The notes under the pieces: generated by a model | What the model saw: the letters and a program-made list of their open reading frames with translations, nothing else | The model's database searches: none | What the model was told of the DNA's origin: nothing | Shown here: positions 1-64,000 of the stretch, piece after piece | Numbering within the stretch: the first letter of the stretch is position 1 | How the letters are laid out: every line of letters begins with the position of its first letter | Program-made: the position numbers and the translations under genes | Origin: Candidatus Woesearchaeota archaeon | GTDB lineage: Archaea > Nanobdellota > Nanobdellia > SCGC-AAA011-G17 > PNOQ01 | Length of the DNA stretch: 64,000 bases | Direction of reading: 5' to 3' | NCBI GenBank assembly: GCA_964587005.1 | Contig: CAZPJW010000001.1 | Span: forward strand, 11,986 to 75,985

Positions 1-193
1 GACCATATATTCCCTCACAATCCCGAGTCTGTCTCATTTCCCATTCTTGACATTCACCAGAACCACAACCATCATCAACCCATTCAGAACAATCTCCACA
101 ACCATAAGAAAGCTGAGGATCCTGTACATCACAAGAATTAATCAACATCAAAGAAAAGATAAAAACACTCAAATAAACAAAATTTTTTATCAT
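1..193 (-). CDS. Cys-rich secreted protein, N-terminal part (partial, runs off window start)
   Basis: Minus-strand ATG at 193..191 overlaps the TGA of the upstream gene (ATGA junction). Translation MIKNFVYLSVFIFSLMLINSCDVQDPQLSYGCGDCSEWVDDGCGSGECQEW... has a signal peptide followed by a Cys-rich region. The open frame continues to position 1. Absent from the ORF track because it has no stop inside the window. Confidence 0.4.
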   Translation of the reverse strand, partial: MIKNFVYLSVFIFSLMLINSCDVQDPQLSYGCGDCSEWVDDGCGSGECQEWEMRQTRDCEGIYG

Positions 194-675
194 TGACATT
201 TTCCAACCACTCCCGTATCAGTATCCATACACAATGGCTCAAAATTACCAGCAGAAGAGTCTGGAAGAACAATATTACAATCGAACACATCTTCCCTACA
301 TAAATCTAATCTAGCACCACTAAGGAAACTTCCATAACTTACTGTTAAGGGACCATCAAAAAAACTATTTCCTTTAACAGTCAAACTAAACATATCATGA
401 ACTTGATTATTTACCCAGTTTTGGTCAGTTATCTGAAATAAATTAGTATCCACTTCGGTTCCATAATCTCTTTTTATCACAAGAGGATCATTATAACTAG
501 CGCCCCATTCAAGTTGTCCAGGAGCCATTTCATCAAAACTATGTCCCATCACACTTGGATTTCCACCCGTACCATCGGCACTATAAGCAATCGTAAAGCC
601 AGTCAACCCAATAACAGCAATAAACAAAACTAAAAAAGCCAAATGCTTTTTTTCAACATTTATTATTATTTGCAA
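190..675 (-). CDS. Secreted or membrane-anchored hypothetical protein
   Basis: 161 aa with an N-terminal hydrophobic segment (LAFLVLFIAVIGLTGFTIAYSA). No recognisable catalytic motif. Sits in an operon-like array with surface proteins. Confidence 0.5.
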   Translation of the reverse strand: MQIIINVEKKHLAFLVLFIAVIGLTGFTIAYSADGTGGNPSVMGHSFDEMAPGQLEWGASYNDPLVIKRDYGTEVDTNLFQITDQNWVNNQVHDMFSLTVKGNSFFDGPLTVSYGSFLSGARLDLCREDVFDCNIVLPDSSAGNFEPLCMDTDTGVVGKCQ

Positions 676-681
676 ATACCC

Positions 682-2169
682 TCACCTCTCCTTTAGATTT
701 TTAAGATGTTCTTTCCTTTTAAATATTTCGCTATAAAACAACATCAGTATTATCGCTAAAACAACAAAACTACTAACACTCATGAATGGAATATCTTCAA
801 CAATTAAAAAACAATCATTCCAAAACCAACTATATCCTTCTCCTCCTTCAACTGGCTGAGGATCACCATTCTCATCAATGTACCAAACTTCAACACGCCT
901 ATCCCCAATTCCATCTGAACATTCCTCTAAGGGCAACTCTTCCCCAACCTCATGAGCGGGATTACAAACACATTCTCCCGGCCTATGAAAAACCAAACCA
1001 TCATACGGGTCATCAACAGGATCGTCATCGTCATCGCCATCAGTATCCTCAACGATAAAAGAACAGCTAGCAGAATCACTTAAAAATCCACCCTTAGTTG
1101 CAGTAGCCGTTATCTCATAATTCCCATTAGGTTCAAAAAACAAATCTCCTATCTGTGCTATATCTCCACTAGACATAGTCAAAAATGGCCCCAATGTATA
1201 AAGTTCATCTCCATCAAAGTCAAAACGAACGTTCACTTCGGCCCCTTCAGAAGGATTTGCACCATTTCCATCGTTTAAATCTTCATCAACATGAACATCC
1301 ACCGTCTCACTACTTCCTGTTTGATCCTCAAAAGGACTTCCACTACACAAACTAGAATCTAGAGTAATTTCCAAATATGCACCGCCCCCGCAAGACTCCC
1401 CCTCGAAAGTACAATCATGTAAATCATTTCCGGGACCAGAAACAACTTCACAAACTTCATTACCAAAATCACACTCTAAATGAACACAATCCGCATCAAT
1501 GGTACATTCATCACTACCTGATCCGACTTCTTCAACACACTGATCATACTGATTACATTTCATATAGGTTTCTTCCTCGGCTTCGGGACAACATAATAAA
1601 TAAGGATAACTACTAGCATAATCACAATCAGCAACATGAGCATTAGTCTCATCAGATAAAGCTATAATGCAAACATCTCCAGCATCACAACTACTTCCAG
1701 CATCAGGGTAGTAACAAGCTGTATGGTGTATGGCATTTGACCAAGAGCTAGGATGCCAATTTGCCCAAAAACTCCCATCCCTGAAAAACCAAAACTCCAA
1801 ATAAGTATATTTCCCATCCACTAAAAGACCATAATTATCATAGTTACTTTCACCAGTCAGTTCAGCATGGGCATTTGTTTGAGTAGATAAAGAAAGATAT
1901 CCAGGATCGGCCCCACCATTATTGTTCAAAATATCGGGGCAACACATTTTATATCCATATTCATCAGGACATGCACTACCAACTTCACCAACACAAATGT
2001 GAGAATTCACTTCTCCAGTCAAACCCAAATAATAAACAGTATTATAGTTCCAAGCACAATCATCATTCTCAGGAATAATCTCGCAATCGGCAGCATAAAC
2101 TAAACTAATACTAAATAAAAAAACTAACAATAACACACCCTTTTTCATGTCTTTAATTATCCTTGCCAT
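682..2169 (-). CDS. Cys-rich acidic cell-surface protein (signal peptide + C-terminal TM anchor)
   Basis: 495 aa. N-terminal signal (LLLVFLFSISLVYAADC). Many Cys, Asp and Glu residues. An Asp run (DTDGDDDDDPVDDPYDG). C-terminal hydrophobic anchor (FVVLAIILMLFYSEIFKRKEH). Confidence 0.55.
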   Translation of the reverse strand: MARIIKDMKKGVLLLVFLFSISLVYAADCEIIPENDDCAWNYNTVYYLGLTGEVNSHICVGEVGSACPDEYGYKMCCPDILNNNGGADPGYLSLSTQTNAHAELTGESNYDNYGLLVDGKYTYLEFWFFRDGSFWANWHPSSWSNAIHHTACYYPDAGSSCDAGDVCIIALSDETNAHVADCDYASSYPYLLCCPEAEEETYMKCNQYDQCVEEVGSGSDECTIDADCVHLECDFGNEVCEVVSGPGNDLHDCTFEGESCGGGAYLEITLDSSLCSGSPFEDQTGSSETVDVHVDEDLNDGNGANPSEGAEVNVRFDFDGDELYTLGPFLTMSSGDIAQIGDLFFEPNGNYEITATATKGGFLSDSASCSFIVEDTDGDDDDDPVDDPYDGLVFHRPGECVCNPAHEVGEELPLEECSDGIGDRRVEVWYIDENGDPQPVEGGEGYSWFWNDCFLIVEDIPFMSVSSFVVLAIILMLFYSEIFKRKEHLKNLKER

Positions 2170-2171
2170 AT

Positions 2172-4721
2172 TTATATACTTTTTCGTTTTATTTCTTCAA
2201 AAATAAAGTTCAACTGCTTTTCACTCCATCCTTTCTTCATCAAAGCCTTCCGAATCTCCCCTTCATTAAAACCTTCTCTAAATGCTCTCATAACAAAAGT
2301 CTCCAATTGAATTTTATCCTTTTCAATTAAAAATAATTTTCTCTTAAACAACCCAAAACTAATTTTATTACTTACATCAAAGAAATTTCCAGGACCCCTA
2401 TAGAAATTAATCCAGAAAATTCCCAAAATCAAAACTACTCCCAATAAAATATACCAAAGCCAAGGAATTACTTCACCACAATCCTGCGGACAATAATTCA
2501 AATCAGTTTCATCTTTCTCATCAACCCCAAAAACAGAATCACTAAAACACTGGCCATCTCCGCAATAACTATATGAACAACTTCCACTCTCACAATCAAA
2601 CTTATAAATTACTTCCTTTCCTTCGTACGCACTTACAGGAACAATAAAACTCGGACCAACATCTAAACTAACACTTTCAACAGCATACTTTAATTGGTAG
2701 GGAGCATTTATACAATAAATCAAACCATTAACCTCGTCATAACTACAACTTAAACCAAATAGTTTAACATCTCCCAAAACTTTCTCAACTAATTCTCCAT
2801 TACTGGAAGAAAAATTCTTAACAACATAAACATAATCCTCACTCCCTTCCAAATAATCCACATTAATATTATAATAACCATAATCAGCACTAATATCCTC
2901 ATTATAAAAATAAACTTCTTCCTTAAACTCTCTCAACTGATCCGCACTAAATCCACTTGCCTCTCCAAAAGTTGGAACATCAAAAATACTACTTGCCTTA
3001 TAATTTCTATAAACAGAAACATTTCCTAAAACCAAGTCTTCAATTATCTTGCCTTTCAAGGCAATCAAATTATTATAAATCAAAACATACTGACTATCTT
3101 TATTCATATCACTTGACCCCTTAACAATATCATATTCATTTTTCAAAACATCAACTTCACTTTTACTTACACCAAATTCCATATTTGTAAAAAATTCATC
3201 TAAAACTCCTGAAAAACTCAAATTTTCATTTAAGTTATCATAAACACTCACAAATTCAGAATCTAAAGCCTCTTCCAAATTAATAACATTAACAACAACA
3301 CTATCGGTTGATTCAATTCCTTCTGAATTCTTGACAGTCAAAATAATCGTATACTCTCCTTCTTCCAAATAACTATGACTCACACTCTCTCCATTAGCAG
3401 TTACATTATCTCCAAAATCCCAAGAATAAGAAACAACATTCCCTGTAGATTTAGAACCATCAAAAGTAATAGGAATCCCTTTAGCAGTAACACTTGAACT
3501 CACTTCAATCTTTGCAGACGGAGCATTACTTACATTAAAATATTTAGAATAGTCCTCGTCTAAAAACTCAATCTCCAACTCACAATTTGTATCGTTATCT
3601 TCTGGAGTTCTCAAATCATAAAAATAACTCAAATCCAATTCCACACCACTAACATTATACTCAACTATCTCTTTAGAAATCTCATAAACATTTTCCCTAA
3701 CTCCACCAGAACTCAAATAAATAATTGGATCAAAAAACAAAGTACTCCCCAGGGTTCCAAATATCTTAAATGGAATAACACACCAGCCATTACAATTACT
3801 ACCCATATAATCCCAAATTTTCCCCCTCAACGCAGCACTACTAAATTCTCCAGAAGCAATTCCACTATACACTCCAGGATTAGAACTAATAAAATAATAT
3901 TCCGGATCCTCCGCAATAAAAGGAACTCTAAATGCATTCCCGGAATCATCCCTACTCTCTATACAAATCTCCCTCAAAATAGTACCATTATTACCTTCTT
4001 CAACATTAATACTTAAATTACAATTAACTTCCGTCCAACTTTCTAAAACCTCTCCAAAAGTACAATCACTACTTCCAGAAGTTGCCCTCAACTCTCCACC
4101 CTCTGCAACCCTCTTAGCAACACCATTAACTTTAACTGTCAACTCATCTTGCAATTCTTCAACATCAAAAACAAACTTCGAACAAACATCATCTTGTCTT
4201 GGATTGGCTGTATTTCCCGTATCATAATTACTAGAATAGTCATCATAATCTTCACTACGTACTAAATCTCCCCAACCAGATAAACTTCCAAAAAACGCCC
4301 AATCATAACCATCCATCCCAATATCAAATTTGGGAGTAGCATCACCAATCAAAGTAAAATTAAAATAACGGATACTTTCATCAGACTTCAAATAAAGACC
4401 ATATTCTTTTTCATTAACATCAAAATCGATATTTAAAAAATCAACACCGCTTCCAACTTTTTCATATTTATAATAATTCCCAGAATAAACACTTGAATTA
4501 ACTAACAATTCATATAAACTAACTTCCTTCCAACTAGAACTTCCACAATTACTATGTTTCCCTTTTATCACTTCATCCAAATCAACAAACTCATCATCTA
4601 CAACTAAATACCCTTCAAAAGTTTCATTCGGCCCATAAACTTCTTTAGTTAAATTTAGTCCGGCATAGGCACTAGCTACAAATGCAAAAATAATCACCAA
4701 AATTATGCTTTTATTTAACAT
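2172..4721 (-). CDS. Large surface protein with PKD domain and C-terminal TM anchor
   Basis: 849 aa. N-terminal signal/TM. Classic PKD-domain sequence (ITFDGSKSTGNVVSYSWDFGDNVTANGESVSHSYLEEGEYTIILTVKNSEGIESTDSVVVNV). C-terminal TM (WLWYILLGVVLILGIFWINFY) followed by a short cytoplasmic tail. Many N-X-S/T sequons. Confidence 0.6.
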   Translation of the reverse strand: MLNKSIILVIIFAFVASAYAGLNLTKEVYGPNETFEGYLVVDDEFVDLDEVIKGKHSNCGSSSWKEVSLYELLVNSSVYSGNYYKYEKVGSGVDFLNIDFDVNEKEYGLYLKSDESIRYFNFTLIGDATPKFDIGMDGYDWAFFGSLSGWGDLVRSEDYDDYSSNYDTGNTANPRQDDVCSKFVFDVEELQDELTVKVNGVAKRVAEGGELRATSGSSDCTFGEVLESWTEVNCNLSINVEEGNNGTILREICIESRDDSGNAFRVPFIAEDPEYYFISSNPGVYSGIASGEFSSAALRGKIWDYMGSNCNGWCVIPFKIFGTLGSTLFFDPIIYLSSGGVRENVYEISKEIVEYNVSGVELDLSYFYDLRTPEDNDTNCELEIEFLDEDYSKYFNVSNAPSAKIEVSSSVTAKGIPITFDGSKSTGNVVSYSWDFGDNVTANGESVSHSYLEEGEYTIILTVKNSEGIESTDSVVVNVINLEEALDSEFVSVYDNLNENLSFSGVLDEFFTNMEFGVSKSEVDVLKNEYDIVKGSSDMNKDSQYVLIYNNLIALKGKIIEDLVLGNVSVYRNYKASSIFDVPTFGEASGFSADQLREFKEEVYFYNEDISADYGYYNINVDYLEGSEDYVYVVKNFSSSNGELVEKVLGDVKLFGLSCSYDEVNGLIYCINAPYQLKYAVESVSLDVGPSFIVPVSAYEGKEVIYKFDCESGSCSYSYCGDGQCFSDSVFGVDEKDETDLNYCPQDCGEVIPWLWYILLGVVLILGIFWINFYRGPGNFFDVSNKISFGLFKRKLFLIEKDKIQLETFVMRAFREGFNEGEIRKALMKKGWSEKQLNFIFEEIKRKSI

Positions 4722-4765
4722 AACACCTCTTATATATTCTTCAAAAAAATTCTTTATAAACTTTT

Positions 4766-5278
4766 CTAACCCATTAGCTCTTCATAAACGGCCAAAAAAC
4801 CTTTCATAGCCAAAGTAGTTTCATCAGAAATAATTTCGACCCCAATTTCTCCCGCCTGAACACGTTCAACAAGAGCATCACCCACATCTTCCTCTTGGAA
4901 AATTTCAGCAACTATTAACTGGGTACTTTTAACAACTAAATCATAACTTTCTGGAATATCTTCAGTCGCATAAGCATCATCATCAACAACCAACGCAATT
5001 TTCTTATCAATATCTGTCATCTCAAAAACAATGGCAGCAGTTTCATCTCCGTAAGTATGTAATTTATATGCACCCATCTCATTAGCAAGATATTCAACAT
5101 GTTCCTCATGAATAACTTGTACAGTGGGATCTTCCAATAATAAATCCAAATTAACTTCTGGCCTCACTAAATTTTTTTTATTTGCAAAAATATTATTTAT
5201 TTGTGTAAAATAAAATATTGCTCCACCAAGAATTAACAAAACAAAAACAATTATTATTATCCACCAAATTTTTCTCAT
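4766..5278 (-). CDS. N-terminally anchored hypothetical protein
   Basis: 170 aa. N-terminal TM (IWWIIIIVFVLLILGGAIFYF) followed by an acidic soluble domain. No known motif recognised. Confidence 0.45.
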   Translation of the reverse strand: MRKIWWIIIIVFVLLILGGAIFYFTQINNIFANKKNLVRPEVNLDLLLEDPTVQVIHEEHVEYLANEMGAYKLHTYGDETAAIVFEMTDIDKKIALVVDDDAYATEDIPESYDLVVKSTQLIVAEIFQEEDVGDALVERVQAGEIGVEIISDETTLAMKGFLAVYEELMG

Positions 5279-5303
5279 ACTACAAAAATCAAAAAAATAT
5301 TAT

Positions 5304-5798
5304 TTAAACCTTTCTAAATATCTTCTTTCCTTCAACATTAGGAATAATATCTAATTTACCTTTAAATCTAGGAAATTTAAACCTATTTAGATGATTTAAA
5401 AAAACTCCCAAGGCTGCAACTTCAGAATGCGGCTGATTCCCAACCCCCAAATTATAATCTGATAATTCATAAACTTCACCAGGAACTTTTTCACCACCAA
5501 CAACAACCAAAACCTTCCCCTTTATTTTATCAACATACTTATTAAAATCTCCGCCATACATTGTCAAATGAACAACAGTTTTTCCTTTAAACAATTTCAA
5601 ATAATCCTTAACATACTCTACTTTAAATTTTCCACCAAAATTCTTAACAATTTTATTTACAGAATCTTCCATCTCCTTATCTTTTTGCCCAGAATAATAT
5701 AATTCCGTAGCCCCAAAAGTTCTAGCAACTAAAGCTACATGTGTACTTATTCTTTTGTCTCTTGAAATTCTATGTCCTAATCTCAAAACTTCGACCAT
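5304..5798 (-). CDS. trm56: tRNA (cytidine56-2'-O)-methyltransferase aTrm56 (SPOUT)
   Basis: N-terminal motif LRLGHRISRDKRISTHVALVARTFGA matches the archaeal Trm56 signature (R..RD.R.TTHV.L.ARAFGA). Length about 165 aa. Start taken at the internal Met (MVEVLRLGHR) to avoid overlap with the divergent secF. Confidence 0.7.
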   Translation of the reverse strand: MVEVLRLGHRISRDKRISTHVALVARTFGATELYYSGQKDKEMEDSVNKIVKNFGGKFKVEYVKDYLKLFKGKTVVHLTMYGGDFNKYVDKIKGKVLVVVGGEKVPGEVYELSDYNLGVGNQPHSEVAALGVFLNHLNRFKFPRFKGKLDIIPNVEGKKIFRKV

Positions 5799-5850
5799 AC
5801 AAATAAAAAATAACAAAAACTATTTAAATACACCCTTTACTCAAAAATTC

Positions 5851-6717
5851 ATGAATATTGAGAACGTAATAACCACCAAATATAAGAAACTATTAATTAT
5901 TCCATTAGTTTTATTATTAATAAGTTTAGCAATTCTAGGAATACAATATTCAAACAAAGGATACATAATAGAAAAAGATGTAACCCTCGCGGGAGGAGTA
6001 TCCGCAACACTAATTCTAGACGATTACAACAAAGAAAGTATACAACTATTACTAGAAGAAAACTTTCCCAATTCAGATATTTCACTAAGAGAATTATCTA
6101 ATCTGGGAACTGGGCAAAACACTGGCATAATAATAGACATTTCAGAAATCACAACAAAAGAATTAACACCTGTCCTCGAAGAAAATTTAGAATACTCTGA
6201 AATATCCATTCAAGAAATCGGACCATCCTTGGGAGCTTCTTTCTTCAAAGAAATGATTGGTGCAATAATATTCGCATTTATTTTAATGGGAATAACCATT
6301 TTCATAATTTTTAGAAAACTAGTTCCTTCCCTAGCCGTAATTTTTTCAGCAATTTTAGATTTAACCGTAACTCTTGCAATAATAAGTGTACTTGGTCTTA
6401 AAATATCTTCTGCCGGAATCGCAGCATTCCTTATGGTAATTGGTTACTCTGTTGATACAGATGTTTTACTCACAACAAGACTAATCCGAAGAAAAGAACT
6501 GGGCCCATTATATGAAAGGCTAAAAGGTGCATTCAAAACTGGAATGACAATGACTCTAACAACTATCGGGGCATTAACTGTCGGCCTAATAGTAACAAAC
6601 TCAATAATAATCAAACAAATGTTTGCAATTATCCTAATAGCATTAGTTGTAGACATAATTTCAACATGGATTATGAACACGTCTCTATTAATGTGGTACA
6701 TAAAGAAAAATGATTAA
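5851..6717 (+). CDS. secF: Protein-export membrane protein SecF
   Basis: TM1, then a periplasmic domain with a GG motif (KDVTLAGGVSATLILDD), then a 5-TM SecD/F core (GPSLGASFFKEMIGAIIFAFILMGITIFIIFR...). Start moved to MNIENVITTKYKK at 5851 because the track ORF (from 5755) overlaps trm56 on the other strand. Confidence 0.75.
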   Translation: MNIENVITTKYKKLLIIPLVLLLISLAILGIQYSNKGYIIEKDVTLAGGVSATLILDDYNKESIQLLLEENFPNSDISLRELSNLGTGQNTGIIIDISEITTKELTPVLEENLEYSEISIQEIGPSLGASFFKEMIGAIIFAFILMGITIFIIFRKLVPSLAVIFSAILDLTVTLAIISVLGLKISSAGIAAFLMVIGYSVDTDVLLTTRLIRRKELGPLYERLKGAFKTGMTMTLTTIGALTVGLIVTNSIIIKQMFAIILIALVVDIISTWIMNTSLLMWYIKKND

Positions 6718-8278
6718 AAAATTATTCAAAAGTGTAAGGATATGGATATTACTCTTCTTCTTACTAATTAGTTATATCGCAATAAACCCAGCACTTTCAC
6801 CAGAAGGAGTTTCAATAAAATCTGTAGATCCAAATTCCGAAGCATACTTTGCAGGAATGAGATCTCCCCAACAAGAAATCGCTCCAACAAACTATGAAGT
6901 AATTGAAAGGATAAACGGAGAAACAATTACAAATTTGGCAGACTATCTCGATATAACATCCCAAATACAAATTCAAGAATCTGTAAGAATAGAAACAGAT
7001 AATCAAATTTATTCTCTAATAAAAGAAACAGAGGACATGGGACTAATAGTTACTGATGTAGCTGGAACAAATATAAGAAAAGGTTTAGAATTACAAGGAG
7101 GAACAAGAGTTCTTCTACAACCAAAAGAAGAAATAACAAACCAACAACGTGACGATTTAATTCAAGTAATGGATAATAGACTAAACACTTACGGCCTATC
7201 CGACATTACAATAAGAAAAACAGATGACCTTCTTGGAAATAAATATATCCTTGTAGAAATTGCGGGAGCAACAAAACAAGAAGTTTCAGAATTAATTGCT
7301 TCACAAGGAAAATTCGAAGCAAAAATTGCCAATGAAACAGTTTTCTCTGGCGGAAAAGAGGACATAACATTCGTTTGTAGAGAAGATGGAAAATGTGCGG
7401 GAGTAACTCAGTGTGCTGAAGACCCATCAACCGGAACAGAGCAATGTAGATTTGAATTTGTAATTCATTTATCTCAAAAAGCAGCAGAAAATCACGCTCG
7501 AATAACATCCGAACTAGACATAATAACACTTGAGGGCGGACACCAAGTTCTCTCTGAAAAAATTGACTTTTACCTAGATGATACTTTAATAGATTCATTA
7601 AATATTGATTCAGACCTAAAAGGTTCAACAACAACACAAATACAAATAACCGGCCCAGGAATTGGAGAAACAAGACAAGAAGCAGTCTTAGCAGCACAAC
7701 AACAAATGAATCACTTACAAACTGTTTTACTAACCGGCTCATTTCCATTTGAATTAGAAATAGTAAAACTCGATACAATCTCTCCAACATTGGGAGCTTC
7801 ATTCATAAACAACGCAATAAAAGTTGGAGCACTTGCAATCCTAACCGTAGCATTAATTATTTTCATAAGATATAGAAATCTAAAAATTGCAATTCCAATG
7901 GTAATTGGTTCTTTATCAGAAGTAATTATTATTCTAGGAATCTCCGCACTAATGAATAGAAATCTAGACATGGCAGCAATAGCCGGAATAGTTGCAGCAG
8001 TAGGAACAGGAGTAGACGATCAAATCGTAATCATAGACGAAATAGTTACAAAAGCAGAAGCATTCGCCATTTCCTGGAAACAAAGATTAAAGAAAGCTTT
8101 CTTCATTATTCTAGCTGCCTTCTTCACTACTTTAGTAGCAATGCTTCCCTTATTAAGGGCGGGAGCAGGATTGCTAAAGGGATTTGCAATCATAACAATA
8201 ATAGGTATAATAATCGGAGTATTCGTAACAAGGCCAGCCTTCGCAGTAATGATTGAAACCTTAATGAAAAAAGAATAA
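6710..8278 (+). CDS. secD: Protein-export membrane protein SecD
   Basis: 522 aa. N-terminal TM, a large extracytoplasmic domain, and a C-terminal 5-TM SecD/F-type core (LGASFINNAIKVGALAILTVALIIFIRYRN...). Overlaps secF by 8 nt, consistent with an operon. Confidence 0.75.
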   Translation: MIKKLFKSVRIWILLFFLLISYIAINPALSPEGVSIKSVDPNSEAYFAGMRSPQQEIAPTNYEVIERINGETITNLADYLDITSQIQIQESVRIETDNQIYSLIKETEDMGLIVTDVAGTNIRKGLELQGGTRVLLQPKEEITNQQRDDLIQVMDNRLNTYGLSDITIRKTDDLLGNKYILVEIAGATKQEVSELIASQGKFEAKIANETVFSGGKEDITFVCREDGKCAGVTQCAEDPSTGTEQCRFEFVIHLSQKAAENHARITSELDIITLEGGHQVLSEKIDFYLDDTLIDSLNIDSDLKGSTTTQIQITGPGIGETRQEAVLAAQQQMNHLQTVLLTGSFPFELEIVKLDTISPTLGASFINNAIKVGALAILTVALIIFIRYRNLKIAIPMVIGSLSEVIIILGISALMNRNLDMAAIAGIVAAVGTGVDDQIVIIDEIVTKAEAFAISWKQRLKKAFFIILAAFFTTLVAMLPLLRAGAGLLKGFAIITIIGIIIGVFVTRPAFAVMIETLMKKE

Positions 8279-8398
8279 TTATTTTTTCTTCTTTTTCTTT
8301 AAAGACTTAGAAAAAACATAAACAATCAATATTGCAGCTAAGACAACTAAAATCCAAGTCAAATTTCTTGCTGGTGCGTATAAAGGTTGTTCTACCAT
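8279..8398 (-). CDS. Small (39 aa) single-TM protein with poly-Lys C-terminus (unannotated small ORF)
   Basis: Reverse-complement reads ATG...TAA and encodes MVEQPLYAPARNLTWILVVLAAILIVYVFSKSLKKKKKK. One clear TM helix. Lies in the SecD / DUF4013 intergenic gap. Below the ORF-track length cutoff. Confidence 0.25.
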   Translation of the reverse strand: MVEQPLYAPARNLTWILVVLAAILIVYVFSKSLKKKKKK

Positions 8399-8470
8399 AA
8401 TAAAAACTATCTAATTTTATTTAAAAAACTTTCTAAAAAACTTTTTAAATACAACAAACATAGAAAAAAC

Positions 8471-9259
8471 ATGGATTACCTAAAAAAAGCATTTTCAAGA
8501 CCCTTTCAAGATTGGAAAAAGTTTGGAATAGCAACAGTAATCTATTTAGTTTTATTATTCTCATTAACTATGATATCAGCAGCATTCTTCGACCCTTTTG
8601 ATAATGCAATAGCCGAACTAACTGTGGGAGAATCCCAAATCGGGGGAGAATTAACAGAAGAACAAGTAGCAGCCAGATATGCAGTTCTAGTCGAATATCT
8701 TCCTTCACTTGCAATAGGGACTTTACTAATATTCTTGGTTGGATTGATAATTGCCCCATTTCTTCAAGGATGGTTTTTAAGATGCATAAACTCTGCACTA
8801 AAAAACAAAAATAAACTTCCAAATTGGAATAATTTTCTAGACTTATATAAAAAGGGATTTTTCTTAGGAATAATCCAAATAATCTACGGCATAATTCTAA
8901 TAATCCCACTCTTCTTAATAGAAGTGGCGCCAATAATCGCAACAGTACTGGCTGCAATACTACTTTTCCTACTCATATACAATCTTCCAATGATAGAAGT
9001 TTTCTACGCAAGAAACTACAAATTTAAAGATGCTTTCAAAATAAAAGAAATGTACAAAAAATCTTTCACTGGAAAATATCTTGGAAACGGCATAGTAATT
9101 TTCTTAATTTTACTCGGAATAAATTTAGCAAGTTCAATAGTTGCAGAAATCCTTGCAATCACAATAATCCTACCAATACTAGTAAACACATTTATCTATG
9201 TTTATTCTGCAATATTCTTTAGCACAGTCTTCGCTAAGTTATATCTAAAGATAAAATGA
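8471..9259 (+). CDS. Multi-TM membrane protein (DUF4013-like)
   Basis: Likely start is MDYLKKAFSRPFQDWKKFGIATVIYL. Four to six predicted TM helices. The N-terminal conserved block resembles the archaeal DUF4013 family. The family call is from memory only. Confidence 0.4.
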   Translation: MDYLKKAFSRPFQDWKKFGIATVIYLVLLFSLTMISAAFFDPFDNAIAELTVGESQIGGELTEEQVAARYAVLVEYLPSLAIGTLLIFLVGLIIAPFLQGWFLRCINSALKNKNKLPNWNNFLDLYKKGFFLGIIQIIYGIILIIPLFLIEVAPIIATVLAAILLFLLIYNLPMIEVFYARNYKFKDAFKIKEMYKKSFTGKYLGNGIVIFLILLGINLASSIVAEILAITIILPILVNTFIYVYSAIFFSTVFAKLYLKIK

Positions 9260-9879
9260 AAAAGAAGCTAACAATAGCATCGTCAATAATTCTTCTCTCA
9301 GTCATCTTAACCTACATAGGAATAACCATTGACATGGGCCCAGGTTTGATTATAATCATTCTTTTAAGATTATTTATCCCCTTAACCATTTTTAGATGGC
9401 CACTTTGGGGAACGGTAGCATCAGCAACAATAGATCTACTTGATGTAGTAATAGCAGACATTCTTGGCGCAGGAGGAATAGTTTCAAAAATCCCAAAAGG
9501 AATGTACGACAAAGGAGACAAAATATTTGATATGTATTATTTAGCAATTGCCTGCATAACAAGTCTATCTTGGAAGGACTTACTAGCAAAATGGACTTCC
9601 ATAATACTTTTCGTTTACAGAATAATTGGAGTAATTCTTTTTGAAGTCACGGGGACAAGATGGTTGTTGCTTGTCTTTCCAAATTTATTCGAACACTGGT
9701 TCCTTTTCTGGGCAGCCAGAAATAAATATTTCAAAAAATTCAAATTAAACACAAAAAAACTAATCTTGATTTTACTAGCACTCTTAATTCCTAAACTAAT
9801 TCAAGAGTATTTACTACATTATGCCGTCATAACTCCTTGGACAAGAATTAAATTACTTCTAGGTTTATTTCAAAGATAA
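9256..9879 (+). CDS. Multi-TM membrane protein, function unknown
   Basis: 207 aa with several hydrophobic helices. 4-nt overlap with the upstream gene. Confidence 0.45.
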   Translation: MKKKLTIASSIILLSVILTYIGITIDMGPGLIIIILLRLFIPLTIFRWPLWGTVASATIDLLDVVIADILGAGGIVSKIPKGMYDKGDKIFDMYYLAIACITSLSWKDLLAKWTSIILFVYRIIGVILFEVTGTRWLLLVFPNLFEHWFLFWAARNKYFKKFKLNTKKLILILLALLIPKLIQEYLLHYAVITPWTRIKLLLGLFQR

Positions 9880-9912
9880 ATTTAAATATTACATTAAACT
9901 CTCTTTTTTAAG

Positions 9913-11637
9913 ATGAAACATAAAATATTAATTCTAATTTTGGCATTATTCTTAATTACTCCTGCAGTAACAGCCGAGGAATGGTGGAATACAGATTGGC
10001 AATACAGAAAAGAAGTAAATCTATCCAACATTGAAAACATAGGCAGGGTAGATGATACAATTATAATAACCGATATCCAAGAAAAATTTCCACTGGCTCA
10101 AGAAGACTTTGGAGATTTAAGAGTAGTGGAATCAGAAAATGAAATTGCTTATGAATTATTTGATAATAACACAAAATTAAGATTTGTAACGACGATGCCT
10201 GCAAATTCAGAAAAAACAATCACTATCTATTACGGAAATTCTCAAGTAGACACTCCCGACTATTCAAATTGTGATATATGGCAACCTTGTACTCCCCTAT
10301 GGGAATATACTAAATTAATAGCCTGGTATAAATTTGATGATGGAAACGCAATAGATTACTCGGGAAATTATAACGGAGAAATAACCGGAGCAGATTGTGG
10401 AATAGAAGGCATACACGGAAATGGGTGTATATTCAATGGGGATGATTTTATACACACAAATATATATCAAACAAGCAAAACTATAAACTTCTGGGTAAAA
10501 TCTGGGGAATCACACACTACTCCGCTTGGTCAGAGTGAGGGGGGAACCCACGAATTGGGGGATTGGGCATTTAGAATAGCAGCATCACAATTAAGATTAG
10601 ACTATTTCGACCCTGGAGAAATAAACGTATATGGTGGATCAAATTCCGGCCAGTGGACAATGATAACATTAGTAGCAAATCCCGACAATAATCTTGTAAG
10701 AATCTATGTAAACAATGTTCTTCATTCAGGTATGGACTACTCTGGAAACCCTTTTGGAGATGGAAACACAGAACTAACAATAGGGAAGGCAGACGAAGGA
10801 TATTTCAGTGGAGAAATCGATGAGGTAAAACTATATGATAAATTAGTTGAAGCTCACCACACAGAAGAATTGATCCAAACAATAGCCGAAGAAGAAATAT
10901 TTTATTATACAGACTTCCAGATCCTAGAAGAAGGAATTCTATTCAGTGACGACAATCCACTAGTAAATACAACAGTAACAATCACAGCATTTTTCGAAAA
11001 CTTACTTCCAGAAGACCCAAATGAAGTTTTAGTAAGATTCTACCAAGGACCTCCAGAAAATGGAATAATAATAGGAGAAGATTTAGTTCAAATAAGAGGA
11101 AAAAGTACTTTCTTCGCACAAACTGAATATATCCCAACAGAAGACGGCCAACAAGATATCTACGTCTGGATAGATCCAGATAACTTAATCATAGAAAACA
11201 ACGAAGACAACAACATAGCATCTAAAATTCTACAAGTAAGAACAAAACCCGATTTAAGAATAAGAAATGAAGACATCGGATTCAGTAACAACAACCCAGA
11301 CGGCGGCGAAGAAATACAGATATTTGCAATGATTAGAAACCTATACAACGAACCTGCGGAAAACTTCACAGTAATCTTCTACGAAGTACCTGGATTCTCA
11401 ATAATCGGAGAAACAATAATGTCAATCGGAGGATTACAAACAGAAGTAGTAATGATGCCTTGGACGGCATGGCCATATGGAGAACGAACAATACATATAA
11501 CTGTTGACAGTGGAAGGGAAATAGACGAATGGGATGAAACAAACAACCATGCAACAAAAAACATAACCGTATGGAACCCCACTCCGGGTGGAAAAATAAG
11601 ATTTTCAGAAGAAGGGCCAATGGACCCGCCACTTTAA
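9913..11637 (+). CDS. Secreted surface protein: DUF2341 + LamG-like lectin + 2x CARDB domains
   Basis: Signal peptide. EWWNTDWQYRKEVNLSN...DFGDLRVV matches the DUF2341 signature (WW..W.YR). Middle region (IAWYKFDDGNAIDYSGNYNGEITG...EIDEVKLYD) looks like a concanavalin/LamG jelly-roll. Two CARDB-like repeats each end in ...NNEDNNIASK / ...WDETNNHATK. Confidence 0.6.
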   Translation: MKHKILILILALFLITPAVTAEEWWNTDWQYRKEVNLSNIENIGRVDDTIIITDIQEKFPLAQEDFGDLRVVESENEIAYELFDNNTKLRFVTTMPANSEKTITIYYGNSQVDTPDYSNCDIWQPCTPLWEYTKLIAWYKFDDGNAIDYSGNYNGEITGADCGIEGIHGNGCIFNGDDFIHTNIYQTSKTINFWVKSGESHTTPLGQSEGGTHELGDWAFRIAASQLRLDYFDPGEINVYGGSNSGQWTMITLVANPDNNLVRIYVNNVLHSGMDYSGNPFGDGNTELTIGKADEGYFSGEIDEVKLYDKLVEAHHTEELIQTIAEEEIFYYTDFQILEEGILFSDDNPLVNTTVTITAFFENLLPEDPNEVLVRFYQGPPENGIIIGEDLVQIRGKSTFFAQTEYIPTEDGQQDIYVWIDPDNLIIENNEDNNIASKILQVRTKPDLRIRNEDIGFSNNNPDGGEEIQIFAMIRNLYNEPAENFTVIFYEVPGFSIIGETIMSIGGLQTEVVMMPWTAWPYGERTIHITVDSGREIDEWDETNNHATKNITVWNPTPGGKIRFSEEGPMDPPL

Positions 11638-11652
11638 TTTTTTTATTAAAAA
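11638..11652. terminator. Oligo-T/oligo-A tract serving as a bidirectional archaeal terminator
   Basis: aatttttttattaaaaa lies directly after the stop of the + strand gene at 11637. It also lies directly after the 3' end of the minus-strand tRNA, giving a U5 run on the minus strand. Confidence 0.4.
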
Positions 11653-11778
11653 CGCCGGGACTGGGATTTGAACCCAGATGCCCGAAGGCCCGGTTTGCTC
11701 ACAATCTGATTCGAGATTCACCGATAATACAAATCATTGTAAAATCTCCGGTGCAATACCAGATTATGCGATCCCGGC
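11653..11778 (-). tRNA. Intron-containing tRNA (126 nt), class-II-like architecture; candidate tRNA-Ser(CGA); no encoded CCA
   Basis: Reverse-complement gives acceptor GCCGGGA / UCCCGGC (7 perfect bp) and discriminator G. D arm is GCA-UAAUCUGGUAU-UGC (3-bp stem, long loop with GG). T arm is CUGGG-UUCAAAU-CCCAG. A variable-arm hairpin GCC-UUCG-GGC precedes the T stem. The gene carries about 42 nt more than a mature class-II tRNA. A candidate anticodon loop CUCGAAU sits 37-43 nt after position 26. Exon-intron boundaries were not resolved by hand. Confidence 0.6.
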
Positions 11779-12445
11779 ATACGTATTAATTTTCATTCTT
11801 TTTACGGGATGATTAAACCCAATCAACCTTGCAAACTTTATAATATTTTCTTTTTCCGAAATAACCAAAATATAATTTGTATTCCAATTCTCATTTTTCC
11901 TTACATACATATAAAGATTAGAACTCACTCCAAGAGAAGCCAACAAAAACTTTATTTCTTCAATTCCAGATTTATTTACAGATTGTACATCTATCCTATT
12001 CTTTCCAACATATCCCTCACAATCATAAAAGGCTCTAATAAATTCAATCTTACATTCTCTAGACTCAAAAATAAATTTAGGAATTTCCCAGTTCAAAGTA
12101 CCAAACGTAGAAAGCTCTTTCAAATGAGAAGCAACAACTTTAGAATTAATGTTTACACTAAAATGATTGATCTCTTCCCTAATAGTGGGTACCTTACTAT
12201 AAATTTGACTGAATGTATCAACGTAAAGTTGAGCTAGTTCCAGCACATCTGGATAAAAAGAAATTATATATCTCATAGCATTTCTACTTTTCTCCTTACC
12301 AACAATCAAGCTACCATCACCAGCTAAAAAACCACAAAGTCTAGCTAATTTAATATCATCTGCATTTATCTTACTCTTTTCAAGTTCATGAATTTTCTTC
12401 CATCTTGAAATAGCAACATTCCTATTCCTCTCACAAATATCCATA
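11764..12445 (-). CDS. Double-motif LAGLIDADG homing endonuclease family protein (free-standing; stop codon inside the tRNA)
   Basis: Two LAGLIDADG-type motifs: LARLCGFLAGDGSL and FIRAFYDCEGYVG. Start trimmed to MDICERN (ATG at 12445), which sits about 20 nt downstream of a TATATAAAC box. The track ORF extends further 5' but would overlap aglB. The last five codons plus UAA are tRNA nt 1-15 (...TYAGIA*). Confidence 0.7.
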
Positions 12446-12465
12446 ACAATTAACCTCAAATATTG

Positions 12466-12506
12466 TTTATATACACTACGCCCGTACGTGGCAAGCTGGC
12501 AACTTA
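12466..12506 (-). promoter_or_regulatory. TATA box (12466-12474) plus conserved upstream 21-bp motif (12486-12506) of the LAGLIDADG gene
   Basis: Minus strand reads AAGTTGCCAGCTTGCCACGTAC, then 11 nt, then TATATAAAC, then 20 nt, then ATG. The same arrangement and a near-identical motif (AAGTTGTCATCTTGTCACGTAC) occur at 62444-62484 upstream of the second LAGLIDADG gene. Confidence 0.45.
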
Positions 12507-12553
12507 AAAAGAGCTTCAAAACATTTATATACCTTACCGAAATCCTATTCATA

Positions 12554-15082
12554 ATGGATGAATTAGAACTAAAATATGATTCTAAAAAAGTAAAAGAGTT
12601 TACAAAGAAATACGGAACAATTCTATTAATCTTAATCCCAATTTTCTTGGCAATATTCTTCAGAGCATACCCATATTCATTACCAATAACAGACCAAACA
12701 GCAAGAGATAGTATGGAAAACAACATAAAGGCACAAATACAAAACGAAATAATCACCCAAGCCCAAGATATAGATCAAAATACTCTAAACACTTTAACAA
12801 ATCAAAGATACCAATCATATGTTTCGGAAAATAAAGAAATAATAGAAGAACAAACAAAACTCCTCTCAGATCAAATAAAACAATTCTATAAAGACGATTC
12901 CGGACAAACATACTTACTAGCAATAGATCCCTATCATTATTTAAGACAAACAGATAACATTCTAGAAAACGGACACGTTGGCGATGAACTAATAGATGGA
13001 ACGCCTCATGACAACCATATGCTAGCACCAAACGGAAGAACTATGCATAACAGCTTCCATCCATACATAACAGCACAACTTCATAAAATTTCTCAAGTAT
13101 TTGGAAATGATTCAACTCTAAAAACCATATTTATAATCCCACTAATTTTCGCAGCATTAGCAGTTATTCCAGCATTTTTCATAACTAGAAAAATAACAGG
13201 AAAACTAGGTGCAACTGTAGCAGCAGTAACAGTAGCAATCCATCAATCATTCCTCGGAAGAACGCCTGCAGGATTTGCCGATACCGATGCATACACAATC
13301 TTCTTTCCCTTAGTTATAGTTTGGCTCTTCTTAGAATCTTTCACTAGAACAAATTCAAAACAAAAATATATTTTTGGGAGTCTTGCAGGATTAGCCACAG
13401 GACTCTTCGCATTTGCTTGGGGAGGATGGTGGTATTTATTTGATATATTGGTAGCAACATTAGGAATTTACTTCATATATTTATTAATAAAATACAAAAA
13501 AAACGTATTCAAAAAAATAAAAACAAAGAATCTCATAAAAACAACAATCTCTTACTTGGCATCTTCAACTTTATTTGTAATATTATTCACAAGTGTAGCG
13601 GACTTCTTAACATTTTATAGAAGCCCAATGGGTGTAATCTTCATAAAACAAGCAGCACACTCAACCCTATGGCCAAACGTATACACCACGGTAGCAGAAT
13701 TAAACACCATAACACTACCCCAAGTAATAAACGCACTTGGAGGAAAATTATTATTCGGAATAGCAGCACTAGGCATTTTACTAGTCTTCCTAAAGAAAAA
13801 GAAACTTCAAACAGAAATAAAATATGGAATTCTACTATTAGTGTGGTTCGCAGTTACTCTCTATACTTCAACAAAAGGAGCAAGGTTTGTAATGTACGCA
13901 GTTCCAATATTCGCAATAGGCTTGGGTATATTCTATGGAAGGATATATACTCTATTAACTAATTACGGTTCAAAAGAACTTGACCTAAACAAAAAATTAC
14001 TTTCAATAAGTCTAATCGTATTAACAATTCTTTCCTTTGTACCTATGGTCAAAACTGCACATCAAACAGCATTATATGAAGTACCTTCATTTACAGATTC
14101 ATGGTACACAGCATTAACAAAAATAAAAGAAGAAACTCCAGAAAATTCAATAGTAAATTCTTGGTGGGACTTTGGACACTGGTTCAAATACTGGACAGAT
14201 CGGGCAGTAACTTTCGATGGGGCCTCACAAGACACGCCGCCAGCACATTGGATTGGAAAAACTATGTTAACTAGTAACGAAGACGAATCAATAGCAATCT
14301 TGAGAATGTTAGACTGCGGAAGTAATGATGCATATGATTTATTACTTGAAGAATCAAACGACCCATTACTAACTAAAAAAACAATAGACAAAATCATATT
14401 ACAAGAAAAAAACACAGCAAAAAACACACTATTACAATACACAGATAATCCGGACCAAATACTAGAAAAAACTCACTGTCAACCACCAGAAGACTATTTC
14501 ATAACATCTGAAGACATGGTATCAAAAGCAGGAGTATGGGCACACTTTGGATCCTGGGATTTTGAAAGAGCATACGCATATAATACAGTTAAAGAAAACA
14601 ATAAAGAAACAGCAATAGCGCAACTACAAGAAAAACTAACTTACTCACAAGAAGAAGCAGAATCAACATTCAGACAATTAAATGGGTTAACTGACCAAGA
14701 AGCAAATCAGTGGATAGCACCATATCCTTCATATTCAAACATCGGGCAATGTTACGAACAAAATACTACAATAGCCTGTTCAAATGGAATAGTAATAGAA
14801 AACAACAGAGCATATGCACAATCAGAACAAGGCGCAATAGAAATAAAACATTACAGAGATGATAAGCAAATATACACTAGTGAAGAAGGAACAGAAGAAA
14901 TAGCAGTAGCATATGTCCCAAAATACCAAACAGTGATGATAATGGACCCAGCATTACTAGGAAGCACATTTACCGAGCTTTACTTCTATGAAGGACAAAA
15001 CTTAAATAATTTCGAGTTATTCGATTTCCAACAAGGAACTGATGGTTTTAGAATCTACACTTGGAAAGTAAAATGGACATAA
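12554..15082 (+). CDS. aglB: Archaeal oligosaccharyltransferase AglB (STT3 family)
   Basis: 13 N-terminal TM helices followed by a periplasmic domain carrying the WWDYG-type motif (SWWDFGHWFKYW). Start set at MDELELKYDSKK (12554) rather than the upstream in-frame ATG at 12488. Length about 840 aa. Confidence 0.85.
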   Translation: MDELELKYDSKKVKEFTKKYGTILLILIPIFLAIFFRAYPYSLPITDQTARDSMENNIKAQIQNEIITQAQDIDQNTLNTLTNQRYQSYVSENKEIIEEQTKLLSDQIKQFYKDDSGQTYLLAIDPYHYLRQTDNILENGHVGDELIDGTPHDNHMLAPNGRTMHNSFHPYITAQLHKISQVFGNDSTLKTIFIIPLIFAALAVIPAFFITRKITGKLGATVAAVTVAIHQSFLGRTPAGFADTDAYTIFFPLVIVWLFLESFTRTNSKQKYIFGSLAGLATGLFAFAWGGWWYLFDILVATLGIYFIYLLIKYKKNVFKKIKTKNLIKTTISYLASSTLFVILFTSVADFLTFYRSPMGVIFIKQAAHSTLWPNVYTTVAELNTITLPQVINALGGKLLFGIAALGILLVFLKKKKLQTEIKYGILLLVWFAVTLYTSTKGARFVMYAVPIFAIGLGIFYGRIYTLLTNYGSKELDLNKKLLSISLIVLTILSFVPMVKTAHQTALYEVPSFTDSWYTALTKIKEETPENSIVNSWWDFGHWFKYWTDRAVTFDGASQDTPPAHWIGKTMLTSNEDESIAILRMLDCGSNDAYDLLLEESNDPLLTKKTIDKIILQEKNTAKNTLLQYTDNPDQILEKTHCQPPEDYFITSEDMVSKAGVWAHFGSWDFERAYAYNTVKENNKETAIAQLQEKLTYSQEEAESTFRQLNGLTDQEANQWIAPYPSYSNIGQCYEQNTTIACSNGIVIENNRAYAQSEQGAIEIKHYRDDKQIYTSEEGTEEIAVAYVPKYQTVMIMDPALLGSTFTELYFYEGQNLNNFELFDFQQGTDGFRIYTWKVKWT

Positions 15083-15999
15083 CAATCTTAATCCCCGTAT
15101 ACAACGAGGAACAAAATGTAGCACTATTACACACAAAACTAACTGAAGTTCTAGAAAAATTAACAAAAAAATATGAAATAATATTCATAGACGATGGTTC
15201 AAAAGACAAAACAATCTTAGAAATAAAAAATCTAACAGAAAAAGACGATAAAACAAAACTAATCCAATTCAGAGGAAATTTCGGAAAGTCAAATGCTCTT
15301 AACATTGGGTTCAAAGAAGCACAAGGAAAAGTAGTTTTTACAATGGATGGAGATTTACAAGATGATCCAAACGAAATACCTAGATTCTTAGAGGCAATAA
15401 AGAAATATGATATAGTATCTGGATGGAAATTCAAAAGACACGACCCGATCACAAAAACCATTCCTTCAAAATTAGCAAATTATGTAACTAGAAAAGCAAC
15501 CGGAGTAAAAATCCACGATATGAATTGTGGCTTCAAAGCATATAGAAACGAAGTAACAAAAAATATAGAACTCTATGGGGACATGCATCGTTATATTCCA
15601 GCATTAGCAACATCAAAAGGTTACCGGGTAGGAGAAATAAGAGTTTTACACCACCCAAGAAAATTTGGAAAAAGCAAATACGGCTTCATGAGACTTTTCA
15701 GAGGATTATTTGACTTCATGACAATCAAATTCTTAACAAATTACTCAAATAGGCCACTACACTTCTTCGGAGGGTGGGGGATATTCCTGGGAGTAATAGG
15801 TTTTCTAGCAGAACTCTACGCAGTATACTTAAAAATATTTAGAAATGAATATTTCGCAGACCACATAGGAATAATAATCCTTGGTTTCATGCTAATCACA
15901 TTAGGATTCCAACTAATCTCAACTGGATTACTTGGAGAAATGATGATAAAACGAAAAGAAAAAGATGGATACGAAGTCAGAAGAAAAATTGGATTCTAA
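15073..15999 (+). CDS. GT2 dolichyl-phosphate hexose synthase-like glycosyltransferase (DPM1/AglD/AglJ-type) with C-terminal TM helices
   Basis: ILIPVYNEE...FIDDGSKD...MDGDLQDDP (DxD motif) then two C-terminal TM helices. The track ORF starts at a TTG at 15061. An in-frame ATG (MDITIL) lies at 15073. Confidence 0.7.
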   Translation: MDITILIPVYNEEQNVALLHTKLTEVLEKLTKKYEIIFIDDGSKDKTILEIKNLTEKDDKTKLIQFRGNFGKSNALNIGFKEAQGKVVFTMDGDLQDDPNEIPRFLEAIKKYDIVSGWKFKRHDPITKTIPSKLANYVTRKATGVKIHDMNCGFKAYRNEVTKNIELYGDMHRYIPALATSKGYRVGEIRVLHHPRKFGKSKYGFMRLFRGLFDFMTIKFLTNYSNRPLHFFGGWGIFLGVIGFLAELYAVYLKIFRNEYFADHIGIIILGFMLITLGFQLISTGLLGEMMIKRKEKDGYEVRRKIGF

Positions 16000-16975
16000 A
16001 ATCTGCTACATAGCAAGATCTTATCCTCCACAATTGGGAGGAATACAGGACTACAGTAAATCATTAATGACAAACCTACATAAAAAAAACACAAAAATAC
16101 AACTAATAGCAAACAAAAAATCAAATAAAAATCTTCCATTCTACTACGCAAGAGCTTTTCTTCAAATATTATTCTCGGATGCAGACATATACCACGTTGG
16201 AGATGGGGCATCTTGTATCCTAACTCCCGTAATCAAATTAAAAAACAAACCAATAGTCACAACCGTCCATGGGCTAGACATTACACACAATTCAAAACCC
16301 TACCAAAAAATAATAGTTCCATTAATAAAAAAATCAAATAAAATAATTGCAGTCAGCTCAAATACAAAAGAAGAAATCATAAAAAAAGGATATCCGGAAG
16401 AAAAAATAGATATAATCCCAAACGCATTAACAAAAGAAAAATACTCAAATGAATTCGAAACAGAAAAAGACCCAAATATGATGATAACAGTGGGAAGACA
16501 AGTAAAAAGAAAAGGAACATCTCACTTCATACAAACCAAATTAAACACATTAATGGAAGATAATCCAGAACTAAAATTCTATATAATTGGCTCGGGTCCA
16601 GAAGAAAACATAATAAAACAAGCAATAAAACACTCAAGATACAAAAATCAGATATATTACTTAGGAAGATTAAGTGACAAAGACCTAGAAAATTACTACA
16701 AAAAAGCAAAATTCTTTGTAATGCCAAACATCAAGGTAGACGGAGACGTAGAAGGCTTCGGAATCGTTCTTTTAGAAGCAATCCACCACAAAAACATAAT
16801 TCTAGCAAACCCAATAGAAGGCATAGCAGACGCTCTAAAGTACACAAAAAACTGGATAAACCTAAACGAAGATAAGATACTTCTCAATTCTTTAACACAC
16901 GAAGAAGAATTACCTAAAATCTACTGGAATGAAGTAATTGAAGATTATTTAACAATTTATAAAAACCTTTCGTAA
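15965..16975 (+). CDS. GT4 (group 1) glycosyltransferase
   Basis: N-terminal YPPQLGGIQDY block and C-terminal EGFGIVLLEA motif typical of GT-B GT4 enzymes. Confidence 0.65.
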   Translation: MDTKSEEKLDSKICYIARSYPPQLGGIQDYSKSLMTNLHKKNTKIQLIANKKSNKNLPFYYARAFLQILFSDADIYHVGDGASCILTPVIKLKNKPIVTTVHGLDITHNSKPYQKIIVPLIKKSNKIIAVSSNTKEEIIKKGYPEEKIDIIPNALTKEKYSNEFETEKDPNMMITVGRQVKRKGTSHFIQTKLNTLMEDNPELKFYIIGSGPEENIIKQAIKHSRYKNQIYYLGRLSDKDLENYYKKAKFFVMPNIKVDGDVEGFGIVLLEAIHHKNIILANPIEGIADALKYTKNWINLNEDKILLNSLTHEEELPKIYWNEVIEDYLTIYKNLS

Positions 16976-16988
16976 CTCCCAAAATTCT

Positions 16989-18035
16989 ATGAGAATACTA
17001 TTTATTTCAAGATCCATAAATCCTCCATGGACAGAAGGGGTAAAAAACACTATAAAACTAATAGTTGAGAATATAAACAATCATAATTTCATAGTCCCAA
17101 CAAAAGAAGAATTCTCTTTCAACCTAAAAAATGTAGAAGAATTACCCATATCGAAAGAAGAAGAACCATTCAAAGTTCCATTAAAAAGTAAAATAAATCT
17201 ATTCAAAAACTTAATCTTAAACAAAGAAGTAGATACATACCACATCTTCGGGATGCCAAAGAAACATTCATCCAACCTAATAAATTACATCTCAAAAAAA
17301 AGAAACAAAAAAACAATACAAACTCTTTCAAATATAGAAGATAAAGAAAACAAAAAACTATACTTCGCAGATAAAATCGTAGTAATGAGTAAACATTCCC
17401 AAAATAAACTAAAAAAATTAGAAATAGATTCAGAAGTAATCTACCCTAGCATAGATCTAGTAGAATTTACAAACATAAAAGACTACAGAAAAGAATTAAA
17501 CATAAAAAAAGAAAAGGTAATTCTCTATGCAGGAGACTTAGACAAAGATACAACTCAAAATCTAATAAATATAATTCTAAATACTGATAAAAAAACAAAA
17601 TTCATAATAGCAATAAGAAACAAAACAAAAGAAATTACCAACAATAAACAAATTCTAAAAAACAAAGTAAAAGAACAAAATCTAAAGAATGTAATTTTTG
17701 TAAAAAAGTCAAATATGCCAAGATTAATAAACACTTCAAGTTTAGTAATCTTCCCAGTAAAAAAAATAACATCAAAGCTAGACATTCCGATGATTCTGCT
17801 TGAAGCATTGGCACTAAAAAAACCAATATTAGTTTCAAAAAATCCAATACTGCAAGAAATACTAACACACAAAGCAGGACATTCCTTAGAAATAGAAAAG
17901 TTCCCTGAGATGATAAAAAACATAACACAAAAAGAAATAAACCAACTGTCCAAAAACTGCCGGAAAGTAATCAAAGAAAATTTCAACAAGGATATTATGA
18001 TAAAAAAATACCAAGAAATCTATAACGAACTATGA
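16989..18035 (+). CDS. GT4-like glycosyltransferase (divergent)
   Basis: N-terminus MRILFISRS...PPWTEGVKN resembles a GT4 N-domain. The C-terminal half contains KLDIPMILLEALALKKPILVSK (E..A motif). Weak similarity. Confidence 0.4.
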   Translation: MRILFISRSINPPWTEGVKNTIKLIVENINNHNFIVPTKEEFSFNLKNVEELPISKEEEPFKVPLKSKINLFKNLILNKEVDTYHIFGMPKKHSSNLINYISKKRNKKTIQTLSNIEDKENKKLYFADKIVVMSKHSQNKLKKLEIDSEVIYPSIDLVEFTNIKDYRKELNIKKEKVILYAGDLDKDTTQNLINIILNTDKKTKFIIAIRNKTKEITNNKQILKNKVKEQNLKNVIFVKKSNMPRLINTSSLVIFPVKKITSKLDIPMILLEALALKKPILVSKNPILQEILTHKAGHSLEIEKFPEMIKNITQKEINQLSKNCRKVIKENFNKDIMIKKYQEIYNEL

Positions 18036-19294
18036 AAATGTTATACTCAAAAGAAAAAATAGAAGAATATAAGGTATTGAGGAAATACTTCCTAAAAAAC
18101 AATATCCCAACGCTCCCAATAAAACTCTACACCCATGACGACGATATTGACATAGTAACCATAAATAGAAACCAATACAAAAAAGCAAAAAAACTTCTAA
18201 TAAAGCTAGGCTTCAAAGACCTAAAAAACATAAGTAGATTCAGAGAACCACTAAAAAGACAATTCATTTCAAAGGACTATAAATACATAGTTCATCTACA
18301 CTCAACTATCTCTTGGAATGGGCTAAAATATTTAGACCCAAAAATAGTTTGGAAAAGAAAAATAAAAAAATATGATATCCCAATTCCCTCGCCAGAAGAT
18401 GAGTTACTAATCATTGCAGCACACTCAGTTTTCGAAAACAAAACAATAATTTCAGACGAAAAAAAGTATCTAAAATACCTCGCACAATTCAAACTAGACT
18501 GGAATTATATAAAAAATTCAGCAAAAAAATACAATTGGGAATCCGCACTAAAATATTTTTTAACAGAAACAAAAACCAAAAATGAACTATTCAAAATAAA
18601 TAAACTTTTATTAGTCTCTTTTGATAAGTTATTCAGAGATCTACTAAACTTAAAATTAATTCAAATCCCTTGGCAACTATTCTCATATACTTTTCTAGAT
18701 TATGCATGGTGTTATAGAAACGCAAAGAAAAAAGTAAACAAGAAAAGAATTCTAGTTCTAACTGGTCTAGACGGTTCAGGAAAAACAACACAGGCAAAAT
18801 TATTACATCAATACTTAACAAAAAATAACATAAAAACAACATACAAACATCTAATAAAAAAATCAACAGCACACAAACTAAGAAAACTAGACAAAAAACA
18901 AAAAAACACAGCACTAAAAAGAACTGCAAGAAAAACTTTAGCATTCTACGATCTAATCAAATTCAAAATAGCCCTAAACAAAAACAAAGAACTAATTCTA
19001 TGTGATAGATACTTCTATGATATTCTGGTTCACATAAAATATTTCAAAGAAAAAAACAAACTATTCGAAGAAATCTATAAAAAATTCATTCCGCCAGCAA
19101 CAACAATCTTCCTAGAACTTTCCCCAGAAGAATCTCTAAAAAGAAAACCTGAAGACCCATTAGAAAAATTACAAAAAAAGTACAATCTATATTCAAAATA
19201 CAAAAACAAGTTTCATATAATTGAAACAACAACAATCCAAAAAACCCACGAGAAAATAAAAGAAATCATCGAGGAAACCTTAAATGAAGAATAA
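18032..19294 (+). CDS. Two-domain protein: unknown N-terminal domain fused to a thymidylate-kinase-like P-loop kinase
   Basis: C-terminal half has ILVLTGLDGSGKTTQAKLL (a Walker A like dTMP kinase G.DG.GKTT) and DRYFYDILVH (DRY...). N-terminal about 230 aa carries HDDDIDIV, a possible nucleotidyltransferase-like acidic motif. Embedded in the glycosylation island. Confidence 0.5.
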   Translation: MKMLYSKEKIEEYKVLRKYFLKNNIPTLPIKLYTHDDDIDIVTINRNQYKKAKKLLIKLGFKDLKNISRFREPLKRQFISKDYKYIVHLHSTISWNGLKYLDPKIVWKRKIKKYDIPIPSPEDELLIIAAHSVFENKTIISDEKKYLKYLAQFKLDWNYIKNSAKKYNWESALKYFLTETKTKNELFKINKLLLVSFDKLFRDLLNLKLIQIPWQLFSYTFLDYAWCYRNAKKKVNKKRILVLTGLDGSGKTTQAKLLHQYLTKNNIKTTYKHLIKKSTAHKLRKLDKKQKNTALKRTARKTLAFYDLIKFKIALNKNKELILCDRYFYDILVHIKYFKEKNKLFEEIYKKFIPPATTIFLELSPEESLKRKPEDPLEKLQKKYNLYSKYKNKFHIIETTTIQKTHEKIKEIIEETLNEE

Positions 19295-20168
19295 AATAAT
19301 ACAAACCTTAAAAATAACCATAATGTTAATTATATTCTCAGTAATGATTTATTATTTATCAAATAACTGGGCTTCCTTAAAAGAATACAATCTAACTTTC
19401 AATCTTGCATTCTTAATAATATCATTTGTACTCTTAGGACTTTCTCATATCCTGGCCTCAATAGGTTGGAATCTAATATTAAAATTATTAAAATCAAATA
19501 TTCCGCAAAAAAACGCTTCTGGAATCTATTTCATATCCCAATTGGGACGGTACGTCCCTGGAAAGGTTTGGTACATTCTAGGAAGAGTTGGAATGACGAG
19601 AAAATTCAACATCCCAAAAAGAATCATTCTACTTTCAGGATTTCTAGAACTAATTTTAGTGATGGCTTCCGCTTCAATAATTTTTATCTTAGCATTAATT
19701 TTCTTTCCAATAATCCCAGAAATACAAAACTACCTTCCCCACCTAACAACATTAATAATCCTCATCCTAATCGGAATTCATCCAAAATCATTAAACCTAA
19801 TATTAAAATTTCTCAAAAAAACAGAAATGAAACTCAAATTAAGCTATACAAAAATACTATTAACTTTACTTTTCTTCATAGTGATCTGGATAATCAAAGG
19901 AATAGCATTCTACTATCTAATTTCATCAATAACACTCTTAGACATTTCAAATCTATTCTGGATAATCAGCGTTTTTTCAATTTCCTGGGTCATAGGATAT
20001 TTAATTTTAATAACTCCTGGAGGAATTGGAGCAAGAGAAGGATTGATCATTTATTTACTAACTCCCTTATTCCCATTGCCCTTAACAATAGCAATCTCTC
20101 TCCTAACAAGAATTTGGATGATAATAACAGAATTCACTCTAAGTATTGTTGGTATAAAATTAAGGTAA
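19284..20168 (+). CDS. Flippase-like membrane protein (lysylphosphatidylglycerol-synthase TM region / UPF0104 family)
   Basis: 8 TM helices with the conserved C-terminal block ITPGGIGAREGLIIYLL. This family often accompanies GT2 enzymes. Confidence 0.5.
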   Translation: MKNKIIQTLKITIMLIIFSVMIYYLSNNWASLKEYNLTFNLAFLIISFVLLGLSHILASIGWNLILKLLKSNIPQKNASGIYFISQLGRYVPGKVWYILGRVGMTRKFNIPKRIILLSGFLELILVMASASIIFILALIFFPIIPEIQNYLPHLTTLIILILIGIHPKSLNLILKFLKKTEMKLKLSYTKILLTLLFFIVIWIIKGIAFYYLISSITLLDISNLFWIISVFSISWVIGYLILITPGGIGAREGLIIYLLTPLFPLPLTIAISLLTRIWMIITEFTLSIVGIKLR

Positions 20169-21848
20169 ATTAAAATAACTTAATCTCTGAGTTCCTTTGG
20201 TATACTCATAATCTTTAAACATCACCGTACTTGGATCAATTTCCGCAGCCATCTCTTGAACATTAGAGGTTCCACCATATTCAAATAAGATATAAGTTGG
20301 AGAAGTTTCCTCGCCAACTTGGTAAAATCCAACCTGGGCTATTCTAAAATTATTTTGCACATATTCCATAAACGCAGAGTCTTGTAATCTAGAAAACTCC
20401 CATTGATACAAAAATATCCATTTAAAATCGTACTCATTAACACCTAACTTAATCAACTCTAAATCATTCGGTAATCCCGTTCCTTCCCTATCTGCATGCC
20501 ATAAAGCCCCATAGCTCTGATGTTCAGAATGGAAAACTCTATCAGTTTCGCCAGCATTCTTATCAATATAATTGCCAGCAACATCCAAACCAATAAATTG
20601 AGTATCAAACATTCTATCTTTTGCATCCAAAATCCCTCCCCTATCTCCAAAAACGGGAGGATAAATCAAAAGAACAAACAAAATTAAGTAAGTAACAAAT
20701 CTCAAATAATTTTTTTTCCTATCTGTCTTAAAATAATCATTAAATAAACCAACAACAAACTTAGAAATAATTGCAAAGGCATACATCATCAAAAGCAAAA
20801 CCAGAGGAACCAAGGGATACTGGTGGTAATTATGGCCACTCAATCTCTGGGACATAATAAAAAACCAAACTACTCCACCAAGCAAATAAGACATAATGAA
20901 CTTCCTTCCAAGGGTCTTATGTTTAGATATAATGACAAACAAAACTCCTAGTAAAGCAAAAGCAATCCCTAAATAAGTAAAATTATCTGCAATATATGAT
21001 TTCAAAGGAATCCACAATTCAGAAGAAAAAGCCATAGCAAAATTAATCGTTTCCCCTGCCAAGGCCTCTTTAACTACATATTCTCCTTTCAAATTGTTAT
21101 TATACATCATCCAAATAAGAATCATAATAAAAAACGCTAAAGCAACAATAACCTGTTTACTTCTTTTCTTAACTTCTCCAAAAAATTTCTTATATGGAAA
21201 TAAAGCCAGAATAGGGAAAAACAATACGAAAAAAGTATATTTTGTTATAAAAGACAATGCAGCAAACAATGTAAATATGTAAAAATCCTTTCCCCTGTCA
21301 AATTTCTTCCACTGGATAAAATGAAAAAAACTCCCAATCATAAAAAACAGTGCAGGATTAATCAATTGCACTTGCCTTCCAAAAAAGATAGTCAAAGGAT
21401 TCAATGCAAGTAATAAAGCACCCGCTAAAGCAACATCTTCCCGCTTGAATAGTGCTTTTATCAAAAAGTAAAAATATACAACTGCCCCCAATACAAATAG
21501 AATATTAACAAATCGCGCTAAAAAAAGAGATATCCCAAAAATATTAAACAAAAACCCAACAACTAAAGAAGTAGTAGGAAAAGTATCTGGGTGTATCCCT
21601 TCATTTAATAGATTTAAATCAAAACCATCTGTTTTAGGCAACAAAAAACCATTCGCAAAAAATCCATCTTCTGCAAAGTTCCTGGCCTCACTCAAATAAT
21701 GGTATTCTTTCCAATTATGATACCCAACAACAGGGTAATCTGCGTGATATACTCTTAAAGAAAAGCCCAAAATTAAAATAAGAAATAATAACAAAAGAGA
21801 GGTATTTCTCTTAAATAGATCTGAAGAAACCCCCTTTTTCTCTGCCAT
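20160..21848 (-). CDS. GT-C superfamily membrane glycosyltransferase (ArnT/PMT-like)
   Basis: Start set at MAEKKGVSS (the track ORF begins earlier). N-terminal HNWKEYHYLSEARNF loop between TM1 and TM2. About 11 TM helices plus a C-terminal soluble domain. Confidence 0.45.
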   Translation of the reverse strand: MAEKKGVSSDLFKRNTSLLLLFLILILGFSLRVYHADYPVVGYHNWKEYHYLSEARNFAEDGFFANGFLLPKTDGFDLNLLNEGIHPDTFPTTSLVVGFLFNIFGISLFLARFVNILFVLGAVVYFYFLIKALFKREDVALAGALLLALNPLTIFFGRQVQLINPALFFMIGSFFHFIQWKKFDRGKDFYIFTLFAALSFITKYTFFVLFFPILALFPYKKFFGEVKKRSKQVIVALAFFIMILIWMMYNNNLKGEYVVKEALAGETINFAMAFSSELWIPLKSYIADNFTYLGIAFALLGVLFVIISKHKTLGRKFIMSYLLGGVVWFFIMSQRLSGHNYHQYPLVPLVLLLMMYAFAIISKFVVGLFNDYFKTDRKKNYLRFVTYLILFVLLIYPPVFGDRGGILDAKDRMFDTQFIGLDVAGNYIDKNAGETDRVFHSEHQSYGALWHADREGTGLPNDLELIKLGVNEYDFKWIFLYQWEFSRLQDSAFMEYVQNNFRIAQVGFYQVGEETSPTYILFEYGGTSNVQEMAAEIDPSTVMFKDYEYTKGTQRLSYFNLP

Positions 21849-21898
21849 AGAAAAGGTTCCTTCATAATCTATATAAAGTTTACTAAATTCCCGCAAAT

Positions 21899-22582
21899 GT
21901 GAAGAACGCACATATAATTATAGCGGCTTGGAATGAGGAGAAAAATATCGGCTCCACGATACAAGGCCTAAAAAAAGAAGGATATAATAACATCATTGTA
22001 GTGGACGATGGTTCTAAAGACAAAACCTCAGAAATAGCAGAAAAAGAAGGGGCAACAGTTTTAAGGCATATGATCAACAGAGGGCAGGGTGCAGCATTAC
22101 AAACTGGAATGACTTATTCAATCTTAAATAACGCAGAATATTTGGTGCATTTTGACGCCGATGGACAACACAATTCCAAAGAAATAAAGGATATACTCTT
22201 ACCATTAAAAAATAAAGAAGCAGAAGCAACTCTGGGTTCAAGGTTTTTGGGAGAAGAAAAGGTCCCATTCAGAAGAAAATTAACACTAAAAACCGCAATA
22301 TGGGTAATCTGGATATTTTATGGATTAAAACTAACCGACGCACACAATGGTTTCCGTGGTTTCACAAAAGAGGCAGCAAGAAAGGTAGTACTAACCTCGG
22401 ACAAGATGGAGCACGCCTCAGAAGTCATAGAAAGAATAAAGAAAAGAAATATAAAATACAAAGAAATCCCCGTAAATATAATCTATGAAGATCATCATCT
22501 AAAAGAGGGTAGAAAAGGACAAGGAAAATTTGATGCGTTCAATATTGTCCTAAAAATGTTACAAAAGAAAATATGGGAGTAA
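21899..22582 (+). CDS. GT2 glycosyltransferase (Dol-P-sugar synthase-like, soluble)
   Basis: IIAAWNEEKNI...IVVDDGSKDKT...NRGQGAALQTG...HFDADGQH are characteristic GT2 motifs. Confidence 0.7.
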   Translation: MKNAHIIIAAWNEEKNIGSTIQGLKKEGYNNIIVVDDGSKDKTSEIAEKEGATVLRHMINRGQGAALQTGMTYSILNNAEYLVHFDADGQHNSKEIKDILLPLKNKEAEATLGSRFLGEEKVPFRRKLTLKTAIWVIWIFYGLKLTDAHNGFRGFTKEAARKVVLTSDKMEHASEVIERIKKRNIKYKEIPVNIIYEDHHLKEGRKGQGKFDAFNIVLKMLQKKIWE

Positions 22583-22586
22583 AAAG

Positions 22587-22928
22587 ATGGAAACTATACA
22601 AATAATAATTTTAATTTTTAGCTTATTTGCATTAAGTAGAGTAATCATAAACATCAGACAGAGAAATTTGGGAAAACTTGAGGGAATATTCTGGCCCCTA
22701 TTCTGGATAATGGCTGCCTTTGTAGCTACATTCCCAAACATAATTGTCAGTATTGCAAATTTCTTAGGAGTTGACAGGGGAGTAGATTTAATCATCTACG
22801 GAACAATAATCATTCTAGCATACTTAATCTACCGATTATACGCACAAGTAACAACTATAGAAAGAAACATAACAAAAATAGTGAGAACAATTTCAATAAA
22901 AAAACAAAATGAAAAATCCAAAAATTAG
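22587..22928 (+). CDS. Small 3-TM membrane protein (DUF2304-like GT2 partner)
   Basis: 113 aa with three hydrophobic helices. Sandwiched between two GT2 genes, as is typical of DUF2304. Confidence 0.4.
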   Translation: METIQIIILIFSLFALSRVIINIRQRNLGKLEGIFWPLFWIMAAFVATFPNIIVSIANFLGVDRGVDLIIYGTIIILAYLIYRLYAQVTTIERNITKIVRTISIKKQNEKSKN

Positions 22929-23922
22929 TGTTCTTATACCTTGCTACAACGAAGAGAAGTACATTACAAATAGTCTAGACTCTATAATAAATCAAGACTA
23001 CAAAGGAGAAATAGAAATAATTATAGCAGACGGACACTCAACAGACAAAACGAGAGAGATAATAAAACAATTACAAAAAGTAAAAATAGAAAACAGAAAA
23101 ATAATTCTTGTAGATAACCCAAAAAAAAGCACAGCAGTAGGAAGAAATATCTGCCTTTTCAAAGCAACCGGAAAATACTCTCAAAATTTCTCAGCACACA
23201 TGTTCTTGGCACAAAAAGACATCCTATCAAAATTCGTAAATGAACTAGAAAAGGCTCCAGAAAAAGTAATCTGTGTAGGAACAAACCCAACAAGTCCAAA
23301 AAAACAAAACTTCATCCAAAAAATATCATCGGTTCTATTCCAAACTTATCTTGCAGGTGCAAAAAACCTCTACCAAAATAAAAAAGTAAGAAGTAAAACA
23401 TTTGTAAACGGTCTAACAATCGGAATGTATAGAACGGAAGCACTAAAAAAAGAAGGAGGGTTCGACCCAAAATTCTGGGTAAATCAGGATGGAGAACTCC
23501 ACTACAGATTAACAAAACTAAAAGGATACAAGCTTCTACTAATCCCAAATATCACAATTACTCAAGCAAAAAGAAGCTCACTAAAAAAACTACTAAAACA
23601 AATGTTCAGATACGGCAGAGGAGCAATGCTAAGAGTATACAAATACCCAAAATCATTCCACTTATTCCAACTAGGTCCGGCATCATTAACAATCTACTTA
23701 CTTTTCACACTAATCTCATTAATAACAATAAATCTCTTTACAAAAATTCTATTATCTGGATTAATAATTTACGCAATAATCGCAATATTTTCAACATTAC
23801 TTGCCACAAGAAACCTTTTATACATCCTACTAAGTCCAATATTCTTCCTAATTATGCACATAGCATACGGAACGGGAACAATTGTAGGATTATTCAAACC
23901 TCAAATAACGAAAAGTGAGTGA
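22909..23922 (+). CDS. GT2 glycosyltransferase with C-terminal TM helices
   Basis: ISVLIPCYNEEKYITNSLDSIINQDY...IIADGHSTDKT N-terminal GT2 fold. Three to four C-terminal TM helices. Confidence 0.65.
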   Translation: MKNPKISVLIPCYNEEKYITNSLDSIINQDYKGEIEIIIADGHSTDKTREIIKQLQKVKIENRKIILVDNPKKSTAVGRNICLFKATGKYSQNFSAHMFLAQKDILSKFVNELEKAPEKVICVGTNPTSPKKQNFIQKISSVLFQTYLAGAKNLYQNKKVRSKTFVNGLTIGMYRTEALKKEGGFDPKFWVNQDGELHYRLTKLKGYKLLLIPNITITQAKRSSLKKLLKQMFRYGRGAMLRVYKYPKSFHLFQLGPASLTIYLLFTLISLITINLFTKILLSGLIIYAIIAIFSTLLATRNLLYILLSPIFFLIMHIAYGTGTIVGLFKPQITKSE

Positions 23923-26077
23923 AATGGAAAAAATAAGATTCGGATTAGTTGGATGCGGGATGATTTCCCCAAAGCATTTCAAAGCAATAGCAGATTTGCC
24001 AGAAGCAGAATTAGTTGCAGTATGTGACACAGACAAAGAAAAGTTAAAGAACGCTTCAAACGAACAAAACTGCAAAGCATATTCAAATTATGAAGACATG
24101 GTAAACAATCCAGACATAGATGTTATTTCTATCTGCACACCAAATGGATTACACGCAGATATGTCAGTAGCCGCATTAAATGCAGGAAAACATGTTCTTT
24201 GTGAAAAACCAATGTCACTAAACATAACAGACACAAAAAGAATAATAAAAGCAGAACAAGAATCTGGAAAAAAATTCATACTCGTAAAACAAAACAGATA
24301 CAATCCGCCAGTAGCCGCCCTAAAAGACGCAGTTTACAACAACAAACTAGGAAACATCGTAATGATTGGTTCCAATGTCTATTGGAATAGAAATGATCAA
24401 TATTATGAAAACTCAAAATGGAGAGGAACAAAAGACCTAGATGGGGGAACACTATTCACTCAAGCAAGCCACTTTCTAGATTTAATGCTTTGGATAGGCG
24501 GACCGGTAGAAAGCGTACAAAGCTACATGAACAACTTCAGTCATCCACAAATTGAAATCGAAGATACTGGAGTAGTTTTAGTCAAATTCAAAAATGGAAC
24601 ACTTGGAAAAATAATATTCACAACCTGCGTATATGATCATAATCTAGAAGGAAGTATTTTTGTTTTAGGTTCAAAAGGAACAATAAAGGTAGGCGGAAAA
24701 TACCTAAACGAATTAGATCACTGGGATGTAGAAAACACAGAAAGGCCAGTATTAGAAAGCTCTGCCCCGCCAAATGAATACGGAACATACCAAGGGACAA
24801 TGTCAAATCACGACAAAGTATACAAAAACGTTCTAGAAGTTGTATTAAATAATGAAAACATAAAAGCAAACAGCATACAGGGACACGAATCTGTAGAAGT
24901 TATGCAAGCGGCTTACGAGTCTGCAAAAACAGGAAAAGAAATATTCCTTCCATTAAAAGAAGAAAATGAAATAACAGCAATCCTTCCAGCAGCAGGAAAA
25001 GGAACACGAATGTATCCCATAACAAACTCTCTACACAAATCATTAATCCACGTTAACGGAGAAACATTATTGCAAAGATCAATCTCAACATTAAAAAAAG
25101 CAGGAATAAACAAATTCATATTGGTAACTGGGCATCAAGAAGAGCAAGTAAAAAATTACATAAAAAACAATCTTTCTGAAGAAAATATTCAAACAGTAAC
25201 TCAGGAAGAAGTGCTTGGACTCCCTCACGTAATAAAAACCGCCTCACACTTAATAGATTCAGATTTCATGATTTTCTGTCCGGATAATATTTACGAAGAT
25301 CCAAAAGACATACTCAACCTAAAAGAAAATTTCCAAAAACACAAACCAATCCTTTTGCAATCTGTGACAGTAACTCCCAACTCTCAAAAAAACAGGGGAA
25401 ATCACTTCGTAAACGATCTAGAGAATATTGAAAACAATTTATTCTTAACAAAAAAACAAGAACAGACAAAAGAGGGACTTCCATTATTTACAACTGGAAT
25501 AACCTTTTTTTCAAAAAAAGTGCTAGACCTACTTCCAGATTTAAGTACTTTAACTGAAGAATATCCCTTGGCTACATTTGTTTCAAAATTAGAAGAACCA
25601 TATATGATTCAAATATTAAAAAATCTAAGACACGACATAACACAGCCTGAAGACATTGAAAAGTACACTAGACATCTCGCAATTCCAAAAACACACAAAC
25701 AAGGAATAAGCATAATCTTACTAAATAAAAATCAAGAAATCTTAATGCAGCAACGAGATAACATACCAACAATAACTTATCCTGGCTATTGGGGACTTTT
25801 CGGAGGCTCAATGGAAGACAATGAAACCCCAGAAGAAGCAATAATCCGAGAAGTAAAAGAGGAAATAAATTTCGATCTAAAAAATTTCGGACTGTTCAGA
25901 GTTTTCACACAAAACGGAAAAAAAGAATATGCATTCGTAGGTGAGATTGACAAAGAAATAGAGCAATTAAATCTAACAGAAGGCCAAAACATGAAGTTTT
26001 TTAAACCCGGGAGAATTCTCTCTCTAGACGTTAGACCAGATGATTTAGCAACAATAAAAAAATACATAGGAAAATAA
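23915..26077 (+). CDS. Tri-domain fusion: Gfo/Idh/MocA oxidoreductase + sugar-phosphate nucleotidyltransferase + NUDIX hydrolase
   Basis: Residues 1-330 have IRFGLVGCGMISPKHFKAI (a Rossmann fold) and an EKP motif (CEKPMSL). Residues 345-600 have AILPAAGKGTRMYPITNSLHKSLIHV (a G.G.R nucleotidyltransferase loop). Residues 600-720 have GYWGLFGGSMEDNETPEEAIIREVKEEINFDL (a Nudix box). Confidence 0.65.
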   Translation: MSEMEKIRFGLVGCGMISPKHFKAIADLPEAELVAVCDTDKEKLKNASNEQNCKAYSNYEDMVNNPDIDVISICTPNGLHADMSVAALNAGKHVLCEKPMSLNITDTKRIIKAEQESGKKFILVKQNRYNPPVAALKDAVYNNKLGNIVMIGSNVYWNRNDQYYENSKWRGTKDLDGGTLFTQASHFLDLMLWIGGPVESVQSYMNNFSHPQIEIEDTGVVLVKFKNGTLGKIIFTTCVYDHNLEGSIFVLGSKGTIKVGGKYLNELDHWDVENTERPVLESSAPPNEYGTYQGTMSNHDKVYKNVLEVVLNNENIKANSIQGHESVEVMQAAYESAKTGKEIFLPLKEENEITAILPAAGKGTRMYPITNSLHKSLIHVNGETLLQRSISTLKKAGINKFILVTGHQEEQVKNYIKNNLSEENIQTVTQEEVLGLPHVIKTASHLIDSDFMIFCPDNIYEDPKDILNLKENFQKHKPILLQSVTVTPNSQKNRGNHFVNDLENIENNLFLTKKQEQTKEGLPLFTTGITFFSKKVLDLLPDLSTLTEEYPLATFVSKLEEPYMIQILKNLRHDITQPEDIEKYTRHLAIPKTHKQGISIILLNKNQEILMQQRDNIPTITYPGYWGLFGGSMEDNETPEEAIIREVKEEINFDLKNFGLFRVFTQNGKKEYAFVGEIDKEIEQLNLTEGQNMKFFKPGRILSLDVRPDDLATIKKYIGK

Positions 26078-26078
26078 T

Positions 26079-26945
26079 ATGGCAACAAAATTTGAAGAAG
26101 GAGTAAGGACTCGTTTCGAAAAAAGAAAAAGAGAAGACTGGGACGGAAGAGGGAAATCCGTAACAGAAGATAGATACGGTTCTAGAAGAGGTGCTTTAGA
26201 AGATGAATTTGAAAAAGATGCTCTAAAGGCTGTCTTAAGAGGAAGAAGCTATGACTACGCTTTAGATGTCGGAATCGGAGACGGAAGATTAGCAAGAGTA
26301 TACGGCCCCCATATAAAAAGACTTCTTGGAATTGATGTATCGCCAGAACAATTAAATTATGTTGAACAAAATATAGATGGATTAGATCTTAGAGTAAGTA
26401 CAGAAGTTTGTGGTGACGCTTCAAAATTAGAAATCTTACTATATCCTGGAAAAGATGGAGCAATAGAAGGCAGGGAAGATGGAAATATAGAAATATCTTT
26501 CTACGAAAACTGGGATAATGCAGAAAGAACTCCTATTGAAAGTGAACAATTTGACTTAGTAATGTGCTCAAGAGTTCTACAACATGTATCTAGATGGAAA
26601 GATGCAATTGCAGAGCAAGCTAGAGTTCTAAAACCTGGCGGAGATTTATTACTACTATTATACAATAGATTTTCTCCATATGGCATGAAAAAACTTGTAG
26701 ATAATATTAAAGATCCAAAAAAAGGAAATTTTAGAAATCCTATAGATATAAGAATGCAATTAAGAAAAAATGGCCTAAACCCTCTCTACCACTCGGGCGC
26801 CATATTGAGTCCATTAGACCTTTTCCCAAAAGACCTTTCAGAAGGCCAAGAAAAATTTGCAAGAAGAGTAGAACAACTTGCCGGCATATCTCCATTTAAG
26901 TTCTTCGGAGCAAGACAAGTTATCCTAGCTAGAAAAGAATCATAA
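26079..26945 (+). CDS. Class I SAM-dependent methyltransferase
   Basis: Motif I LDVGIGDGRLARVY and post-I acidic residue LGIDVS. Motif II region CSRVLQHV. Confidence 0.55.
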   Translation: MATKFEEGVRTRFEKRKREDWDGRGKSVTEDRYGSRRGALEDEFEKDALKAVLRGRSYDYALDVGIGDGRLARVYGPHIKRLLGIDVSPEQLNYVEQNIDGLDLRVSTEVCGDASKLEILLYPGKDGAIEGREDGNIEISFYENWDNAERTPIESEQFDLVMCSRVLQHVSRWKDAIAEQARVLKPGGDLLLLLYNRFSPYGMKKLVDNIKDPKKGNFRNPIDIRMQLRKNGLNPLYHSGAILSPLDLFPKDLSEGQEKFARRVEQLAGISPFKFFGARQVILARKES

Positions 26946-28042
26946 TGAAAATTCCATTAGTTGATCTAAAAGCAAACTACGATTCAATAAAAGAGGAGAT
27001 AGACGAAACAATAAAACAAACGATAGATAATTCTACTTTTATTATGGGACAACCAGTAAAAGAGTTTGATAAAAACTGGGCAGAATATTGTAATTCACAA
27101 TTTTCATTTGGAGTAGCAAATGGAACAGAAGCAATAAGACTTTCACTAATAGCCTTAGGGATAAAACAAGGCGATGAAGTAATAACTTCTCCAAACACAT
27201 TCATAGCAACAACAGAAGCAATCTCATCACTGGGAGCAACTCCTGTTTTTGTAGATATAGACGAAACAACTTTCACAATAAATCCCGATTTAATAGAAGA
27301 AAAAATAACTCCAAGAACAAAAGCAATAATTCCTGTTCATTTATACGGACATCCATGCGATATGGAAAAAATAATAGAAATCGCAAGAAAAAGAGATATA
27401 AAAATCCTTGAAGACTGCGCACAATCTCACGGAGCAACATTCAAAGGCAAAAAAACAGGAACCCTTGGAAACATAGCTGGCTTCTCAATGTTCCCTGCAA
27501 AAATTTTGGGTGCTTTCGGAGACGCAGGAGCAATAATAACAGATGACGAAAGACTTGCTGAAAAAATAAATCTACTAAGAAATCACGGAAGATTTTCAAA
27601 ATATGAACATCTACAAGAAGGATTTAATTCAAGAATAGATGCACTTCAAGCAAACATTCTAAATGTAAAATTAAAACATCTTGATATTTGGATTGAAAAA
27701 AGAAGACAACTTGCAAGCAAATACAAAGAAGAACTATTAGAAGTTGTAACCTGTCCAAGAGAAAAAGACTGGGCAAAACATTCCTACTACATGTATGTCA
27801 TAAGAACAGAAAAAAGAGATGAATTAAAAGAATTTTTAGAACAAAATGAAATCTCTTGTCAAATCCATTACCCAATTCCTTTACATTTACAACCCGCATA
27901 CAAACATCTTAATTACAAAGAAGGAGATTTCCCAATAACAGAAAAAGTAGCAAAAGAAATTTTATCTATTCCTTTATACCCTGAATTAACAGAAGAACAA
28001 CAGAATTACATAATTTCTAAGATAAAGGACTTCTTTTCATAG
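26945..28042 (+). CDS. DegT/DnrJ/EryC1/StrS family PLP-dependent sugar aminotransferase
   Basis: Full-length family fold with MKIPLVDLKANY, the GDEVITSPNTFIAT block, and the FSMFPAKILGAFGDAGAI block containing the Schiff-base Lys region. Confidence 0.75.
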   Translation: MKIPLVDLKANYDSIKEEIDETIKQTIDNSTFIMGQPVKEFDKNWAEYCNSQFSFGVANGTEAIRLSLIALGIKQGDEVITSPNTFIATTEAISSLGATPVFVDIDETTFTINPDLIEEKITPRTKAIIPVHLYGHPCDMEKIIEIARKRDIKILEDCAQSHGATFKGKKTGTLGNIAGFSMFPAKILGAFGDAGAIITDDERLAEKINLLRNHGRFSKYEHLQEGFNSRIDALQANILNVKLKHLDIWIEKRRQLASKYKEELLEVVTCPREKDWAKHSYYMYVIRTEKRDELKEFLEQNEISCQIHYPIPLHLQPAYKHLNYKEGDFPITEKVAKEILSIPLYPELTEEQQNYIISKIKDFFS

Positions 28043-28048
28043 CCCACC

Positions 28049-29017
28049 TCACACGGCACCCAATGGAAAATAGTTGAATTTATGTTGTTTTGTTATTATT
28101 ACATCTTCAAAATCCCTTAAAATATCGTTAAATTGTTTCCTAATCTCATCCATTAAACTGTTTAACTCTTCTGTATTCTTCACCTCAACCTCAAAGTCAA
28201 CATCATGATTGCCAATACATCTAGGTATAAATAAAATATTTTTATTTAGTTTACAGAAAGTAATTATTTTATTCCAATTTAATTTATTTAAGTTATTGAA
28301 TGTTAAAGAAATTAAGTGAGATTCGTATCCAATTTTTTTTAAGTTTAAAACAAGTCCATAATGTTGGATAATTCCTGTTTTTTCCAGTTTTTTTAATTTA
28401 ATTCTTATCGCTTCTGAAGTTAAATCTAGTTTCTTAGCTATTTCTAATAAAGATACCCTAGAATCCTGGCATAGTAATGAAAGAATTTTTGTTTCATCTT
28501 CATTTAATTTAATTATTTCTGGCTCCCCACCATACATAAACTCTTTTTTTTCTTTTTCTTTATTTAGATATCCTCTGGAAAAGCTTGGAGCTTCTTCAAT
28601 AGCTACAACATTTCTTTCAAGAATATATTTATCATATTTATTAAGGATTTCTCGAAATAATTTGCCAAACTTTTTAGCACTTTTGGCAAAAAAAGAAACT
28701 ATAATGTCCCATCTTCCTCTAGATGATACAACCCAAAAACTATATGGATTACTATTTAAATCTTGAATAAATCTATTTTCTATTGTTGGTGAAACATTCT
28801 GCAATCTTAAATAGACCTTAAAATGAGTATACCCTAAAATTGCTGGATTAAGCAATGTAAGGGTTCTTTCAATTATTCCTTCTTCCATCAATCTATTTAT
28901 ACGATATCCTACTACTTGTTCCGATAAACCAACTTTCTTAGCTATCTTTGAATTGGGCTGTCTTGAATTAAGATCTAATTCATACAATATTTTCTGATCC
29001 TTTATATTTAAATTCAT
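28049..29017 (-). CDS. Tandem Lrp/AsnC-type transcriptional regulator (two HTH_AsnC modules)
   Basis: KILYELDLNSRQPNSKIAKKVGLSEQVVGYRINRLMEEGII. A second copy follows: TKILSLLCQDSRVSLLEIAKKLDLTSEAIRIKLKKLEKTGII. Each copy is followed by an AsnC-C-like region. Confidence 0.55.
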   Translation of the reverse strand: MNLNIKDQKILYELDLNSRQPNSKIAKKVGLSEQVVGYRINRLMEEGIIERTLTLLNPAILGYTHFKVYLRLQNVSPTIENRFIQDLNSNPYSFWVVSSRGRWDIIVSFFAKSAKKFGKLFREILNKYDKYILERNVVAIEEAPSFSRGYLNKEKEKKEFMYGGEPEIIKLNEDETKILSLLCQDSRVSLLEIAKKLDLTSEAIRIKLKKLEKTGIIQHYGLVLNLKKIGYESHLISLTFNNLNKLNWNKIITFCKLNKNILFIPRCIGNHDVDFEVEVKNTEELNSLMDEIRKQFNDILRDFEDVIITKQHKFNYFPLGAV

Positions 29018-29135
29018 ATCTTTAATAAATCAATCAATCTTTATAAATCTTTTGATTTTATAAGAAAAAATGATGATAAGTTTTATATATCTTTATTTCC
29101 ATATTACTACTACTTCATAGTAAGTAAGGAGGTTA

Positions 29136-29840
29136 ATGAAAATGGATAATAAAAAATATGAACCAATAGCCAAATGGTACTGTAGAAATATGCCTTTGTT
29201 GGGAGAAATCGCAACGCAGAATGGTTTTTCTACAATGACCTGGCTCCATGGATCAGGCATAAAATGCCCGGAACCAAACATGGATTCATCACTAGAATGG
29301 CGAGCTTTAATCCCCTCTCTCCTAGAAGATCCTTACTCTACTCCGGATCCAGAAGCGAGTTTTTCAGGAAAAGATGTTTATTTTCGTCTTCCTTGCGCAT
29401 GTAAGACGGATGGAGAAGAACCTGTTGGTTTTGGAAGAACAACAAATATAGAAATTATGGGTCTTGGATCGGAAGCAACAATTGAAGAAAGGGCAGATCA
29501 ATTACGAAGACTATCCCCTTATGAGAAATTGTTTGAAAGGCAAGGCATTCGAGGAGAATTTAAAACAATTCAACTAAGAGAAATTGGAGATAGAAGTTGG
29601 GTTTACTCTCAAAAAGATGGATCTACAAAAACTACTATTGGGATTGAGCAGGCAGACTCTTTATCTGAACTATGCAACCAGCTTAATGATCTAGTTCCTC
29701 TTGAAAGAAGGGTGCTAAAATCATTTAATTTAGAAAGGGGACCCTATAGCCTGGTTGAATCAACATATCAAGTACCAATTCAATCGCTAAATGATATAAT
29801 AGCAATCCTTCTCAATTTGGGTACAATACAAAATGCTTAA
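29136..29840 (+). CDS. Orphan hypothetical protein, compositionally atypical
   Basis: 234 aa with no recognisable motif. Visibly higher G+C and lower Lys/Asn/Ile content than all neighbours. Followed by an oligo-T tract. Confidence 0.4.
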   Translation: MKMDNKKYEPIAKWYCRNMPLLGEIATQNGFSTMTWLHGSGIKCPEPNMDSSLEWRALIPSLLEDPYSTPDPEASFSGKDVYFRLPCACKTDGEEPVGFGRTTNIEIMGLGSEATIEERADQLRRLSPYEKLFERQGIRGEFKTIQLREIGDRSWVYSQKDGSTKTTIGIEQADSLSELCNQLNDLVPLERRVLKSFNLERGPYSLVESTYQVPIQSLNDIIAILLNLGTIQNA

Positions 29841-29994
29841 TGGGAGGCTATAACTTAAAATTCTTTTTTCTTTTTTATTTCCTTTAGATTTGTATTACAT
29901 CTTAAATTTAATTTTTCAGACACCGAAGAACTAACAACGGAGCGAAAAAAACTCTTTTCACAATCCTTATAAAACAACCTTCTCTCCAAATTTT

Positions 29995-31824
29995 ATGTGT
30001 GGAATTGTCGGTTTTAACTGGAAAGATGAACCCTTACTAAAAAATATGCTAAAAGTAACAAGACATAGAGGTCCAGATGATCAAGGAACTTTCCAAAGCA
30101 AAAACATCTCATTAGGACACAACAGACTAAGCATAATAGATCTTTCAAAAAAAGGAAAAAATCCAATTTGGAATGAAAATAAAACAATCTGCGTTCTACA
30201 CAATGGAGAAATATACAACTTCAAAGAACTAAAAAAAGAATTAATAAAAAAAGGACACAAATTCAAAACAAAAACAGATACAGAAGTAATTCTAAAAGGA
30301 TATGAAGAATACAAAGAAAAAATCCTAGAAAAATTAAACGGAATGTTTGCTTTCGTAATCTACAATAAAAAAACAAACGAATTATTCATAGCAAGAGACA
30401 GACTTGGAATAAAACCATTGTACTACCACTATGAAAACAAAAAACTAATCTTTGCTTCAGAAATAAAAGCAATACTCCAAAATAAAGAAATAAAAAGAAT
30501 ACCAAACCCAGAAGCAATAACAGAATACTTATCTTTCCAAAATATTCTAGATGAAAAAACATTCTTCAAAGGAATAAATATCCTCCTACCTGGAAACTAC
30601 TTAACTCTAAAAAACAACAAATTAGAAATAAAAGAATACTGGAAACCCGAATTCAAATACAAAAAAAGAACATACAAAGAGTTAATAAAAGAATTCCAAA
30701 AAACATTCAACGACAGCGTAAAAAGACATATGATTTCAGACGTTCCCGTAGGAACCTACCTAAGCGGAGGATTCGACTCAGGATCAGTAACTACAATAGC
30801 ATCAAAAGAAACAAAAAAGAAACTAAACACATTTACATGTAAATTTGATATAAAAGGAGAATTCGATGAAACTCCTTGCGCAAGAGCAGTTGCAAAACAA
30901 GTTCAAGCAAACAATTACGAAGTTGAAGTAAACAAAGAAGACTTCCTAAAAAACATAGAAACAACATTATACCATTTAGACGAACCAAGAGTAGGAATTC
31001 CAATAATCTCACAATACCATTTATCACAATTAGTTTCACAACACGTAAAAGTAGTTTTAACCGGACATTCCGGAGATGAACTATTCGCGGGCTATCCTGT
31101 TTTCCAATCAAAACTATACAAAAGAGAATTAAAAAACCCATTTAACATTTTCAAGGTATTTTTCAAAGTTCTAAAAGATAAAAAAAGACTAAACCTAGCT
31201 TACTACTTACTTCTACCACTAATCTACCCAGAAATACAACACGGAATAGCAATAATCTTCCCAGAAAAAGAAAAAAACAAATTATTAACAAACTCTTTCA
31301 AAAACAAAACAAAGCATTATTCCCCAAATAAATCAGTAAACAAAGTTCTAAGGGGAAACAAATTAAACGAAATAGAAAAACTACAATACCTCTACCTAAA
31401 AACATATTTGCCAGGATTATTCATTGCAGAAGACAAAATGGGAATGGCACATTCAATAGAAGCAAGAATTCCACTATGTGATAAAGAAATGATAGATTTC
31501 GCATTATCTATCCCAATAAGACAAAAATTAAGAAATAACGAACTAAAAGCAACAATAAAAAACGGAATGAGAAACATAATTCCAAATATTCTTTACAAAC
31601 AAGAAAAAAGAGGATTCCCAACGCCGCTAGGACCATGGCTAAACCAAGGATTAAAAAGATATTTCGCAAAAATCCTACTAAGTAGACAAGCACTAGAGAG
31701 AAATATCTACAAAAAAGAATATGTAAAAAAACTTCTCAAAAAAACAGACTTTTGGTCAGCAAACAAACTTTGGTCATTACTAAACATAGAGCTCTGGCAT
31801 AGAATTTTCATAGATAATCAATAA
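29995..31824 (+). CDS. Asparagine synthetase (glutamine-hydrolysing)-like amidotransferase (AsnB/PseA-type)
   Basis: N-terminal MCGIVG (Cys2 Ntn nucleophile). Synthetase-domain PP-loop motif YLSGGFDSGSV. Length 609 aa. Confidence 0.75.
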   Translation: MCGIVGFNWKDEPLLKNMLKVTRHRGPDDQGTFQSKNISLGHNRLSIIDLSKKGKNPIWNENKTICVLHNGEIYNFKELKKELIKKGHKFKTKTDTEVILKGYEEYKEKILEKLNGMFAFVIYNKKTNELFIARDRLGIKPLYYHYENKKLIFASEIKAILQNKEIKRIPNPEAITEYLSFQNILDEKTFFKGINILLPGNYLTLKNNKLEIKEYWKPEFKYKKRTYKELIKEFQKTFNDSVKRHMISDVPVGTYLSGGFDSGSVTTIASKETKKKLNTFTCKFDIKGEFDETPCARAVAKQVQANNYEVEVNKEDFLKNIETTLYHLDEPRVGIPIISQYHLSQLVSQHVKVVLTGHSGDELFAGYPVFQSKLYKRELKNPFNIFKVFFKVLKDKKRLNLAYYLLLPLIYPEIQHGIAIIFPEKEKNKLLTNSFKNKTKHYSPNKSVNKVLRGNKLNEIEKLQYLYLKTYLPGLFIAEDKMGMAHSIEARIPLCDKEMIDFALSIPIRQKLRNNELKATIKNGMRNIIPNILYKQEKRGFPTPLGPWLNQGLKRYFAKILLSRQALERNIYKKEYVKKLLKKTDFWSANKLWSLLNIELWHRIFIDNQ

Positions 31825-31854
31825 TCTTATAAATTTCCCTAAAATTCCAAAAAA

Positions 31855-33780
31855 ATGGACAAGATAATCTCAATAGTAGAAAAAAAAGAAGATTTAAACA
31901 AAATCCTACCAGAATCAAACTTCATAATAACTCCTTTTGAAGAAATAAAAGACATTCTAGATAAAAAAAACATAAAATGTGAACTAATAAGCAATTACAT
32001 AACAAAAGACTCAAACAAAAAATCTTTATGGTGGCTAAAAGACTGGTCAGATAAAAAACTTCTAAATAAAAAAAACTTCAAAGAATTAATCACGTACAGA
32101 GGAATCTCATTATGGTGGTTTTCAGATTTCTGGTTTTATTATCACGTTGTACACAAAAACATCGTACAAAACATAATACACCATTGTGAAACAATTCAAA
32201 ATATTCTAGAAAAAGAAAAACCTAAGAAAATAATTATTCTAGGAAAAGAATCTCTAATAAACAAAGTAACAATCTTAGCAGCAAAAGAAAGAAATATCAA
32301 AACAAAAATAATAAACTCCCCAATCCAAGAAAGAATAAAATCAACAATTGACCACAAAAAACCATATTTCTTAGAATCATTAAAAGAAACAAAATTCATA
32401 ATCAGAAATATTCTCTCAAAAACAATCCACAAAAACTACGAACCAAATCATTCAAACAAAAAAATACTTTTCTCTACATACACTTCTTCAAAACAAAACT
32501 CAACAGATCCATTAACTGGAGAATCAAAAAAGCAAGATATCATATTCGGTCAAATTATAGATGAACTAAAAGACAAAGCAGACATAAAATTAACAGACAT
32601 AGATTACACTCCCGCCCTAGGATTAAGAACTATAAAAGAAAATAAAGAAAATTATATTCCTTTTGAACATTACTATAATAAAGAAGCAAAAAAGAGAGTA
32701 AGGCAACACAAAAAAATATTAAAAAAACAATGGAAGATTCTAAAAAATAATAAAAAATTCCAAGATTCACTAAACTACAACGGAATTCCACTCTGGCCAT
32801 TACTAAAAAATAAATTCAAGTTTTTCTTCTTAAACAGATCTCCAGAAGCAATCAAATGCATAGAAACAAGTTTAAATTTAATAAAAAAAGAATCTCCAAA
32901 AGTAGTTTTCTCAGTAGATGAAACAAGCATGTATTCAAGAGCAATAATAGTTGCAGCAAAAGCAAATAAAATCCCAACACTCGGAATACAACACGGAATG
33001 ATTTTCGATGAATCCTTTGAATACCTACATCTAAAAAATGAAGTTCATCCAAAGCTTTCAGCCAAAGCACCATTCTGCCCAATAGCAGACACAACATTTG
33101 TATATGGAAAATACACACACGACATCCTAACAAATATAGGAAACTATCCAAAGAAAAATGTAAAAATTACTGGACAACCAAGATATGACTTCCTTCCCAG
33201 AATAAACCAACTATTCAAAAAAGAAGACGTCTACAAAGACTTCAATCTAGATCCAAATAAAAAATTAGTAGTATTCACAACAGAGGCATTAGAAAAAGAA
33301 GAATGTGGAGATTTTTCAAACGCGGTCTTCAAGGGAGTAGAAGAATTAGGAGATGTAAACTTCATAGTAAAACTGCATCCAAGAGAACATGAAGACTTCC
33401 ATACCCTATCAAAAAACTATAAAATTCCATCAAAAGTAGTAAAAGACTACAATACATTCAAAATTCTGCATGCATGCGACACAGTAATAGTAATGCACTC
33501 CACAATTGGATTAGAGGCTGCAATGATTGACAAACCGGTTGTAGTTGTTAATGTAACAGGAAATCCGGACGTAATTTCTTACACAGATGAGGGCATAGCA
33601 ATAGCAGCATACAAACATTCAGACGTCGCAAAAACAATTCACAAAACACTGCATGATAAAGAAACTCTAAATAAATTGGAGAAAGGGAGAAAGGAATTCG
33701 TAAAAAGACACGTACACAGCACAGATGGAAAAGCAACACAAAGAATCTCAGAAGAAATACTCAAACTGATTAAACAATAA
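31855..33780 (+). CDS. GT-B-like glycosyl/glycerophosphotransferase-like protein (TagF/KpsS-like C-terminal domain)
   Basis: The C-terminal half has FIVKLHPREHEDF (a K.HP motif) and STIGLEAAMIDKPVVVVN, resembling CDP-glycerol glycerophosphotransferase or capsule-synthesis families. The N-terminal about 300 aa is unassigned. Confidence 0.4.
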   Translation: MDKIISIVEKKEDLNKILPESNFIITPFEEIKDILDKKNIKCELISNYITKDSNKKSLWWLKDWSDKKLLNKKNFKELITYRGISLWWFSDFWFYYHVVHKNIVQNIIHHCETIQNILEKEKPKKIIILGKESLINKVTILAAKERNIKTKIINSPIQERIKSTIDHKKPYFLESLKETKFIIRNILSKTIHKNYEPNHSNKKILFSTYTSSKQNSTDPLTGESKKQDIIFGQIIDELKDKADIKLTDIDYTPALGLRTIKENKENYIPFEHYYNKEAKKRVRQHKKILKKQWKILKNNKKFQDSLNYNGIPLWPLLKNKFKFFFLNRSPEAIKCIETSLNLIKKESPKVVFSVDETSMYSRAIIVAAKANKIPTLGIQHGMIFDESFEYLHLKNEVHPKLSAKAPFCPIADTTFVYGKYTHDILTNIGNYPKKNVKITGQPRYDFLPRINQLFKKEDVYKDFNLDPNKKLVVFTTEALEKEECGDFSNAVFKGVEELGDVNFIVKLHPREHEDFHTLSKNYKIPSKVVKDYNTFKILHACDTVIVMHSTIGLEAAMIDKPVVVVNVTGNPDVISYTDEGIAIAAYKHSDVAKTIHKTLHDKETLNKLEKGRKEFVKRHVHSTDGKATQRISEEILKLIKQ

Positions 33781-33816
33781 CAAGGTTTATAAATTACATA
33801 AAATTTCTCAAATTAC

Positions 33817-34560
33817 ATGGAAAAAAAGAGAACTTTGGCTGTAATTCCTGCTAGAGGGGGCTCAAAAGGAATTCCACGAAAAAACATAAAACCATTTCTA
33901 GGAAAACCCCTAATCCACTACACGATAAACTTAGCTCTATCCTGCCCAGAAATAGACAAAGTAATTGTTTCAACTGATGATGATGAAATAGCTCAAATCT
34001 GCAAAGAAGCAGGAGCAGATGTACCCTTCAAAAGACCGGAAGAACTAGCAACAGACACATGTCCAAGTATCCCGGTAATACAACACGCAGTCAAATTCTT
34101 AGAAGATCAAGGAGAACACTATGACAATGTATTAATGCTAGAACCCACTGCACCACTAAGAACAAAAAAGATAGTTCAAGATGCAATCTTAGCACTAGAC
34201 GATGCAGAATCAGAAACTGTAGTTAGTGTTAGAGAATATGATATTGATTTCTCAGATGTTCTAGAAGGAGATCAAAATAATTTCCTACATGTTTTCTTAG
34301 AAACAAAAACTACAACAAGAAGGCAAGACACAAAAAACATCTACATAATGGACGCAGCAGTCTACGGAGCAAAAAGAGCTGCATTAATGAACAAAGACTT
34401 AATCATGTTCAACCCATACAAAGAAATGGCAGATCTAAAAACAAAAATGGTGGTTTCAGACCCAAGAGTATCTGTAGAAATAGATGCAAATGAACATTGG
34501 GATTACGCAGAATATTTATACAAAAAATATCAAAAATTAATTGAGGGGGAAGAAGAATGA
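33817..34560 (+). CDS. CMP-nonulosonate (N-acylneuraminate-type) cytidylyltransferase, NeuA/LegF/PseF family
   Basis: LAVIPARGGSKGIPRKNIKPFLGKPLIHYTI matches the acylneuraminate cytidylyltransferase signature. Length 247 aa. Confidence 0.75.
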   Translation: MEKKRTLAVIPARGGSKGIPRKNIKPFLGKPLIHYTINLALSCPEIDKVIVSTDDDEIAQICKEAGADVPFKRPEELATDTCPSIPVIQHAVKFLEDQGEHYDNVLMLEPTAPLRTKKIVQDAILALDDAESETVVSVREYDIDFSDVLEGDQNNFLHVFLETKTTTRRQDTKNIYIMDAAVYGAKRAALMNKDLIMFNPYKEMADLKTKMVVSDPRVSVEIDANEHWDYAEYLYKKYQKLIEGEEE

Positions 34561-35864
34561 TAAAACCTAAAAAACTAAGCTTTCCAAGATCGGAAGATTA
34601 TTGGAGAAGAGCACAAAAATACATACCAAACGGTTCAATGACAATTAGCATGGGACCAATAAGTTACATAACAAAGGTATCTCCAAAATACAATTGGAAA
34701 GGAAAAGGTTGTCATGTATGGGATGTAGATGGAAATAAATTCTTAGATCTTGCCCCCGGAGGATATTTAAAACTTTTAGGTTACAATTACAAACCATTAA
34801 CAAAAACAATAATCAAACAAGTAAAAGAAGGAAGCATATTCCAAATGCCACACGCTCTAGAAGTAGAAGCGGCAGAAGCAGTAATAGATGCAATCCCTTG
34901 TGGAGAAATGGTAAAATTTGCAAGAAACGGAGCAGACGTTTTAACAATGGGAGTAAGAGCAGCAAGGGCACACACCGGAAGAGACATGGTCCTATCTCAA
35001 GGATACCATGGAATTCATGATTGGTTCATTGGAACAACAGAACTAAACAAGGGTGTTCCAAAAAAAGTCACGGATATGACCAAAACTTTTGAATATAATG
35101 AGTTAGAAACTGTAAAAAAAACTTTTGAAAAATATCCAGATAAAATAGCAACAGTAGTTTTAGAACCAATGCAGTTAACAACTCCAAAGGATAATTACTT
35201 ACACAAATTAAAAAAAATAACTCATGACAACGGAGCAATTCTAATCTTCGATGAAATAATCTCCGGATTTAGATTCGCATTAGGCGGAGCAGGAGAATAC
35301 TTCGGAGTAAAACCAGATTTAGCATGCTTCGGAAAAGCAATGTCAAATGGATATTCATGTTCTGCATTGACAGGAAAAGCAGAAATCATGGATGAATTCA
35401 ACAAAGGAGCATTTTTCTCAACAACATATGGTGGAGAAACAATTGGTCTGGCAGCAACTAAAAAAACAATAGAAATCATGAAAGAAAAGAAAGTGCAAAG
35501 ACACAATTGGAAAGTCGGAACCTTGCTAAAAAAAGGTGTAGACAAAATAATCAAAGATAAAGGATTAGAAGAACATTATTCTTGCGATGGTCTCCCAGTA
35601 TGGACAGTAATCCAACCAAAAGAAGACAAAACTGGAACAGTGAACGAAAAGAACGGAATTCTTCAACAAGAAGCAATGCAACGAGGAATGTTAGCAGGTT
35701 TATTCCACGGACCTTCCTTTGCGCACCAAAAAGAGGATATAAGAAAGGGGCTAGAAATCTACAATGAATCTTTCAAAAAAGTAAAAAGATACATTGATTC
35801 TGGTAATGTAGAAAAACATATGCTCGGTAGTTTTGGTGGCAAGGTTTTTAGGAAAGTTGGTTAA
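34557..35864 (+). CDS. Class-III PLP aminotransferase (glutamate-1-semialdehyde aminomutase-like)
   Basis: FDEIISGFRFALGGAGEYFGVKPDLACFGKAMSNGYSCSA contains the FGK PLP-lysine motif of class III aminotransferases. Confidence 0.7.
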   Translation: MIKPKKLSFPRSEDYWRRAQKYIPNGSMTISMGPISYITKVSPKYNWKGKGCHVWDVDGNKFLDLAPGGYLKLLGYNYKPLTKTIIKQVKEGSIFQMPHALEVEAAEAVIDAIPCGEMVKFARNGADVLTMGVRAARAHTGRDMVLSQGYHGIHDWFIGTTELNKGVPKKVTDMTKTFEYNELETVKKTFEKYPDKIATVVLEPMQLTTPKDNYLHKLKKITHDNGAILIFDEIISGFRFALGGAGEYFGVKPDLACFGKAMSNGYSCSALTGKAEIMDEFNKGAFFSTTYGGETIGLAATKKTIEIMKEKKVQRHNWKVGTLLKKGVDKIIKDKGLEEHYSCDGLPVWTVIQPKEDKTGTVNEKNGILQQEAMQRGMLAGLFHGPSFAHQKEDIRKGLEIYNESFKKVKRYIDSGNVEKHMLGSFGGKVFRKVG

Positions 35865-36326
35865 ATGGTTAAGTTAGATCTTGGATGTGGGAGAACAAAA
35901 CGAAGAGGACATATAGGAATAGATATCTTTGATTACTCAAGAATTTATCCTCCCGGGGAATTTATTCAACAAAATCTCTCAGAGGGAATCCCCTTCAAAG
36001 ACAATGAAGTAGAAAGACTTCACTCCTCACACCTAATAGAACACCTGCCAGATCATTTCAACAAAGAAAAGCAAATAATAGAAAATGGTGTAGATTGGTT
36101 TATGGAAGAAATCCACAGAGTCTGTAAGCCGGGAGCAATAGTAGAATTAGAAGTTCCAATCATGAACTTTTGGGAATATCACAAAACAGTCTTCAGAAAA
36201 TCAGCATTTAAATGTCACGTTGCTCAAGGAATGTTTGACGAGCTCTCAAGAAAAAAGGTTTGGAATCGTTCCTTTCATTGGTACTCCTTATTTAATGTAA
36301 AAGTAATATTAAGGGTAAAAAAATGA
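35865..36326 (+). CDS. Small class I SAM methyltransferase (Methyltransf_11-like)
   Basis: VKLDLGCGRTKRRGHIGID (motif I) and HLIEHLPD (motif II/III region). Length 153 aa. Confidence 0.45.
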   Translation: MVKLDLGCGRTKRRGHIGIDIFDYSRIYPPGEFIQQNLSEGIPFKDNEVERLHSSHLIEHLPDHFNKEKQIIENGVDWFMEEIHRVCKPGAIVELEVPIMNFWEYHKTVFRKSAFKCHVAQGMFDELSRKKVWNRSFHWYSLFNVKVILRVKK

Positions 36327-37126
36327 AATCACTGAAAGAAATGCAAGATTTAACCGGAAAAGTTGCAATAATAACTGGGGCAGCTGGAGAGCTAGGAAAA
36401 GTTCACGCAGAAACTCTAGCTGAATTCAACTGCAATATTGTTCTAACTGATATTCAAGAAGAAAAACTGAAAGAATTAATTGAAGAACTTTCCTCAAAAT
36501 ATTCTTCAAGAATAATTGGAATAAAAACAGATTTATTCAAAAAAGAATCAATAGAAGAAACATTTCAAAAAGTCTTCGAAGAATTTGGAAGATTAGATAT
36601 TCTAATTAACAACGCACAATTTACTTGTGATGAAGACATAGAACCATTAGAAACTTTTGACAAAGAAGTATGGGAAAAAGTAATGGAAGTAAACGTAACT
36701 GGAACATTCCTATGTTGCCAACAGGCACTAAAATACATGAAAGAAAACTCCTCAATTATAAACATGAGTTCAATAATGGGAGTAATTATCCCAAATAACA
36801 AAATCTACGAAGGAATGGAACACAAGGGAAGAAAAATGAATTCTCCTTTAGTTTACACAACAAGCAAAGCAGCAATCATTGGAATGACAAAGTATCTTGG
36901 AGCAGAACTAGCAAAGAAAAAAATTAGAGTAAATTGTGTTTCTCCGGGGGGATTTGAAGCAGGACAGCAAGAATTCTTCAAAGAAAGATATGGAAATAAA
37001 GTTCCTTTAGGAAGAATGGCAAAAAAAGAAGAACTAAAGGGAGCAATTTTATATTTAGCATCAGATGCATCTTCATATTTAACCGGACACAACTTAATTC
37101 TTGACGGCGGAATGTCTCTTTGGTAA
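36323..37126 (+). CDS. Short-chain dehydrogenase/reductase (SDR)
   Basis: KVAIITGAAGELG (a TGxxxGxG cofactor site). YTTSKAAIIGMTKYL (YxxxK catalytic dyad). Downstream VNCVSPGGF. Confidence 0.75.
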   Translation: MKSLKEMQDLTGKVAIITGAAGELGKVHAETLAEFNCNIVLTDIQEEKLKELIEELSSKYSSRIIGIKTDLFKKESIEETFQKVFEEFGRLDILINNAQFTCDEDIEPLETFDKEVWEKVMEVNVTGTFLCCQQALKYMKENSSIINMSSIMGVIIPNNKIYEGMEHKGRKMNSPLVYTTSKAAIIGMTKYLGAELAKKKIRVNCVSPGGFEAGQQEFFKERYGNKVPLGRMAKKEELKGAILYLASDASSYLTGHNLILDGGMSLW

Positions 37127-37157
37127 AACTTATAAACCAAATATCTTTCCCCAAAAT

Positions 37158-38216
37158 ATGGCAGGAAGTGTTTTTGACAGCTTATCATACGCAGCCCTAT
37201 ATGAATTAGATAATCTTCTATTTGATAATGGATATGGAAAAATAGCAAGAGATTCTATAAATCTAGCCGATATAGCCAAGGGTAGTAGGGGCCTAGATAT
37301 TGGTTGCGGAACCGGAATCTCTACTTGTAAACTAGTGGATATGGTTCCGGGGATTAAAGTAAAAGGAATAGAAAAATCTGGAGCATTCCTAAATCTGGCA
37401 AAAGTCAAATTTGGATATGGCGATCTAAAAAGAACTCTTGAAAATATTGGAGAAGACCGACACCTTCCTGAAATACTTAAAAAACATAGGAGAAATTTAC
37501 CCGGCTTAGCATACCATCTATTAGTGCATGAAAGAAAATATGGGCCACATTCCAAAGACGGGGTTGTTGAACTGGAATCAGGCCACGCAGCAGAAGTGGC
37601 ACTCAAGGAAGGAGAAGAACCTTTCGATTTTGCATTACTAAATCAAGTAATACATTGGTTCATAAATTCTCCGCCAGAAGGAGAATCACATCCAGAATAT
37701 CAAAGAAAGGCATTAACCGCAATAAATAACACACTAAGGCCCGGAGGAAAATTAATTTTCAATACGTCCGGAGCAGACTTCAGATTCCATGATGAAAGAA
37801 TAAACAGAGGACATTTCATGTTCCACCCATACTACCAAATCTTCAACCAAGAGGTAGCAAGAAGGTTGGGCGGAGAAATAGTTGATGCTGAAAGATTTGA
37901 AGACAGAACTTATACATTCGATGATTCAAAAATAAGAGAAATGTTAGATAATACTGGTTTTAGAGTAACCGGAACTGCAATGATTGGAAAAGACTATGAA
38001 GATTTCAGCTTAATGAGGGAGCTTTGTATTGTTGGAGCACATATGACCCTTTTCGAAACAAACTGGGAAAGATCTGGAACAGACAAACCAATGCTTTCAG
38101 AAGAAGATAGAAATCTAATCTTAGAAGAAGCATTAGAAGTGGCAGAAAGAGAAAGTTCTGTAGATGCACAACCAGTAAGAGAAGGAATAGCACACTACGT
38201 TGCTATAAAAGAATGA
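37158..38216 (+). CDS. Class I SAM-dependent methyltransferase
   Basis: GLDIGCGTGISTCKL is motif I. Start taken at the internal Met (MAGSVFDSL) to remove the 26-nt overlap with the SDR gene. An alternative start is 37101. Confidence 0.55.
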   Translation: MAGSVFDSLSYAALYELDNLLFDNGYGKIARDSINLADIAKGSRGLDIGCGTGISTCKLVDMVPGIKVKGIEKSGAFLNLAKVKFGYGDLKRTLENIGEDRHLPEILKKHRRNLPGLAYHLLVHERKYGPHSKDGVVELESGHAAEVALKEGEEPFDFALLNQVIHWFINSPPEGESHPEYQRKALTAINNTLRPGGKLIFNTSGADFRFHDERINRGHFMFHPYYQIFNQEVARRLGGEIVDAERFEDRTYTFDDSKIREMLDNTGFRVTGTAMIGKDYEDFSLMRELCIVGAHMTLFETNWERSGTDKPMLSEEDRNLILEEALEVAERESSVDAQPVREGIAHYVAIKE

Positions 38217-39193
38217 AAAAACAAGATATTCTAGATATTTTTAACAATAAGGATTTTATAGAGATATATTTAGAAGATGAGGCAACAACCAGAGCATACG
38301 AACATCATTTCGGAAGACTCGCAGAGATTATGCCCATTCAAGAAGGAAATCGAATTTTAGATGTTGGATCTGCACACGGAGTCCCATCTTTATCTTTATT
38401 TGAAAAGCAACCAAAAATAGAAGTGGTAGCTTTGGATCCGGCAACAAATTTATTAGCCATTTCAAGAGCACTATTTAAAGGAACGAACATAGAAAAATTG
38501 TTGGCTGGTTTTGCCCATAACGGAGCTGTCCTGACATATTTAGCAAATCAACATCAAAGATGTTCCCCCCATGGAGAAAGAATCTCTTATGAAGAGGGAT
38601 TTGCAGAAGACATAGCGGGCGGACGCCTTGAAGAGGGATTAAATTACATATTCCCTGGCGGATTTAATCATATAATGGGAAGTTTAGCATTACATTGGCT
38701 AATCAATCCAGAAAAAGCATTTCAAAATTTTCATGAATTACTAGCAAAAAATGGAACTGTTGGAATTTCAAGTGCCTCATGGAGATATCGGGCATCCAAT
38801 CCAGGATTAGATAACGAAAGAAGGATCGAAAACGCTCCATTTATGACAGCATTCTACGAAAACCTCGAATCTGCCTTAGACAGAGGAAAAAGCGAAAGTT
38901 CCGAAGAACCAAGAATATGGGATAAAAGCAAAGTAGAAAAATTACTCACTGAAACCGGATTTGAATTAATAGGATATTCAGAAGAAAAAGTTCCTTTCTT
39001 ATTTGGAGATATGCTAATGGCATGTAAGGGCGGGGCTTTCTATTCTAGTGACCGAATGAGCAGCACCGATAGCAAAGAATTAACCCAAATAGTAGAAGAA
39101 ACACTCGCAAAAACATTGAGAGAGGAAGACCCTTTCGAATCAATAAATCATTACTATGAAATCTGCCCATATATCTTGGCAAAAAAAGTATAA
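38213..39193 (+). CDS. Class I SAM-dependent methyltransferase
   Basis: RILDVGSAHGVPS is a motif-I-like sequence. Same size and architecture as the neighbouring methyltransferase. Confidence 0.5.
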   Translation: MKKQDILDIFNNKDFIEIYLEDEATTRAYEHHFGRLAEIMPIQEGNRILDVGSAHGVPSLSLFEKQPKIEVVALDPATNLLAISRALFKGTNIEKLLAGFAHNGAVLTYLANQHQRCSPHGERISYEEGFAEDIAGGRLEEGLNYIFPGGFNHIMGSLALHWLINPEKAFQNFHELLAKNGTVGISSASWRYRASNPGLDNERRIENAPFMTAFYENLESALDRGKSESSEEPRIWDKSKVEKLLTETGFELIGYSEEKVPFLFGDMLMACKGGAFYSSDRMSSTDSKELTQIVEETLAKTLREEDPFESINHYYEICPYILAKKV

Positions 39194-39235
39194 AGATTCA
39201 TTAAACTTATAAATCTCATTTAATTCTAAAAATTA

Positions 39236-39976
39236 ATGAAAAAGTTAGACGTGATAATTCCTTGTTTAAATGAGGAAAAAATTCTGGAACAATCCATCAC
39301 AACATTAAGAGGTTTCTTAAAAGAAAATATGTCAGATTATGATTATTCCATAACTATAGCAGATAATGGTTCAAAAGACTCAACTTTAGAAATTGCAAAA
39401 AGACTTTCGGAAGAGCATCCCGAAGTCGGATACAATAGATTAGAACAAAGGGGCAGAGGAAGAGCACTAAAAAAATCTTGGTCAGAATCAGATGCAGACA
39501 TAATAAGTTATATGGATGTGGACTTATCAACAGATCTGAAAGCATTCCGTCCAATGGTAGATGCAATAGCAAACGACAATTACCATTTAGCCACAGGAAC
39601 TAGATTAACAAAAGATTCAGAAACAAAAAGATGTTTCAAAAGAGAACTTACTTCAAGAGTCTACAACATCTTAATCAAATTAATCCTAAATACAAAATAC
39701 TCGGATGCCCAATGTGGATTTAAGGCTGTTGACAAAAAAACATTTCAAAAACTTCTTCCACATTTAAGAGACAACGAATGGTTCTTAGACACTGAATTAA
39801 TGACGATCGCAGAAAAAACAGATCATAACATATACGAAATACCTGTACTTTGGATAGAAGACATGGACTCAAGAGTAAATGTCTTAGACACCGCAGTAAA
39901 ATACATAAGAGATTTAATAAAAATAAGGTTTAGGCTAAAAAACATAAAAAATGAACTACAAAAAACTTCTGAATAA
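39236..39976 (+). CDS. GT2 glycosyltransferase
   Basis: LDVIIPCLNEEKILEQSITTL...IADNGSKDST...YMDVDLSTD (DxD motif). Confidence 0.7.
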   Translation: MKKLDVIIPCLNEEKILEQSITTLRGFLKENMSDYDYSITIADNGSKDSTLEIAKRLSEEHPEVGYNRLEQRGRGRALKKSWSESDADIISYMDVDLSTDLKAFRPMVDAIANDNYHLATGTRLTKDSETKRCFKRELTSRVYNILIKLILNTKYSDAQCGFKAVDKKTFQKLLPHLRDNEWFLDTELMTIAEKTDHNIYEIPVLWIEDMDSRVNVLDTAVKYIRDLIKIRFRLKNIKNELQKTSE

Positions 39977-41456
39977 TCCAAAATTCATAATAATCGCATT
40001 ATTTTTGTTCACCCTTCTAATTAGAATAATTTTCAAAAATGGGGGGTTATTCCATTTTGACAGTTATGCAGATGCAAAAACCGTAGAAGATATGTTGGAT
40101 ATGGGGAAAATGCAATATTCATACGCATATGGTTCTCCAACTACAATGATACTAGTATTTTTATTCTTTGTAATAGATCACTTACTAACCGGAGCAAGTC
40201 AAGCAGAAGCAGCATATTTTTTAGTAACTTTTCTAACTGCGGCATTATCAGTAGTCTTACTATACCTAATCACAAAAAAAATAACAAAAAACAATTTCAT
40301 TAGCACAAGCGCAGCGTTACTATTTTCATTAAGCCCAATCTTTCTCGCAGTAACAACTTACCCCAAAACACATGCCATATCGGTATTCTTCGGTCTACTC
40401 GGGGGATATTTGCTCTTGATCTCTTCAGAAAAATACTCATTAAAGTACTTAATTTTATCTGGCCTATCTTTCGGATTAGCAATTGGAACAAGACCATTCG
40501 CAGCACTGTATGTTTTGCCATTCGCACTGCTATACTTCGGTCCAAAAATAAAAAACAAAGCACTAATTCTAGATAAGAAAAAATTCAATCTAAAAAATAT
40601 AATAACTTTTTGCATTTCAACAGCAATAATCCCAATATTATTATTCCTACCATGGTGGCTAGAACAAGGGTTTTCAGATTTCCTTAGCAAAATAAATCCC
40701 GAAGTAGAAACGCGTGGAGGCTGGCTAGGGTTATTCTCAGAAAATACAATGCCATCATTCCTAAGTATAAAAGATTCATTTACCTGGTTTGGGATGGCAT
40801 TAGCGGGCTTAGGAAGTATCTACTTATACCTAAAAAAGAAAAAATATTTACTTTTCGTATTATTATTTTGGTTTGCAATAAATTTCTTCTTAATTGGGAA
40901 TCTAGCAAGGGTGCATGCGAGATTCCTCATACCAACATTCATCCCATTAGTAATCTTAATCGCTTTGGGACTAAGAATGATTCATCTAAAAAATAAAATG
41001 GCAGCAATAGTCATACTCATAATTTTACTTGGAAGCATGTTCTCTATTGCTTACCCAATAATCAACTACCGACATAATTACTCTGGAACAAAAGAATTCG
41101 CTTTATTCGTACAAGAAAATACTCCGGCAAATTCAGTAATAATGTCAAACGACCTAGGTTTTTTCATAGAATACTATGGAGATAGAACAAAGATAGCCCA
41201 TCCAAGAAATGGAAATGATGAAGATATCGCCACATTTGTACAAGAACTAAAGAATTATCTAAATTCTGGAACCGAAGTTTATGCAACTGAAGAAGGGTTT
41301 GGAATAGATCCCGGACAAAAAGTATTGGCATCACTTCAAGAAAATTTTGAAATAGAGTTCATCGGAGAAAAAGAATCTGAATGGTATGGCGGGAGTTCAA
41401 TAGAGTTAAAACCATATAACGAAAAGTTATTTAAACTAGTCCTAAAAAACCAATAA
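39951..41456 (+). CDS. GT-C-like multi-TM membrane glycosyltransferase (ArnT/PMT_2-like)
   Basis: 501 aa with about 11 TM helices. Has an early extracytoplasmic loop carrying acidic residues (HFDSYADAKTVEDMLDMG). Has a C-terminal soluble domain. Confidence 0.4.
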   Translation: MNYKKLLNNPKFIIIALFLFTLLIRIIFKNGGLFHFDSYADAKTVEDMLDMGKMQYSYAYGSPTTMILVFLFFVIDHLLTGASQAEAAYFLVTFLTAALSVVLLYLITKKITKNNFISTSAALLFSLSPIFLAVTTYPKTHAISVFFGLLGGYLLLISSEKYSLKYLILSGLSFGLAIGTRPFAALYVLPFALLYFGPKIKNKALILDKKKFNLKNIITFCISTAIIPILLFLPWWLEQGFSDFLSKINPEVETRGGWLGLFSENTMPSFLSIKDSFTWFGMALAGLGSIYLYLKKKKYLLFVLLFWFAINFFLIGNLARVHARFLIPTFIPLVILIALGLRMIHLKNKMAAIVILIILLGSMFSIAYPIINYRHNYSGTKEFALFVQENTPANSVIMSNDLGFFIEYYGDRTKIAHPRNGNDEDIATFVQELKNYLNSGTEVYATEEGFGIDPGQKVLASLQENFEIEFIGEKESEWYGGSSIELKPYNEKLFKLVLKNQ

Positions 41457-41459
41457 TAC

Positions 41460-42617
41460 ATGAAAATCTGCCTCTGTATAACCCGATTAAAAAGTGATTT
41501 AAGCGAAGCAATAAGCAAAAATTTCTTTAGGTTAGCCGAAGAATTGACAGACCAAGGACATGACGTAACAATGTATTCTCCGGTAAGCATTGAAACCCCA
41601 TCAAAAACAAAATTAGTAGTATACTCAAAAGAACATTCATATCAATCCAAATTCTCGGTTTTAAAAAATATGAAAGAACTCTCAAAAAGAATAAATAAAG
41701 ATCATTCCGATTTTGATGTTGTACACATCCACGCAGGATTCCTATTAGAAGCATATTTACTAAGCAAAAAGATAAACAAATTCAAAACTCCTCTTTATAT
41801 CACATTATGGCAACCATATTTTGGGTTTAAAGAGTTTAGTAAAATACCTCATTTTATATTCATAAAACCAAAGGATTATCTTTACCACTTTATACTAAAT
41901 TCATTTCTAGTGACTCATTTTATGGGAGGCAAAGTAAAAAATAAATACGATAAAATAATAGTCTCATCAAATTACCAAAAAGAGCAACTAACAAAAATTC
42001 TGCCAGAAAAAATCATAAAAACAATACCAAATGGTTTAATTGACTCAGAAATAAAAAAAGAATCTTTCAACGAACAACCAAATATACTATATATAGGACA
42101 TTTTACTTCTTACAAAGGGACAGATACACTAATAAAATCCCTATATTTTATAAAAAAAGAATACCCCGAAACAAAACTAACTCTCGCATACAGCGGATAT
42201 GGTTCAAAACAAGAAATAGTAGAATTAATAAAAAAATTAAAATTACAAAACAATGTAATTCTAAAAAACAAAATAGATGTCTATCCAGAATTAGCAAAAA
42301 ATGACTTCCTAATCATCCCATACAAAGCAACAATAGGAACAAGTCATTATCACAATGTACTTTTAGAAGCAATGTCCGTTGGTATTCCCATTCTCGCAAG
42401 CAAAATTGGTTCAATCCCCGAGCTAATTACTGATGAAGAAACAGGTATATTTATTAATCCAAAAAAACCCCACCTTATAGCAAAAAAAGTTATAAGCACA
42501 TTTTCAAATAAAGAACTAATAAAAAAATTATCTGAAAACGAAAGAAAACTATTTCGGGAAAGATTTATAATTAAAAGAGTCGCACAACAACATCTAGATA
42601 TGTACGGTGAGCAATAA
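41460..42617 (+). CDS. GT4 (group 1) glycosyltransferase
   Basis: C-terminal EAMSVGIPILASKIGSIPELITDEETGIFINP is the E..E GT4 signature. Confidence 0.65.
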   Translation: MKICLCITRLKSDLSEAISKNFFRLAEELTDQGHDVTMYSPVSIETPSKTKLVVYSKEHSYQSKFSVLKNMKELSKRINKDHSDFDVVHIHAGFLLEAYLLSKKINKFKTPLYITLWQPYFGFKEFSKIPHFIFIKPKDYLYHFILNSFLVTHFMGGKVKNKYDKIIVSSNYQKEQLTKILPEKIIKTIPNGLIDSEIKKESFNEQPNILYIGHFTSYKGTDTLIKSLYFIKKEYPETKLTLAYSGYGSKQEIVELIKKLKLQNNVILKNKIDVYPELAKNDFLIIPYKATIGTSHYHNVLLEAMSVGIPILASKIGSIPELITDEETGIFINPKKPHLIAKKVISTFSNKELIKKLSENERKLFRERFIIKRVAQQHLDMYGEQ

Positions 42618-43336
42618 TGAAGGAAGAGGGAATTAGAAAACACTATCAAAAAGAATACGTAGTAAATAAATACGAAAAAAAAAGAATTCTTTCGTACGGT
42701 GGAAAAATAGTAGATTCTAATGAAAAAGAAATAATTCTAAATTTACTAAGGGGCCCAGAAACAAAAAGGGTATTGGATTTGGGTGCAGGAACTGGGAGAA
42801 TATCACTATTAATGGCAAAAGAAGGATATGATGTAACAAGTTTTGATCAATCTGATGTAATGTTAAAAACTATAGCGGAAAAAAGTAAAGAAGAAAATTT
42901 AGATTTAACCTTAATCAAAGGAGATGCATTCAATCTACCTTTCCAAGACAACACTTTTGATGCTTGTGTAAGTCTAAGAGTATTATGGCATCTGCCACAT
43001 CCAGAAAAAGTAATAAGTGAGGTTCAAAGGGTTCTAAAAAAAGATGGAATATTTATCTTTGATCTATTAAACAAAAAAAGTCTAAGATATCCTTACACTC
43101 CATTAGCTAACTTATTTGTATACACAAAACTAATGAACATAACTGAAATGAAAGGATTGATTGCTTCACAAAATTTAGGAATAGAATCACAAAGACAACA
43201 TTTCATATTCCCATATTTACTCTACAGACATTCTCCTAAATTCATTGCAGAACCACTAAACAAATTAGAAAATAAGCTACAAAACACAAAAATGAAGAAA
43301 TACTCTTCAGTAATATACTTCAAAGCGAAAAAATGA
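42617..43336 (+). CDS. Class I SAM-dependent methyltransferase
   Basis: RVLDLGAGTGRISLLMAKEGYDVTSFDQS (motifs I and post-I). Motif II region ACVSLRVLWHL. Confidence 0.6.
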   Translation: MKEEGIRKHYQKEYVVNKYEKKRILSYGGKIVDSNEKEIILNLLRGPETKRVLDLGAGTGRISLLMAKEGYDVTSFDQSDVMLKTIAEKSKEENLDLTLIKGDAFNLPFQDNTFDACVSLRVLWHLPHPEKVISEVQRVLKKDGIFIFDLLNKKSLRYPYTPLANLFVYTKLMNITEMKGLIASQNLGIESQRQHFIFPYLLYRHSPKFIAEPLNKLENKLQNTKMKKYSSVIYFKAKK

Positions 43337-44280
43337 ACAATCCATTAACAAATAAAATGGTTTTAAGAGCAATCGGAATAATCATATTTATTTTAATAGT
43401 AATTGAATTAGACCTCACAAAAACAACCGAAATATTGAGTGAAACTAAACTAGCTTATTTTTTAGCTGGTCTGGCTTTATTCATTCCACATTTATTCTTA
43501 AAGGTATATAGGTGGAGCAGAATATTATACTTTCAAAGAATCAGAATAAAATTCAAACAACTTATCCACCCGTACGTAGGATCATATGGTCTGGGAATTA
43601 TTACTCCTTGGAAAGTTGGAGAGACCACAAGAATTTTCTATCTAAGAAGTAAAAAAGTTCCATTGGGGACCGCTTCATTTAGTGCATTAATTGATAGACT
43701 GGTAGATGTTTCATTCTTTATGTTAATTGGGGTACTCAGTATGTTTTTCTTATTTTCATATTTCAAAAGCTATTTGGTGGGCGTAACTTTAGCAATTGTC
43801 TTGATAATTGCAGGAGCAATGCTAATCATAAAATTCAGACACAAATTATTCAAATTTGCAACCAAATTTATAATCCATAAAAAAATAAGAGATAAAACAG
43901 ACATAACCATACGAGAAATTTGGGCAGAATTTAAGAAATTCAGATTCATGGCATACGTTGAATTGTTCTTGATAACTGCCTTGTCCTGGTTATTTTTCTA
44001 TTTTGAAGTATACCTATTCTCAATGGCCCTAAGTATTCCATTAACTCTCTGGCACGTAATAATCTTGGTCTCGATTGCAAGTATTGTCAACATGCTCCCA
44101 ATAACCGTATCCGGAATTGGAACAAGAGATGCAACCTTCGCATTCCTATTTGGCATATTTGGGTTTGCAACAGAACAAGCAATAGCACTGTCATTATTAA
44201 TTCTATTTATGTGGGTAGTAAATGCCCTATTCTGCCTGGTTTTCTGGTGGGAAAGACCCATACAAATTAAAAATGCATAA
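43333..44280 (+). CDS. Flippase-like membrane protein (LPG-synthase TM region / UPF0104 family), paralog of 19284..20168
   Basis: 8 TM helices with the conserved block LPITVSGIGTRDATFAFLFG. Confidence 0.5.
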   Translation: MNNPLTNKMVLRAIGIIIFILIVIELDLTKTTEILSETKLAYFLAGLALFIPHLFLKVYRWSRILYFQRIRIKFKQLIHPYVGSYGLGIITPWKVGETTRIFYLRSKKVPLGTASFSALIDRLVDVSFFMLIGVLSMFFLFSYFKSYLVGVTLAIVLIIAGAMLIIKFRHKLFKFATKFIIHKKIRDKTDITIREIWAEFKKFRFMAYVELFLITALSWLFFYFEVYLFSMALSIPLTLWHVIILVSIASIVNMLPITVSGIGTRDATFAFLFGIFGFATEQAIALSLLILFMWVVNALFCLVFWWERPIQIKNA

Positions 44281-44315
44281 ATTTTATAAAGCAAATATTT
44301 GTTCCTTTTGTATAA

Positions 44316-45431
44316 ATGGAGATAGAGGTAGCTAATAAAAAAATTGGTGAAAATCATCCAGTTCTAATTATAGCTGAGGCCGGAGTATGCCATGATGGAG
44401 ACATAGAAAAAGCTAAAGAATTAGTAGACATTGCAAAAGATTGTGGGGTAGATATAGTAAAATTCCAAACTTGGAAAACCGAAGAATTATGTCTAGAGGA
44501 CTCAGAAAAAGCAGAATATCAAAAAGAACAAACTGGCACAGATGAGAATCAATTTGATATGATAAAAAAGTTAGAACTAAGCTATGAAGATTTCATAGAA
44601 TTAAGAAGTTATTGTGATAAAAAAGGAATTATTTTCATGTCTACACCTGACGAAGAAAAAAGTGCCAAATTTTTAATAGAGTCAGTAAATATTCCTGCAA
44701 TAAAAATAGGTTCTGGAGAAATAACAAACCACCATTATCAAAAATATCTGGCAGCTTTCAAAAGACCACTGATCATTTCTACAGGAATGGGGACAATGGA
44801 AGATGTAAAAACAATTAAAGAAATAACGGATGGCCAAAACAACGATAAAGTTATTTTCTTACATTGTACAACAGATTACCCTGCAAAGTATGAAGATTCA
44901 AACATCAATGCAATGGTAACCATGAAGAAAGAACTTGGAACCATAATTGGTTATTCTGATCACACAATGGGGATATATGTTCCACTAGTTGCAGTTGCAT
45001 TAGGAGCAGAAGTAATAGAAAAACATTTCACCTACAGTAGGCTAGCTGAAGGTCCAGATCACAAAGCATCCTTAACTCCCGACCAATTAAAAGAGATGGT
45101 AGAAGAAATAAGAGAATTAGAAAAAATACCCCCAGAAGAAAGAAAAAAACATGTAAGAAATGCAATTGGAAACAAAATGTTTGATCTAATAGCCGGATCA
45201 CATGAAAAGAAAGCAACAGAAAGAGAAGAGAAAAATAAATCTTACATGCAAAAGTCAATAGTGATAAAAGAAGACACACCAGCTGGAACAAAATTAGAAG
45301 AAGGCCACTTATTGATGAAAAGAGCAGACAAGAGGGGTATCGCAGCAAACAAATACACAGAACTACTCGGAAAAGAAACCCTGAGGAACATGAAAAAAGA
45401 CGAAATAATTACATTCGACGATATAAAATAG
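44316..45431 (+). CDS. neuB: Nonulosonic acid synthase (NeuB family: N-acetylneuraminate/legionaminate/pseudaminate synthase) with C-terminal SAF domain
   Basis: ENHPVLIIAEAGVCHDGDIEKAKELVDIAKDCGVDIVKFQTWKTEEL is the NeuB TIM-barrel signature. A SAF-like domain occupies about 100 C-terminal residues. Confidence 0.8.
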   Translation: MEIEVANKKIGENHPVLIIAEAGVCHDGDIEKAKELVDIAKDCGVDIVKFQTWKTEELCLEDSEKAEYQKEQTGTDENQFDMIKKLELSYEDFIELRSYCDKKGIIFMSTPDEEKSAKFLIESVNIPAIKIGSGEITNHHYQKYLAAFKRPLIISTGMGTMEDVKTIKEITDGQNNDKVIFLHCTTDYPAKYEDSNINAMVTMKKELGTIIGYSDHTMGIYVPLVAVALGAEVIEKHFTYSRLAEGPDHKASLTPDQLKEMVEEIRELEKIPPEERKKHVRNAIGNKMFDLIAGSHEKKATEREEKNKSYMQKSIVIKEDTPAGTKLEEGHLLMKRADKRGIAANKYTELLGKETLRNMKKDEIITFDDIK

Positions 45432-45444
45432 CCATCTAAATAAA

Positions 45445-46230
45445 ATGGGAAAATTAAAAGTAAATAAATTAATTGTAAGAAGCAAAAATCTTCCAGAGAA
45501 ACTAGACGGAATAAGAATACTTCACCTTTCTGATTTCCATTTTGTGAAGGGAGATAAAATTGTAAACAAATTAATAACCAACTTAAAAAATCAAAACTAT
45601 GATCTAACTTGTCTTACAGGAGATTATGCAGATAGTGAAAAGGGATTAAAAATATTAAAACAAGTTTTTAGGGCAATAAAAACAAAAAACATCTTCGCAA
45701 TTTTGGGGAACCATGATTATAGATATTTAGATAAATTAAAAGAAATTCTAAACAATTCAAAAATCAAATTACTTGTAAACGAAGGAACAAATCTAACATT
45801 AAACAATGAAAATCTATTCATAGGTGGAACTGACGTAACTGTATATGATGATGTTCAAGCGGGGCTATCTGGCAGAGCAGACGTAGAAAAAACCATGAAA
45901 AACAGTCAAGACGGCTTCAAACTCTTACTAACTCATTCTCCAGATACAATAGAAGATGCAGTAAAAAACAATGCCGATCTGGTTTTAGCAGGCCATACTC
46001 ACGGAGGACAAATAAGACTTCCACTAATTGGAGCAATTTACGCTTCTTCAAAATATGGAACAAAATACGCATCCGGGCTATTCAAGATAAACAATACAAA
46101 AATGTATGTCACAAAAGGCATTGGAAAAGTAAAAGTCAACTTAGGGAAAAAGAGACTAAAAATCCCTTTAACAAATATAAGATTAAATTGCCCATCAGAA
46201 ATATCTATAATCACATTGAGAGGTGCTTAA
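45445..46230 (+). CDS. Calcineurin-like metallophosphoesterase
   Basis: ILHLSDFHF (motif I), GNHDY (motif III) and LAGHTHGGQ (motif V). Confidence 0.65.
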   Translation: MGKLKVNKLIVRSKNLPEKLDGIRILHLSDFHFVKGDKIVNKLITNLKNQNYDLTCLTGDYADSEKGLKILKQVFRAIKTKNIFAILGNHDYRYLDKLKEILNNSKIKLLVNEGTNLTLNNENLFIGGTDVTVYDDVQAGLSGRADVEKTMKNSQDGFKLLLTHSPDTIEDAVKNNADLVLAGHTHGGQIRLPLIGAIYASSKYGTKYASGLFKINNTKMYVTKGIGKVKVNLGKKRLKIPLTNIRLNCPSEISIITLRGA

Positions 46231-47353
46231 AATTTTACCAAAATACTCACATGACTATACAATAACAGATTTCTTCTATTGTATATCCGGACTATTCAAA
46301 GATTATTCAAAAGAACTTAACAAAGAACTATCAAAATTGTTCCCAAATAACTACTTCATATTTTTAGACAGTGGAAGATCTGCATTATCATTACTTCTAA
46401 AAACCATGCATCTACCTAAAAAAAGTGAAATAGCGATTCCAGTAAATGTATGCAGTGTAGTAGTTGAAGCAATTTTAAGAAACAATTTAACCCCACTAAT
46501 AATTGACATAGACAAAAATCTAACAATGTCTCCAAAAGATTTAACCAAAAAAATAACAAAAAAAACAAAAGTAATAATTCTAGTATATTCCTACGGGAAC
46601 ATTCCAGAAATAGAGAAGTTATCAAATATAGCAAGGGAGAATAATTGCACCATAATCGAAGACATGGCACAAACATTCAATCCAAAACACAAAAACCTAA
46701 AACTAGGAAGTTTGGGTGAAGGCAGCTTCATAAGTTTAGACGTGACAAAACATATTTCTTCTTTTAATGGAGGAATATTCATAACAAAAAATAAAGAAAC
46801 ATATAATAAAATAAAAGGAGAAATTACAAAAAAAGAAAGTATATTGAAAGATTTAGAAAGAATCTCTAAACTAAAGGCATTTTGGTTCCTGACAACTAAA
46901 TCTATCTACAATCTAATAACAAGAAAATTGATAAAAAATCTAAAGGACGCATCCTTCTACGAACCAAGTTACAAAAGACTATCAAACGTAGGAAAGGCAC
47001 TAGCATACAGTCAATTAAGAAAACTAAATAAAATAAATCACACAAGAAAGAAAAATGCCTTAACGTTCCTACATTATTTAAATAACAAAACAAAAGTATT
47101 CATCCGAAGCAAAACCAATCCTACATTTTTATTCCTTCCAATAGGAGTAAAAAACAAAAAAAGAATCCTAAACTCAGAATTAATTGATTTTCCTAGACCC
47201 TCACCATTACTAACTAACCTAAACAAATATAAAAAATATTGGACAGATTGTCCCAATGCAGAATCACTATATGAAAAACTCCTATTAATCCCCACTTATA
47301 AAAAAATAGGAACAGAAACAAAAAAAATAAGCAACATGATAACAAATGGATAA
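46223..47353 (+). CDS. DegT/DnrJ-like PLP-fold protein (divergent)
   Basis: LDSGRSALSLLL...IPVNVCSVVVEAI...IEDMAQTF...DVTKHISSFNGGIFIT parallels the order of the DegT family blocks, but is weakly conserved. Confidence 0.35.
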   Translation: MLKILPKYSHDYTITDFFYCISGLFKDYSKELNKELSKLFPNNYFIFLDSGRSALSLLLKTMHLPKKSEIAIPVNVCSVVVEAILRNNLTPLIIDIDKNLTMSPKDLTKKITKKTKVIILVYSYGNIPEIEKLSNIARENNCTIIEDMAQTFNPKHKNLKLGSLGEGSFISLDVTKHISSFNGGIFITKNKETYNKIKGEITKKESILKDLERISKLKAFWFLTTKSIYNLITRKLIKNLKDASFYEPSYKRLSNVGKALAYSQLRKLNKINHTRKKNALTFLHYLNNKTKVFIRSKTNPTFLFLPIGVKNKKRILNSELIDFPRPSPLLTNLNKYKKYWTDCPNAESLYEKLLLIPTYKKIGTETKKISNMITNG

Positions 47354-48422
47354 AATATTAAATCTAACAAAGGAAAATGAAAAATTGTGGAATAGTTTCC
47401 TTGATGAAAAAGAATCAAGTACATTTTTTCATACCCTAGAATGGAAAGAAATAGTAGAAAAAGTATATGGATTTAAACCATTATATTTCATAAATTTAAA
47501 TGAGGGCAACAAAGTATCTGCAATTTCCCCCAGCTTTTTTACAAAAAGTATCTTATTCGGGAAAAAAATAATTTCCACTCCATTCAACTTTTACAATGGC
47601 CCGATATTCAATGACGAAAACTCCGGAAAAGAAATAATACTCCGCACAATAAATGAAGCAAAAAAAAGAAATTCAAAGTATGTAGAATTTAAGTTTATGA
47701 ACGAAATCGATGAAAGTTTAGTAAGGGAGTTTGAACTAAAGAAAAACGACCATTATTTTATTTCAAACTTAAAACTTTCAAAATCATACGAAGAAATAAA
47801 AAACAACTATAATCCAAGACTTAGGAAAAATCTTAGAACATTAAGAAAAAATGCTGAGAGAGACAACATATTCACAAAAGACTTAGAAAATCTAAACGAA
47901 TTAAAACAATTGCACAATATAATGGTAAAAACTCTTAGAAATAAGCATCATATGATTTCCCAACCATTCGACTTGTTCTCAACAATGTACACTAAATTAA
48001 GAGAAAAGAATATGATAAAAATATTATTGTCAAAAAAAGACAAAAAAATCATAGCTGGCATGATAATCTTATTTTTCAAAGATAAAGCAGTCTATGCGTG
48101 GGGAGTTTCAGACTTGAATTATAAAAATTATAGCCCAAGCTCATTGCTTATAGATGACGCAATCAAATATTGTTGTGAAAACAATTGCAGGGAACTAGAT
48201 TTTGGGGTTAGCAGCCCCCAACACCCAAGTTTGATTGAATTCAAAGAAAAATGGGGATGTACTAAAAAAAAGCTTCCGTACTACATAAAATTAATAAACA
48301 CAAAAGAGGTTCCGGAAATGGATTATCACACTACATTTAAGGAATTAAGGAAACCTTTTAGATATGTTCCATTATGGCTTATAAAAAAATCATCAAAAAT
48401 AATAACAAAAAACTTGGGATAA
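47346..48422 (+). CDS. FemAB-family / GNAT-fold transferase
   Basis: N-terminal FHTLEWKEIVEKVYGFKPLYF and overall 358-aa two-lobed layout resemble FemX/FemAB-type transferases (Acetyltransf_6 / DUF482 families). Confidence 0.45.
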   Translation: MDKILNLTKENEKLWNSFLDEKESSTFFHTLEWKEIVEKVYGFKPLYFINLNEGNKVSAISPSFFTKSILFGKKIISTPFNFYNGPIFNDENSGKEIILRTINEAKKRNSKYVEFKFMNEIDESLVREFELKKNDHYFISNLKLSKSYEEIKNNYNPRLRKNLRTLRKNAERDNIFTKDLENLNELKQLHNIMVKTLRNKHHMISQPFDLFSTMYTKLREKNMIKILLSKKDKKIIAGMIILFFKDKAVYAWGVSDLNYKNYSPSSLLIDDAIKYCCENNCRELDFGVSSPQHPSLIEFKEKWGCTKKKLPYYIKLINTKEVPEMDYHTTFKELRKPFRYVPLWLIKKSSKIITKNLG

Positions 48423-48425
48423 AAA

Positions 48426-49787
48426 ATGACAGAAAAAGAGAGCCTAACAATTGAAAAAAATAGTAATTTAAAAGACGCACTATTAAATATCGAAGAAAAC
48501 GGAAAGGGAATCGTTCTAGTAAAAGAAAAGCAGAGATTTGTTGGACTATTAACAGATGGAGACATCAGAAGAGCCGTTCTTGACGGAGCAAATCTAAAAA
48601 CCCCGATAGATAGTATAGTCAACCACCATCCAAAAGTTGCAAAAGAAGAAGATTCTTTTGAAGAAATATTATCTCAAATAAATGAAACAGTAAAACACAT
48701 TCCAGTACTAAATAATAAAGGAGAACTAAAAAAATTAATTTCTGTTCCGGTGGTAAAGAGAAATCTAATCTCATTCAACCCAGACAATCTTCTAATTGGG
48801 ATAAATGACACCCTAAAAGACGCAATGCTTGTAAATGAAGAGGGGGGAATGGGAATGGTATTCATAATTGGTCCTCAAAAAAAATTCTTAGGTCTACTTA
48901 CGGACGGAGATATTAGAAGAGCAATACTAAAAGGAAATTCCTTAACTGTCCCCGTAAAAAAATTCTTAACTAAAAACATAACAATCAATGAAAAGTCAAC
49001 ATTCAAAGAAATAAACGATCTAATAAGTGATGAAATAAAAATGCTTCCAGTGTTAGATGACTCCGGCAGACTAGTAAAAATACTCACCGCCCCGGTAGCC
49101 GTAATTCTGCCAACTTATAATGAAAAGGGGAATATAAACAGACTGATAAGTAAAATATCTGAAAAACTATCTGAGAATAAAATAGGGTTTGATATAACTG
49201 TAATAGACGATGATAGTGAAGATGGCACAGCGGAAGAAGTAAAGAAGTCAAATAACAACAATACAGTCAACCTAATAGTAAGAAAAAATGAAAAGGGCCT
49301 AGCATCTGCAATAAAAACCGGAATAAAAAACTCTTTTGGAGATGTGTTAATTTTCATGGATACCGATTTCAATCACAATCCAAAAGACATTCCAAGATTA
49401 CTAGAACACTGTGATCAATATGATATTGTAAACGGCTCAAGATTCATAAAGGGCGGAGGAATGGAAGGAGCAAAACTAAGATGGGTAGCAAGTTTATTTT
49501 TCAACAAATTCTGTAGTCTATTTTTAGGGCTAAAAACAAAAGACAATCAAAGTGGATTTATAGCAATAAAAAAGTCAACTCTAGACAAATTTAATTATGA
49601 CGAAATCTTCTCAGGATATGGAGATTACGCAATAAGGTTATTTTATCTAGCTAAGAAGAAAAACTTAAAAATAAAAGAAATACCCGTTATTTATAGCAAA
49701 AGAACAAGTGGTGAAAGTAAAACGAGATTTGTCAAACACACTATTCAATATCTTAAAACAATTCTAAATCTAAAGGGAGGAATCTAA
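48426..49787 (+). CDS. Fusion: two CBS-pair modules + GT2 Dol-P-sugar synthase-like glycosyltransferase
   Basis: N-terminal repeated blocks LLTDGDIRRAVLDG and LLTDGDIRRAILKG (CBS pairs). C-terminal GT2 region VILPTYNEKGNI...VIDDDSEDGT...FMDTDFNHNP. Confidence 0.65.
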   Translation: MTEKESLTIEKNSNLKDALLNIEENGKGIVLVKEKQRFVGLLTDGDIRRAVLDGANLKTPIDSIVNHHPKVAKEEDSFEEILSQINETVKHIPVLNNKGELKKLISVPVVKRNLISFNPDNLLIGINDTLKDAMLVNEEGGMGMVFIIGPQKKFLGLLTDGDIRRAILKGNSLTVPVKKFLTKNITINEKSTFKEINDLISDEIKMLPVLDDSGRLVKILTAPVAVILPTYNEKGNINRLISKISEKLSENKIGFDITVIDDDSEDGTAEEVKKSNNNNTVNLIVRKNEKGLASAIKTGIKNSFGDVLIFMDTDFNHNPKDIPRLLEHCDQYDIVNGSRFIKGGGMEGAKLRWVASLFFNKFCSLFLGLKTKDNQSGFIAIKKSTLDKFNYDEIFSGYGDYAIRLFYLAKKKNLKIKEIPVIYSKRTSGESKTRFVKHTIQYLKTILNLKGGI

Positions 49788-49788
49788 A

Positions 49789-50832
49789 GTGAAAAGAGCA
49801 TTAATCACTGGAATAACTGGACAAGATGGAGCATACTTGTCAAAATTTTTATTGGAAAAGGGATACCAAGTATTTGGAACCTATAGAAGAATCTCAAGTC
49901 CCAATTTTTGGAGACTCCAGTCAATGGGAGTATTAAACAAAGTAACATTAATACCCGCAGATATGGCAGATAAATCCTCATTATTAGAAGCAATAAAACT
50001 ATCTAATCCTGAAGAAGTATATAATCTAGCAGCACAAAGCTATGTAGAGGCATCTTTTGATCAACCACTATTAACAACAGAAATAGATGGAAGTGGAGCA
50101 ACAAGAGTACTAGAAATAATAAGACATCTAGACAGAAACATAAAATTTTATCAGGCTTCAACAAGCGAGCTATACGGACAAGTAGTAGAAAGCCCTCAAA
50201 GCGAGAGAACTACATTTAACCCAAATTCTCCCTATGCAACGGCAAAATTGCTTTCATTCCATAACACAAAAATCTACAGAAAGGCATATGGAATTTTTGC
50301 ATGTAATGGAATATTGTTCAACCATGAATCCCCATTAAGAGGATTAGAATTTGTAACAAGAAAGATCACAAATGCCGTGGCTAGAATAAAATTAGGACTC
50401 CAAAAAGATCTTGTTTTAGGAAATCTAGAAGCAAAAAGGGATTGGGGTTACGCAAAAGAGTATGTGGAAGCAATGTGGAGAATGCTACAATCTGAAAAAC
50501 CTGAAGATTATGTTGTAGCAACTGGAGAAACTCACTCGGTCAGAGAATTTGTAGAAAAAGCATTCGGCCATGCAAATCTAAACTACGAAGATTATGTAAA
50601 AACCAATAGTGTATTCAAGCGACCCCATGATGTAGAGTTATTATGCGGAAACCCAAGAAAAATAAACGAAGAACTTGGCTGGAAATGCAATGTTAAATTC
50701 GAAGAGTTAGTAAAAATAATGCTAGACGAAGATCTAAACAGGTGGAAAAAATTCCAAAATGGGGAAATGTTCGCTTGGGATGCACCAAACCATCCCCATG
50801 AAATAAACCTGATGCGGAGAGGATCAAAATGA
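49789..50832 (+). CDS. gmd: GDP-mannose 4,6-dehydratase
   Basis: ALITGITGQDGAYLSKFLLEKGYQVFGTYRR with a catalytic YxxxK region. GTG start at 49789, preceded by GGAGG 9 nt upstream. Confidence 0.85.
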   Translation: MKRALITGITGQDGAYLSKFLLEKGYQVFGTYRRISSPNFWRLQSMGVLNKVTLIPADMADKSSLLEAIKLSNPEEVYNLAAQSYVEASFDQPLLTTEIDGSGATRVLEIIRHLDRNIKFYQASTSELYGQVVESPQSERTTFNPNSPYATAKLLSFHNTKIYRKAYGIFACNGILFNHESPLRGLEFVTRKITNAVARIKLGLQKDLVLGNLEAKRDWGYAKEYVEAMWRMLQSEKPEDYVVATGETHSVREFVEKAFGHANLNYEDYVKTNSVFKRPHDVELLCGNPRKINEELGWKCNVKFEELVKIMLDEDLNRWKKFQNGEMFAWDAPNHPHEINLMRRGSK

Positions 50833-51290
50833 ATGGATGGGTTTCGGAGGAAGAATACAAAACAATAGTAAAAAACGTACCTATTTGTTGTGTAGATTTA
50901 GTTATTAGAAATAATGAAGGAAAAGTCCTTTTAGTAAAAAGAAAAAACCACCCCTTAAAAGGCGAATGGTGTGTTCCTGGTGGAAGAATTCTTAGGGGAG
51001 AAAAGATAAAAGATGCTGCCAAAAGAAAAGCAAAAGATGAGTTAGGATTAGATCTAGAAGTAAAAGATAAAATAGGTACATATGAGTTATTCTTCGAAAA
51101 ATCCGCACACGGACCAGAAATTGGCGCACACTCAATTTGCATCGCGGTAGAAACAACACCCACAAACTCAGAAGAAATAACTCTAGATGGAGATCACTCA
51201 GAATATGAGTTCTTCGATAAAATAGAAGAAGACTGGCACCCATATGTAAAGGAAATCATAAAAAAAAGTGGAAACGATACGAATAGCTGA
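50829..51290 (+). CDS. NUDIX hydrolase (GDP-mannose mannosyl hydrolase-like)
   Basis: GEWCVPGGRILRGEKIKDAAKRKAKDELGL is a Nudix box. Length 153 aa. Directly downstream of gmd. Confidence 0.65.
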   Translation: MNGWVSEEEYKTIVKNVPICCVDLVIRNNEGKVLLVKRKNHPLKGEWCVPGGRILRGEKIKDAAKRKAKDELGLDLEVKDKIGTYELFFEKSAHGPEIGAHSICIAVETTPTNSEEITLDGDHSEYEFFDKIEEDWHPYVKEIIKKSGNDTNS

Positions 51291-52374
51291 ACCGGACATA
51301 AGTGGAAATGAACTAAAATATTTAACAGAATGTATAGAAACTAATTGGATCTCCTCTTCAGGAAGTTTTGTAAAAAAGTTTGAAGAAAAGTTTGCAGAAT
51401 ATTGTGGAACAAAATACGCAACAAGCTGTAGCAATGGAACAGCGGCACTCCAATTATCATTACTAGCACTAGGAGTAAAGAAAGGCGATGAAGTAATAAC
51501 CCCAAATTTAACATTTGGAGCAACTGTGAGTGTAATAAAACATTGTAATGCCACTCCAATTCTAGCAGACATTGACAAAAAAACATGGAACATTTCTGGG
51601 AGGGAAATAGAGAGAAATATCACACCAAAAACAAAGGCAATAATGCCAGTACATTTATATGGAAATTCTTGTAATATGAAAGAAATCCAAGAAATCGCAC
51701 AAAAATATGATCTAAAAGTAATTGAAGATGCAGCAGAAGCTCACGGAGCGGAGTATGACTCAAAAAAAGTAGGGAGTATTGGAGATGTAGGATGCTTTAG
51801 TTTCTTTGGAAATAAAATCATAACAACTGGAGAAGGCGGAATCTGTACATCAAATGACAAAGAATTAATCAAAAAAATAGATCTTCTAAAAAATCATGGC
51901 ATGACTAAAGAAAAAAGATATTGGCATGACGTAATCGGTCACAATTTCAGACTAACAAATATCCAAGCAGCAATCGGATTAGCACAAATAGAAAAGATAG
52001 AAGAATTCAACAAAAAAAGAGATTCATTAGCAAAGTTATACAAAGAAAACCTAAAAAATTTAAGTGAGATAGAATTCCAAGAGATTACAGAAAATTCAAA
52101 ACCCGTTTATTGGATGTTTCCAATATCATTAACTGAAGATGCAAATATCAACGTAGATCAATTAGCAGAAAAATTAAGAGAAAATGGAATAGAAACAAGA
52201 AAAATATTCCACCCATTGCACAAAATGCCAGTATATCTTGACTTATCAGAATACCCCCATTCAGAACTAGTCTACAAAAAAGGGCTAATCCTGCCCATGC
52301 ATAACCTACTAAAAGAAGAACAAGTAAATTATATTTGCGAAACTCTAAAGAAAATAATCACCGGGTTCCACTAA
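51268..52374 (+). CDS. DegT-family aminotransferase, probable GDP-perosamine synthase
   Basis: Full DegT fold (GDEVITPNLTFGATVSVI...DAAEAHGAEY...FSFFGNKIITTGEGG). Position after gmd and the NUDIX gene fits GDP-4-keto-6-deoxymannose 4-aminotransferase. Confidence 0.7.
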   Translation: METIRIAEPDISGNELKYLTECIETNWISSSGSFVKKFEEKFAEYCGTKYATSCSNGTAALQLSLLALGVKKGDEVITPNLTFGATVSVIKHCNATPILADIDKKTWNISGREIERNITPKTKAIMPVHLYGNSCNMKEIQEIAQKYDLKVIEDAAEAHGAEYDSKKVGSIGDVGCFSFFGNKIITTGEGGICTSNDKELIKKIDLLKNHGMTKEKRYWHDVIGHNFRLTNIQAAIGLAQIEKIEEFNKKRDSLAKLYKENLKNLSEIEFQEITENSKPVYWMFPISLTEDANINVDQLAEKLRENGIETRKIFHPLHKMPVYLDLSEYPHSELVYKKGLILPMHNLLKEEQVNYICETLKKIITGFH

Positions 52375-53830
52375 CTAATTCCTTTATTTCTCCAAAACTA
52401 ACCACTTTTAAAATTAATATAAACATTAAATAAACAATCCCTCCCAAGAACAAAATAAAAGCAAACTCGAAGATATTATTTACCTCAATCAAATTTCTCA
52501 GATAAAAAACAACCCAAACAAAAATTATTCCACTAATGAAGGTCTTTACCCAATCAAAAAAAGGCAAACTCACATTAACAAATTTTCCAACCCTTTTGGA
52601 AGACATTATCAAAACAGTAAGATATGCCAGACTAGTAGCAATCGCAGCACCATTTATCCCAAAAGAAGGTATCAAAACCAAATTCAAAAATATATTAAGA
52701 ACGGCAGCAATCAAAACAAATTTAGTAACTAATCTTGGCCTACCAACTGCAGAAATAATGCTATTATTTATTGTAGCTACAGAAAATAAAATCATTCCAA
52801 TAGAAAGAATTTGTAGAGACAAAGAACCAACAACAAATGCTTCTCCAAATAAATATCTTAAAATAGAATCCGAAAAAGTAAAAACAATCAAACTTAATGG
52901 AACGACTACTACAAATATATTTTTATAAATAGTTTTTATTATCCGACTTAACTCTTCAAATTTCTTGCTTGCCCAATATTCCGAAACAAAAGGCAACATA
53001 ACTAAAGCTAAAGAACTTCCTAAACTAATTAACAACATTGCAGTTGGCAAAACAACATTATAAATTCCAACTTCTTCTAATGTTCTAAAACTAGTCAACA
53101 TCAAAGTATCAATCTGAGCAATAACAGTAAACCCAATAGCAGCAAGTAACAAAGGAAACCCATAATTAAGTAGCTTTTTCTTTAATTTGCCAGAAAAATC
53201 ATCTTTATATTTAAAATAGCTAAATATCTTCAAAAACATAAATATCCCAAAAATCAAACAAATAGTCACAGAAATCAAATAAGCAACAGCAGGAGCTAAA
53301 ACCCCATACTTAGAAAAAATAAACACTCCAAACAAAACAAAAAGATTAACTAAAAACATATCTAATGAATACAATTTACTCTTCTGAAAACCAAAAAATA
53401 TAGATACTATGGTCCCATACAAAGAATAAATAATAAAGAAAACAGAAAGAATATATAGCATTGGCTTTGCATCCGCAATTCCAAAATAATTCTTAACTAG
53501 AAAGTCAGAAAATAAAATAAAAAATAATGAAATAATCAAAGTGACAACAAAATTAATTAACAAAACAAATTTAATAGAGGATTTTATCCTCCCATATTGC
53601 TTATTAACTAAAAACTCTGGAATAAATTTTCTCAAAGAATAATCCGTTCCAAAGTCTCTAATAACTAAAAAGAAAGAAACAAATGTAAAAACTGCATAAA
53701 ATAAACCAAATTCTTCTAAACTCAACTGTCTAGACAATACCATCCTAATAAAATATCCTAAGAAATAAGCTATAAACCCGACAAAGAAAACAAGAACTGC
53801 ATCCAATACCAGTTTTTTACCTCTAGCCAT
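52358..53830 (-). CDS. Oligosaccharide flippase (Wzx / MOP superfamily polysaccharide biosynthesis protein)
   Basis: 490 aa with 12-14 TM helices. Polysaccharide-biosynthesis-protein family topology. Confidence 0.6.
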   Translation of the reverse strand: MARGKKLVLDAVLVFFVGFIAYFLGYFIRMVLSRQLSLEEFGLFYAVFTFVSFFLVIRDFGTDYSLRKFIPEFLVNKQYGRIKSSIKFVLLINFVVTLIISLFFILFSDFLVKNYFGIADAKPMLYILSVFFIIYSLYGTIVSIFFGFQKSKLYSLDMFLVNLFVLFGVFIFSKYGVLAPAVAYLISVTICLIFGIFMFLKIFSYFKYKDDFSGKLKKKLLNYGFPLLLAAIGFTVIAQIDTLMLTSFRTLEEVGIYNVVLPTAMLLISLGSSLALVMLPFVSEYWASKKFEELSRIIKTIYKNIFVVVVPLSLIVFTFSDSILRYLFGEAFVVGSLSLQILSIGMILFSVATINNSIISAVGRPRLVTKFVLIAAVLNIFLNLVLIPSFGINGAAIATSLAYLTVLIMSSKRVGKFVNVSLPFFDWVKTFISGIIFVWVVFYLRNLIEVNNIFEFAFILFLGGIVYLMFILILKVVSFGEIKELVSGTR

Positions 53831-53870
53831 ACAAAATTGGACTTAGAAGCGGTTTAAAAATCTTATGAAA

Positions 53871-54722
53871 TTAGAAAAATAAGGGTGTTAGATAAACTTC
53901 AATAAACGCAGCAATAATCAAAATAGCAACAGCAATTAAGCTCAAATCTAGAGCATCCTTCAAAATCCCTTTAAATTTTGCTCCCTCCAAATCTCTATTA
54001 ATCATAGCAACAGAGATTATCCCTCCTGCCAAACCTGCAATAAAATATGCCGCAATCTCCGGAATACCATGTAGGGCGTATCTAAACAGCCCGAGTGACA
54101 AAAATTGAAAATAATGAAATATATTAGTGGCTCCCGCCGCTAAAGCAACCTCTGCCAGTTTATCTTTAACAAATGTACCAATTGCTGCACCAATAACAGA
54201 AGCATTCCAAGTCAGAATAAATATTGCCCCGGCACCATAAAAGAAAGAAAAAAACAAACAAAACAACATAACTTTAAAATTATTAAAAAATATTTGTAAA
54301 AAAACTCCTCCCGAACTAATTGCTGCTCCCGAAATCTGATTATTTATCGCCTCTATTGTTTGAAGTTGTGAAGAAAACAAATTCTGAACCATAGAACCAG
54401 GCAAAACTATAAACCACAAAGAATACGCCAAAACATAACCCATAAACAAAGCCAACAAGTATTTTATAACATGGGCATGTTCTTTTAAAATTTCCCCCTC
54501 ATTTTTTAACTCAATATCAACTTTCTCTTCCCTCTTAATAGATTTATACATAAAAGGAATAGAAGCAATTACAGTAAGAAAAACCATAATCATACTTGGA
54601 GAGCTTCTAAAAATCCAGGTAGCTAAAAACAAAGCTATGCTAGCATATAAAAACCCCACAAAAAACATCCTACTGGGATGTTGAGCAGCCTTACTTGGGT
54701 TAATAATTGACTCCAAAGCCAT
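53871..54722 (-). CDS. Membrane protein, DUF95/SpoIIM-like
   Basis: 283 aa with 6 TM helices. Layout resembles the SpoIIM (DUF95) family. Confidence 0.4.
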   Translation of the reverse strand: MALESIINPSKAAQHPSRMFFVGFLYASIALFLATWIFRSSPSMIMVFLTVIASIPFMYKSIKREEKVDIELKNEGEILKEHAHVIKYLLALFMGYVLAYSLWFIVLPGSMVQNLFSSQLQTIEAINNQISGAAISSGGVFLQIFFNNFKVMLFCLFFSFFYGAGAIFILTWNASVIGAAIGTFVKDKLAEVALAAGATNIFHYFQFLSLGLFRYALHGIPEIAAYFIAGLAGGIISVAMINRDLEGAKFKGILKDALDLSLIAVAILIIAAFIEVYLTPLFF

Positions 54723-54887
54723 ATTCTTGTAATTTACTAAATCAATTTATATAACTTTTGGTAATGCTAAATCAAAACAGTTATAAGTATATTCTTTCTA
54801 AAAAAATAGTAAATGCTAGTTAATTCTAGTAAAAAAGAGGTGTGAAAAGATTATAAAAAAACAAGTTTTTTAATAATTGCGACGTTA

Positions 54888-56426
54888 GTGATCGCAGCAT
54901 ATTTAGTTTACGCTGCAGCAGGAGTATCTTCGACAACACCATTTGAACCAGTAAACAAAACAGTATCTACTACAGGAAACATAACTTTTAATTGTACAGC
55001 AACAGCAAATGCAACAGGATTCATTCACAACATTACGTTATTCATATGGAATGAAAGTGAAACCCCTGTACTGTACAATGTAACAAGTAACACAACTAAT
55101 GGAAGTGTTGGTGGAACGGTAACTGCAATCTGGGAAGCATCCGCAGTACCAGATATGCATGAAGAAGTAGACGGCCAATTTGGAGCTGGTGCCAATTACT
55201 CATATACATGGGGCTGTTATGCTCTTTCAAACGAAAGTGCAACGGGAGATTGGTCCGCAAACAGATCGTTCCAAGTTGATTGGGACCCAGTAAATCTTAT
55301 CTACCCACCAAACAAGACCTGGTTTACAACTGATTCAATAAGTGTATTTGCTTGTAATGCAACAACATATTTGACATCAACATTGATAAACACAACACTA
55401 TATGTATGGAACAATAGTGCAGATTACGATGTATTTAATGTGTCAAGTAATACAACAAATGGAACAGACGATACAGCTGAAACACTATTAAGAAACTACA
55501 CGGTATACAACTTCTCTGAAAAGAGAGGTTTAAACTACACATGGACATGTTTAGCAGAAGATAACCATTCGGCTAACAGATCTATCGACCACCTAAATAT
55601 GACATGGGGATACCAAAACTACACATTTGGTGTGGATTTGACAAATCCAAACGTATCTATATGGGCACCAAATAATGGAAGCTCCTACAGTGGACCAGTA
55701 AACTTTATCTTCAATGTAAGTGACTTAAACAACGTATCAAATTGTAGTTTATACATTGACGGAACCGAACAAGTATTCAAAGGAAACTCCACAAAAGGAT
55801 TCAATATAACAGTTTCTGCAGAGCCAGCCCAGTCTAGTTTAAATAGCTGGCATATTGGTTGTTATGACGAATCTGGAAGACAAGGTAACTCAACTACATG
55901 GACCCTATACTACGCACAAAGTAGTGGTGGAAGTGACAATGGCGGATCAAGTGGTACGAATCATGACGTGGAAATTTCAACAAGTGGAATAACTAAAACA
56001 ATGCAAAGAAGAGACTCACTGACTTTCGACTCCAACGGAGATTCACATAAACTAACTATAGACACAATCTACACAGATAGTGTAAAGGTAAAAATAGAAT
56101 CAAACCCAGTTTATGTAATCCTAGATGACGGAGAAACAATAAACTACGACTTAGATGGAGATGCAAACCACGACATAACTGTAACTTCAAATCGAATAAG
56201 CAGTAGCAAGGTAAGCATAACTCTAAAGAAATATGTAGAACCTTCCGGAACAGATACAACAGAAGAAACTGAAGAAGACGAGATAACTGGAGAAGTAATT
56301 TCAGATTCGCCTGAAGAAGACGCAGAGGAAGGGGAAACAACAAGTTATACATTCGTTTGGTGGATTATTGGAGCAATAGTTATTCTTGCAATAGTATACA
56401 CACTAAGGAAGAAGAAACGTCGTTAA
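54888..56426 (+). CDS. Heavily N-glycosylatable surface protein with C-terminal TM anchor and basic tail
   Basis: About 35 N-X-S/T sequons in 512 aa (NKTVSTTGNITFNCTATANATGFIHNITLFIWNESETPVLYNVTSNTTNGS...). C-terminus has an acidic linker, then TM (FVWWIIGAIVILAIVYTL), then RKKKRR. The track start is a GTG. The in-frame upstream codons KDYKKTSFLIIATLV would give a better signal peptide but lack ATG/GTG/TTG. Confidence 0.55.
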   Translation: MIAAYLVYAAAGVSSTTPFEPVNKTVSTTGNITFNCTATANATGFIHNITLFIWNESETPVLYNVTSNTTNGSVGGTVTAIWEASAVPDMHEEVDGQFGAGANYSYTWGCYALSNESATGDWSANRSFQVDWDPVNLIYPPNKTWFTTDSISVFACNATTYLTSTLINTTLYVWNNSADYDVFNVSSNTTNGTDDTAETLLRNYTVYNFSEKRGLNYTWTCLAEDNHSANRSIDHLNMTWGYQNYTFGVDLTNPNVSIWAPNNGSSYSGPVNFIFNVSDLNNVSNCSLYIDGTEQVFKGNSTKGFNITVSAEPAQSSLNSWHIGCYDESGRQGNSTTWTLYYAQSSGGSDNGGSSGTNHDVEISTSGITKTMQRRDSLTFDSNGDSHKLTIDTIYTDSVKVKIESNPVYVILDDGETINYDLDGDANHDITVTSNRISSSKVSITLKKYVEPSGTDTTEETEEDEITGEVISDSPEEDAEEGETTSYTFVWWIIGAIVILAIVYTLRKKKRR

Positions 56427-56429
56427 AAT

Positions 56430-56455
56430 TTCTTTTTTCTTTTTTTTTCTAAGAA
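56430..56455 (+). terminator. Oligo-T archaeal terminator
   Basis: tttcttttttctttttttttct lies immediately after the surface-protein stop. Confidence 0.45.
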
Positions 56456-56487
56456 ACTTTTTTAAACCCAAAAAATAAAATTTACTT

Positions 56488-57291
56488 ATGAATAAATTCA
56501 ATAAAATTTACAAAGACATAAAATCTCTAAAAACACAGGGGGCCAACAATATAGCACTGGCCGGGTTAAGTGCATTAGAATTAAATCCTTCTAAAAAATC
56601 AATAAAGAAGATATTATCCACGAGACCAACAGAACCCACTCTAAAAAATGCAATAACTTTTGCTAGATTAACTGATATAGAAACTGCGAAAAATTATTTA
56701 TTAGATTCAAAAAAAAGGACAATTGAACTAACATCATCACTCATAAAAAATAATCAAAAAATATTCACCCACTGCCATTCATCTACTATAGTGGATGCTC
56801 TAAAAGAAGCCAAAAAACAAGGAAAGAAGTTTGAAGTACTAAACACAGAAACAAGACCAATATACCAAGGTAGAAAAACTTCTTTAGAATTAGCAAAAGC
56901 AAAAATAAAGAATACTCATTTCGTAGACTCTGGGGCAGAAGAAGCGATTTCCCGGTCAGACATAATCCTTCTTGGGGCAGATATGATTGCTCCTACGGGA
57001 GAAATTGCAAATAAAATAGGCTCGGAATTAATAGCGAAGCTAGCAAAACAACATAAAGTCCCAGTGTACATAGTAACAAGTGCATGGAAATACTCTCCAA
57101 AAAAACTAAAAATAGAAGAAAGAGACCCAAAAGAAGTATGGAACAAAAAAAATAAATTCATAAACATACGAAATCCAGCATTCGAACTAATAAATCCAAA
57201 AGACATAACTGCGATAATCTCAGGATTAGGAATTCTAAAACCAAAAAAACTAACAAAAAAAATCAAAAAAACATATTCTTGGATAAAATGA
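56488..57291 (+). CDS. eIF-2B alpha/beta/delta-family protein, probable ribose-1,5-bisphosphate isomerase
   Basis: N-terminal GANNIALAGLSALEL and C-terminal LGADMIAPTGEIANKIGSELIAKLAKQHKVPVYIVTSAWKY match the IF-2B / MtnA family. Confidence 0.55.
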   Translation: MNKFNKIYKDIKSLKTQGANNIALAGLSALELNPSKKSIKKILSTRPTEPTLKNAITFARLTDIETAKNYLLDSKKRTIELTSSLIKNNQKIFTHCHSSTIVDALKEAKKQGKKFEVLNTETRPIYQGRKTSLELAKAKIKNTHFVDSGAEEAISRSDIILLGADMIAPTGEIANKIGSELIAKLAKQHKVPVYIVTSAWKYSPKKLKIEERDPKEVWNKKNKFINIRNPAFELINPKDITAIISGLGILKPKKLTKKIKKTYSWIK

Positions 57292-57923
57292 TAATTTGCT
57301 TCGATTTAGATGGAACTTTAGTAAATACAGAAAAATGGATAGTTGACGCAACAATAGCCGCCCTAAAAAAACATAATCTAAAAATAAAAAAAGAAGATTT
57401 ATACAAACAATGGGGGGAGGTCTTACATACTGCATTAAAGAAATCATATCCAAAACTAACAAAAGCAGAGATAGAAGAAATAATTATAGATTTCGAAATA
57501 GAACGAAAAAACACAATACATAAAATAAAACCTTTCAAAAATACAAAAAAAATTCTAAAAGAATTATCAAAAAAGTATACGCTATGTATACTAAGTAACA
57601 ATCCTCACCCAGTTATAACCAAAATATTAAAAATTGCAAAGATAGATAAAAATTTATTTTCAATAATCATAGGGGATGATGAAGTAAAACGACCAAAACC
57701 ATTTCCAGATGAGATATATAAAGCAGAGAGAAAATTCAAAAAAAAGATACAGTTCATGGTTGGAGACTCAAAACAAGATATAAAAACTGCAAAAGCAGCA
57801 AGAGTAAAATCTATAATTATCTTAACCACTCCAAAACCATACTGGAAAAATTTAAAAGAAGCAGACTACAAAATTAAAGATATAAAAGAAATTCCCAAAC
57901 TAATAAAAGAGGTAATCAGATGA
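57279..57923 (+). CDS. HAD-superfamily phosphatase
   Basis: MIICFDLDGTLVNT is HAD motif I (DxDGT). Downstream LSNN and GD motifs. Confidence 0.7.
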   Translation: MDKMIICFDLDGTLVNTEKWIVDATIAALKKHNLKIKKEDLYKQWGEVLHTALKKSYPKLTKAEIEEIIIDFEIERKNTIHKIKPFKNTKKILKELSKKYTLCILSNNPHPVITKILKIAKIDKNLFSIIIGDDEVKRPKPFPDEIYKAERKFKKKIQFMVGDSKQDIKTAKAARVKSIIILTTPKPYWKNLKEADYKIKDIKEIPKLIKEVIR

Positions 57924-59212
57924 GTCAATATTTAGATTTCGTAGATTTAAAATACAAACCAAGAAAAACAGATCTAATTTGCACATTTAGATTTGAACAA
58001 GCCAAGGGTATTTCAAAGAAAGAAGCAATTGGTAGAATAGCAGCAGAATCTTCGAATGGTACTTGGACAACCTTATCCACATTAAGACCCCATATAAGAA
58101 GAATAAGGGCAAGAGCATATAATGTGCAATCAAACTATGTAAAAATAGCATACCCCTTAGAACTATTCGAACTTGGAAACATGCCTCAATTGTTGAGCTC
58201 AATCGCTGGAAATATATTTGGTATGAAAGCAATAACTAATTTAAGACTAGAAGACATCTCATTCCCAAAAAAATATATAAATTCTTTCAGGGGTCCACAA
58301 TATGGAATAAAAGGCATCAGAAAATACATGAAAATAAAAAAGAGGCCAATGACTGCAACCGTTCCAAAGCCAAAAGTGGGCATGACAACAAAAGAACACA
58401 CCAAGGTGGCTTACGACGCATGGTCGGGGGGAATAGACTTTTTGAAAGACGATGAAAACTTAACTTCTCAAAACTTCAACAAATTCGAGAAAAGAGTAAA
58501 AACATGTTCAAGAGCAAGAGACAAAGCAGAAAAAGAAACAGGTGAAAAGAAAGACTATTTCATAAATGTTTCCGCAGAAACAAAAGAAATGCTAAAAAGA
58601 ACAGAACTAGCAAAAATTCATGGATTCAAGTATGTGATGTGTGATATTCTAACAGTTGGCTGGTCTGGACTCCAAACATTAAGAGACGAAACCAAAAAAT
58701 TAAAAATGGCAATTCATGCCCACAGAGCATTCCATGCGGCATTTGATAGAAACCCAAAACACGGAATGTCAATGTTAGCAATAGCAAAATTATCAAGATT
58801 AATTGGCGTAGACAATATCCACATAGGAACCGTTATTGGAAAGTTAGTTGGAACAAAAGACGAAGTTTTACAAATCGAAGATGAGATAACACAACAGGTA
58901 GAAAAACCACTAAAATCAGAAAAGAGCATACTCAACCAGTCTTGGTATGGACTAAAAGATACAATTCCAGTTTCATCAGGAGGTCTACATCCTGGATTAA
59001 TTCCCCAAATAACAAAAATGTTGGGAAATGATATCGTACTCCAATTAGGTGGAGGAATTCATGGGCATCCAAATGGGACTTACGAAGGGTCAAAAGCAAC
59101 TAGACAAGCAATAACTGCTACAATAAATAAAATTTCTTTAAAAAATTACTCACAAAAAAACAAAGAATTAAAATTTGCCCTAAACAAATGGGGATACACA
59201 AAACCAATATAA
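57920..59212 (+). CDS. rbcL: Ribulose-1,5-bisphosphate carboxylase/oxygenase large subunit, archaeal form III-like
   Basis: AAESSNGTWTT. TVPKPKVG (KPK). GGIDFLKDDENLTSQNF carries the carbamylated Lys and the Mg-ligand Asp/Glu. IHAHRAFHAA. GGGIHGHPNG. Length 430 aa. Confidence 0.85.
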   Translation: MSQYLDFVDLKYKPRKTDLICTFRFEQAKGISKKEAIGRIAAESSNGTWTTLSTLRPHIRRIRARAYNVQSNYVKIAYPLELFELGNMPQLLSSIAGNIFGMKAITNLRLEDISFPKKYINSFRGPQYGIKGIRKYMKIKKRPMTATVPKPKVGMTTKEHTKVAYDAWSGGIDFLKDDENLTSQNFNKFEKRVKTCSRARDKAEKETGEKKDYFINVSAETKEMLKRTELAKIHGFKYVMCDILTVGWSGLQTLRDETKKLKMAIHAHRAFHAAFDRNPKHGMSMLAIAKLSRLIGVDNIHIGTVIGKLVGTKDEVLQIEDEITQQVEKPLKSEKSILNQSWYGLKDTIPVSSGGLHPGLIPQITKMLGNDIVLQLGGGIHGHPNGTYEGSKATRQAITATINKISLKNYSQKNKELKFALNKWGYTKPI

Positions 59213-59249
59213 CAAAAAGGTTTATAAATTTACCAACCAAACTCTAATC

Positions 59250-60272
59250 ATGAAACTACTAAAATTTGCAGATTATGGAAGATTCTTATTCTTCGCAGCA
59301 CTAATAGTATTTCTGTATGGGACATACAAAATAATCGCCCCATTCATTGCAGCAATAATGGCAGCAATTGTATTATCCATAGTATGTTATCCAGTATATA
59401 CAAAAATAAACAACAAACTAAAGAAAAAAAACATTTCCGCAATAATAGTAGTTGTATTGCTTCTCTTATTAATAACCATCCCCGGAATATTCTTTGCAAA
59501 TACTCTTTTACATGAAGCAATAAATATCTACAACTCGGTAGGAAGTCTGGATCTCCCGGTTTACTCAGAAAAACTAAAAGAAATAACTGGGCTAAACATA
59601 GAATTCGATAGATACCTCTCTGAAACAATAAAAGATTTCTCCAATATCTTTATCCAGTCTAGTACAAATATGATAAGATTTCTCGCAACGGGCTTCATTC
59701 ACATATTCATAGCGTTCTTCACAATGTTCTTCTTGCTAAGGGATGGAAAAAAACTATCAGAATCACTAAAAAAAGGAATCCCTCTTTCTGCCTACCAAAA
59801 AATAAGATTCTTCAAGGGAACAGTAGATAGAATAAATGGTATCTTTCTCGGCTTCTTAGGAATAGGTATAGCAGAATTTCTTGCAGCGTTGATAGGGTTT
59901 ACAATCTTTAAGGTGCCAAATCCCCTATTGTGGGCACTGATGATAGCAATTTTTGCATATATCCCATTACTCGGGCCCGCAGCAATATGGCTCCCCTCAG
60001 CAATATATCTTTTCATACAAGGAGAAACAACCAGTGCAATATTACTAGCTGTATACTTCGGAGCAATACTTAGTTTTTACATGGACAATATACTAAGGGC
60101 CCAATTAATAGGAAAGACTGCCAAAATCCATCCAGCCGTATCAATAATAGGTATTTTTGGAGGACTAAAATTATTCGGAATAGTTGGGCTTGTTGTAGGT
60201 CCATTAATACTTTCTTTATTTGTACTTTTGTATACTCTCTACCTCGAAGAAAATGATAACACTAAAAGCTAA
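59250..60272 (+). CDS. AI-2E family transporter (UPF0118/PerM-like permease)
   Basis: 340 aa, 7-8 TM helices. Family-typical layout with a long central helix pair and the C-terminal LFGIVGLVVGPLIL. Confidence 0.6.
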   Translation: MKLLKFADYGRFLFFAALIVFLYGTYKIIAPFIAAIMAAIVLSIVCYPVYTKINNKLKKKNISAIIVVVLLLLLITIPGIFFANTLLHEAINIYNSVGSLDLPVYSEKLKEITGLNIEFDRYLSETIKDFSNIFIQSSTNMIRFLATGFIHIFIAFFTMFFLLRDGKKLSESLKKGIPLSAYQKIRFFKGTVDRINGIFLGFLGIGIAEFLAALIGFTIFKVPNPLLWALMIAIFAYIPLLGPAAIWLPSAIYLFIQGETTSAILLAVYFGAILSFYMDNILRAQLIGKTAKIHPAVSIIGIFGGLKLFGIVGLVVGPLILSLFVLLYTLYLEENDNTKS

Positions 60273-61725
60273 AGATGTAAAGTTGTCTACGGGTGGCCCC
60301 TTAATTGCAATACTCAACCAAAAGGACGCACAAAGGCTAAATCTACAAGCACTAGATAGGATAAAAATAACTCGTGGTAAAAAAGAAGTAGTCGCAGCAG
60401 TAGACATATCAGAATCAACAGGAATAAAAAAGGGCCAAATAGGTTTATTCAAAGAACTTATAGAAGAACTTGAATTAAAGAAACCCATTCTATTAAAGAT
60501 TTCAACATCTCAAGTACCAGAATCAATTGAAATAATAAAAAAGAAATTAGACAAAAAAGAATTATCAAAGAAAGAAATTTTTATGGTAATTGATAATCTC
60601 ACAAAAAATGAACTAACAGAAATAGAAATAACTTATTTTGTATCATCCTGTTACCTAAATGGGTTAACCGATGATGAAACTAGATATTTAACTCAAGCAA
60701 TAGTAAAATATGGAGATAAATTAGACCTCAATAAAAAAATAATCGCAGATAAACATTGTATTGGGGGAATTCCTAATAACAGAACAACGATGCTTGTCGT
60801 ACCAATTGTAGCGGCCGCAGGAATCACTATGGTAAAAACAAGCTCTAGGTCAATAACTTCCCCTGCAGGAACAGCAGACACAATGGAGTCGCTAGCAAAA
60901 GTAGAATTCACAACCCCGGAAATAAAAAAAATAATAAAAAAAATAAACAGCTGCATAGTATGGGGCGGAGCAATAGATTTAGCAAATGCTGATGAGAAAC
61001 TAATCAAAGTTCGACACCCATTAAGAATAGATCCAAAAGGTTTAATGTTGGCCTCAATTTTGGCAAAAAAAGCTGCCGTAAATTCAACGCACTTATTAAT
61101 TGACATACCGATAGGAAAAACAGCAAAAATCCAAACAAAAAAGCAAGCAAAGTCATTAAAAAAACACTTTGAAAAACTGGGAAAACAACTAAAGATAAAA
61201 ACAAAGGTCATAATCACAAATGGATCCCAACCTATAGGAAATGGAATTGGTCCAAATCTAGAAGCAAGAGATGTTTTATACATATTAAGAAAAGATTCCC
61301 AAGCACCAAAAGACCTAGAAAATAAATCTATTACTATGGCAGATGAAATATTTAAAATCACAAAAACAAAAGCATCCGCTAAAGATATTTTAAATTCTGG
61401 AAAAGCATATCAAAAATTCATAGAAATAATAGGTGCGCAAAGAGGAAACTCAAAAATTAAGCCAACCGACCTAAAATTGGGAAAACTTCAATCCACTATT
61501 AAATCACCTAGGGCAGGAAAAGTAGTAGAAATAGATAACAGAAAAATATCTAAGATAGCAAGACTTGCTGGATCACCTTATGATAAAGAAGCAGGAGTAT
61601 ATTTAAATATAAAATTAAAAGATAAAATTAAAAAAAATCAACCACTAATGACAATCTACTCAAATTCTAAAGCAAAATTAAATTCTGCAAAATCTGAAGT
61701 TAAAGGCGCAATAAAAATAAAATAA
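60253..61725 (+). CDS. deoA: AMP phosphorylase (thymidine-phosphorylase family with N-terminal extension)
   Basis: N-terminal MITLKAKDVKLSTGGPLIAILNQKDAQ. Pyrimidine-nucleoside-phosphorylase core HCIGGIPNNRTTMLVVPIVAAAG...SSRSITSPAGTADTME. Start moved to the internal Met at 60253 to remove overlap with the permease. Confidence 0.75.
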   Translation: MITLKAKDVKLSTGGPLIAILNQKDAQRLNLQALDRIKITRGKKEVVAAVDISESTGIKKGQIGLFKELIEELELKKPILLKISTSQVPESIEIIKKKLDKKELSKKEIFMVIDNLTKNELTEIEITYFVSSCYLNGLTDDETRYLTQAIVKYGDKLDLNKKIIADKHCIGGIPNNRTTMLVVPIVAAAGITMVKTSSRSITSPAGTADTMESLAKVEFTTPEIKKIIKKINSCIVWGGAIDLANADEKLIKVRHPLRIDPKGLMLASILAKKAAVNSTHLLIDIPIGKTAKIQTKKQAKSLKKHFEKLGKQLKIKTKVIITNGSQPIGNGIGPNLEARDVLYILRKDSQAPKDLENKSITMADEIFKITKTKASAKDILNSGKAYQKFIEIIGAQRGNSKIKPTDLKLGKLQSTIKSPRAGKVVEIDNRKISKIARLAGSPYDKEAGVYLNIKLKDKIKKNQPLMTIYSNSKAKLNSAKSEVKGAIKIK

Positions 61726-61726
61726 A

Positions 61727-61854
61727 CGCCGGGACTGGGATTTGAACCCAGATGCCCTTTCGGGCCTGGCTAACCTGTGTATTATTTCAAGGCTTACACT
61801 TCAGAGAGACTAACTCAGCTGAATCAGTGCAATACCAGATTATGCGATCCCGGC
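61727..61854 (-). tRNA. Intron-containing tRNA (128 nt), paralog of 11653..11778; candidate tRNA-Ser(UGA); no encoded CCA
   Basis: First 27 nt (acceptor GCCGGGA, D arm) and last 31 nt (GGGCAU + T arm CUGGG-UUCAAAU-CCCAG + UCCCGGC + G73) are identical to the first tRNA. Variable-arm hairpin GCCC-GAAA-GGGC differs compensatorily from GCC-UUCG-GGC. Candidate anticodon loop CUUGAAA sits at the same offset (37-43 nt after position 26) as CUCGAAU in the paralog. Confidence 0.6.
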
Positions 61855-62422
61855 ATAAGTTTTGTAATACAACGCTACTTTCATCTATATTTAAATTTAA
61901 CTGATAAGAGAAATATTTATTTTTTTGTATAACATTTTTAACTTCCTTGTTAAATCCCCAAATCTCTTCAATCATATGACTCAATCCCAATAATAACTCC
62001 TTACTAGCCATATGGAAATGGAGATTTCCTCGCTTATTTAATCCTCCATCTGTTAAAAACAAACCAAGAAAAAAAGATTTCTTAATGTCCTTATTTGCTT
62101 TAAGTATCAACTCCGGAACCTTTACTATTGCAGCTTTTTTGCCGAATGGAATTCCAATATTATAAACAAGATAATCAAAGATAGGTTTGGAGTAAATACG
62201 AAATTCATAAAGTATTTTTTTATTTGGCCTATGTCTTGAGTTTATCTTACCCTTTGACCCAAATAACTCAGAGTTAAGGTTTGAGAATAAATCTACATAT
62301 TCCCTCCGGGTATTCCAAAAAGCAATTGAATAAGTAGGATATCCAAAACCATTTTTTCTGTTTGATATAGAACCATCTCCAACAAGCATACCTAAAAATA
62401 AAGCCAGTTTATTCAAATCCAT
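61787..62422 (-). CDS. Double-motif LAGLIDADG homing endonuclease family protein; C-terminal 22 codons read through the tRNA
   Basis: Motifs LALFLGMLVGDGSI and FFLGLFLTDGGL. ATG at 62422 is 21 nt downstream of TTTATAAAC. The ORF terminates at a UGA formed by tRNA nt 66-68, in a different frame from the first cassette. Confidence 0.65.
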   Translation of the reverse strand: MDLNKLALFLGMLVGDGSISNRKNGFGYPTYSIAFWNTRREYVDLFSNLNSELFGSKGKINSRHRPNKKILYEFRIYSKPIFDYLVYNIGIPFGKKAAIVKVPELILKANKDIKKSFFLGLFLTDGGLNKRGNLHFHMASKELLLGLSHMIEEIWGFNKEVKNVIQKNKYFSYQLNLNIDESSVVLQNLCRDRIIWYCTDSAELVSLKCKP

Positions 62423-62443
62423 ATAAGAAAAAAACTAGAAATA

Positions 62444-62484
62444 GTTTATAAATTATTTCTCTGTACGTGACAAGATGACAACTT
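62444..62484 (-). promoter_or_regulatory. TATA box (62444-62452) plus conserved upstream 22-bp motif (62463-62484), copy 2
   Basis: Minus strand reads AAGTTGTCATCTTGTCACGTAC, then 10 nt, then TTTATAAAC, then 21 nt, then ATG. Same spacing as at 12466-12506. Contains a direct hexamer repeat TTGTCA-TC-TTGTCA (TTGCCA-GC-TTGCCA in copy 1). Confidence 0.45.
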
Positions 62485-63136
62485 ACAAAACGCCCATAAT
62501 GTGATATGTCAAAGCAGTTCCAATTTTTATAGGATTATCTCCACTTTCAAATTCGGCAACAACACAATAATCATTCCCCTTATAAATTTGATTTGCACTT
62601 CCTTCTTTAAACCAAATAACAAACCTATTCTCATTAGCATTATTACATGTAAGAACAGGTAACTTTAATTCTCTAGTCCGTTCATTATCCTCAATAGAAG
62701 CCAATAAAGTAGGTATATTAAACGGAGCAGGTTCCAACATCTTCTGTCCAACAACCCTTTCAACAGTTAAAAGAGCAACAATCATTTTATTTTCATTTTC
62801 CAAGTCCAAATAAACATCCCTTGTAATATAAATGCTCTTAGCATTCTGAATATCATATCTAACCTTCTCAATAGGAATATCTTCCAACTCTTCAGGACCA
62901 TATTCAAAAGGAATTAAATATTTCTGCCAAAAATACCCAAATAATTTTTCATATTGCAAAATATGTACTTCATTCCCAGTGTGTTTGTCTAAAATAAAAT
63001 CAAAATCTGCAGTGACTCCTCCATAAATATATTCTGAATTTGTTCTGGAGTATATAGTATAGGTAACAGCAAAAGCAACAATAAATACAAGAACTATAAG
63101 GACTGCTGCTATAGATTTTTCTTGTTTTTTATCCAT
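62483..63136 (-). CDS. Small N-terminally anchored secreted protein (paralog pair, member 1)
   Basis: 217 aa. K/E-rich N-terminus then TM (IAAVLIVLVFIVAFAVTYTIY). C-terminus ...ALTYHIMGVL resembles the neighbour's ...GLFYKILGVI. Confidence 0.45.
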   Translation of the reverse strand: MDKKQEKSIAAVLIVLVFIVAFAVTYTIYSRTNSEYIYGGVTADFDFILDKHTGNEVHILQYEKLFGYFWQKYLIPFEYGPEELEDIPIEKVRYDIQNAKSIYITRDVYLDLENENKMIVALLTVERVVGQKMLEPAPFNIPTLLASIEDNERTRELKLPVLTCNNANENRFVIWFKEGSANQIYKGNDYCVVAEFESGDNPIKIGTALTYHIMGVL

Positions 63137-63631
63137 TTAAATCACACCAAGTATTTTATAAAATAATCCATCCATTAATTTTATTTCATTATTTCCTTCT
63201 AAATAGACACAATTCTCTTCTTTATAAATTTTATTATACCCTTCTCCAGAAAACACAAAATTAATAGATTCAGAAGAACAATCCAAATCCCCCTCATCAA
63301 GCCTAGTCACCAAAACTCCCAATAAAGCAAACCTATTGCTAAACTCATAGTAATACAAATCGCTCATATCCCCCACTAAATAAACAACTCCACCAATCTC
63401 TCCACCCACATTAACATCAAAATCAATCTCACTAGGTAAATAATTAAATAAAAAATCCTGGTTTAATTCCTTTATATAAACGGACCAACCATTGCCGGTA
63501 TTCTTAAACTTATAATCATTAATTGTCTTAGTTTCACCAGAACCACCATACATAAAACCCACTGTACTAGAAATCATTAAAAAAGCCACAAAAATGCCCA
63601 TATAAACTTTTTTCTTATCTTCCTTTTTCAT
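63137..63631 (-). CDS. Small N-terminally anchored secreted protein (paralog pair, member 2)
   Basis: 164 aa. MKKEDKKK N-terminus then TM (VYMGIFVAFLMISSTVGFMY). Shared C-terminal motif with 62483..63136. Confidence 0.45.
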   Translation of the reverse strand: MKKEDKKKVYMGIFVAFLMISSTVGFMYGGSGETKTINDYKFKNTGNGWSVYIKELNQDFLFNYLPSEIDFDVNVGGEIGGVVYLVGDMSDLYYYEFSNRFALLGVLVTRLDEGDLDCSSESINFVFSGEGYNKIYKEENCVYLEGNNEIKLMDGLFYKILGVI

Positions 63632-63708
63632 AATAGAATAATGAATAAATCTCTATTTAAAAATCTTTTCAAAAATCAAACAAAAAAAGAAAGAAAAAGT
63701 GTAGAGTT

Positions 63709-64000
63709 TTACTCTACAATTACTTCTGTACCAGTTAGGCCACCTGCGGCTAATTTCTCTGCTGCTTTCTTGGTATCTTCTATTTCCCATCCAGCAACAA
63801 TCAGAGCAGTTTTACCTGCATCTTCAATTAACTTTAGCAATCCTTTGTTCTCTGTTATCGTTGAAGCAGCTTCACATGCAGGGTATGTTAGTCCCATGTA
63901 ATCAGCTGTTAAGCTATTTACACATGGCCCACCTACAAGGATTAAGTTATCGTATCCTGCAGCACCACTTTCAGTAGTCAACATTGCTTCTACAGTAGAT
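63709..64000 (-). CDS. Cell-surface (possibly S-layer-related) protein, C-terminal fragment (gene continues past window end)
   Basis: Open minus-strand frame from the window end to a stop at 63709. C-terminal sequence ...NLILVGGPCVNSLTADYMGLTYP...LAAGGLTGTEVIVE. The VGGP-x-VN pattern is reminiscent of archaeal surface-layer proteins, recalled only loosely. Confidence 0.3.
   Translation of the reverse strand, partial: STVEAMLTTESGAAGYDNLILVGGPCVNSLTADYMGLTYPACEAASTITENKGLLKLIEDAGKTALIVAGWEIEDTKKAAEKLAAGGLTGTEVIVE

Follow-up and report, generated by a model that had tools for sequence, protein, structure and literature searches.

In the Wlb and Wbp pathways (UDP-GlcNAc3NAcA and ManNAc3NAcA), the enzymes WlbA/WbpB, WbpE/WlbC and WbpD/WlbB act by C-3 oxidation, transamination and N-modification of a nucleotide sugar (PMC10622841). 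WlbA itself acts on UDP-GlcNAcA, and its bound NAD is recycled by α-ketoglutarate. In gentamicin biosynthesis, the Gfo/Idh/MocA oxidoreductase GenD2, the transaminase GenS2 and the SAM-dependent N-methyltransferase GenN replace the C-3 hydroxyl of a sugar by a methylamino group (PMC4340712). Likewise, en route to kanosamine, the Gfo/Idh/MocA 3-dehydrogenase RifL and the DegT-family transaminase RifK convert a UDP-hexose, from which the nucleotide is subsequently hydrolysed off (PMC8788734). Here, we analysed 64,000 nucleotides (hereafter the window) from a Candidatus Woesearchaeota archaeon, in which related enzymes lie side by side and one of them is fused to a sugar nucleotidyltransferase (NT) and a Nudix domain. 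The window carries archaeal markers, i.e., aTrm56, STT3 and the AMP phosphorylase/R15P isomerase/RuBisCO III set. The organism is apparently uncultivated and represented by metagenome contigs only; its GC content is probably low. We put a probability of roughly 0.55 on the joint proposal that the fused ORF encodes a genuine tri-functional enzyme of an archaeal glycosylation island, with activities as predicted below, and that the fused cassette would provide a modified 3-amino sugar.

The tri-domain ORF occupies positions 23915 to 26077 of the forward strand as a single open frame, recovered in the ORF scan and in the gene calls. Read from the GTG at 23915 it yields the 720-aa chain described in a first-pass annotation. 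Gene callers instead start at the ATG at 23924, one base past the stop codon of the upstream gene, and the resulting 717-aa protein is the likelier form. All three domains exceed the Pfam gathering cut-offs that served as threshold, the catalytic motifs are intact, and the quoted strings GLVGCGMISPKHF, EKP and AILPAAGKGTRMYP are present. Linkers of about six residues each join the oxidoreductase to the NT and the NT to the Nudix domain. An identical protein is found on at least 10 contigs (JGI 3300007510, JGI 3300009128, ENA ERZ23498660), and an 85% identical orthologue with the same neighbour genes on four more (ENA ERZ247946xx, SRR19040528). In total, independent assemblies thus yielded the fusion on at least 14 contigs, in two lineages. 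Because it recurs on independent contigs and its frame has stayed open across a dS of ~1.1 between the lineages, it is no assembly artefact; the hidden stop codons, frameshifts or mis-assembly that might have undone the first-pass description were not found in the ORF. Purifying selection acts on all three domains, with dN/dS values between the two fusion lineages of 0.065 for the oxidoreductase, 0.116 for the NT and 0.048, the lowest, for the Nudix domain. An AF2 model of the whole protein had a pTM of 0.61, which does not define the inter-domain geometry.

Domain 1 (aa 7–347; 23933–24955, forward strand) combines a Rossmann fold with a C-terminal α/β domain and matches the Pfam families PF01408, PF02894 and PF22725, with GFO_IDH_MocA at residues 7–122 (E 1e-33) and the C-terminal domains reaching residue 342. 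It contains a GxGxxS Rossmann motif, the EKP lysine motif and QASHFLDL. Its likeness to WlbA extends end to end: residues 5–347 align to 12–352 of 3q2i with E 2e-78, the E values for 3q2i and 3q2k lie between 1e-78 and 5e-76, and EKPM and QASH(F/Y)xDL are kept. In Foldseek, the domain model, mostly of pLDDT above 90, superimposed with a TM score of 0.97 and 38% identity on WlbA solved with NADH and UDP-GlcNAcA, and GenD2 was a distant structural neighbour (19% identity). We therefore assign domain 1 to the WlbA type and predict that it oxidizes an NDP-sugar at C-3. A uronic acid as its substrate is doubtful, because no WbpA-like UDP-GlcNAc 6-dehydrogenase gene (UDPG_MGDP_dh family) was present among the scanned window ORFs.

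Its top NCBIfam match, inositol 2-dehydrogenase (133 bits), would fit an aminocyclitol route, in which the NT would act on inositol phosphate, domain 1 would be an inositol dehydrogenase and the adjacent aminotransferase would aminate an inosose, with N-methylation as the last step. In line with such a route, the NT domain weakly matches an inositol-1-phosphate cytidylyltransferase model (46 bits), and 7b0d, the second-best PDB match of the adjacent aminotransferase, is labelled glutamine-scyllo-inositol transaminase. However, no paper was found behind that label, all these NCBIfam scores lie far under their cut-offs, and domain 1 scored 267 bits with WlbA versus at most 96 with inositol dehydrogenase structures. 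The genes around the cassettes, moreover, are glycosyltransferases and polysaccharide exporters, and we regard an aminocyclitol product as very improbable.

Directly downstream lies a class I SAM methyltransferase (26079–26945, forward strand; Pfam), whose orthologues occupy the same position in 21 loci with 37–51% identity. Its PDB matches are weak and include O-methyltransferases, with no close characterised relative. It would N-methylate the new C-3 amine, where the choice of N- over O-methylation follows only from the equivalence of its slot to that of N-modifying enzymes. The next gene encodes a DegT-family PLP-dependent aminotransferase (26945–28042, forward strand; Pfam E 1e-120), with QdtB (3frk, E 8e-115), 7b0d, DesV and WbpE (E 2e-78) as best PDB matches and 48–57% identical orthologues at the equivalent cassette position. 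From this similarity it would aminate C-3.

These assignments bear on the product that the first-pass annotation had suggested, namely the GDP-amino-sugar precursor of legionaminic acid, with the early Ptm/Leg steps of Campylobacter united in one chain. The fusion does hold a nucleotidyltransferase and an oxidoreductase, and the window contains NeuB (44316–45431), a CMP-sugar synthetase homologue (CTP_transf_3, 33817–34560) and further DegT genes. The first two, though, are 8–18 kb off in other gene groups. Furthermore, the oxidoreductase is a WlbA-type 3-dehydrogenase, and the adjacent DegT protein is nearest to C-3 aminotransferases and fell short of the NCBIfam cut-offs of both LegC (226.6 versus 420 bits) and PseC (263.5 versus 423.5 bits). 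In the window, the cassette has no 4,6-dehydratase gene as a neighbour, and the nucleotidyltransferase has no CBS domains. Neither the NeuB nor the CMP-sugar-synthetase family was among the 25 most frequent families in a Pfam scan of 62 ORFs flanking 13 of the ~30 cassette loci. The cassette thus lacks both a LegC-type C-4 aminotransferase and, in the flanks surveyed, an association with a nonulosonate synthase, and a legionaminic-acid role can hardly be upheld. Neither does the Nudix domain correspond to the NDP-sugar hydrolases that act late in nonulosonate pathways, which the first-pass annotation brought up; those are UDP-GlcNAc 2-epimerase-like or GT-B enzymes.

The same genes occur unfused in about 30 bacterial and metagenomic loci, in the order oxidoreductase, NT-NUDIX, methyltransferase or N-formyltransferase, and DegT. 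Order and strand are identical in loci L012–L018 and L039–L057, and the proteins of L013–L017 and L039–L056 are 29–46% (NT-NUDIX), 37–51% (methyltransferase) and 48–57% (DegT) identical to those of the window. Since the order is the same, we regard the window ORF as cassette genes 1 and 2 fused; the window has the orthologous NT-NUDIX, methyltransferase and DegT on one strand and differs from the cassette only by the absent stop codon between these two genes. This gene 1–2 fusion was seen only in the present archaeal lineage, and in this respect the triple fusion is indeed rare. The functional tie to the downstream methyltransferase and DegT, earlier proposed from gene placement, is borne out by a cassette that keeps them together across loci. 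Of the loci, 21 have the methyltransferase in the third slot and at least eight have a formyltransferase there. Flanking genes in the bacterial loci are polysaccharide genes, i.e., glycosyltransferases, methyltransferases and Wzm/Wzt exporters.

Some loci count against our proposal. In most bacterial cassettes, the oxidoreductase belongs to another Gfo/Idh/MocA subfamily and is only ~21% identical to domain 1. The closest oxidoreductase relatives, in L118 and L119, come without any NT-NUDIX, and L038 has NT-NUDIX and formyltransferase with no oxidoreductase or DegT nearby. L118 and L119 carry exactly a Wlb-like set, with a hexapeptide N-acetyltransferase between oxidoreductase and DegT. In contrast, the window cassette has a methyltransferase in place of the acetyltransferase, adds the fused NT and Nudix domains, and comes without a WbpA 6-dehydrogenase or WbpI 2-epimerase gene. 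From the five-enzyme set WbpA, WbpB, WbpE, WbpD and WbpI, only the WbpB-like and WbpE-like partners are represented; the scanned ORFs of the window include no hexapeptide acetyltransferase or 6-dehydrogenase, and a weak Epimerase_2 match falls in an unrelated 641-aa protein. The Gen enzymes differ in another way, as they act on a finished pseudotrisaccharide rather than on a nucleotide sugar and have no transferase or Nudix partner.

Domain 2 (aa 354–587; 24974–25675, forward strand) is a sugar-1-phosphate nucleotidyltransferase by Pfam (NTP_transferase, PF00483, residues 355–491, E 7e-16; 58.9 bits versus a cut-off of 21.2). Because the NCBIfam profiles AglF and Arch_glmU span residues 354–587, with positions 2–233 of 234 of the AglF profile covered, the domain is full length; it reached none of the NCBIfam equivalog cut-offs. 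Conserved are the P358-x-A-G-x-G-x-R365 loop, K375, Q430/G435, C455-P-D457 and D574, in keeping with the G-x-G-T-R loop, catalytic lysine and two Mg-binding aspartates expected of such enzymes. In a family alignment, P-x-A-G-x-G-x-R, K27, CPD109 and D226 (alignment numbering) are invariant. Judged by its Q-x4-G base motif, the domain would use UTP or dTTP.

Domain 3 (aa 594–709; 25694–26041, forward strand) is a small MutT-like Nudix domain (PF00293 at residues 594–709, E 5e-15; 56.1 bits versus 21.1), modelled with a pLDDT of 85–93, whereas a stand-alone NT-NUDIX model had a pLDDT of 64. Its Nudix box GSMEDNETPEEAIIREVKEEINF (25805–25873, forward strand) reads Gx5Ex7REUxEEx, and only the last G of the consensus Gx5Ex7REUxEExGU is replaced, by N. 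In the family alignment, every row has G631, R645, E646, E649 and E650, and at least 90% have E637. The best PDB matches, to MutT-type proteins, are weak (E 3e-6 or higher), and no NCBIfam equivalog applies. The catalytic residues of both active sites, NT and Nudix, are invariant in 14 family members, and judged by its motif the Nudix domain appears catalytically intact. Most likely it would cleave an NDP-sugar to NMP and sugar-1-phosphate. With 48–63% identity to relatives versus 29–40% for the NT, it is the most conserved part of the protein. In another protein (P0258), NT, Nudix and DegT form one chain, an independent fusion.

What would a hydrolase do next to a transferase? Nudix enzymes of nucleotide-sugar operons are known from the GDP-mannose mannosyl hydrolases (Gmm/WcaH/WbdQ type) of O-antigen and colanic-acid clusters, and the window holds another example, a Nudix gene between Gmd and a DegT. 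Gmm, however, is free-standing, unfused to a pyrophosphorylase and of a different Nudix subfamily than the fused domain, whose weak PDB matches point to a MutT-like type. By analogy with Gmm in GDP-mannose-derived pathways, the domain may clear or control the nucleotide sugars of its pathway, the role that we prefer, though at somewhat short of an even chance. Destroying an NDP-sugar in the very chain that makes it looks futile, and control does not explain why NT and Nudix are constantly fused.

Alternatively, the Nudix domain could cut a housekeeping UDP-sugar such as UDP-GlcNAc to UMP and sugar-1-phosphate, which the fused NT would re-activate with a different NTP, creating a private NDP-sugar pool. 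This alone would explain why a GlcNAc-type cassette has its own transferase, constantly fused to Nudix; near relatives of the oxidoreductase and DegT do without a transferase, presumably working on a housekeeping NDP-sugar. Nudix being the most conserved part is as expected for a universal substrate, and the DegT and the formyltransferase are similar to enzymes of dTDP-sugars, whereas WlbA uses a UDP-sugar. A solved transferase-Nudix fusion, NadM-Nudix (NMN adenylyltransferase/ADP-ribose pyrophosphatase, 2qjt), is moreover a weak match of the Nudix domain. NadM-Nudix couples breakdown and resynthesis in NAD metabolism, in one chain as here; it performs no sugar-1-phosphate chemistry, and its transferase fold we take to be unrelated to that of the NT domain. 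On the other hand, no enzyme of such a type is known, the Q-x4-G motif is as compatible with UTP as with dTTP, and for a glucose-based route Nudix would be needless with glucose-1-phosphate freely available. We consider an exchange of the nucleotide rather unlikely; if true, it would be a new way to segregate glycan pathways, and NT-NUDIX would be a portable two-domain tool for unusual NDP-sugars.

The kanosamine precedent raises a further possibility, in which the nucleotide serves as a handle for C-3 oxidation, amination and methylation and is then stripped by Nudix, leaving a free or 1-phosphorylated 3-amino sugar. 3-Oxidation, transamination and subsequent loss of UDP have an exact precedent in the conversion of UDP-glucose by RifL (Gfo/Idh/MocA), RifK (DegT family) and RifM (PMC8788734), and it would be sensible to place the initial and the final activity on a single chain. 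RifM, though, is a phosphatase and no Nudix enzyme, and the Rif pathway serves secondary metabolism rather than glycan assembly. Our cassettes are surrounded by polysaccharide genes, among them glycosyltransferases and Wzm/Wzt exporters, have no associated kinase or phosphatase, and in the window and in L118 adjoin a polyprenyl-phosphate glycosyltransferase that requires an NDP-sugar donor. Such a transient use of the nucleotide is improbable.

These neighbouring glycosyltransferases suggest how the product of the fused cassette might be delivered. Upstream lie a small GT2 protein (227 aa), nearest to the polyprenyl-phosphate amino-sugar synthases PpgS and AglJ, and a DUF2304 membrane protein (21899–22928, forward strand; Pfam, NCBIfam), a pair kept in the second fusion lineage. 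This GT2 is not a PpgS orthologue, because its score of 165 bits is below the cut-off (370). A second GT2 of 337 aa with a hydrophobic C-terminal part (22909–23922, forward strand; Pfam) directly precedes the fusion and is kept in L004–L006. On the opposite strand, a PMT_2/GT-C family membrane glycosyltransferase (20160–21911; Pfam) is also found beside the cassette in L004 and L005. In L118, a GT2 (43% identical), DUF2304 and a second GT2, 27% identical to the 337-aa protein, adjoin the 51% identical oxidoreductase and 57% identical DegT. PpgS/Rv3632/Rv3779 and ArnC/ArnT are systems in which an amino sugar is joined to polyprenyl phosphate by a small GT2 and its small membrane partner and then transferred outside the cell by a GT-C enzyme (PMC3485146); GT2, DUF2304 and PMT_2 would be the counterparts in the window.

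We thus propose that the NT domain would make an NDP-sugar from hexose-1-phosphate and NTP, which the WlbA-type domain would oxidize at C-3 with NAD+. The adjacent DegT would transaminate the 3-keto sugar, and the methyltransferase would methylate the new amine, thereby drawing two unfavourable equilibria forward, a logic that by analogy would be shared with WbpB/WbpE/WbpD, ArnA/ArnB and GenD2/GenS2/GenN. The likely product is an NDP-3-(methylamino)-3-deoxy-hexose for a surface glycan. From it the GT2/DUF2304 pair would load the sugar onto polyprenyl phosphate, and the GT-C enzyme would carry out the final transfer from the lipid-linked donor outside the cell. Precedents exist for the combined dehydrogenase, transaminase and N-methyltransferase chemistry (PMC4340712), for its Wbp version (PMC10622841) and for delivery by PpgS, a small membrane protein and a GT-C transferase (PMC3485146).

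The earlier remark that such an enzyme had not been described is correct in part. No name or paper was found in the literature for the NT-NUDIX family or the triple fusion, but the cassette behind them occurs widely, and what its dehydrogenase, aminotransferase and N-modifying enzymes do is well-known chemistry. What appears to be new is a small, unnamed nucleotidyltransferase-Nudix protein family, spread over bacterial phyla, in which both active sites are conserved; the remaining pathway steps are conventional chemistry. For the archaeon, the analysis outlines a specific route to a modified 3-amino sugar that is open to experiment and encoded beside its oligosaccharyltransferase. Whether the Nudix half serves quality control, controls the pool or exchanges nucleotides, its role would tell us something general on how nucleotide-sugar pools are managed, and the NT-NUDIX family could supply enzymes for the chemo-enzymatic synthesis of rare NDP-amino sugars.

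The open reading frame at 23915-26077 on the forward strand is uninterrupted and encodes 720 amino acids from a GTG start, whereas gene callers start it at ATG 23924, one base past an upstream stop codon, which gives 717 amino acids. All three domains that the first-pass annotation had assigned to this single polypeptide lie above their Pfam gathering cut-offs (GFO_IDH_MocA N- and C-terminal domains at residues 7-342, NTP_transferase from residue 355, NUDIX at residues 594-709), and the motif strings quoted there are present. NCBIfam profiles cover the transferase domain at full length (residues 354-587); the Nudix box, GSMEDNETPEEAIIREVKEEINF, is complete save for its last G, which is replaced by N. 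An AlphaFold2 model featured three well-folded domains with linkers of about 6 residues and a mean pLDDT of 83.8, while its pTM of 0.61 left the relative domain arrangement undefined. The model of NT-NUDIX alone, i.e., the nucleotidyltransferase and Nudix domains (9 sequences), was of poor quality. At least 10 contigs, drawn from separate assemblies (JGI, ENA and Logan), encode the identical protein, and four more encode an 85%-identical orthologue; the neighbours are the same in both lineages. Between the two fusion lineages the first linker, of seven residues, is identical and the frame is open throughout at a dS of about 1.1. The dN/dS ratio is lowest in the Nudix domain (0.048), followed by the oxidoreductase (0.065) and the transferase (0.116). 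All three parts are hence kept by selection. A mis-assembled concatenation with hidden stops or frameshifts, which had been named as one possible refutation of the fusion, is rejected on the strength of the independent assemblies, the two diverged lineages and the low dN/dS.

Two-domain NT-NUDIX proteins that match the C-terminal part of the fusion occur in loci from GTDB genomes (Latescibacterota, Acidobacteriota, Alphaproteobacteria, Desulfococcaceae) and from metagenomes. At these loci we observed a near-constant order on one strand, namely Gfo/Idh/MocA oxidoreductase, NT-NUDIX, methyltransferase and DegT, the last two being 37-51% and 48-57% identical to the window's SAM methyltransferase (26079-26945, forward) and DegT (26945-28042, forward). 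The recurrence of this order bears out the functional link between the fusion and its two neighbours proposed in the first-pass annotation. An N-formyltransferase takes the place of the methyltransferase in at least eight loci; as an exception, L038 encodes NT-NUDIX and a formyltransferase without an adjacent oxidoreductase or DegT. In-frame stop codons close the NT-NUDIX frame upstream in 25 of 25 loci tested, and the window frame thus corresponds to the first two cassette genes fused. No lineage other than the window's (database proteins P0001 and P0002) was observed to fuse the oxidoreductase to NT-NUDIX, a rarity that rests mainly on the full-length search and the upstream-stop test; the C-terminal, exhaustive and locus searches missed both proteins and their contigs despite matching. 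Bacterial cassettes are flanked by methyltransferases, glycosyltransferases and Wzm/Wzt exporters, which mark them as polysaccharide loci. NTP_transferase was not among the frequent flanking families, and a second free-standing nucleotidyltransferase as a general cassette part, suggested by L013, was dismissed, as the equivalent frame in L048 is a methyltransferase. An asparagine-synthase-like amidotransferase adjoins the cassette in L120 (2160-7845) and L121, and one is encoded 2 kb downstream in the window (29995-31824); they are mutually 27% identical and may amidate a uronic acid or related group of the same glycan.

The oxidoreductase domain aligns end to end with 3q2i (E 2e-78) and 3q2k (E 5e-76). 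The fold search (TM of 0.97, 38% identity) identified them as WlbA dehydrogenases, from Chromobacterium violaceum and Bordetella pertussis, whose structures contain NADH and UDP-GlcNAcA. WbpB/WlbA enzymes oxidize UDP-GlcNAcA at C-3 in the di-N-acetyl-mannosaminuronic acid pathway (PMC10622841). Although the WlbA substrate is a uronic acid, no 6-dehydrogenase gene was found in the window. The closest free-standing relatives (50% identity) are encoded in L118 and L119, together with a hexapeptide acetyltransferase and a DegT of 56-57% identity to that of the window, a gene set that equals the classical WbpB/WbpD/WbpE without NT-NUDIX. Most bacterial cassettes contain a second Gfo/Idh/MocA subfamily, only about 21% identical to the window domain, for which UDP-GlcNAc 3-dehydrogenase was the best NCBIfam profile, below cut-off. 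WlbA-like oxidoreductases are also fused elsewhere to many other pathway partners (P0006, P0009, P0011/P0012/P0014, P0018), including a methyltransferase of another family, SDR epimerase/dehydratase, hexapeptide acetyltransferase and UDP-sugar 6-dehydrogenase domains. The oxidoreductase-methyltransferase fusion P0006 was rejected as a Rosetta-stone link to the window methyltransferase because of that difference in family.

The window DegT is closest to QdtB (E 8e-115), followed by 7b0d, DesV and WbpE. QdtB and DesV are C-3 aminotransferases. WbpE also transaminates at C-3 (PMC10622841). Both PseC and LegC NCBIfam cut-offs were missed by this DegT. On these grounds, together with the WlbA-type oxidoreductase domain, the early Campylobacter legionaminic-acid route to which the first-pass annotation had assigned the fusion was rejected. 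The gene between oxidoreductase and DegT encodes an N-acetyltransferase (L118, and L119 with two further genes in between), an N-formyltransferase or a methyltransferase. As the occupants of this position include N-acetyl- and N-formyltransferases, we infer that the window methyltransferase would N-methylate the new C-3 amine, with the caveat that the weak structural relatives of the enzyme include O-methyltransferases. GenN, which methylates the new C-3 amine after GenD2 and GenS2 have acted (PMC4340712), provides a precedent for the proposed order.

Directly upstream of the fusion lie genes for a GT-C (PMT_2), a 227-aa GT2, a DUF2304 membrane protein and a further GT2, a set that is kept in the second fusion lineage. 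The nearest matches of the 227-aa GT2 are polyprenyl-phosphate amino-sugar synthases, with PpgS at 165 bits and AglJ at 108 bits, neither of which reaches its cut-off. Counterparts of the small GT2 (43% identical), of DUF2304 and of the second GT2 are also present in L118. The upstream set mirrors the mycobacterial system of PpgS, small membrane protein and GT-C (PMC3485146), and this analogy suggests that the product may be delivered via a lipid-phosphate carrier. With a second pair of GT2 and PMT_2 (GT-C) genes and another LPG_synthase_TM gene (39236-41456 and 43333-44280, forward), the window repeats the types of membrane gene that precede the fusion (19284-22582).

Searches with the C-terminal 372 residues of the fusion recovered about 15 representative free-standing NT-NUDIX proteins of 360-390 aa among 1.84 billion proteins, all with generic database names only. 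The transferase domain reached no NCBIfam equivalog cut-off, its best profiles being archaeal GlmU, AglF and long-form RmlA. Alignment of 14 family members showed no variation at the catalytic residues of the transferase (P-x-A-G-x-G-x-R loop, Lys, Q-x4-G, C-P-D and a second Asp) or at G, R-E and E-E of the Nudix domain, and E637 of the Nudix box is nearly invariant (at least 90% of rows). Independent evidence for a tie between the module and the aminotransferase step comes from P0258 (743 aa), in which NT-NUDIX is joined to DegT instead. Among our structure matches, the only solved transferase-Nudix fusion was NadM-Nudix (2qjt), whose transferase has an unrelated fold. No nucleotidyltransferase fusion is mentioned in a broad review of the Nudix clan (PMC5389931).

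The small, MutT-like Nudix domain has only weak solved relatives. It is the most conserved segment, with invariant catalytic residues, and all members that our searches, seeded with Nudix-containing queries, brought up have it joined to the transferase. Nudix enzymes are known inside sugar-nucleotide operons, and the window itself has a trio (49789-52374, forward) of GDP-mannose 4,6-dehydratase (49789-50832), free-standing NUDIX (50829-51290; best NCBIfam match GDP-mannose mannosyl hydrolase subfamily, with 78.6 bits where the cut-off is 146) and DegT (51268-52374), which resembles a perosamine-type module equipped with a Nudix enzyme. We hence favour clearance or control of pathway NDP-sugars, with a probability of roughly 40%. 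Exchange of the nucleotide handle is an unlikely alternative use of the domain. Still less probable is that the domain strips off a transient handle, the task of RifM once RifL and RifK have acted (PMC8788734), a reading disfavoured by the glycan context; the remaining probability falls to some non-sugar substrate. An EvaA-type Nudix-fold 2,3-dehydratase (PMC8987622) was rejected, as the domain matches canonical PF00293 and retains the hydrolase glutamates.

The window has a GC content of about 32% and is archaeal, as marked by its aTrm56 (5304-5816, reverse), its STT3/AglB-type oligosaccharyltransferase and an archaeal AMP-salvage set with form III RuBisCO at 56488-61725 (forward). This set comprises an IF-2B-family ribose-1,5-bisphosphate isomerase-like gene (56488-57291), a HAD hydrolase (57279-57923), the RuBisCO large subunit (57920-59212), an AI-2E transporter (59250-60272) and an AMP-phosphorylase-like gene (60220-61725). 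Scans of the window for tRNAs and Rfam families gave no matches. Two free-standing LAGLIDADG_3 homing-endonuclease-like frames lie on the reverse strand (11764-12756 and 61787-62422), the first overlapping the 5' end of the STT3 frame as mechanically listed (12488-15082). Positions 1-6000 show extreme GC skew (-0.33 to -0.59 per kb) and encode an 849-aa PKD-domain protein and a 495-aa frame without Pfam match, both on the reverse strand. A 420-aa protein with NTP_transf_5 and thymidylate-kinase-like P-loop domains (18032-19294, forward) is encoded within the glycosyltransferase cluster. Nonulosonate-type genes, separate from the fusion cassette and all forward, are CTP_transf_3 (33817-34560) and, at 44316-48422, NeuB (44316-45431), a metallophosphoesterase (45445-46230), a divergent DegT (46223-47353) and a FemAB/GNAT-like protein (47346-48422).

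From homology and synteny, the transferase domain would convert a sugar-1-phosphate and NTP to an NDP-hexose, which the oxidoreductase domain would oxidize at C-3. DegT would transaminate this position, and the methyltransferase would N-methylate the amine. The sugar might be passed to polyprenyl phosphate and then onward to an acceptor. Read in this way, the 3-amino-sugar chemistry of the locus would be conventional, and the triple fusion, which is built on the uncharacterised NT-NUDIX family, is rare.

Follow-up and report, generated by a model that had tools for sequence, protein, structure and literature searches.

An archaeal nonulosonic acid locus with an exchanged precursor-supply cassette and a possible perosamine-fed synthase

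A marine Woesearchaeota-type (DPANN) archaeon carries an island of about 41 kb for N-glycan biosynthesis within the 64-kb stretch of DNA analysed here (the window). The island has a conserved nonulosonate core of the legionaminic-acid type, made up of a LegI-like synthase, a NeuA/LegF-like CMP-transferase that has class-III aminotransferase and short-chain dehydrogenase (SDR) partners, a TagF/BFO_1060-like GT-B protein and a Wzx flippase. Between neuB and wzx, the segment that supplies the precursor has been exchanged. Whereas relatives have a hydrolysing 2-epimerase and a HexNAc 4,6-dehydratase with its aminotransferase in this segment, the window has a metallophosphoesterase, a divergent DegT protein, a FemAB-like protein, a CBS-GT2 protein, Gmd, a Gmm-like Nudix hydrolase and a perosamine synthase, and NeuC is absent. 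We tentatively propose, at less than even confidence, that GDP-perosamine, which already has the manno configuration, stands in for the legionaminic precursor and leads to a 5-hydroxy analogue of legionaminic acid.

A nonulosonate core in an AglB-linked island

The host is archaeal and its closest NeuB relatives come from Woesearchaeota/Nanoarchaeia MAGs, in agreement with the DPANN-like host proposed in an initial annotation of this DNA. The upstream end of the glycosylation island is marked by an AglB/STT3 oligosaccharyltransferase whose translation shows a WWDFG motif, and the nonulosonate genes belong to the same island, as that annotation had stated. From 29995 to 52374, 21 co-directional genes are separated by intergenic gaps of -26 to +42 bp, beginning with an AsnB-type protein that we infer is likely to amidate a sugar carboxylate and ending in a single, tightly packed run from NeuB to the perosamine synthase (Per).

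12488..15082, + strand: AglB/STT3 oligosaccharyltransferase (PF02516 168.5 bits, plus the STT3-PglB core domain)
23915-26077: Gfo/NTP_transferase/NUDIX fusion (domain assignment)
29995..31824, + strand: AsnB-type glutamine amidotransferase (TIGR01536 502.9 bits)
31855..33780, + strand: GT-B (TagF/KpsS-like) protein, 641 aa (Pfam and NCBIfam matches)
33817..34560, + strand: CMP-nonulosonate synthetase, NeuA/LegF/PseF type (CTP_transf_3 89 bits)
34557..35864, + strand: class-III (GSA-aminomutase-like) aminotransferase (PRK06209 374 bits)
35865..36326, + strand: truncated methyltransferase-like protein, 153 aa (Methyltransf_11 22.9 bits)
36323..37126, + strand: short-chain dehydrogenase, PtmA-like (adh_short_C2 196 bits)
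37101..44280, + strand: conserved middle block (Pfam assignments), including a first methyltransferase (37101-38216, +), a GT2 (39236-39976, +) and a GT-C/PMT_2 protein (39951-41456, +), each assigned by Pfam
44316..45431, + strand: nonulosonate synthase, NeuB/LegI type with C-terminal SAF domain (PF03102 298 bits, SAF 33 bits)

By its sequence the synthase is assigned to the NeuB/LegI type and not to PseI or KDO-8-P synthase. It scores 393.3 bits on TIGR03569 (NeuB_NnaB; cut-off 399.65), a result that upholds the annotation's separation of this protein from KDO-8-P/DAHP synthases, and PseI was rejected as an identity at 229.4 bits (cut-off 340). Structural matches are to Neisseria meningitidis NeuB (188 bits) and Bacillus subtilis SpsE (185 bits). 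An active-site comparison and a phylogeny, both of which had been called for, showed that the catalytic and substrate residues are kept (EAG..H, KFQT, GSGE, SDHT, EKH, GPD, KR) and, by neighbour joining, that the protein nests within a DPANN clade whose members are NeuC-linked.

The cytidylyltransferase reaches 179.8 bits on the PseF model (cut-off 205.7), and KdsB models give at most 52 bits, so that KdsB was rejected as its identity, again in line with the earlier reading. Its PDB matches are CMP-Neu5Ac synthetases (123, 115 and 81 bits), with KdsB at 30 bits, and an orthologue in locus L005 is 68% identical. The class-III aminotransferase matches GSAM (166 bits) and an aminoglycoside C-6' aminotransferase (126 bits), and the SDR matches the PtmA model over its full length at 148 bits, under the cut-off of 350. 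The NeuA-aminotransferase-SDR trio is seen again in L100 and L118, and 8 of 161 loci have homologues close to NeuB; aminotransferase and SDR are a probable tailoring pair for the nonulosonate. NeuA (247 aa), aminotransferase (435 aa), SDR (267 aa) and NeuB (371 aa) are all full length. The 153-aa open reading frame has a DLGCG motif.

We tentatively assign the GT-B protein as the CMP-nonulosonate transferase, as had been suggested. Its Pfam matches (Glyphos_transf 44.9, Epimerase_2 42.4 and Capsule_synth 21.6 bits) all fall in residues 374-636, and KLHPRE and TDEG motifs are present. The C-terminal match to the BFO_1060 family is weak but specific: the score of 86.4 bits lies under the cut-off of 200, and that on TIGR04396 is likewise below its own (73.1 bits, cut-off 125). 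Tannerella members of the BFO_1060 family are genetically proven Pse/Leg transferases (PMC5420450). Homologues adjoin NeuB in L008, L056 and L111. L168 and L170 have homologues as well, and there the fetched stretch (about 9-10 kb beyond Per) contains no NeuB.

Profile matches confirmed that every open reading frame named in the initial annotation exists and belongs to the family given. The interval assigned to the pathway, 33817-45431, does contain NeuA, the class-III aminotransferase, the SDR and NeuB, but does not reach the DegT proteins, the metallophosphoesterase or the fusion; the remainder comprises the 153-aa protein and the middle block, in which two methyltransferases are followed by a GT2, a GT-C (PMT_2), a GT4, a third methyltransferase and an LPG_synthase_TM membrane protein. 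DegT-family genes number three (26945-28042, 46223-47353, which is divergent, and 51268-52374) rather than the two counted.

The precursor segment between neuB and wzx is exchanged

Seven genes lie between neuB and the convergent wzx, which is conserved and anchors the exchanged cassette on its right.

45445..46230, + strand: soluble metallophosphoesterase (Metallophos 58 bits)
46223..47353, + strand: divergent DegT-family PLP enzyme (DegT 126.8 bits)
47346..48422, + strand: FemAB/GNAT-like acyltransferase (Acetyltransf_6 54 bits, FemAB 45 bits)
48426..49787, + strand: CBS-domain and GT2 protein (Glycos_transf_2 91.9 bits, CBS 70 bits)
49789..50832, + strand: GDP-mannose 4,6-dehydratase, Gmd (TIGR01472 405.6 bits, cut-off 415)
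50829..51290, + strand: Gmm-type Nudix hydrolase, GDP-mannose mannosyl hydrolase-like (PRK15434 78.6 bits, cut-off 146)
51268..52374, + strand: GDP-perosamine synthase/LegC-family aminotransferase (PDB perosamine synthetases 361-364 bits)
52358..53830, - strand: Wzx-type flippase (Polysacc_synt 85 bits)

In the closest relative, L088, the genes to either side of this cassette are in synteny with the window at 59-85% identity (class-III aminotransferase 73%, SDR 75%, GT2 85%, PMT_2 74%, GT4 65%, methyltransferase 66%, LPG_synthase_TM 65%, NeuB 69% and Wzx, in the same position, 59%). Synteny in the middle block runs from the GT2 onward, at 65-85%; identity is as low as 33% for the first methyltransferase, and L088 has no clear equivalent of the second. 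None of the seven cassette genes (0/7) has an orthologue there.

Neither a hydrolysing 2-epimerase (NeuC/LegG) nor PseG, a HexNAc 4,6-dehydratase of the LegB/PseB/PglF type or an LbH N-acetyltransferase was found anywhere in the 64-kb window, and a tblastn search of the whole window with a relative's NeuC-like protein returned a best match of E=0.23. Of 77 other NeuB loci in which the sequence extends 5 kb or more to either side of the synthase, 75 include an Epimerase_2 homologue. It lies directly downstream of NeuB in all five DPANN-clade relatives of known context, leaving the window as the sole NeuC-less member of six.

That slot is filled, 13 bp after neuB, by the metallophosphoesterase in place of the NeuC/LegG of every relative examined. 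All five of its active-site motifs are intact, and it scores 124.8 bits on the YaeI model and 86.5 bits on LpxG. No homologue exceeds 41% identity, the two near homologues examined sit in unrelated contexts (one clearly bacterial), and an AF2 model (pLDDT 90) matches the generic fold only. We regard it as a candidate NDP-sugar hydrolase or phosphatase. The divergent DegT retains the catalytic Lys and PLP-binding Asp, has a 37-aa insertion, and matches PDB entries over residues 25-200 only; the weak DegT of relatives is not its orthologue, and a DegT in L168 is 36% identical over 169 residues. The FemAB/GNAT-like protein (TIGR03019 112 bits) has counterparts at the equivalent position in relatives, at just 24% identity. 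It is a candidate N-acyltransferase for the 4-amino sugar, an enzyme that the annotation had not clearly identified.

The CBS-GT2 protein is of the polyprenyl-phosphate sugar synthase type (ArnC 66 bits, AglJ 63 bits). The only 4,6-dehydratase in the window is, on profile and structure scores, a true Gmd: it reaches just 76.6 bits on the LegB model, matches 2z1m at 388 bits and other Gmd structures at 311-368 bits, and is 74% identical to the Gmd of L168. The Nudix protein matches PDB entry 1rya (67.7 bits); the two align at the catalytic His, and the Nudix box is reduced (RK..DE). Per scores 367.6 bits on the LegC-family model (cut-off 420), its best matches are perosamine synthetases, and homologues are named 'perosamine synthetase' at JGI.

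The new cassette thus retains the functional architecture of its relatives: a hydrolase slot, a DegT-like protein, a FemAB-like protein, a dehydratase and an aminotransferase. The order NeuB-metallophosphoesterase-DegT-FemAB recurs on independent contigs from four samples and is therefore not an assembly artefact.

A possible route from GDP-perosamine to a nonulosonate

In the route that we propose, Gmd would convert GDP-mannose to GDP-4-keto-6-deoxymannose, Per would convert this to GDP-perosamine, and the FemAB/GNAT protein would N-acylate it. The free sugar would then be released, for which the Gmm-type Nudix is the best candidate by mechanism and the metallophosphoesterase by position. N-acyl-perosamine differs from the LegI substrate solely in having OH instead of NHAc at C2 and is already manno-configured, so no 2-epimerase would be needed. 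NeuB would condense it with PEP, the cytidylyltransferase would activate the product with CMP, and the activated nonulosonate would be moved onto the glycan. We infer that this route would end in 7-acylamino-3,7,9-trideoxy-D-glycero-D-galacto-nonulosonic acid, which can also be described as 5-hydroxy-legionaminic acid or 7-amino-7,9-dideoxy-Kdn.

In two independent loci NeuB is coupled directly to Gmd-Per, and the stretches seen (8.9 kb and about 14 kb) contain no Epimerase_2. L128 has the order NeuB-FemAB-Gmd-Per-AP_endonuc_2, closed by a homologue of the window's 153-aa protein (37% identity), and P0244 has NeuB-Gmd-Per in abutting or overlapping genes, with a Per 62% identical to that of the window. 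The NeuBs of L128, L131 and L166 form another subfamily, with GSPD, ASTD or ASIS in place of GSGE, and extrapolation from them is therefore weak. We found nothing in the literature on a sugar of this kind or on perosamine as a supply for NeuB, a silence that fits novelty and non-existence equally.

Alternative readings of the locus

Nearly equal in standing, though doubtful taken singly, is a division into two independent modules, in which Gmd-Nudix-Per, the FemAB-like protein and CBS-GT2 make N-acyl-perosamine, linked to GDP or to dolichyl phosphate, as an ordinary sugar of the glycan, while NeuB, NeuA, the aminotransferase/SDR pair and GT-B separately make a legionaminic- or neuraminic-type acid from a hexosamine supplied by genes outside the window or by the host. 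Four of the five nearest Per homologue contexts (L168-L171, in related archaea) are stand-alone Gmd-(Nudix)-Per modules for GDP-perosamine with a GT4 behind them, and the fetched stretch, up to 10 kb either side, contains no NeuB. L169 has the same trio, with a Nudix 43% identical to that of the window, and the Nudix is therefore not NeuB-specific. L168 has homologues of AsnB (39% identical, adjoining Gmd-Per), the divergent DegT and GT-B without a nearby NeuB, so that the window looks like a mosaic of L088-type and L168-type loci. The window NeuB differs from NeuC-linked relatives at only five conserved positions, all conservatively, and shows no sign there of adaptation to a 2-hydroxy substrate. 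The ArnC/AglJ-type CBS-GT2 and a GT-C protein, of which the window has two, offer a self-sufficient other use for N-acyl-perosamine, which counts against the perosamine-fed route, as does a metallophosphoesterase without informative relatives or structural match. A neuC/legBCG set may be unlinked, outside the 64-kb window; Pse genes are scattered in Helicobacter pylori. Against this division, an unlinked NeuC would be exceptional in a lineage that keeps it in the locus so consistently, DPANN genomes are small, and the free manno-hexosamine that NeuB requires is an uncommon metabolite to scavenge. It also leaves unexplained the metallophosphoesterase in the NeuC slot and the kept order of hydrolase slot, DegT and FemAB.

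Three further readings are less probable. A phosphorylated route, which we consider improbable, would have NeuB join mannose-6-P or ManNAc-6-P from central metabolism to PEP and the metallophosphoesterase strip the 9-phosphate, giving Kdn or Neu5Ac without NeuC; in a variant of this route, the Gmm-like Nudix would free mannose from GDP-mannose for direct Kdn synthesis. The intact phosphoesterase directly behind neuB fits, and synthase-phosphatase pairs are an established architecture in animals (NANS/NANP) and in B. thetaiotaomicron (KDN-9-P synthase/phosphatase). To our knowledge, however, the 9-phosphatases known so far are HAD enzymes, and YaeI and LpxG, the closest named relatives here, are diesterases or pyrophosphatases rather than monoesterases. 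Phosphorylated substrates have been discussed for archaeal synthases and associated with an E134D change (PMC8208679), but the window NeuB, essentially the same as its NeuC-linked relatives, retains the Glu of GSGE, the bacterial non-phosphorylated type.

That the exchange removed the precursor genes and left NeuB, NeuA and their partners functionless but not yet decayed is a slim prospect. Recombination has hot spots in glycan loci, the window lacks the canonical upstream steps, and it alone is NeuC-less among the six clade members of known context. Yet the core proteins match their relatives in length and keep their catalytic residues, and contigs of several samples share one and the same protein and gene order, which argues that the genes are in use. 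Streamlined genomes would also shed unused genes quickly. Least probable is the complete-looking legionaminic or pseudaminic acid pathway of the initial annotation. NeuB and NeuA are of the right families, and three DegT proteins, a PtmA-like SDR and an oxidoreductase-nucleotidyltransferase fusion superficially recall LegC, PtmA, PtmF and PtmE (PMC4481668). Its 2-epimerase/hydrolase, dehydratase and acetyltransferase steps are nonetheless missing from the window, the dehydratase/aminotransferase pair present is Gmd and perosamine synthase, and NeuB falls below the PseI cut-off. None of the class-III aminotransferase, the SDR and the metallophosphoesterase belongs to the canonical pathway, and the fusion has no specific similarity to the PtmE/PtmF of bacterial Leg loci, its Gfo domain being nearer inositol and UDP-GlcNAc 3-dehydrogenases.

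Implications

Nonulosonate genes are common in Woesearchaeota-type MAGs, with at least 14 protein clusters at 60% identity or more among related MAGs, and their rarity had been overstated. Host mimicry, also raised earlier, has already been published for a DPANN nanohaloarchaeon with a sialic-acid gene set (PMC10266531). With mannose-based genes in place of the usual ones for the starting sugar, the pathway in this archaeon departs from the textbook and may yield a new sugar.

Layout of the glycosylation island

The window encodes an AglB/STT3 protein with a WWDFG motif, form III RuBisCO, ribose-1,5-bisphosphate isomerase and AMP phosphorylase, which together mark its organism as an archaeon. 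The best homologues of its NeuB are 60–72% identical and come from metagenome-assembled genomes (MAGs) labelled Candidatus Woesearchaeota, with one at 55% in a Nanoarchaeia MAG, making "DPANN-like", the label used in the initial annotation, a reasonable one. The window corresponds to JGI contig Ga0105013_1000796 (64.5 kb; metagenome 3300007510), and the same NeuB protein lies in identical gene order on contigs from three further samples. The glycosylation island is bounded by AglB (12488) and a convergent Wzx flippase, and 21 of its genes, between 29995 and 52374, run in one direction with gaps of −26 to +42 bp. The principal features are:

23915–26077, Gfo/Idh/MocA–nucleotidyltransferase–NUDIX fusion
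26945–28042, DegT aminotransferase
31855–33780, GT-B protein
33817–34560, NeuA-type cytidylyltransferase
34557–35864, class-III aminotransferase
36323–37126, short-chain dehydrogenase/reductase (SDR)
44316–45431, NeuB-type synthase
45445–52374, exchanged cassette of seven genes
45445–46230, metallophosphoesterase (cassette)
46223–47353, divergent DegT protein (cassette)
51268–52374, DegT protein, predicted perosamine synthase Per (cassette)
52358–53830, minus strand, Wzx flippase

A complete-looking legionaminic or pseudaminic acid pathway had been proposed for 33817–45431. Every ORF named in that proposal is present and of the family stated, and the interval does hold NeuA, the class-III aminotransferase, the SDR and NeuB; none of the other listed enzymes lies inside it. 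The metallophosphoesterase, the fusion and all DegT genes, which number three instead of two, are outside. The rest of the interval encodes three methyltransferases, a 153-aa methyltransferase-like ORF, a GT2, a GT-C of PMT_2 type, a GT4 and an LPG_synthase_TM protein.

Several other features occur in and around the island. Putative large surface proteins with PKD, CARDB and LamG domains, possibly glycoprotein substrates or adhesins, flank SecD/SecF upstream of it (2172–4721, minus strand, and 9913–11637, plus strand). The called start of AglB is overlapped on the opposite strand by the first of two free-standing LAGLIDADG homing-endonuclease-like ORFs (11764–12756 and 61787–62422, both minus strand). 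A second GT-C (PMT_2, minus strand), a GT2, a DUF2304 protein and another GT2 occupy 20160–23922, and the GT2–DUF2304 pair recurs in related loci L168 and L171. A double winged-helix regulator of AsnC/MarR type sits mid-island on the opposite strand (28049–29017, minus); the 234-aa ORF after it matches no family. At 56488–61725 is an AMP salvage cluster of ribose-1,5-bisphosphate isomerase (IF-2B family), HAD hydrolase, form III RuBisCO, AI-2E transporter and AMP phosphorylase (Glycos_transf_3/PYNP_C).

An intact synthase and activation core

The predicted protein at 44316–45431 combines a PF03102 domain (297.9 bits, residues 36–271) with a C-terminal SAF domain (32.9 bits, residues 314–371). 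As the initial annotation had it, the protein does not group with KDO-8-P or DAHP synthases: it scores 393.3 bits on the NeuB_NnaB equivalog TIGR03569, narrowly under the cut-off of 399.65, and 229.4 bits on the PseI model (cut-off 340.25), and its matches to solved structures include Neisseria meningitidis NeuB (188 bits) and Bacillus subtilis SpsE (185 bits). The catalytic, metal, PEP and sugar residues of the meningococcal enzyme, which we take to be E25, K53/Q55, E134, H215, E234/H236, D247 and R314 in the numbering of the 1XUZ structure paper, are all aligned and kept (EAGVCH, KFQT, GSGE, SDHT, EKH, GPD and MKR), including the SAF-domain arginine of MKR that corresponds to R314. By domain content and residues, the protein is a nonulosonate synthase of the NeuB/LegI kind.

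We surveyed 77 NeuB loci, drawn from GTDB genomes and from metagenomes, in which both sides of the gene were covered by at least 5 kb. JGI annotates relatives of the window NeuB as "N,N'-diacetyllegionaminate synthase", and a LegC/Per-like DegT aminotransferase occurs in 71 of the 77 loci; together these point to the legionaminic side of the family. A neighbour-joining tree nests the window NeuB within a 20-member DPANN clade. A search for specificity-changing substitutions turned up only five conserved-site differences from NeuC-linked relatives, all conservative (S/T, R/K, I/L, I/A, T/S). A linker insertion of ~20 residues between TIM barrel and SAF domain (residues about 272–300) is common to the window NeuB and those of loci L088 and L005 and absent from the Neisseria, Vibrio and Campylobacteraceae enzymes; that of L128 is even longer.

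The cytidylyltransferase at 33817–34560 likewise bears out its earlier assignment and does not group with KdsB, scoring 179.8 bits on PseF (cut-off 205.7) against at most 52 bits on KdsB models, with PDB matches of 123 bits to CMP-Neu5Ac synthetases and 30 bits to KdsB. Its N-terminal nucleotide-binding motif, PARGGSKGIPRKN, is aligned as well. From these matches, it is a CMP-nonulosonate synthetase of the NeuA/LegF/PseF kind. NeuA, the class-III aminotransferase and the SDR are kept as a trio in relatives and also adjoin NeuB in distant loci L100 and L118, with homologues found close to NeuB in 8 of 161 loci. In the lipopolysaccharide locus of Legionella pneumophila serogroup 6, a class-III aminotransferase also adjoins the cytidylyltransferase (PMC3694923). 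The nearest solved relatives of the window aminotransferase are GSA aminomutase and then aminoglycoside C-6' aminotransferases; because of the latter resemblance, it is reasonable to infer that the SDR and aminotransferase form a putative tailoring pair that would oxidise and then transaminate the nonulosonate. Flexibacter maritimus provides a known example of an 8-amino nonulosonate (PMC3210612).

The GT-B protein adjoins NeuA and has homologues near NeuB in loci L008, L056 and L111. It matches the BFO_1060 family model at 86.4 bits (cut-off 200) and TIGR04396 at 73.1 bits (cut-off 125), only over residues about 482–640; Tannerella orthologues of the BFO_1060 family are required for transfer of pseudaminic or legionaminic acid (PMC5420450). 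Since the BFO_1060 match is partial, and since homologues also occur away from NeuB (in L168 and L170, with no NeuB within the fetched stretch of about 9–10 kb beyond Per), we tentatively regard it as a candidate nonulosonate transferase.

Canonical steps missing from the window

All sizeable window ORFs were scanned against Pfam, and glycan genes also against NCBIfam. These scans found no hydrolysing 2-epimerase of NeuC/LegG type within the 64-kb window, and the NeuC-like protein of a relative had a best E value of 0.23 against it. The sole Epimerase_2 Pfam match falls in the GT-B protein, covering its C-terminal half. We rejected this protein as a disguised NeuC: NCBIfam returned glycosyltransferase families only, and the relative's NeuC-like protein could not be aligned to it. 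The window also contains no PseG, no HexNAc 4,6-dehydratase of LegB/PseB/PglF type and no hexapeptide-repeat (LbH) N-acetyltransferase of LegH/PglD type; its only candidate acyltransferase is the FemAB/GNAT protein of the cassette. The legionaminic set is thus incomplete, lacking LegG, LegB and LegH in the window. A canonical pseudaminic set fares no better: PseI and PseF both score below their cut-offs, the best PseC scores are 313 bits (51268–52374) and 263 bits (26945–28042) against 423.5, and PseB, PseG and PseH have no matches among the window genes scanned.

The NeuC-less state of the locus is unusual: 75 of the 77 surveyed NeuB loci have an Epimerase_2 homologue. In all five DPANN-clade members with known context (P0002, P0005/L088, P0011/L005, P0013 and L008), the epimerase gene lies directly 3' of neuB. 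The legionaminic pathway of Halorubrum needs LegG (PMC6137143).

The fusion at 23915–26077, which joins a Gfo/Idh/MocA oxidoreductase, a sugar-1-phosphate nucleotidyltransferase and a NUDIX hydrolase and is followed by a methyltransferase and a DegT gene, had been counted as part of the pathway. Domain-wise tblastn against bacterial Leg loci recovered a generic N-terminal nucleotide-binding motif only and no Gfo matches, showing no specific relation to PtmE or PtmF, and we rejected the fusion as a specific member of the legionaminic pathway. Together with its adjacent DegT, it bears a closer resemblance to a UDP-GlcNAc 3-dehydrogenase/aminotransferase set of the kind that makes 2,3-diamino sugars. 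The protein is odd in joining an NDP-sugar-forming domain to a potential NDP-sugar-cleaving one.

A cassette exchanged next to neuB

On both flanks of the NeuB–Wzx segment, the window keeps the gene order of locus L088, the closest relative for which DNA was available.

Table. Identity of window proteins to L088
Class-III aminotransferase, 73%
SDR, 75%
GT2, 85%
PMT_2, 74%
GT4, 65%
Methyltransferase, 66%
LPG_synthase_TM, 65%
NeuB, 69%
Wzx, 59%

Between NeuB and Wzx, L088 carries an Epimerase_2 gene, a weak DegT, a methyltransferase, a FemAB-like gene, a DegT and a Polysacc_synt_2-type dehydratase, plausibly a complete legionaminic set. The window has seven genes there, none orthologous to those of L088: in order, a metallophosphoesterase, a divergent DegT with its catalytic lysine retained, a FemAB/GNAT-like acyltransferase just 24% identical to the relatives' FemAB-like proteins, a CBS-GT2, Gmd, a Gmm-like Nudix protein and Per. 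The catalytic domain of the CBS-GT2 is a genuine GT2 of ArnC/AglJ type, which excludes a PtmE-like CBS-nucleotidyltransferase.

The sole 4,6-dehydratase of the window is, by its profile and structure matches, a GDP-mannose 4,6-dehydratase. The Gmd model TIGR01472 gives it 405.6 bits, slightly below the cut-off of 415, and the LegB model 76.6; it matches Aquifex aeolicus Gmd (2z1m) at 388 bits and seven other Gmd structures at 311–368 bits. The Nudix protein matches 1rya at 67.7 bits with the catalytic histidine aligned. The protein at 51268–52374 reaches 367.6 bits on the LegC-family model (cut-off 420), and its top PDB matches are perosamine synthetases (361–364 bits); its nearest solved relatives thus predict perosamine synthase activity. 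Proteins of ~595 aa that fuse an NTP_transferase to a Per-like DegT, 51–53% identical to the window Per, occur in Nanoarchaeota MAGs (P0255, P0269 and P0308). Neither a phosphomannomutase (ManB) nor a dedicated ManC for GDP-mannose supply was found in the window, the only such nucleotidyltransferase being the unassigned domain of the 23915–26077 fusion.

The metallophosphoesterase was examined against the calcineurin-like motif set (DxH, GD, GNH[D/E], H, GHxH). Its five metal motifs are intact (D30/H32, G59-D60, G88-N89-H90, H164 and G183-H184-x-H186) and invariant or nearly so across 36 homologues. The nearest named families are YaeI (124.8 bits, cut-off 188) and LpxG (86.5 bits, cut-off 350). 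A metagenome scan found no relatives, a protein search nothing above 41% identity besides itself, and a PDB sequence search no match; the AlphaFold 2 (AF2) model (pLDDT 90) gave fold matches at TM ~0.5 to the superfamily in general (Mre11, SoxB, TT1561, NadN). Gene neighbourhood was also uninformative, as the contexts of the two near homologues examined hold no sugar genes: they consist of acetolactate synthase, phosphate transporter and peptidase genes, with flagellar genes in L006.

A possible route from GDP-mannose

The reading we rank first, tentatively, is that the cassette is functionally analogous to its predecessor but starts from GDP-mannose; it keeps a hydrolase slot, a DegT-like protein, a FemAB-like protein, a dehydratase and an aminotransferase. 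Gmd and perosamine synthase would convert GDP-mannose to an amino sugar already in the manno configuration. D-Perosamine is 4-amino-4,6-dideoxy-D-mannose, and its N-acylated form differs from the LegI substrate, 2,4-diacetamido-2,4,6-trideoxy-D-mannose, at C2 alone. Such a sugar would need only release from GDP and no 2-epimerisation, being manno-configured, and the hydrolysing 2-epimerase could have been displaced non-orthologously by a simple hydrolase, the Gmm-type Nudix and/or the metallophosphoesterase. Gmm-type Nudix enzymes, as in Escherichia coli, yield GDP and free sugar. With PEP, the LegI-like NeuB would then form 7-acylamino-3,7,9-trideoxy-D-glycero-D-galacto-nonulosonic acid; as the dehydratase is Gmd, C5 would bear OH and not NHAc. 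The product would be a 5-hydroxy, 7-acylamino, 9-deoxy nonulosonate, a Kdn/legionaminic acid hybrid for a DPANN N-glycan. That the window encodes this whole, previously undescribed pathway, from GDP-mannose instead of NDP-GlcNAc and with a hydrolase replacing the 2-epimerase, is possible and, taken in full, doubtful.

Coupling of NeuB to Gmd–Per is supported beyond the window by two metagenomic loci. L128, which has no epimerase on its 8.9 kb, has the order NeuB–FemAB–Gmd–Per–AP_endonuc_2 and then a gene homologous to the 153-aa ORF of the window; at P0244, a NeuB paralogue abuts Gmd–Per, and the Per is 62% identical to the window's. These operons suggest that a GDP-mannose route to nonulosonates may be wider. 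Directly 5' of the NeuB–FemAB–Gmd–Per run, L128 (195–8851) carries a GNAT gene, a formyltransferase-like gene, FolD and 5-formyl-THF cyclo-ligase, which suggests an N-formylated amino sugar or nonulosonate as its product. The P0244 locus (JGI 3300072015) encodes a PglF-like dehydratase, DegT, CTP_transf_3, NeuB (338 aa), a radical SAM/SPASM protein, NeuB (385 aa, no SAF), Gmd and Per, thus with two NeuB paralogues in one run and the radical SAM protein between them.

Several observations keep our confidence in the route low. Four of the five nearest Per homologues lie in stand-alone Gmd–(Nudix)–Per–GT4 modules with no NeuB in the fetched stretch (up to 10 kb either side), and the NeuB proteins of L128, L131 and L166 belong to a subfamily other than that of the window. 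The window NeuB is only five conservative substitutions from NeuC-linked relatives, no function could be assigned to the metallophosphoesterase from sequence, context or AF2 fold searches, and the ArnC-like CBS-GT2 with a GT-C would give N-acyl-perosamine its own path to the glycan. Locus L168, with homologues of the window's AsnB, divergent DegT and GT-B protein, further indicates that the window could be a mosaic of two unrelated modules. In a second explanation, which we regard as only slightly less likely than the first, the modules are independent and the NeuB substrate is supplied from elsewhere. A phosphorylated-substrate route with the metallophosphoesterase as a 9-phosphatase is improbable, given that NeuB retains the GSGE motif, and we give even less credence to the nonulosonate genes being leftovers, as they are full length and the population is present in several samples.

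Another NeuC-less cluster type occurs in L131 (8171–14807) and L166 (9977–13992). It comprises NeuB with ASIS/ASTD for GSGE, a methyltransferase or LbH acetyltransferase, an AP_endonuc_2 protein (a xylose-isomerase-like TIM barrel) and CBS-DegT. No 4,6-dehydratase was found within some 20 kb, and CBS-DegT is followed in L131 by a CTP_transf_3 gene and a KpsS-like protein.

Relation to known systems and implications

The window shares with the CMP-legionaminic pathway (Campylobacter jejuni LegB/C/H/G/I/F; Halorubrum sp. PV6; B. subtilis Sps) a NeuB/LegI-type synthase with SAF domain, a NeuA/LegF-type cytidylyltransferase with an adjoining PtmA-like SDR, a GDP-linked 4-aminotransferase of the LegC/Per family, the 6-deoxy-4-amino-manno skeleton of the proposed substrate and, probably, surface-glycan use. 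It differs in lacking LegG, GlcNAc 4,6-dehydratase and an LbH LegH and in having a metallophosphoesterase and Gmm-like Nudix where a hydrolase is needed; close relatives of the window archaeon plausibly carry the full canonical set. With the GDP-perosamine pathway (Gmd and Per with Gmm; E. coli O157, Vibrio cholerae O1, Caulobacter) it shares Gmd, a Gmm-like Nudix and Per in one run, a trio also found in the related archaeal locus L169. Here, in contrast, the trio stands in an operon-like run with a nonulosonate synthase, a FemAB-like protein takes the place of the usual LbH/GNAT perosamine N-acetyltransferase, Per is not followed by a GT4, and no ManB/ManC was found in the window.

The GT-B protein resembles the Tannerella forsythia transferases (Tanf_01245, TFUB4_00887, BFO_1060), TagB/GT-B-type proteins beside CMP-nonulosonate genes (PMC5420450), in its C-terminal domain (86 bits) and HP motif; those proteins have ~445 aa against 641 aa, and the match covers the C-terminal ~160 residues only. 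Animal NANS/NANP and the Bacteroides KDN-9-P synthase/phosphatase likewise pair a NeuB-family synthase with a phosphoesterase and need no NeuC, but their phosphatase is of the HAD type, whereas that of the window is calcineurin-like and its NeuB keeps the bacterial GSGE.

Sialic-acid-like capacity in a DPANN archaeon, put forward as noteworthy in the initial annotation, is not new. For the nanohaloarchaeon Ca. Nanohalococcus, a published study describes a sialic acid gene set as complete from UDP-GlcNAc and reads it as host mimicry (PMC10266531). That organism too is a DPANN member whose nonulosonate synthase genes lie in an island, one for glycosylation or horizontally acquired; the window, by contrast, has no epimerase step and has GDP-mannose-derived genes. 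Large NeuB phylogenies already cover archaea (PMC8208679), and NeuB genes are common, and annotated as such, in Woesearchaeota-type MAGs. Our literature searches found no report linking perosamine to nonulosonate synthesis and nothing relevant on legionaminic acid in Woesearchaeota. The apparent novelty lies in a NeuC-less architecture in which a GDP-mannose/perosamine cassette stands where NeuC-type genes would be.

Nonulosonic acids shape cell-surface recognition. To our knowledge, a 2-acetamido-manno sugar is an intermediate common to all known routes to them; it is produced by a NeuC/LegG-type enzyme or, for pseudaminic acid, through PseG. An intact core for synthesis, activation and transfer without a NeuC-type step is therefore a natural experiment: either GDP-perosamine feeds the synthase, or an organism regarded as highly streamlined has its pathway genes scattered over the genome. 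If GDP-perosamine does feed it, mannose metabolism would offer a new entry point to these acids, and a new sugar class would be added. Set against its relatives, the locus also shows that surface-glycan cassettes are swapped among DPANN lineages, as O-antigen loci are in bacteria, which bears on how episymbionts vary their surfaces.

Follow-up and report, generated by a model that had tools for sequence, protein, structure and literature searches.

A probable AMP-pathway cluster of five genes, including form III-b RuBisCO, HAD phosphatase and AI-2E permease, in a Woesearchaeota-type DPANN archaeon

The genes and their products

The window, a 64,000-nt stretch of a Candidatus Woesearchaeota contig, carries five co-directional ORFs on the + strand between positions 56488 and 61725. 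They encode, in order, an isomerase, an HAD-IA phosphatase, RuBisCO, an AI-2E permease and an AMP phosphorylase. The features are:

56459..56466, + strand: TATA-like box TTTTTAAA, putative unit 1 promoter, some 22-29 nt upstream of the isomerase ATG
56488..57291, + strand: compact ribose-1,5-bisphosphate (R15P) isomerase, e2b2/IF-2B family, 267 aa (Pfam IF-2B, E 1e-44)
57288..57923, + strand: HAD-IA (COG0546/Gph-like) phosphatase, 211 aa (Pfam HAD_2), 4-nt overlap with the isomerase stop
57920..59212, + strand: form III-b RuBisCO large subunit, 430 aa (TIGR03326), 4-nt overlap with the HAD stop
59221..59228, + strand: TATA-like box TTTATAAA, putative internal unit 2 promoter, some 22-29 nt upstream of the permease ATG
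59250..60272, + strand: AI-2E family (PerM/TqsA-type) membrane permease, 340 aa (Pfam PF01594, E 1e-47)
60253..61725, + strand: AMP (NMP) phosphorylase, 490 aa (TIGR03327, NF003338), 20-nt overlap with the permease 3' end

The first-pass annotation had described a cluster of all three AMP-pathway enzymes with an HAD phosphatase and an AI-2E permease inserted between them. All five ORFs are found where it placed them and have strong family matches, including those of the two inserted genes (HAD_2, E 2e-31; AI-2E_transport, E 1e-47). Its ORFs were correct, but two start codons were not. The HAD gene starts at ATG 57288 (211 aa) rather than TTG 57279, and the AMP phosphorylase gene at ATG 60253 (490 aa) rather than TTG 60220. 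These corrections rest on public gene calls for the identical contig and on HMM alignment starts.

RuBisCO matches the Pfam RuBisCO_large N-terminal (E 1e-42) and catalytic (E 2e-83) domains. The KPK, KDDE, HAHRAFH, SGG and GGG-HP motifs quoted at first pass are all present and map onto the active site of the Thermococcus kodakarensis (Tk) enzyme, on which 19 of the 19 canonical active-site residues are kept. Its best PDB matches are archaeal form III enzymes (6hun, 2cwx, 1geh), the Tk enzyme among them (E 1e-124). The earlier label "form-III-like" was right as to form III and wrong as to a separate III-like group; relatives in nr are labelled "Form III-b", which makes this a bona fide archaeal form III-b enzyme. 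A form IV RuBisCO-like protein was rejected, since the catalytic Lys, Asp and Glu all align and the protein passes the TIGR03326 type III equivalog cutoff (601 bits, cutoff 497). On the enolase/RLP models it is far below cutoff (229 vs 409 bits).

AMP phosphorylase contains Glycosyl-transferase-3 and PYNP_C domains and scores 536.6 bits on TIGR03327 (cutoff 535) and 554 on NF003338 (cutoff 434). Residues 25-490 match the crystal chain of the Tk AMP phosphorylase (PDB 4ga5, E 3e-112) at chain residues 12-480. The alignment begins at chain residue 12, and thus the protein includes the archaeal N-terminal extension that had been noted. The permease scores below cutoff on the NCBIfam YtvI and YdiK equivalogs; JGI names one cluster member "predicted PurR-regulated permease PerM".

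The isomerase belongs to the eIF-2B family, as first described, and is short, at 267 aa vs 322-324 aa. It lacks about 45 residues relative to the Tk and Pyrococcus (Ph) enzymes, of which about 31 belong to the lid domain, and is about 55 aa shorter overall than the Tk enzyme. This short form is standard in Woesearchaeota and Pacearchaeota and is no peculiarity of the present genome. The best PDB matches to the family profile are the Ph and Tk R15P isomerases, over the full length (E 3e-58), followed by aIF2B-like proteins (4e-39), MtnA (2e-33) and eIF2B alpha (4e-31). The AF2 model (pLDDT 92.8) superposes on ligand-bound 5yft with a TM of 0.90. A translation-factor eIF2B subunit was rejected on these profile E-values, on this TM and on the invariant catalytic Cys and Asp. 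The proposed check of the catalytic Cys and Asp against the Tk enzyme found both kept; C96 and D165, with the phosphate-binding R46, K176, K201 and R212, are invariant across the family.

It is very unlikely that the cluster lacks an AMP pathway altogether, with the IF-2B protein an aIF2B-like translation factor or methylthioribose-1-phosphate isomerase and the RuBisCO homologue active in a different sugar-phosphate or methionine-salvage reaction. In favour of such a reading are the isomerase scores, which reach the equivalog cutoff of no specific model (144 bits against 314 for the R15P isomerase model TIGR00511), and the loss of three basic phosphate-contacting residues of the Tk enzyme (R20 to Q, K24 to N, K136 to S), whose roles are described in PMC6423476. 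Yet the profile E-value for R15P isomerase is 25 orders of magnitude better than that for MtnA, RuBisCO retains a complete carboxylase active site and scores low on the enolase/RLP models, as given above, and the NMP phosphorylase of the same cluster carries the N-terminal domain specific to AMP phosphorylases. The isomerase gene also adjoins RuBisCO, mostly with AMP phosphorylase too, in Micrarchaeota, Thaumarchaeota, Bathyarchaeia and Aenigmarchaeota.

The HAD protein keeps the DxDxT, S-N, K-P and GDxxxD motifs. Among NCBIfam models, PpaX and phosphoglycolate phosphatase (PGP) rank highest, and all specific equivalogs are well below cutoff. The closest solved relatives by profile are 2yy6 and 2nyv, COG0546 "phosphoglycolate phosphatases" (E 3e-27); the PGP labels on 2yy6, 2nyv and 2hsz are structural-genomics predictions. 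A fold search with the AF2 model (pLDDT 94.3) does not discriminate among PGP, pyrophosphatase, CbbY and the sugar phosphatases. Candidate substrates are 2-phosphoglycolate, ribulose-1,5-bisphosphate (RuBP) and xylulose bisphosphate.

Two-unit layout and its conservation

The genes appear to be transcribed as two units, [isomerase-HAD-RuBisCO] and [AI-2E permease-AMP phosphorylase], with translational coupling inside each unit and a separate putative TATA-box promoter in front of it. We favor this model because the boxes are conserved and the junctions overlap. A box equivalent to TTTTTAAA, which has an A-rich BRE-like stretch just upstream, lies at -27 to -32 from the isomerase ATG in nearly all of the about 25 diverged relatives listed. 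An equivalent of TTTATAAA lies at about -27 to -38 in 23 of the 23 relatives listed, including L063, a locus without the pathway genes. The isomerase/HAD junction is a 4-nt overlap in 22 of 28 loci, HAD and RuBisCO abut or overlap in 24 of 25, and AI-2E and AMP phosphorylase overlap by 11-20 nt in all 22. The RuBisCO/AI-2E junction has a positive gap in every locus (37-2768 nt). A T-run stands immediately after the stop codon of the gene upstream of unit 1.

Enzyme identities are clear from sequence and fold, and activities are predicted from orthologues characterised in Thermococcus and Pyrococcus. With high probability the cluster encodes, in these two units, the archaeal AMP (NMP) degradation shunt, or pentose bisphosphate pathway, of a marine Woesearchaeota-type DPANN archaeon. 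AMP phosphorylase would convert AMP, or another NMP, and phosphate to free base and ribose-1,5-bisphosphate. The compact isomerase would convert the latter to RuBP, and the form III-b RuBisCO would combine RuBP with CO2 and water to yield two 3-phosphoglycerate for lower glycolysis. The ribose of AMP would in this way be turned into a glycolysis intermediate via RuBisCO. The pathway itself is already known, DPANN included, and the core is ordinary. The point of interest is the accessory HAD and permease pair, a modest question.

The two-unit gene order is common to about 30 non-redundant Woesearchaeota-type relatives, with HAD identity down to 35%; because of this recurrence, the clustering is not due to chance. 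A RuBisCO-centred scan found the order in all Woesearchaeota-type relatives sampled, and an independent HAD-centred scan found it in 20 of 20 loci with an HAD at least 48% identical. This HAD subfamily is almost confined to the slot between isomerase and RuBisCO. Four RuBisCO lineages occupy one and the same cluster slot, which indicates in-place replacement, and HAD stays beside the slot even after the lineage swap. Such replacement agrees with the work of Jaffe et al., in which RuBisCO moved laterally and deoA and e2b2 track the organism (PMC6389311). HAD and the AI-2E permease are conserved, lineage-specific passengers of the cluster. Two loci, L063 and L097, carry a bare HAD-AI-2E pair without isomerase, RuBisCO or AMP phosphorylase. 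The shared two-unit layout, the HAD slot restriction, the four-lineage slot and the bare pair were not found in the literature searched.

The window resembles the AMP-pathway sets of CPR and DPANN genomes in lineage type, pathway and form III-b label (Wrighton 2016, PMC5113843; Jaffe 2018, PMC6389311). Those two studies looked only at how close the three pathway genes lie to one another, and describe tight clustering and fusions for form III-c in CPR. An HAD phosphatase or transporter inside the cluster is unmentioned in both, and the word "transporter" has 0 occurrences in the PMC6389311 text.

The AMP-pathway genes are dispersed in the T. kodakarensis genome, whereas those of the window are clustered in two coupled units. 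The three enzyme families are the same (TK0353 AMP phosphorylase, TK0185 R15P isomerase and TK2290 form III RuBisCO; Sato 2007; Aono 2012, 2015, as cited in PMC6389311 and PMC9700705), with the catalytic residues, the AMP phosphorylase N-terminal domain and form III-b RuBisCO in common. The shorter isomerase with Q for R20 and the interleaved HAD and permease genes are unlike T. kodakarensis.

Possible roles of the HAD-permease pair

As a tentative best guess, at a little under even odds, HAD and the AI-2E permease would work together on some small by-product of the pathway, as a dephosphorylate-and-export pair. The single most likely HAD substrate may be 2-phosphoglycolate from the RuBisCO oxygenase reaction. 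The COG0546 identity of the nearest solved HAD relatives, and the retention of HAD beside the slot after RuBisCO lineage swaps, speak for this guess. In T. kodakarensis, form III RuBisCO yields 2-phosphoglycolate, the phosphatase TK1734 removes it and glycolate is excreted; no glycolate exporter is named in that work (PMC11032457). The logic of oxygenase by-product, phosphatase and export would be the same here, with HAD and AI-2E serving. TK1734, in turn, belongs to the plant PGLP type of HAD and TK2301 is Ta0175-like; neither is Gph-type, and TK1734 adjoins a rubrerythrin gene, not RuBisCO.

In bacterial cbb operons, cbbZ encodes a Gph-type 2-phosphoglycolate phosphatase and cbbY a xylulose-1,5-bisphosphate phosphatase. 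The window likewise has an HAD-IA gene beside RuBisCO, and its product is closest to the COG0546/Gph group. The cbb operons, however, belong to the Calvin cycle and its form I or II RuBisCO, whereas here HAD lies upstream of form III, reaches no PGP equivalog cutoff and has a permease as its partner. Bracher et al. (2015) are said to have described CbbY as an HAD-IA enzyme encoded beside RuBisCO in these operons. That shared family and position, and a significant fold match to CbbY (4uar, TM 0.77), would fit a CbbY-like HAD that clears the RuBisCO misfire inhibitor xylulose-1,5-bisphosphate. We consider this quite improbable: CbbY ranks just 40 in the fold search and is missing from the best 60 sequence-profile hits, so that its E-value exceeds 3e-7, against 3e-27 for Gph-type entries, and bare HAD-AI-2E pairs exist without RuBisCO.

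Haloarchaea have a non-carboxylating pentose bisphosphate pathway of R15P isomerase, HAD RuBP phosphatase and FucA-type aldolase (PMC9700705). Compared by description, the likeness is an HAD phosphatase encoded with R15P isomerase. The gene for that HAD-superfamily RuBP phosphatase is in operon with the isomerase in Halorubrum species (PMC9700705), and here HAD directly follows the isomerase with a 4-nt overlap. HAD could then be a RuBP 5-phosphatase, giving RuBP a CO2-independent outlet via ribulose-1-phosphate. This, too, seems improbable. In the 17 haloarchaeal species the enzyme occurs with R15P isomerase and without RuBisCO, which it replaces, and in all 17 it is in operon with a FucA-type ribulose-1-phosphate aldolase (PMC9700705), whereas here RuBisCO is always downstream of HAD and no nearby aldolase was seen; the Pfam-annotated gene lists for the loci of six relatives hold no class II aldolase gene.

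Somewhat unlikely, but well above these two, is an older, self-standing housekeeping pair of this archaeal lineage with which the three AMP genes became interleaved; the co-location would then reflect conserved gene order in small genomes and no shared biochemical task. In L063 the pair stands alone at the corresponding syntenic position, flanked by SpoIIM and the S-layer region; in L097 it stands alone elsewhere, flanked by a Pelota/aRF1-like gene and an Hjc gene. The whole neighbourhood is syntenic across relatives, with SpoIIM on the upstream side and two small ORFs plus an S-layer gene on the downstream side, and AI-2E has its own promoter-like box. Against this, the isomerase/HAD, HAD/RuBisCO and AI-2E/AMP phosphorylase overlaps persist down to 35-50% identity and survive even RuBisCO replacement by another lineage. 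All 20 HAD subfamily members of the HAD-centred scan lie in the module, and unrelated genes are inserted between RuBisCO and AI-2E but almost never within either block. As for the dephosphorylate-and-export role, the bare pairs speak against it, in that RuBisCO at that locus cannot be a strict requirement for the function of the pair. At first pass, phosphatase and permease had been taken to suggest nucleotide or nucleoside scavenging tied to transport, which is a putative role. Since it occurs without pathway genes, the pair may be a semi-independent unit.

Module identity and the pathway enzymes

Five co-directional open reading frames lie at 56488-61725 of the window, exactly where the first-pass annotation had located a ribose-1,5-bisphosphate (R15P) isomerase-like protein, a HAD phosphatase, a RuBisCO, an AI-2E permease, and an AMP phosphorylase. 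Pfam and NCBIfam matches confirm all five families. The starts of the HAD and AMP phosphorylase genes were set from public gene calls and HMM alignment starts.

Genes of the module, in order
From 56488, plus strand: isomerase; IF-2B family protein, Pfam E 1e-44
From ATG 57288, plus strand: HAD phosphatase; HAD-IA hydrolase, Pfam E 2e-31
Third gene, plus strand: RuBisCO large subunit; type III equivalog TIGR03326, 601.1 bits against a cutoff of 497.45
Fourth gene, plus strand: permease; AI-2E transporter, Pfam E 1e-47
From ATG 60253 to 61725, plus strand: AMP phosphorylase; TIGR03327 passed marginally (536.6 against 535), NF003338 clearly (554 against 434)

The window is AT-rich and archaeal, with a G+C content of about 29-38%, and also encodes aTrm56, the oligosaccharyltransferase AglB/STT3, SecDF, and a large surface-glycan gene island. 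The identical contig occurs in several public metagenomes, and the five module proteins are already present, without names, in NCBI, JGI, ENA, and Logan (contig up to 104,849 bp). The three-enzyme core is the established AMP / pentose bisphosphate pathway and is ordinary, with nothing new to biology. The AMP pathway with a form III-b RuBisCO is already published for DPANN archaea, having been described since 2015-2018. In the literature searched (open-access papers only), no report was found of a HAD or AI-2E gene inside an AMP-pathway cluster. What is apparently undescribed is the architecture, which is conserved and lineage-specific and combines a pair of coupled units, two accessory genes, a compact isomerase in which Gln replaces an Arg, and a RuBisCO slot that appears to have been refilled repeatedly.

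The isomerase had been flagged as short, at 267 aa, and this length is not an oddity of one genome. More than 100 clusters (90% identity) of 258-296 aa from sources labelled Woesearchaeota, Pacearchaeota, and Nanoarchaeota share the compact form. A profile built from 41 family members matches the verified R15P isomerases of Pyrococcus horikoshii (3e-58) and Thermococcus kodakarensis (4e-57) end to end, with weaker matches to aIF2B-like 1vb5 (4e-39), MtnA (2e-33), and eIF2B alpha (4e-31). Relative to the verified enzymes, 14 and 17 residues are deleted from the helical N-terminal lid domain, and the C-terminal domain is shortened by deletions of 3, 5, and 5 residues. Coinciding with these deletions in both domains, the protein scores 144.3 bits on TIGR00511 and misses the curated equivalog cutoff of 314.1.

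Alignment to the T. kodakarensis enzyme (TK0185) places C96 (in THCHS) and D165 (in GAD) on the catalytic C133 and D202, and both are invariant in the 41 family members. The T. kodakarensis phosphate-binding residues are R20, K24, R63, S135, K136, K213, K238, and R254 (PMC6423476). Five of the eight are kept, R63 as R46, S135 as S98, K213 as K176, K238 as K201, and R254 as R212, all invariant in the family. The other three, all basic, are replaced: R20 by Q17 (a near-invariant Gln), K24 by N21, and K136 by S99. In Foldseek searches with an AlphaFold model of the protein (pLDDT 92.8), the first 13 hits are without exception R15P isomerase chains, led by the ligand-bound closed form 5yft at a TM-score of 0.90. 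From its active site, modelled fold, and gene context, the 267-aa protein is most plausibly a compact R15P isomerase, with predicted activity. A translation factor or MtnA is rejected on profile, fold, and gene context; the first-pass annotation had named an eIF2B subunit as the alternative, and both profile and Foldseek favor the R15P isomerases. Public names for compact isomerases vary among 'ribose 1,5-bisphosphate isomerase', 'translation initiation factor eIF-2B', and 'hypothetical protein'. This inconsistency follows from scores under the curated cutoff, and automated pathway surveys could therefore undercount the AMP pathway in DPANN.

Aligned to the T. kodakarensis enzyme, the RuBisCO keeps all canonical active-site residues, corresponding to E49 through G392 of that enzyme. 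In the window protein these are E43, T48, W49, N98, K150, K152, K176 (the carbamylation site), D178, and E179 in the first half, and H268, R269, H272, H301, K308, S353, G354, G355, G377, and G378 in the second. The carboxylase site is thus complete, with the carbamylated Lys, the Asp/Glu Mg ligands, KPK, the His-Arg pair, the loop-6 Lys, and the phosphate-binding Ser/Gly residues. The protein scores 254 on the form II model (cutoff 489) and 229 on the MtnW enolase model (cutoff 409). A form IV RuBisCO-like protein lacking the catalytic Lys/Asp/Glu, the alternative raised earlier, is rejected on the strength of the complete active site and of enolase-model scores far under the cutoffs. The best-ranking solved relatives, from Hyperthermus butylicus (6hun, E 1e-140), P. 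horikoshii (2cwx), and T. kodakarensis (1geh), are archaeal form III (III-b) enzymes. Relatives at 63-71% identity carry the nr label 'RuBisCO long chain, Form III-b', and others in nr are named after Woesearchaeota or Pacearchaeota. By these labels and structural matches, the protein probably belongs to form III-b, with carboxylase activity predicted.

The AMP phosphorylase was said to carry the archaeal N-terminal extension, a domain of ~85 residues that is absent from thymidine and pyrimidine phosphorylases. The T. kodakarensis AMP phosphorylase 4ga5 aligns with the window protein (E 3e-112) from chain residue 12, and alignment of the N-terminally truncated construct 4ga4 starts only at query residue 99. 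The domain is therefore present.

Operon layout and the RuBisCO slot

The junctions between the five genes are tight except for one. They were counted in about 30 non-redundant relatives, and in several genomes one to four unrelated genes occupy the gap between RuBisCO and permease.

Gene junctions in the window and in the relatives
Isomerase to HAD: 4-nt overlap of stop and start in the window; 4-nt overlap in 22/28 loci
HAD to RuBisCO: 4-nt overlap of stop and start in the window; 0 or overlap in 24/25 loci, exactly 4 nt in 18
RuBisCO to permease: 37-nt spacer in the window; gap always positive, 37-2768 nt
Permease to AMP phosphorylase: 20-nt overlap of the permease 3' end with the AMP phosphorylase start in the window; 11-20 nt overlap in 22/22 loci

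Two TATA-like boxes lie ahead of the isomerase and permease genes.

56459-56466: TATA-like box TTTTTAAA, some 22-29 nt ahead of the isomerase ATG, A-rich on its upstream side, after a T-run behind the preceding gene
59221-59228: TATA-like box TTTATAAA, about 22-29 nt before the permease ATG

In relatives the box position is kept at about -27 to -32 for the isomerase gene and about -27 to -38 for the permease gene. From these junctions and boxes we infer that the genes are transcribed as two translationally coupled units, [isomerase-HAD-RuBisCO] and [permease-AMP phosphorylase], whose leaders would be short or absent.

To map the spread of this layout, homologues of the five module proteins were located around RuBisCO in 55 loci, with one genome per species. 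The co-localization noted in the first-pass annotation holds well beyond this contig.

Gene order around RuBisCO by lineage (as labelled)
Micrarchaeota: isomerase-RuBisCO-AMP phosphorylase
Thaumarchaeota: AMP phosphorylase-isomerase-RuBisCO
Bathyarchaeia: AMP phosphorylase and isomerase flank RuBisCO on the opposite strand
Pacearchaeota: RuBisCO alone, mostly
Woesearchaeota-type: HAD and permease present, five-gene order

By these orders, the three pathway genes cluster widely among archaea, and the five-gene arrangement is lineage-specific. An independent, HAD-centred scan of JGI metagenome contigs returned 20 loci whose HAD shares 48% identity or more. The isomerase lies directly upstream of the HAD in all 20, and wherever the contig suffices RuBisCO comes next, followed by permease-AMP phosphorylase. 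The remaining matches share no more than 28% identity and are generic HADs outside the module context. The HAD subfamily is small and compact, with 82 clusters at E <=1e-10.

RuBisCO and the frame genes around it (isomerase, HAD, and AMP phosphorylase) do not diverge in step across loci. The relative's locus L065 shares 54% identity with the window in the isomerase and 60% in both the HAD and the AMP phosphorylase, but only 39% in the RuBisCO. This 466-aa RuBisCO is a divergent form III-like protein (372 against the type III cutoff of 497) that keeps the catalytic motifs. Two other loci, L008 and L009, have frame genes about as diverged as those of L065, yet share 74-75% identity with the window in RuBisCO. 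A comparison of 190 locus pairs shows that, where the frame genes match at 52-64% identity, identity in RuBisCO has a bimodal distribution, with 64-88% within groups and 43-60% between groups. Four RuBisCO groups, which also sit apart on a neighbour-joining tree, share the one slot between HAD and permease (loci L062, L064, L065, and L077-L080 compared with the window), and the flanking isomerase, HAD, and AMP phosphorylase genes of those loci diverge smoothly. Four lineages in one slot between smoothly diverging flanks indicate that RuBisCO was probably swapped laterally, in place, within a fixed operon position. The HAD remains tied to the slot through these replacements. Lateral movement of RuBisCO has been inferred from incongruent trees by Jaffe et al. 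(PMC6389311), and the refilled slot would be a clean illustration of such replacement at the level of a single locus.

The HAD phosphatase and the AI-2E permease

The two accessory genes bear on how organisms without a Calvin cycle handle RuBisCO side-products or excess pentose bisphosphates. A HAD gene beside RuBisCO has precedent in cbbZ and cbbY, the HAD phosphatase genes of bacterial cbb operons. HAD motifs I-IV are present in the window protein, with D6, D8, S103-N104, K137, G159-D160, and D164 invariant or nearly so among 28-32 family members; T10 and S103-N104 each occur in at least 90%. With all four catalytic motifs in place, the protein should be an active phosphatase. Its profile best matches COG0546/Gph-type 'phosphoglycolate phosphatase' (PGP) structures (2yy6/2nyv, E 3e-27; 2hsz, 8e-23), names that are themselves annotations, and matches beta-phosphoglucomutase and the BT2127 pyrophosphatase at around 1e-8. 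The HAD falls under every specific NCBIfam equivalog cutoff (TIGR01449, 68 against 180; NF009695, 78 against 225; PpaX, 90 against 218). Its model (pLDDT 94.3) has a generic C1-capped HAD-IA fold, with which Foldseek does not separate PGP, pyrophosphatase, CbbY, and sugar phosphatases; predicted PGPs rank first. A CbbY-like phosphatase, for which the cbb operons give the analogy, is highly improbable here, given that CbbY is not among the best 60 profile matches and ranks 40th by fold.

The permease matches PF01594 over residues 13-328, on profile positions 2-323 of 327. It misses the cutoffs of all characterized AI-2E subfamilies (YtvI, 108 against 198; YdiK, 69 against 305) and is placeable at family level only.

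The leading, though tentative, reading is that the HAD and the permease dephosphorylate and export a by-product of the pathway, most likely 2-phosphoglycolate. In T. kodakarensis, the 2-phosphoglycolate produced by the oxygenase activity of the form III RuBisCO is dephosphorylated and the glycolate is then excreted; the phosphatases responsible belong to HAD subfamilies other than that of the window protein and do not adjoin RuBisCO (PMC11032457). In a more specific version, the two would form a dedicated disposal device, the Gph-type HAD dephosphorylating the 2-phosphoglycolate that RuBisCO makes in its oxygenase side reaction and the permease exporting the glycolate. We consider this version unlikely. 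Such disposal would let a host-dependent DPANN archaeon run a nucleotide-to-3PGA shunt in low-oxygen water, and the sample names of relatives (e.g., SI048) hint at a possible marine low-oxygen setting. If true, the module would hold an operon-encoded, photorespiration-like detoxification unit linked to a form III RuBisCO, and the poorly understood AI-2E family would gain a physiological substrate. The coupling of the permease to AMP phosphorylase would also fit export of released bases. T. kodakarensis running the AMP pathway is reported to accumulate bases in its medium (PMC12628685).

The pair also occurs bare. In the relative's locus L063 (7001-8690), HAD and AI-2E genes stand at the same syntenic site as the module, between SpoIIM and the S-layer region, and the isomerase, RuBisCO, and AMP phosphorylase are missing at this locus. 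In L097 (369-1999), the pair lies between a Pelota/aRF1-like gene and an Hjc gene, and the pathway genes are likewise missing at the locus. These occurrences are evidence against a strictly RuBisCO-dependent role. They are still compatible with 2-phosphoglycolate as substrate, since it arises without RuBisCO too. It also forms in the repair of oxidized DNA ends, the role assigned to Gph of Escherichia coli. The same bare pairs would be expected of an unrelated housekeeping pair, an explanation that we find somewhat doubtful; the HAD stays with the slot as RuBisCO is exchanged.

A different substrate is offered by haloarchaea, in which a ribulose-1,5-bisphosphate (RuBP) 5-phosphatase of the HAD type (Halxa_2271 type) shares an operon with R15P isomerase in Halorubrum (PMC9700705). 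The species that have it possess R15P isomerase and no RuBisCO, and in 17/17 of them it shares an operon with a FucA-type aldolase (PMC9700705). That the window HAD is a RuBP phosphatase of this type is very unlikely. RuBisCO follows the HAD wherever the contig extends in both the RuBisCO- and HAD-centred scans, and the Pfam-annotated gene lists of six relatives' loci hold no class II aldolase. A search for R15P isomerase operons on haloarchaeal plasmids gave two megaplasmid hits, both aIF2B-like genes that neighbour neither a HAD nor an aldolase gene.

Flanking genes, tRNAs, and a homing endonuclease

The module sits in a conserved setting. Upstream, a SpoIIM-family membrane protein keeps its synteny across relatives, as do the downstream genes, two small ORFs without annotation (about 217 and 164 aa) and then an S-layer protein (PF05124 in public gene calls). 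No RNA gene in the window came up in default ARAGORN or Rfam scans; two tRNA genes were found by ARAGORN only with introns allowed.

Features outside the module
11652-11779, minus strand: tRNA-Lys(UUU) with a 51-nt intron
12488-53830: glycan island of ~40 kb, surface glycosylation genes
53871-54722, minus strand: SpoIIM-family membrane protein
61726-61855, minus strand: tRNA called as tRNA-Cys(ACA), with a 39-nt intron
61787-62422, minus strand: free-standing LAGLIDADG homing-endonuclease ORF, 211 aa (LAGLIDADG_3, E 2e-12)
62483-63984, minus strand: two small ORFs and the S-layer protein

Genes of the glycan island were annotated at 12-26 kb and, at about 46-52 kb, read from the identical public contig; both stretches carry glycan-synthesis genes. 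It contains AglB/STT3, many GT2 and GT4 glycosyltransferases, PMT-like mannosyltransferases, DegT aminotransferases, a FemAB-like protein, NUDIX proteins, a MurJ/Wzx-type flippase, and a 720-aa fused oxidoreductase/nucleotidyltransferase/NUDIX protein. On its flanks are large secreted proteins (PKD, CARDB, and Big_7) with abundant N-x-S/T sequons.

In L066, the locus of the closest relative (RuBisCO 93% identical), ~308 nt separate the isomerase and HAD (6690-7000, protein P0243). The insert is in frame with the HAD, giving a 104-aa N-terminal extension with an HExxH-like motif (HHEWIH), and may represent either a small gene inserted there or an artefact of gene calling.

The tRNA gene at 61726-61855 has its 3' end 1 nt away from the stop codon of AMP phosphorylase. 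Its long extra arm (GCCC-GAAA-GGGC) and the C at position 37 cast doubt on the Cys identity; the gene may encode a class II tRNA, or a second, non-canonical intron may account for the arm. The last ~22 codons of the homing-endonuclease ORF overlap the 5' part of this tRNA gene. The ORF is present in the identical public contigs and looks like a recent mobile insertion beside the tRNA gene, because it is absent at the same position in the relatives' loci L005, L062, L064, and L065.
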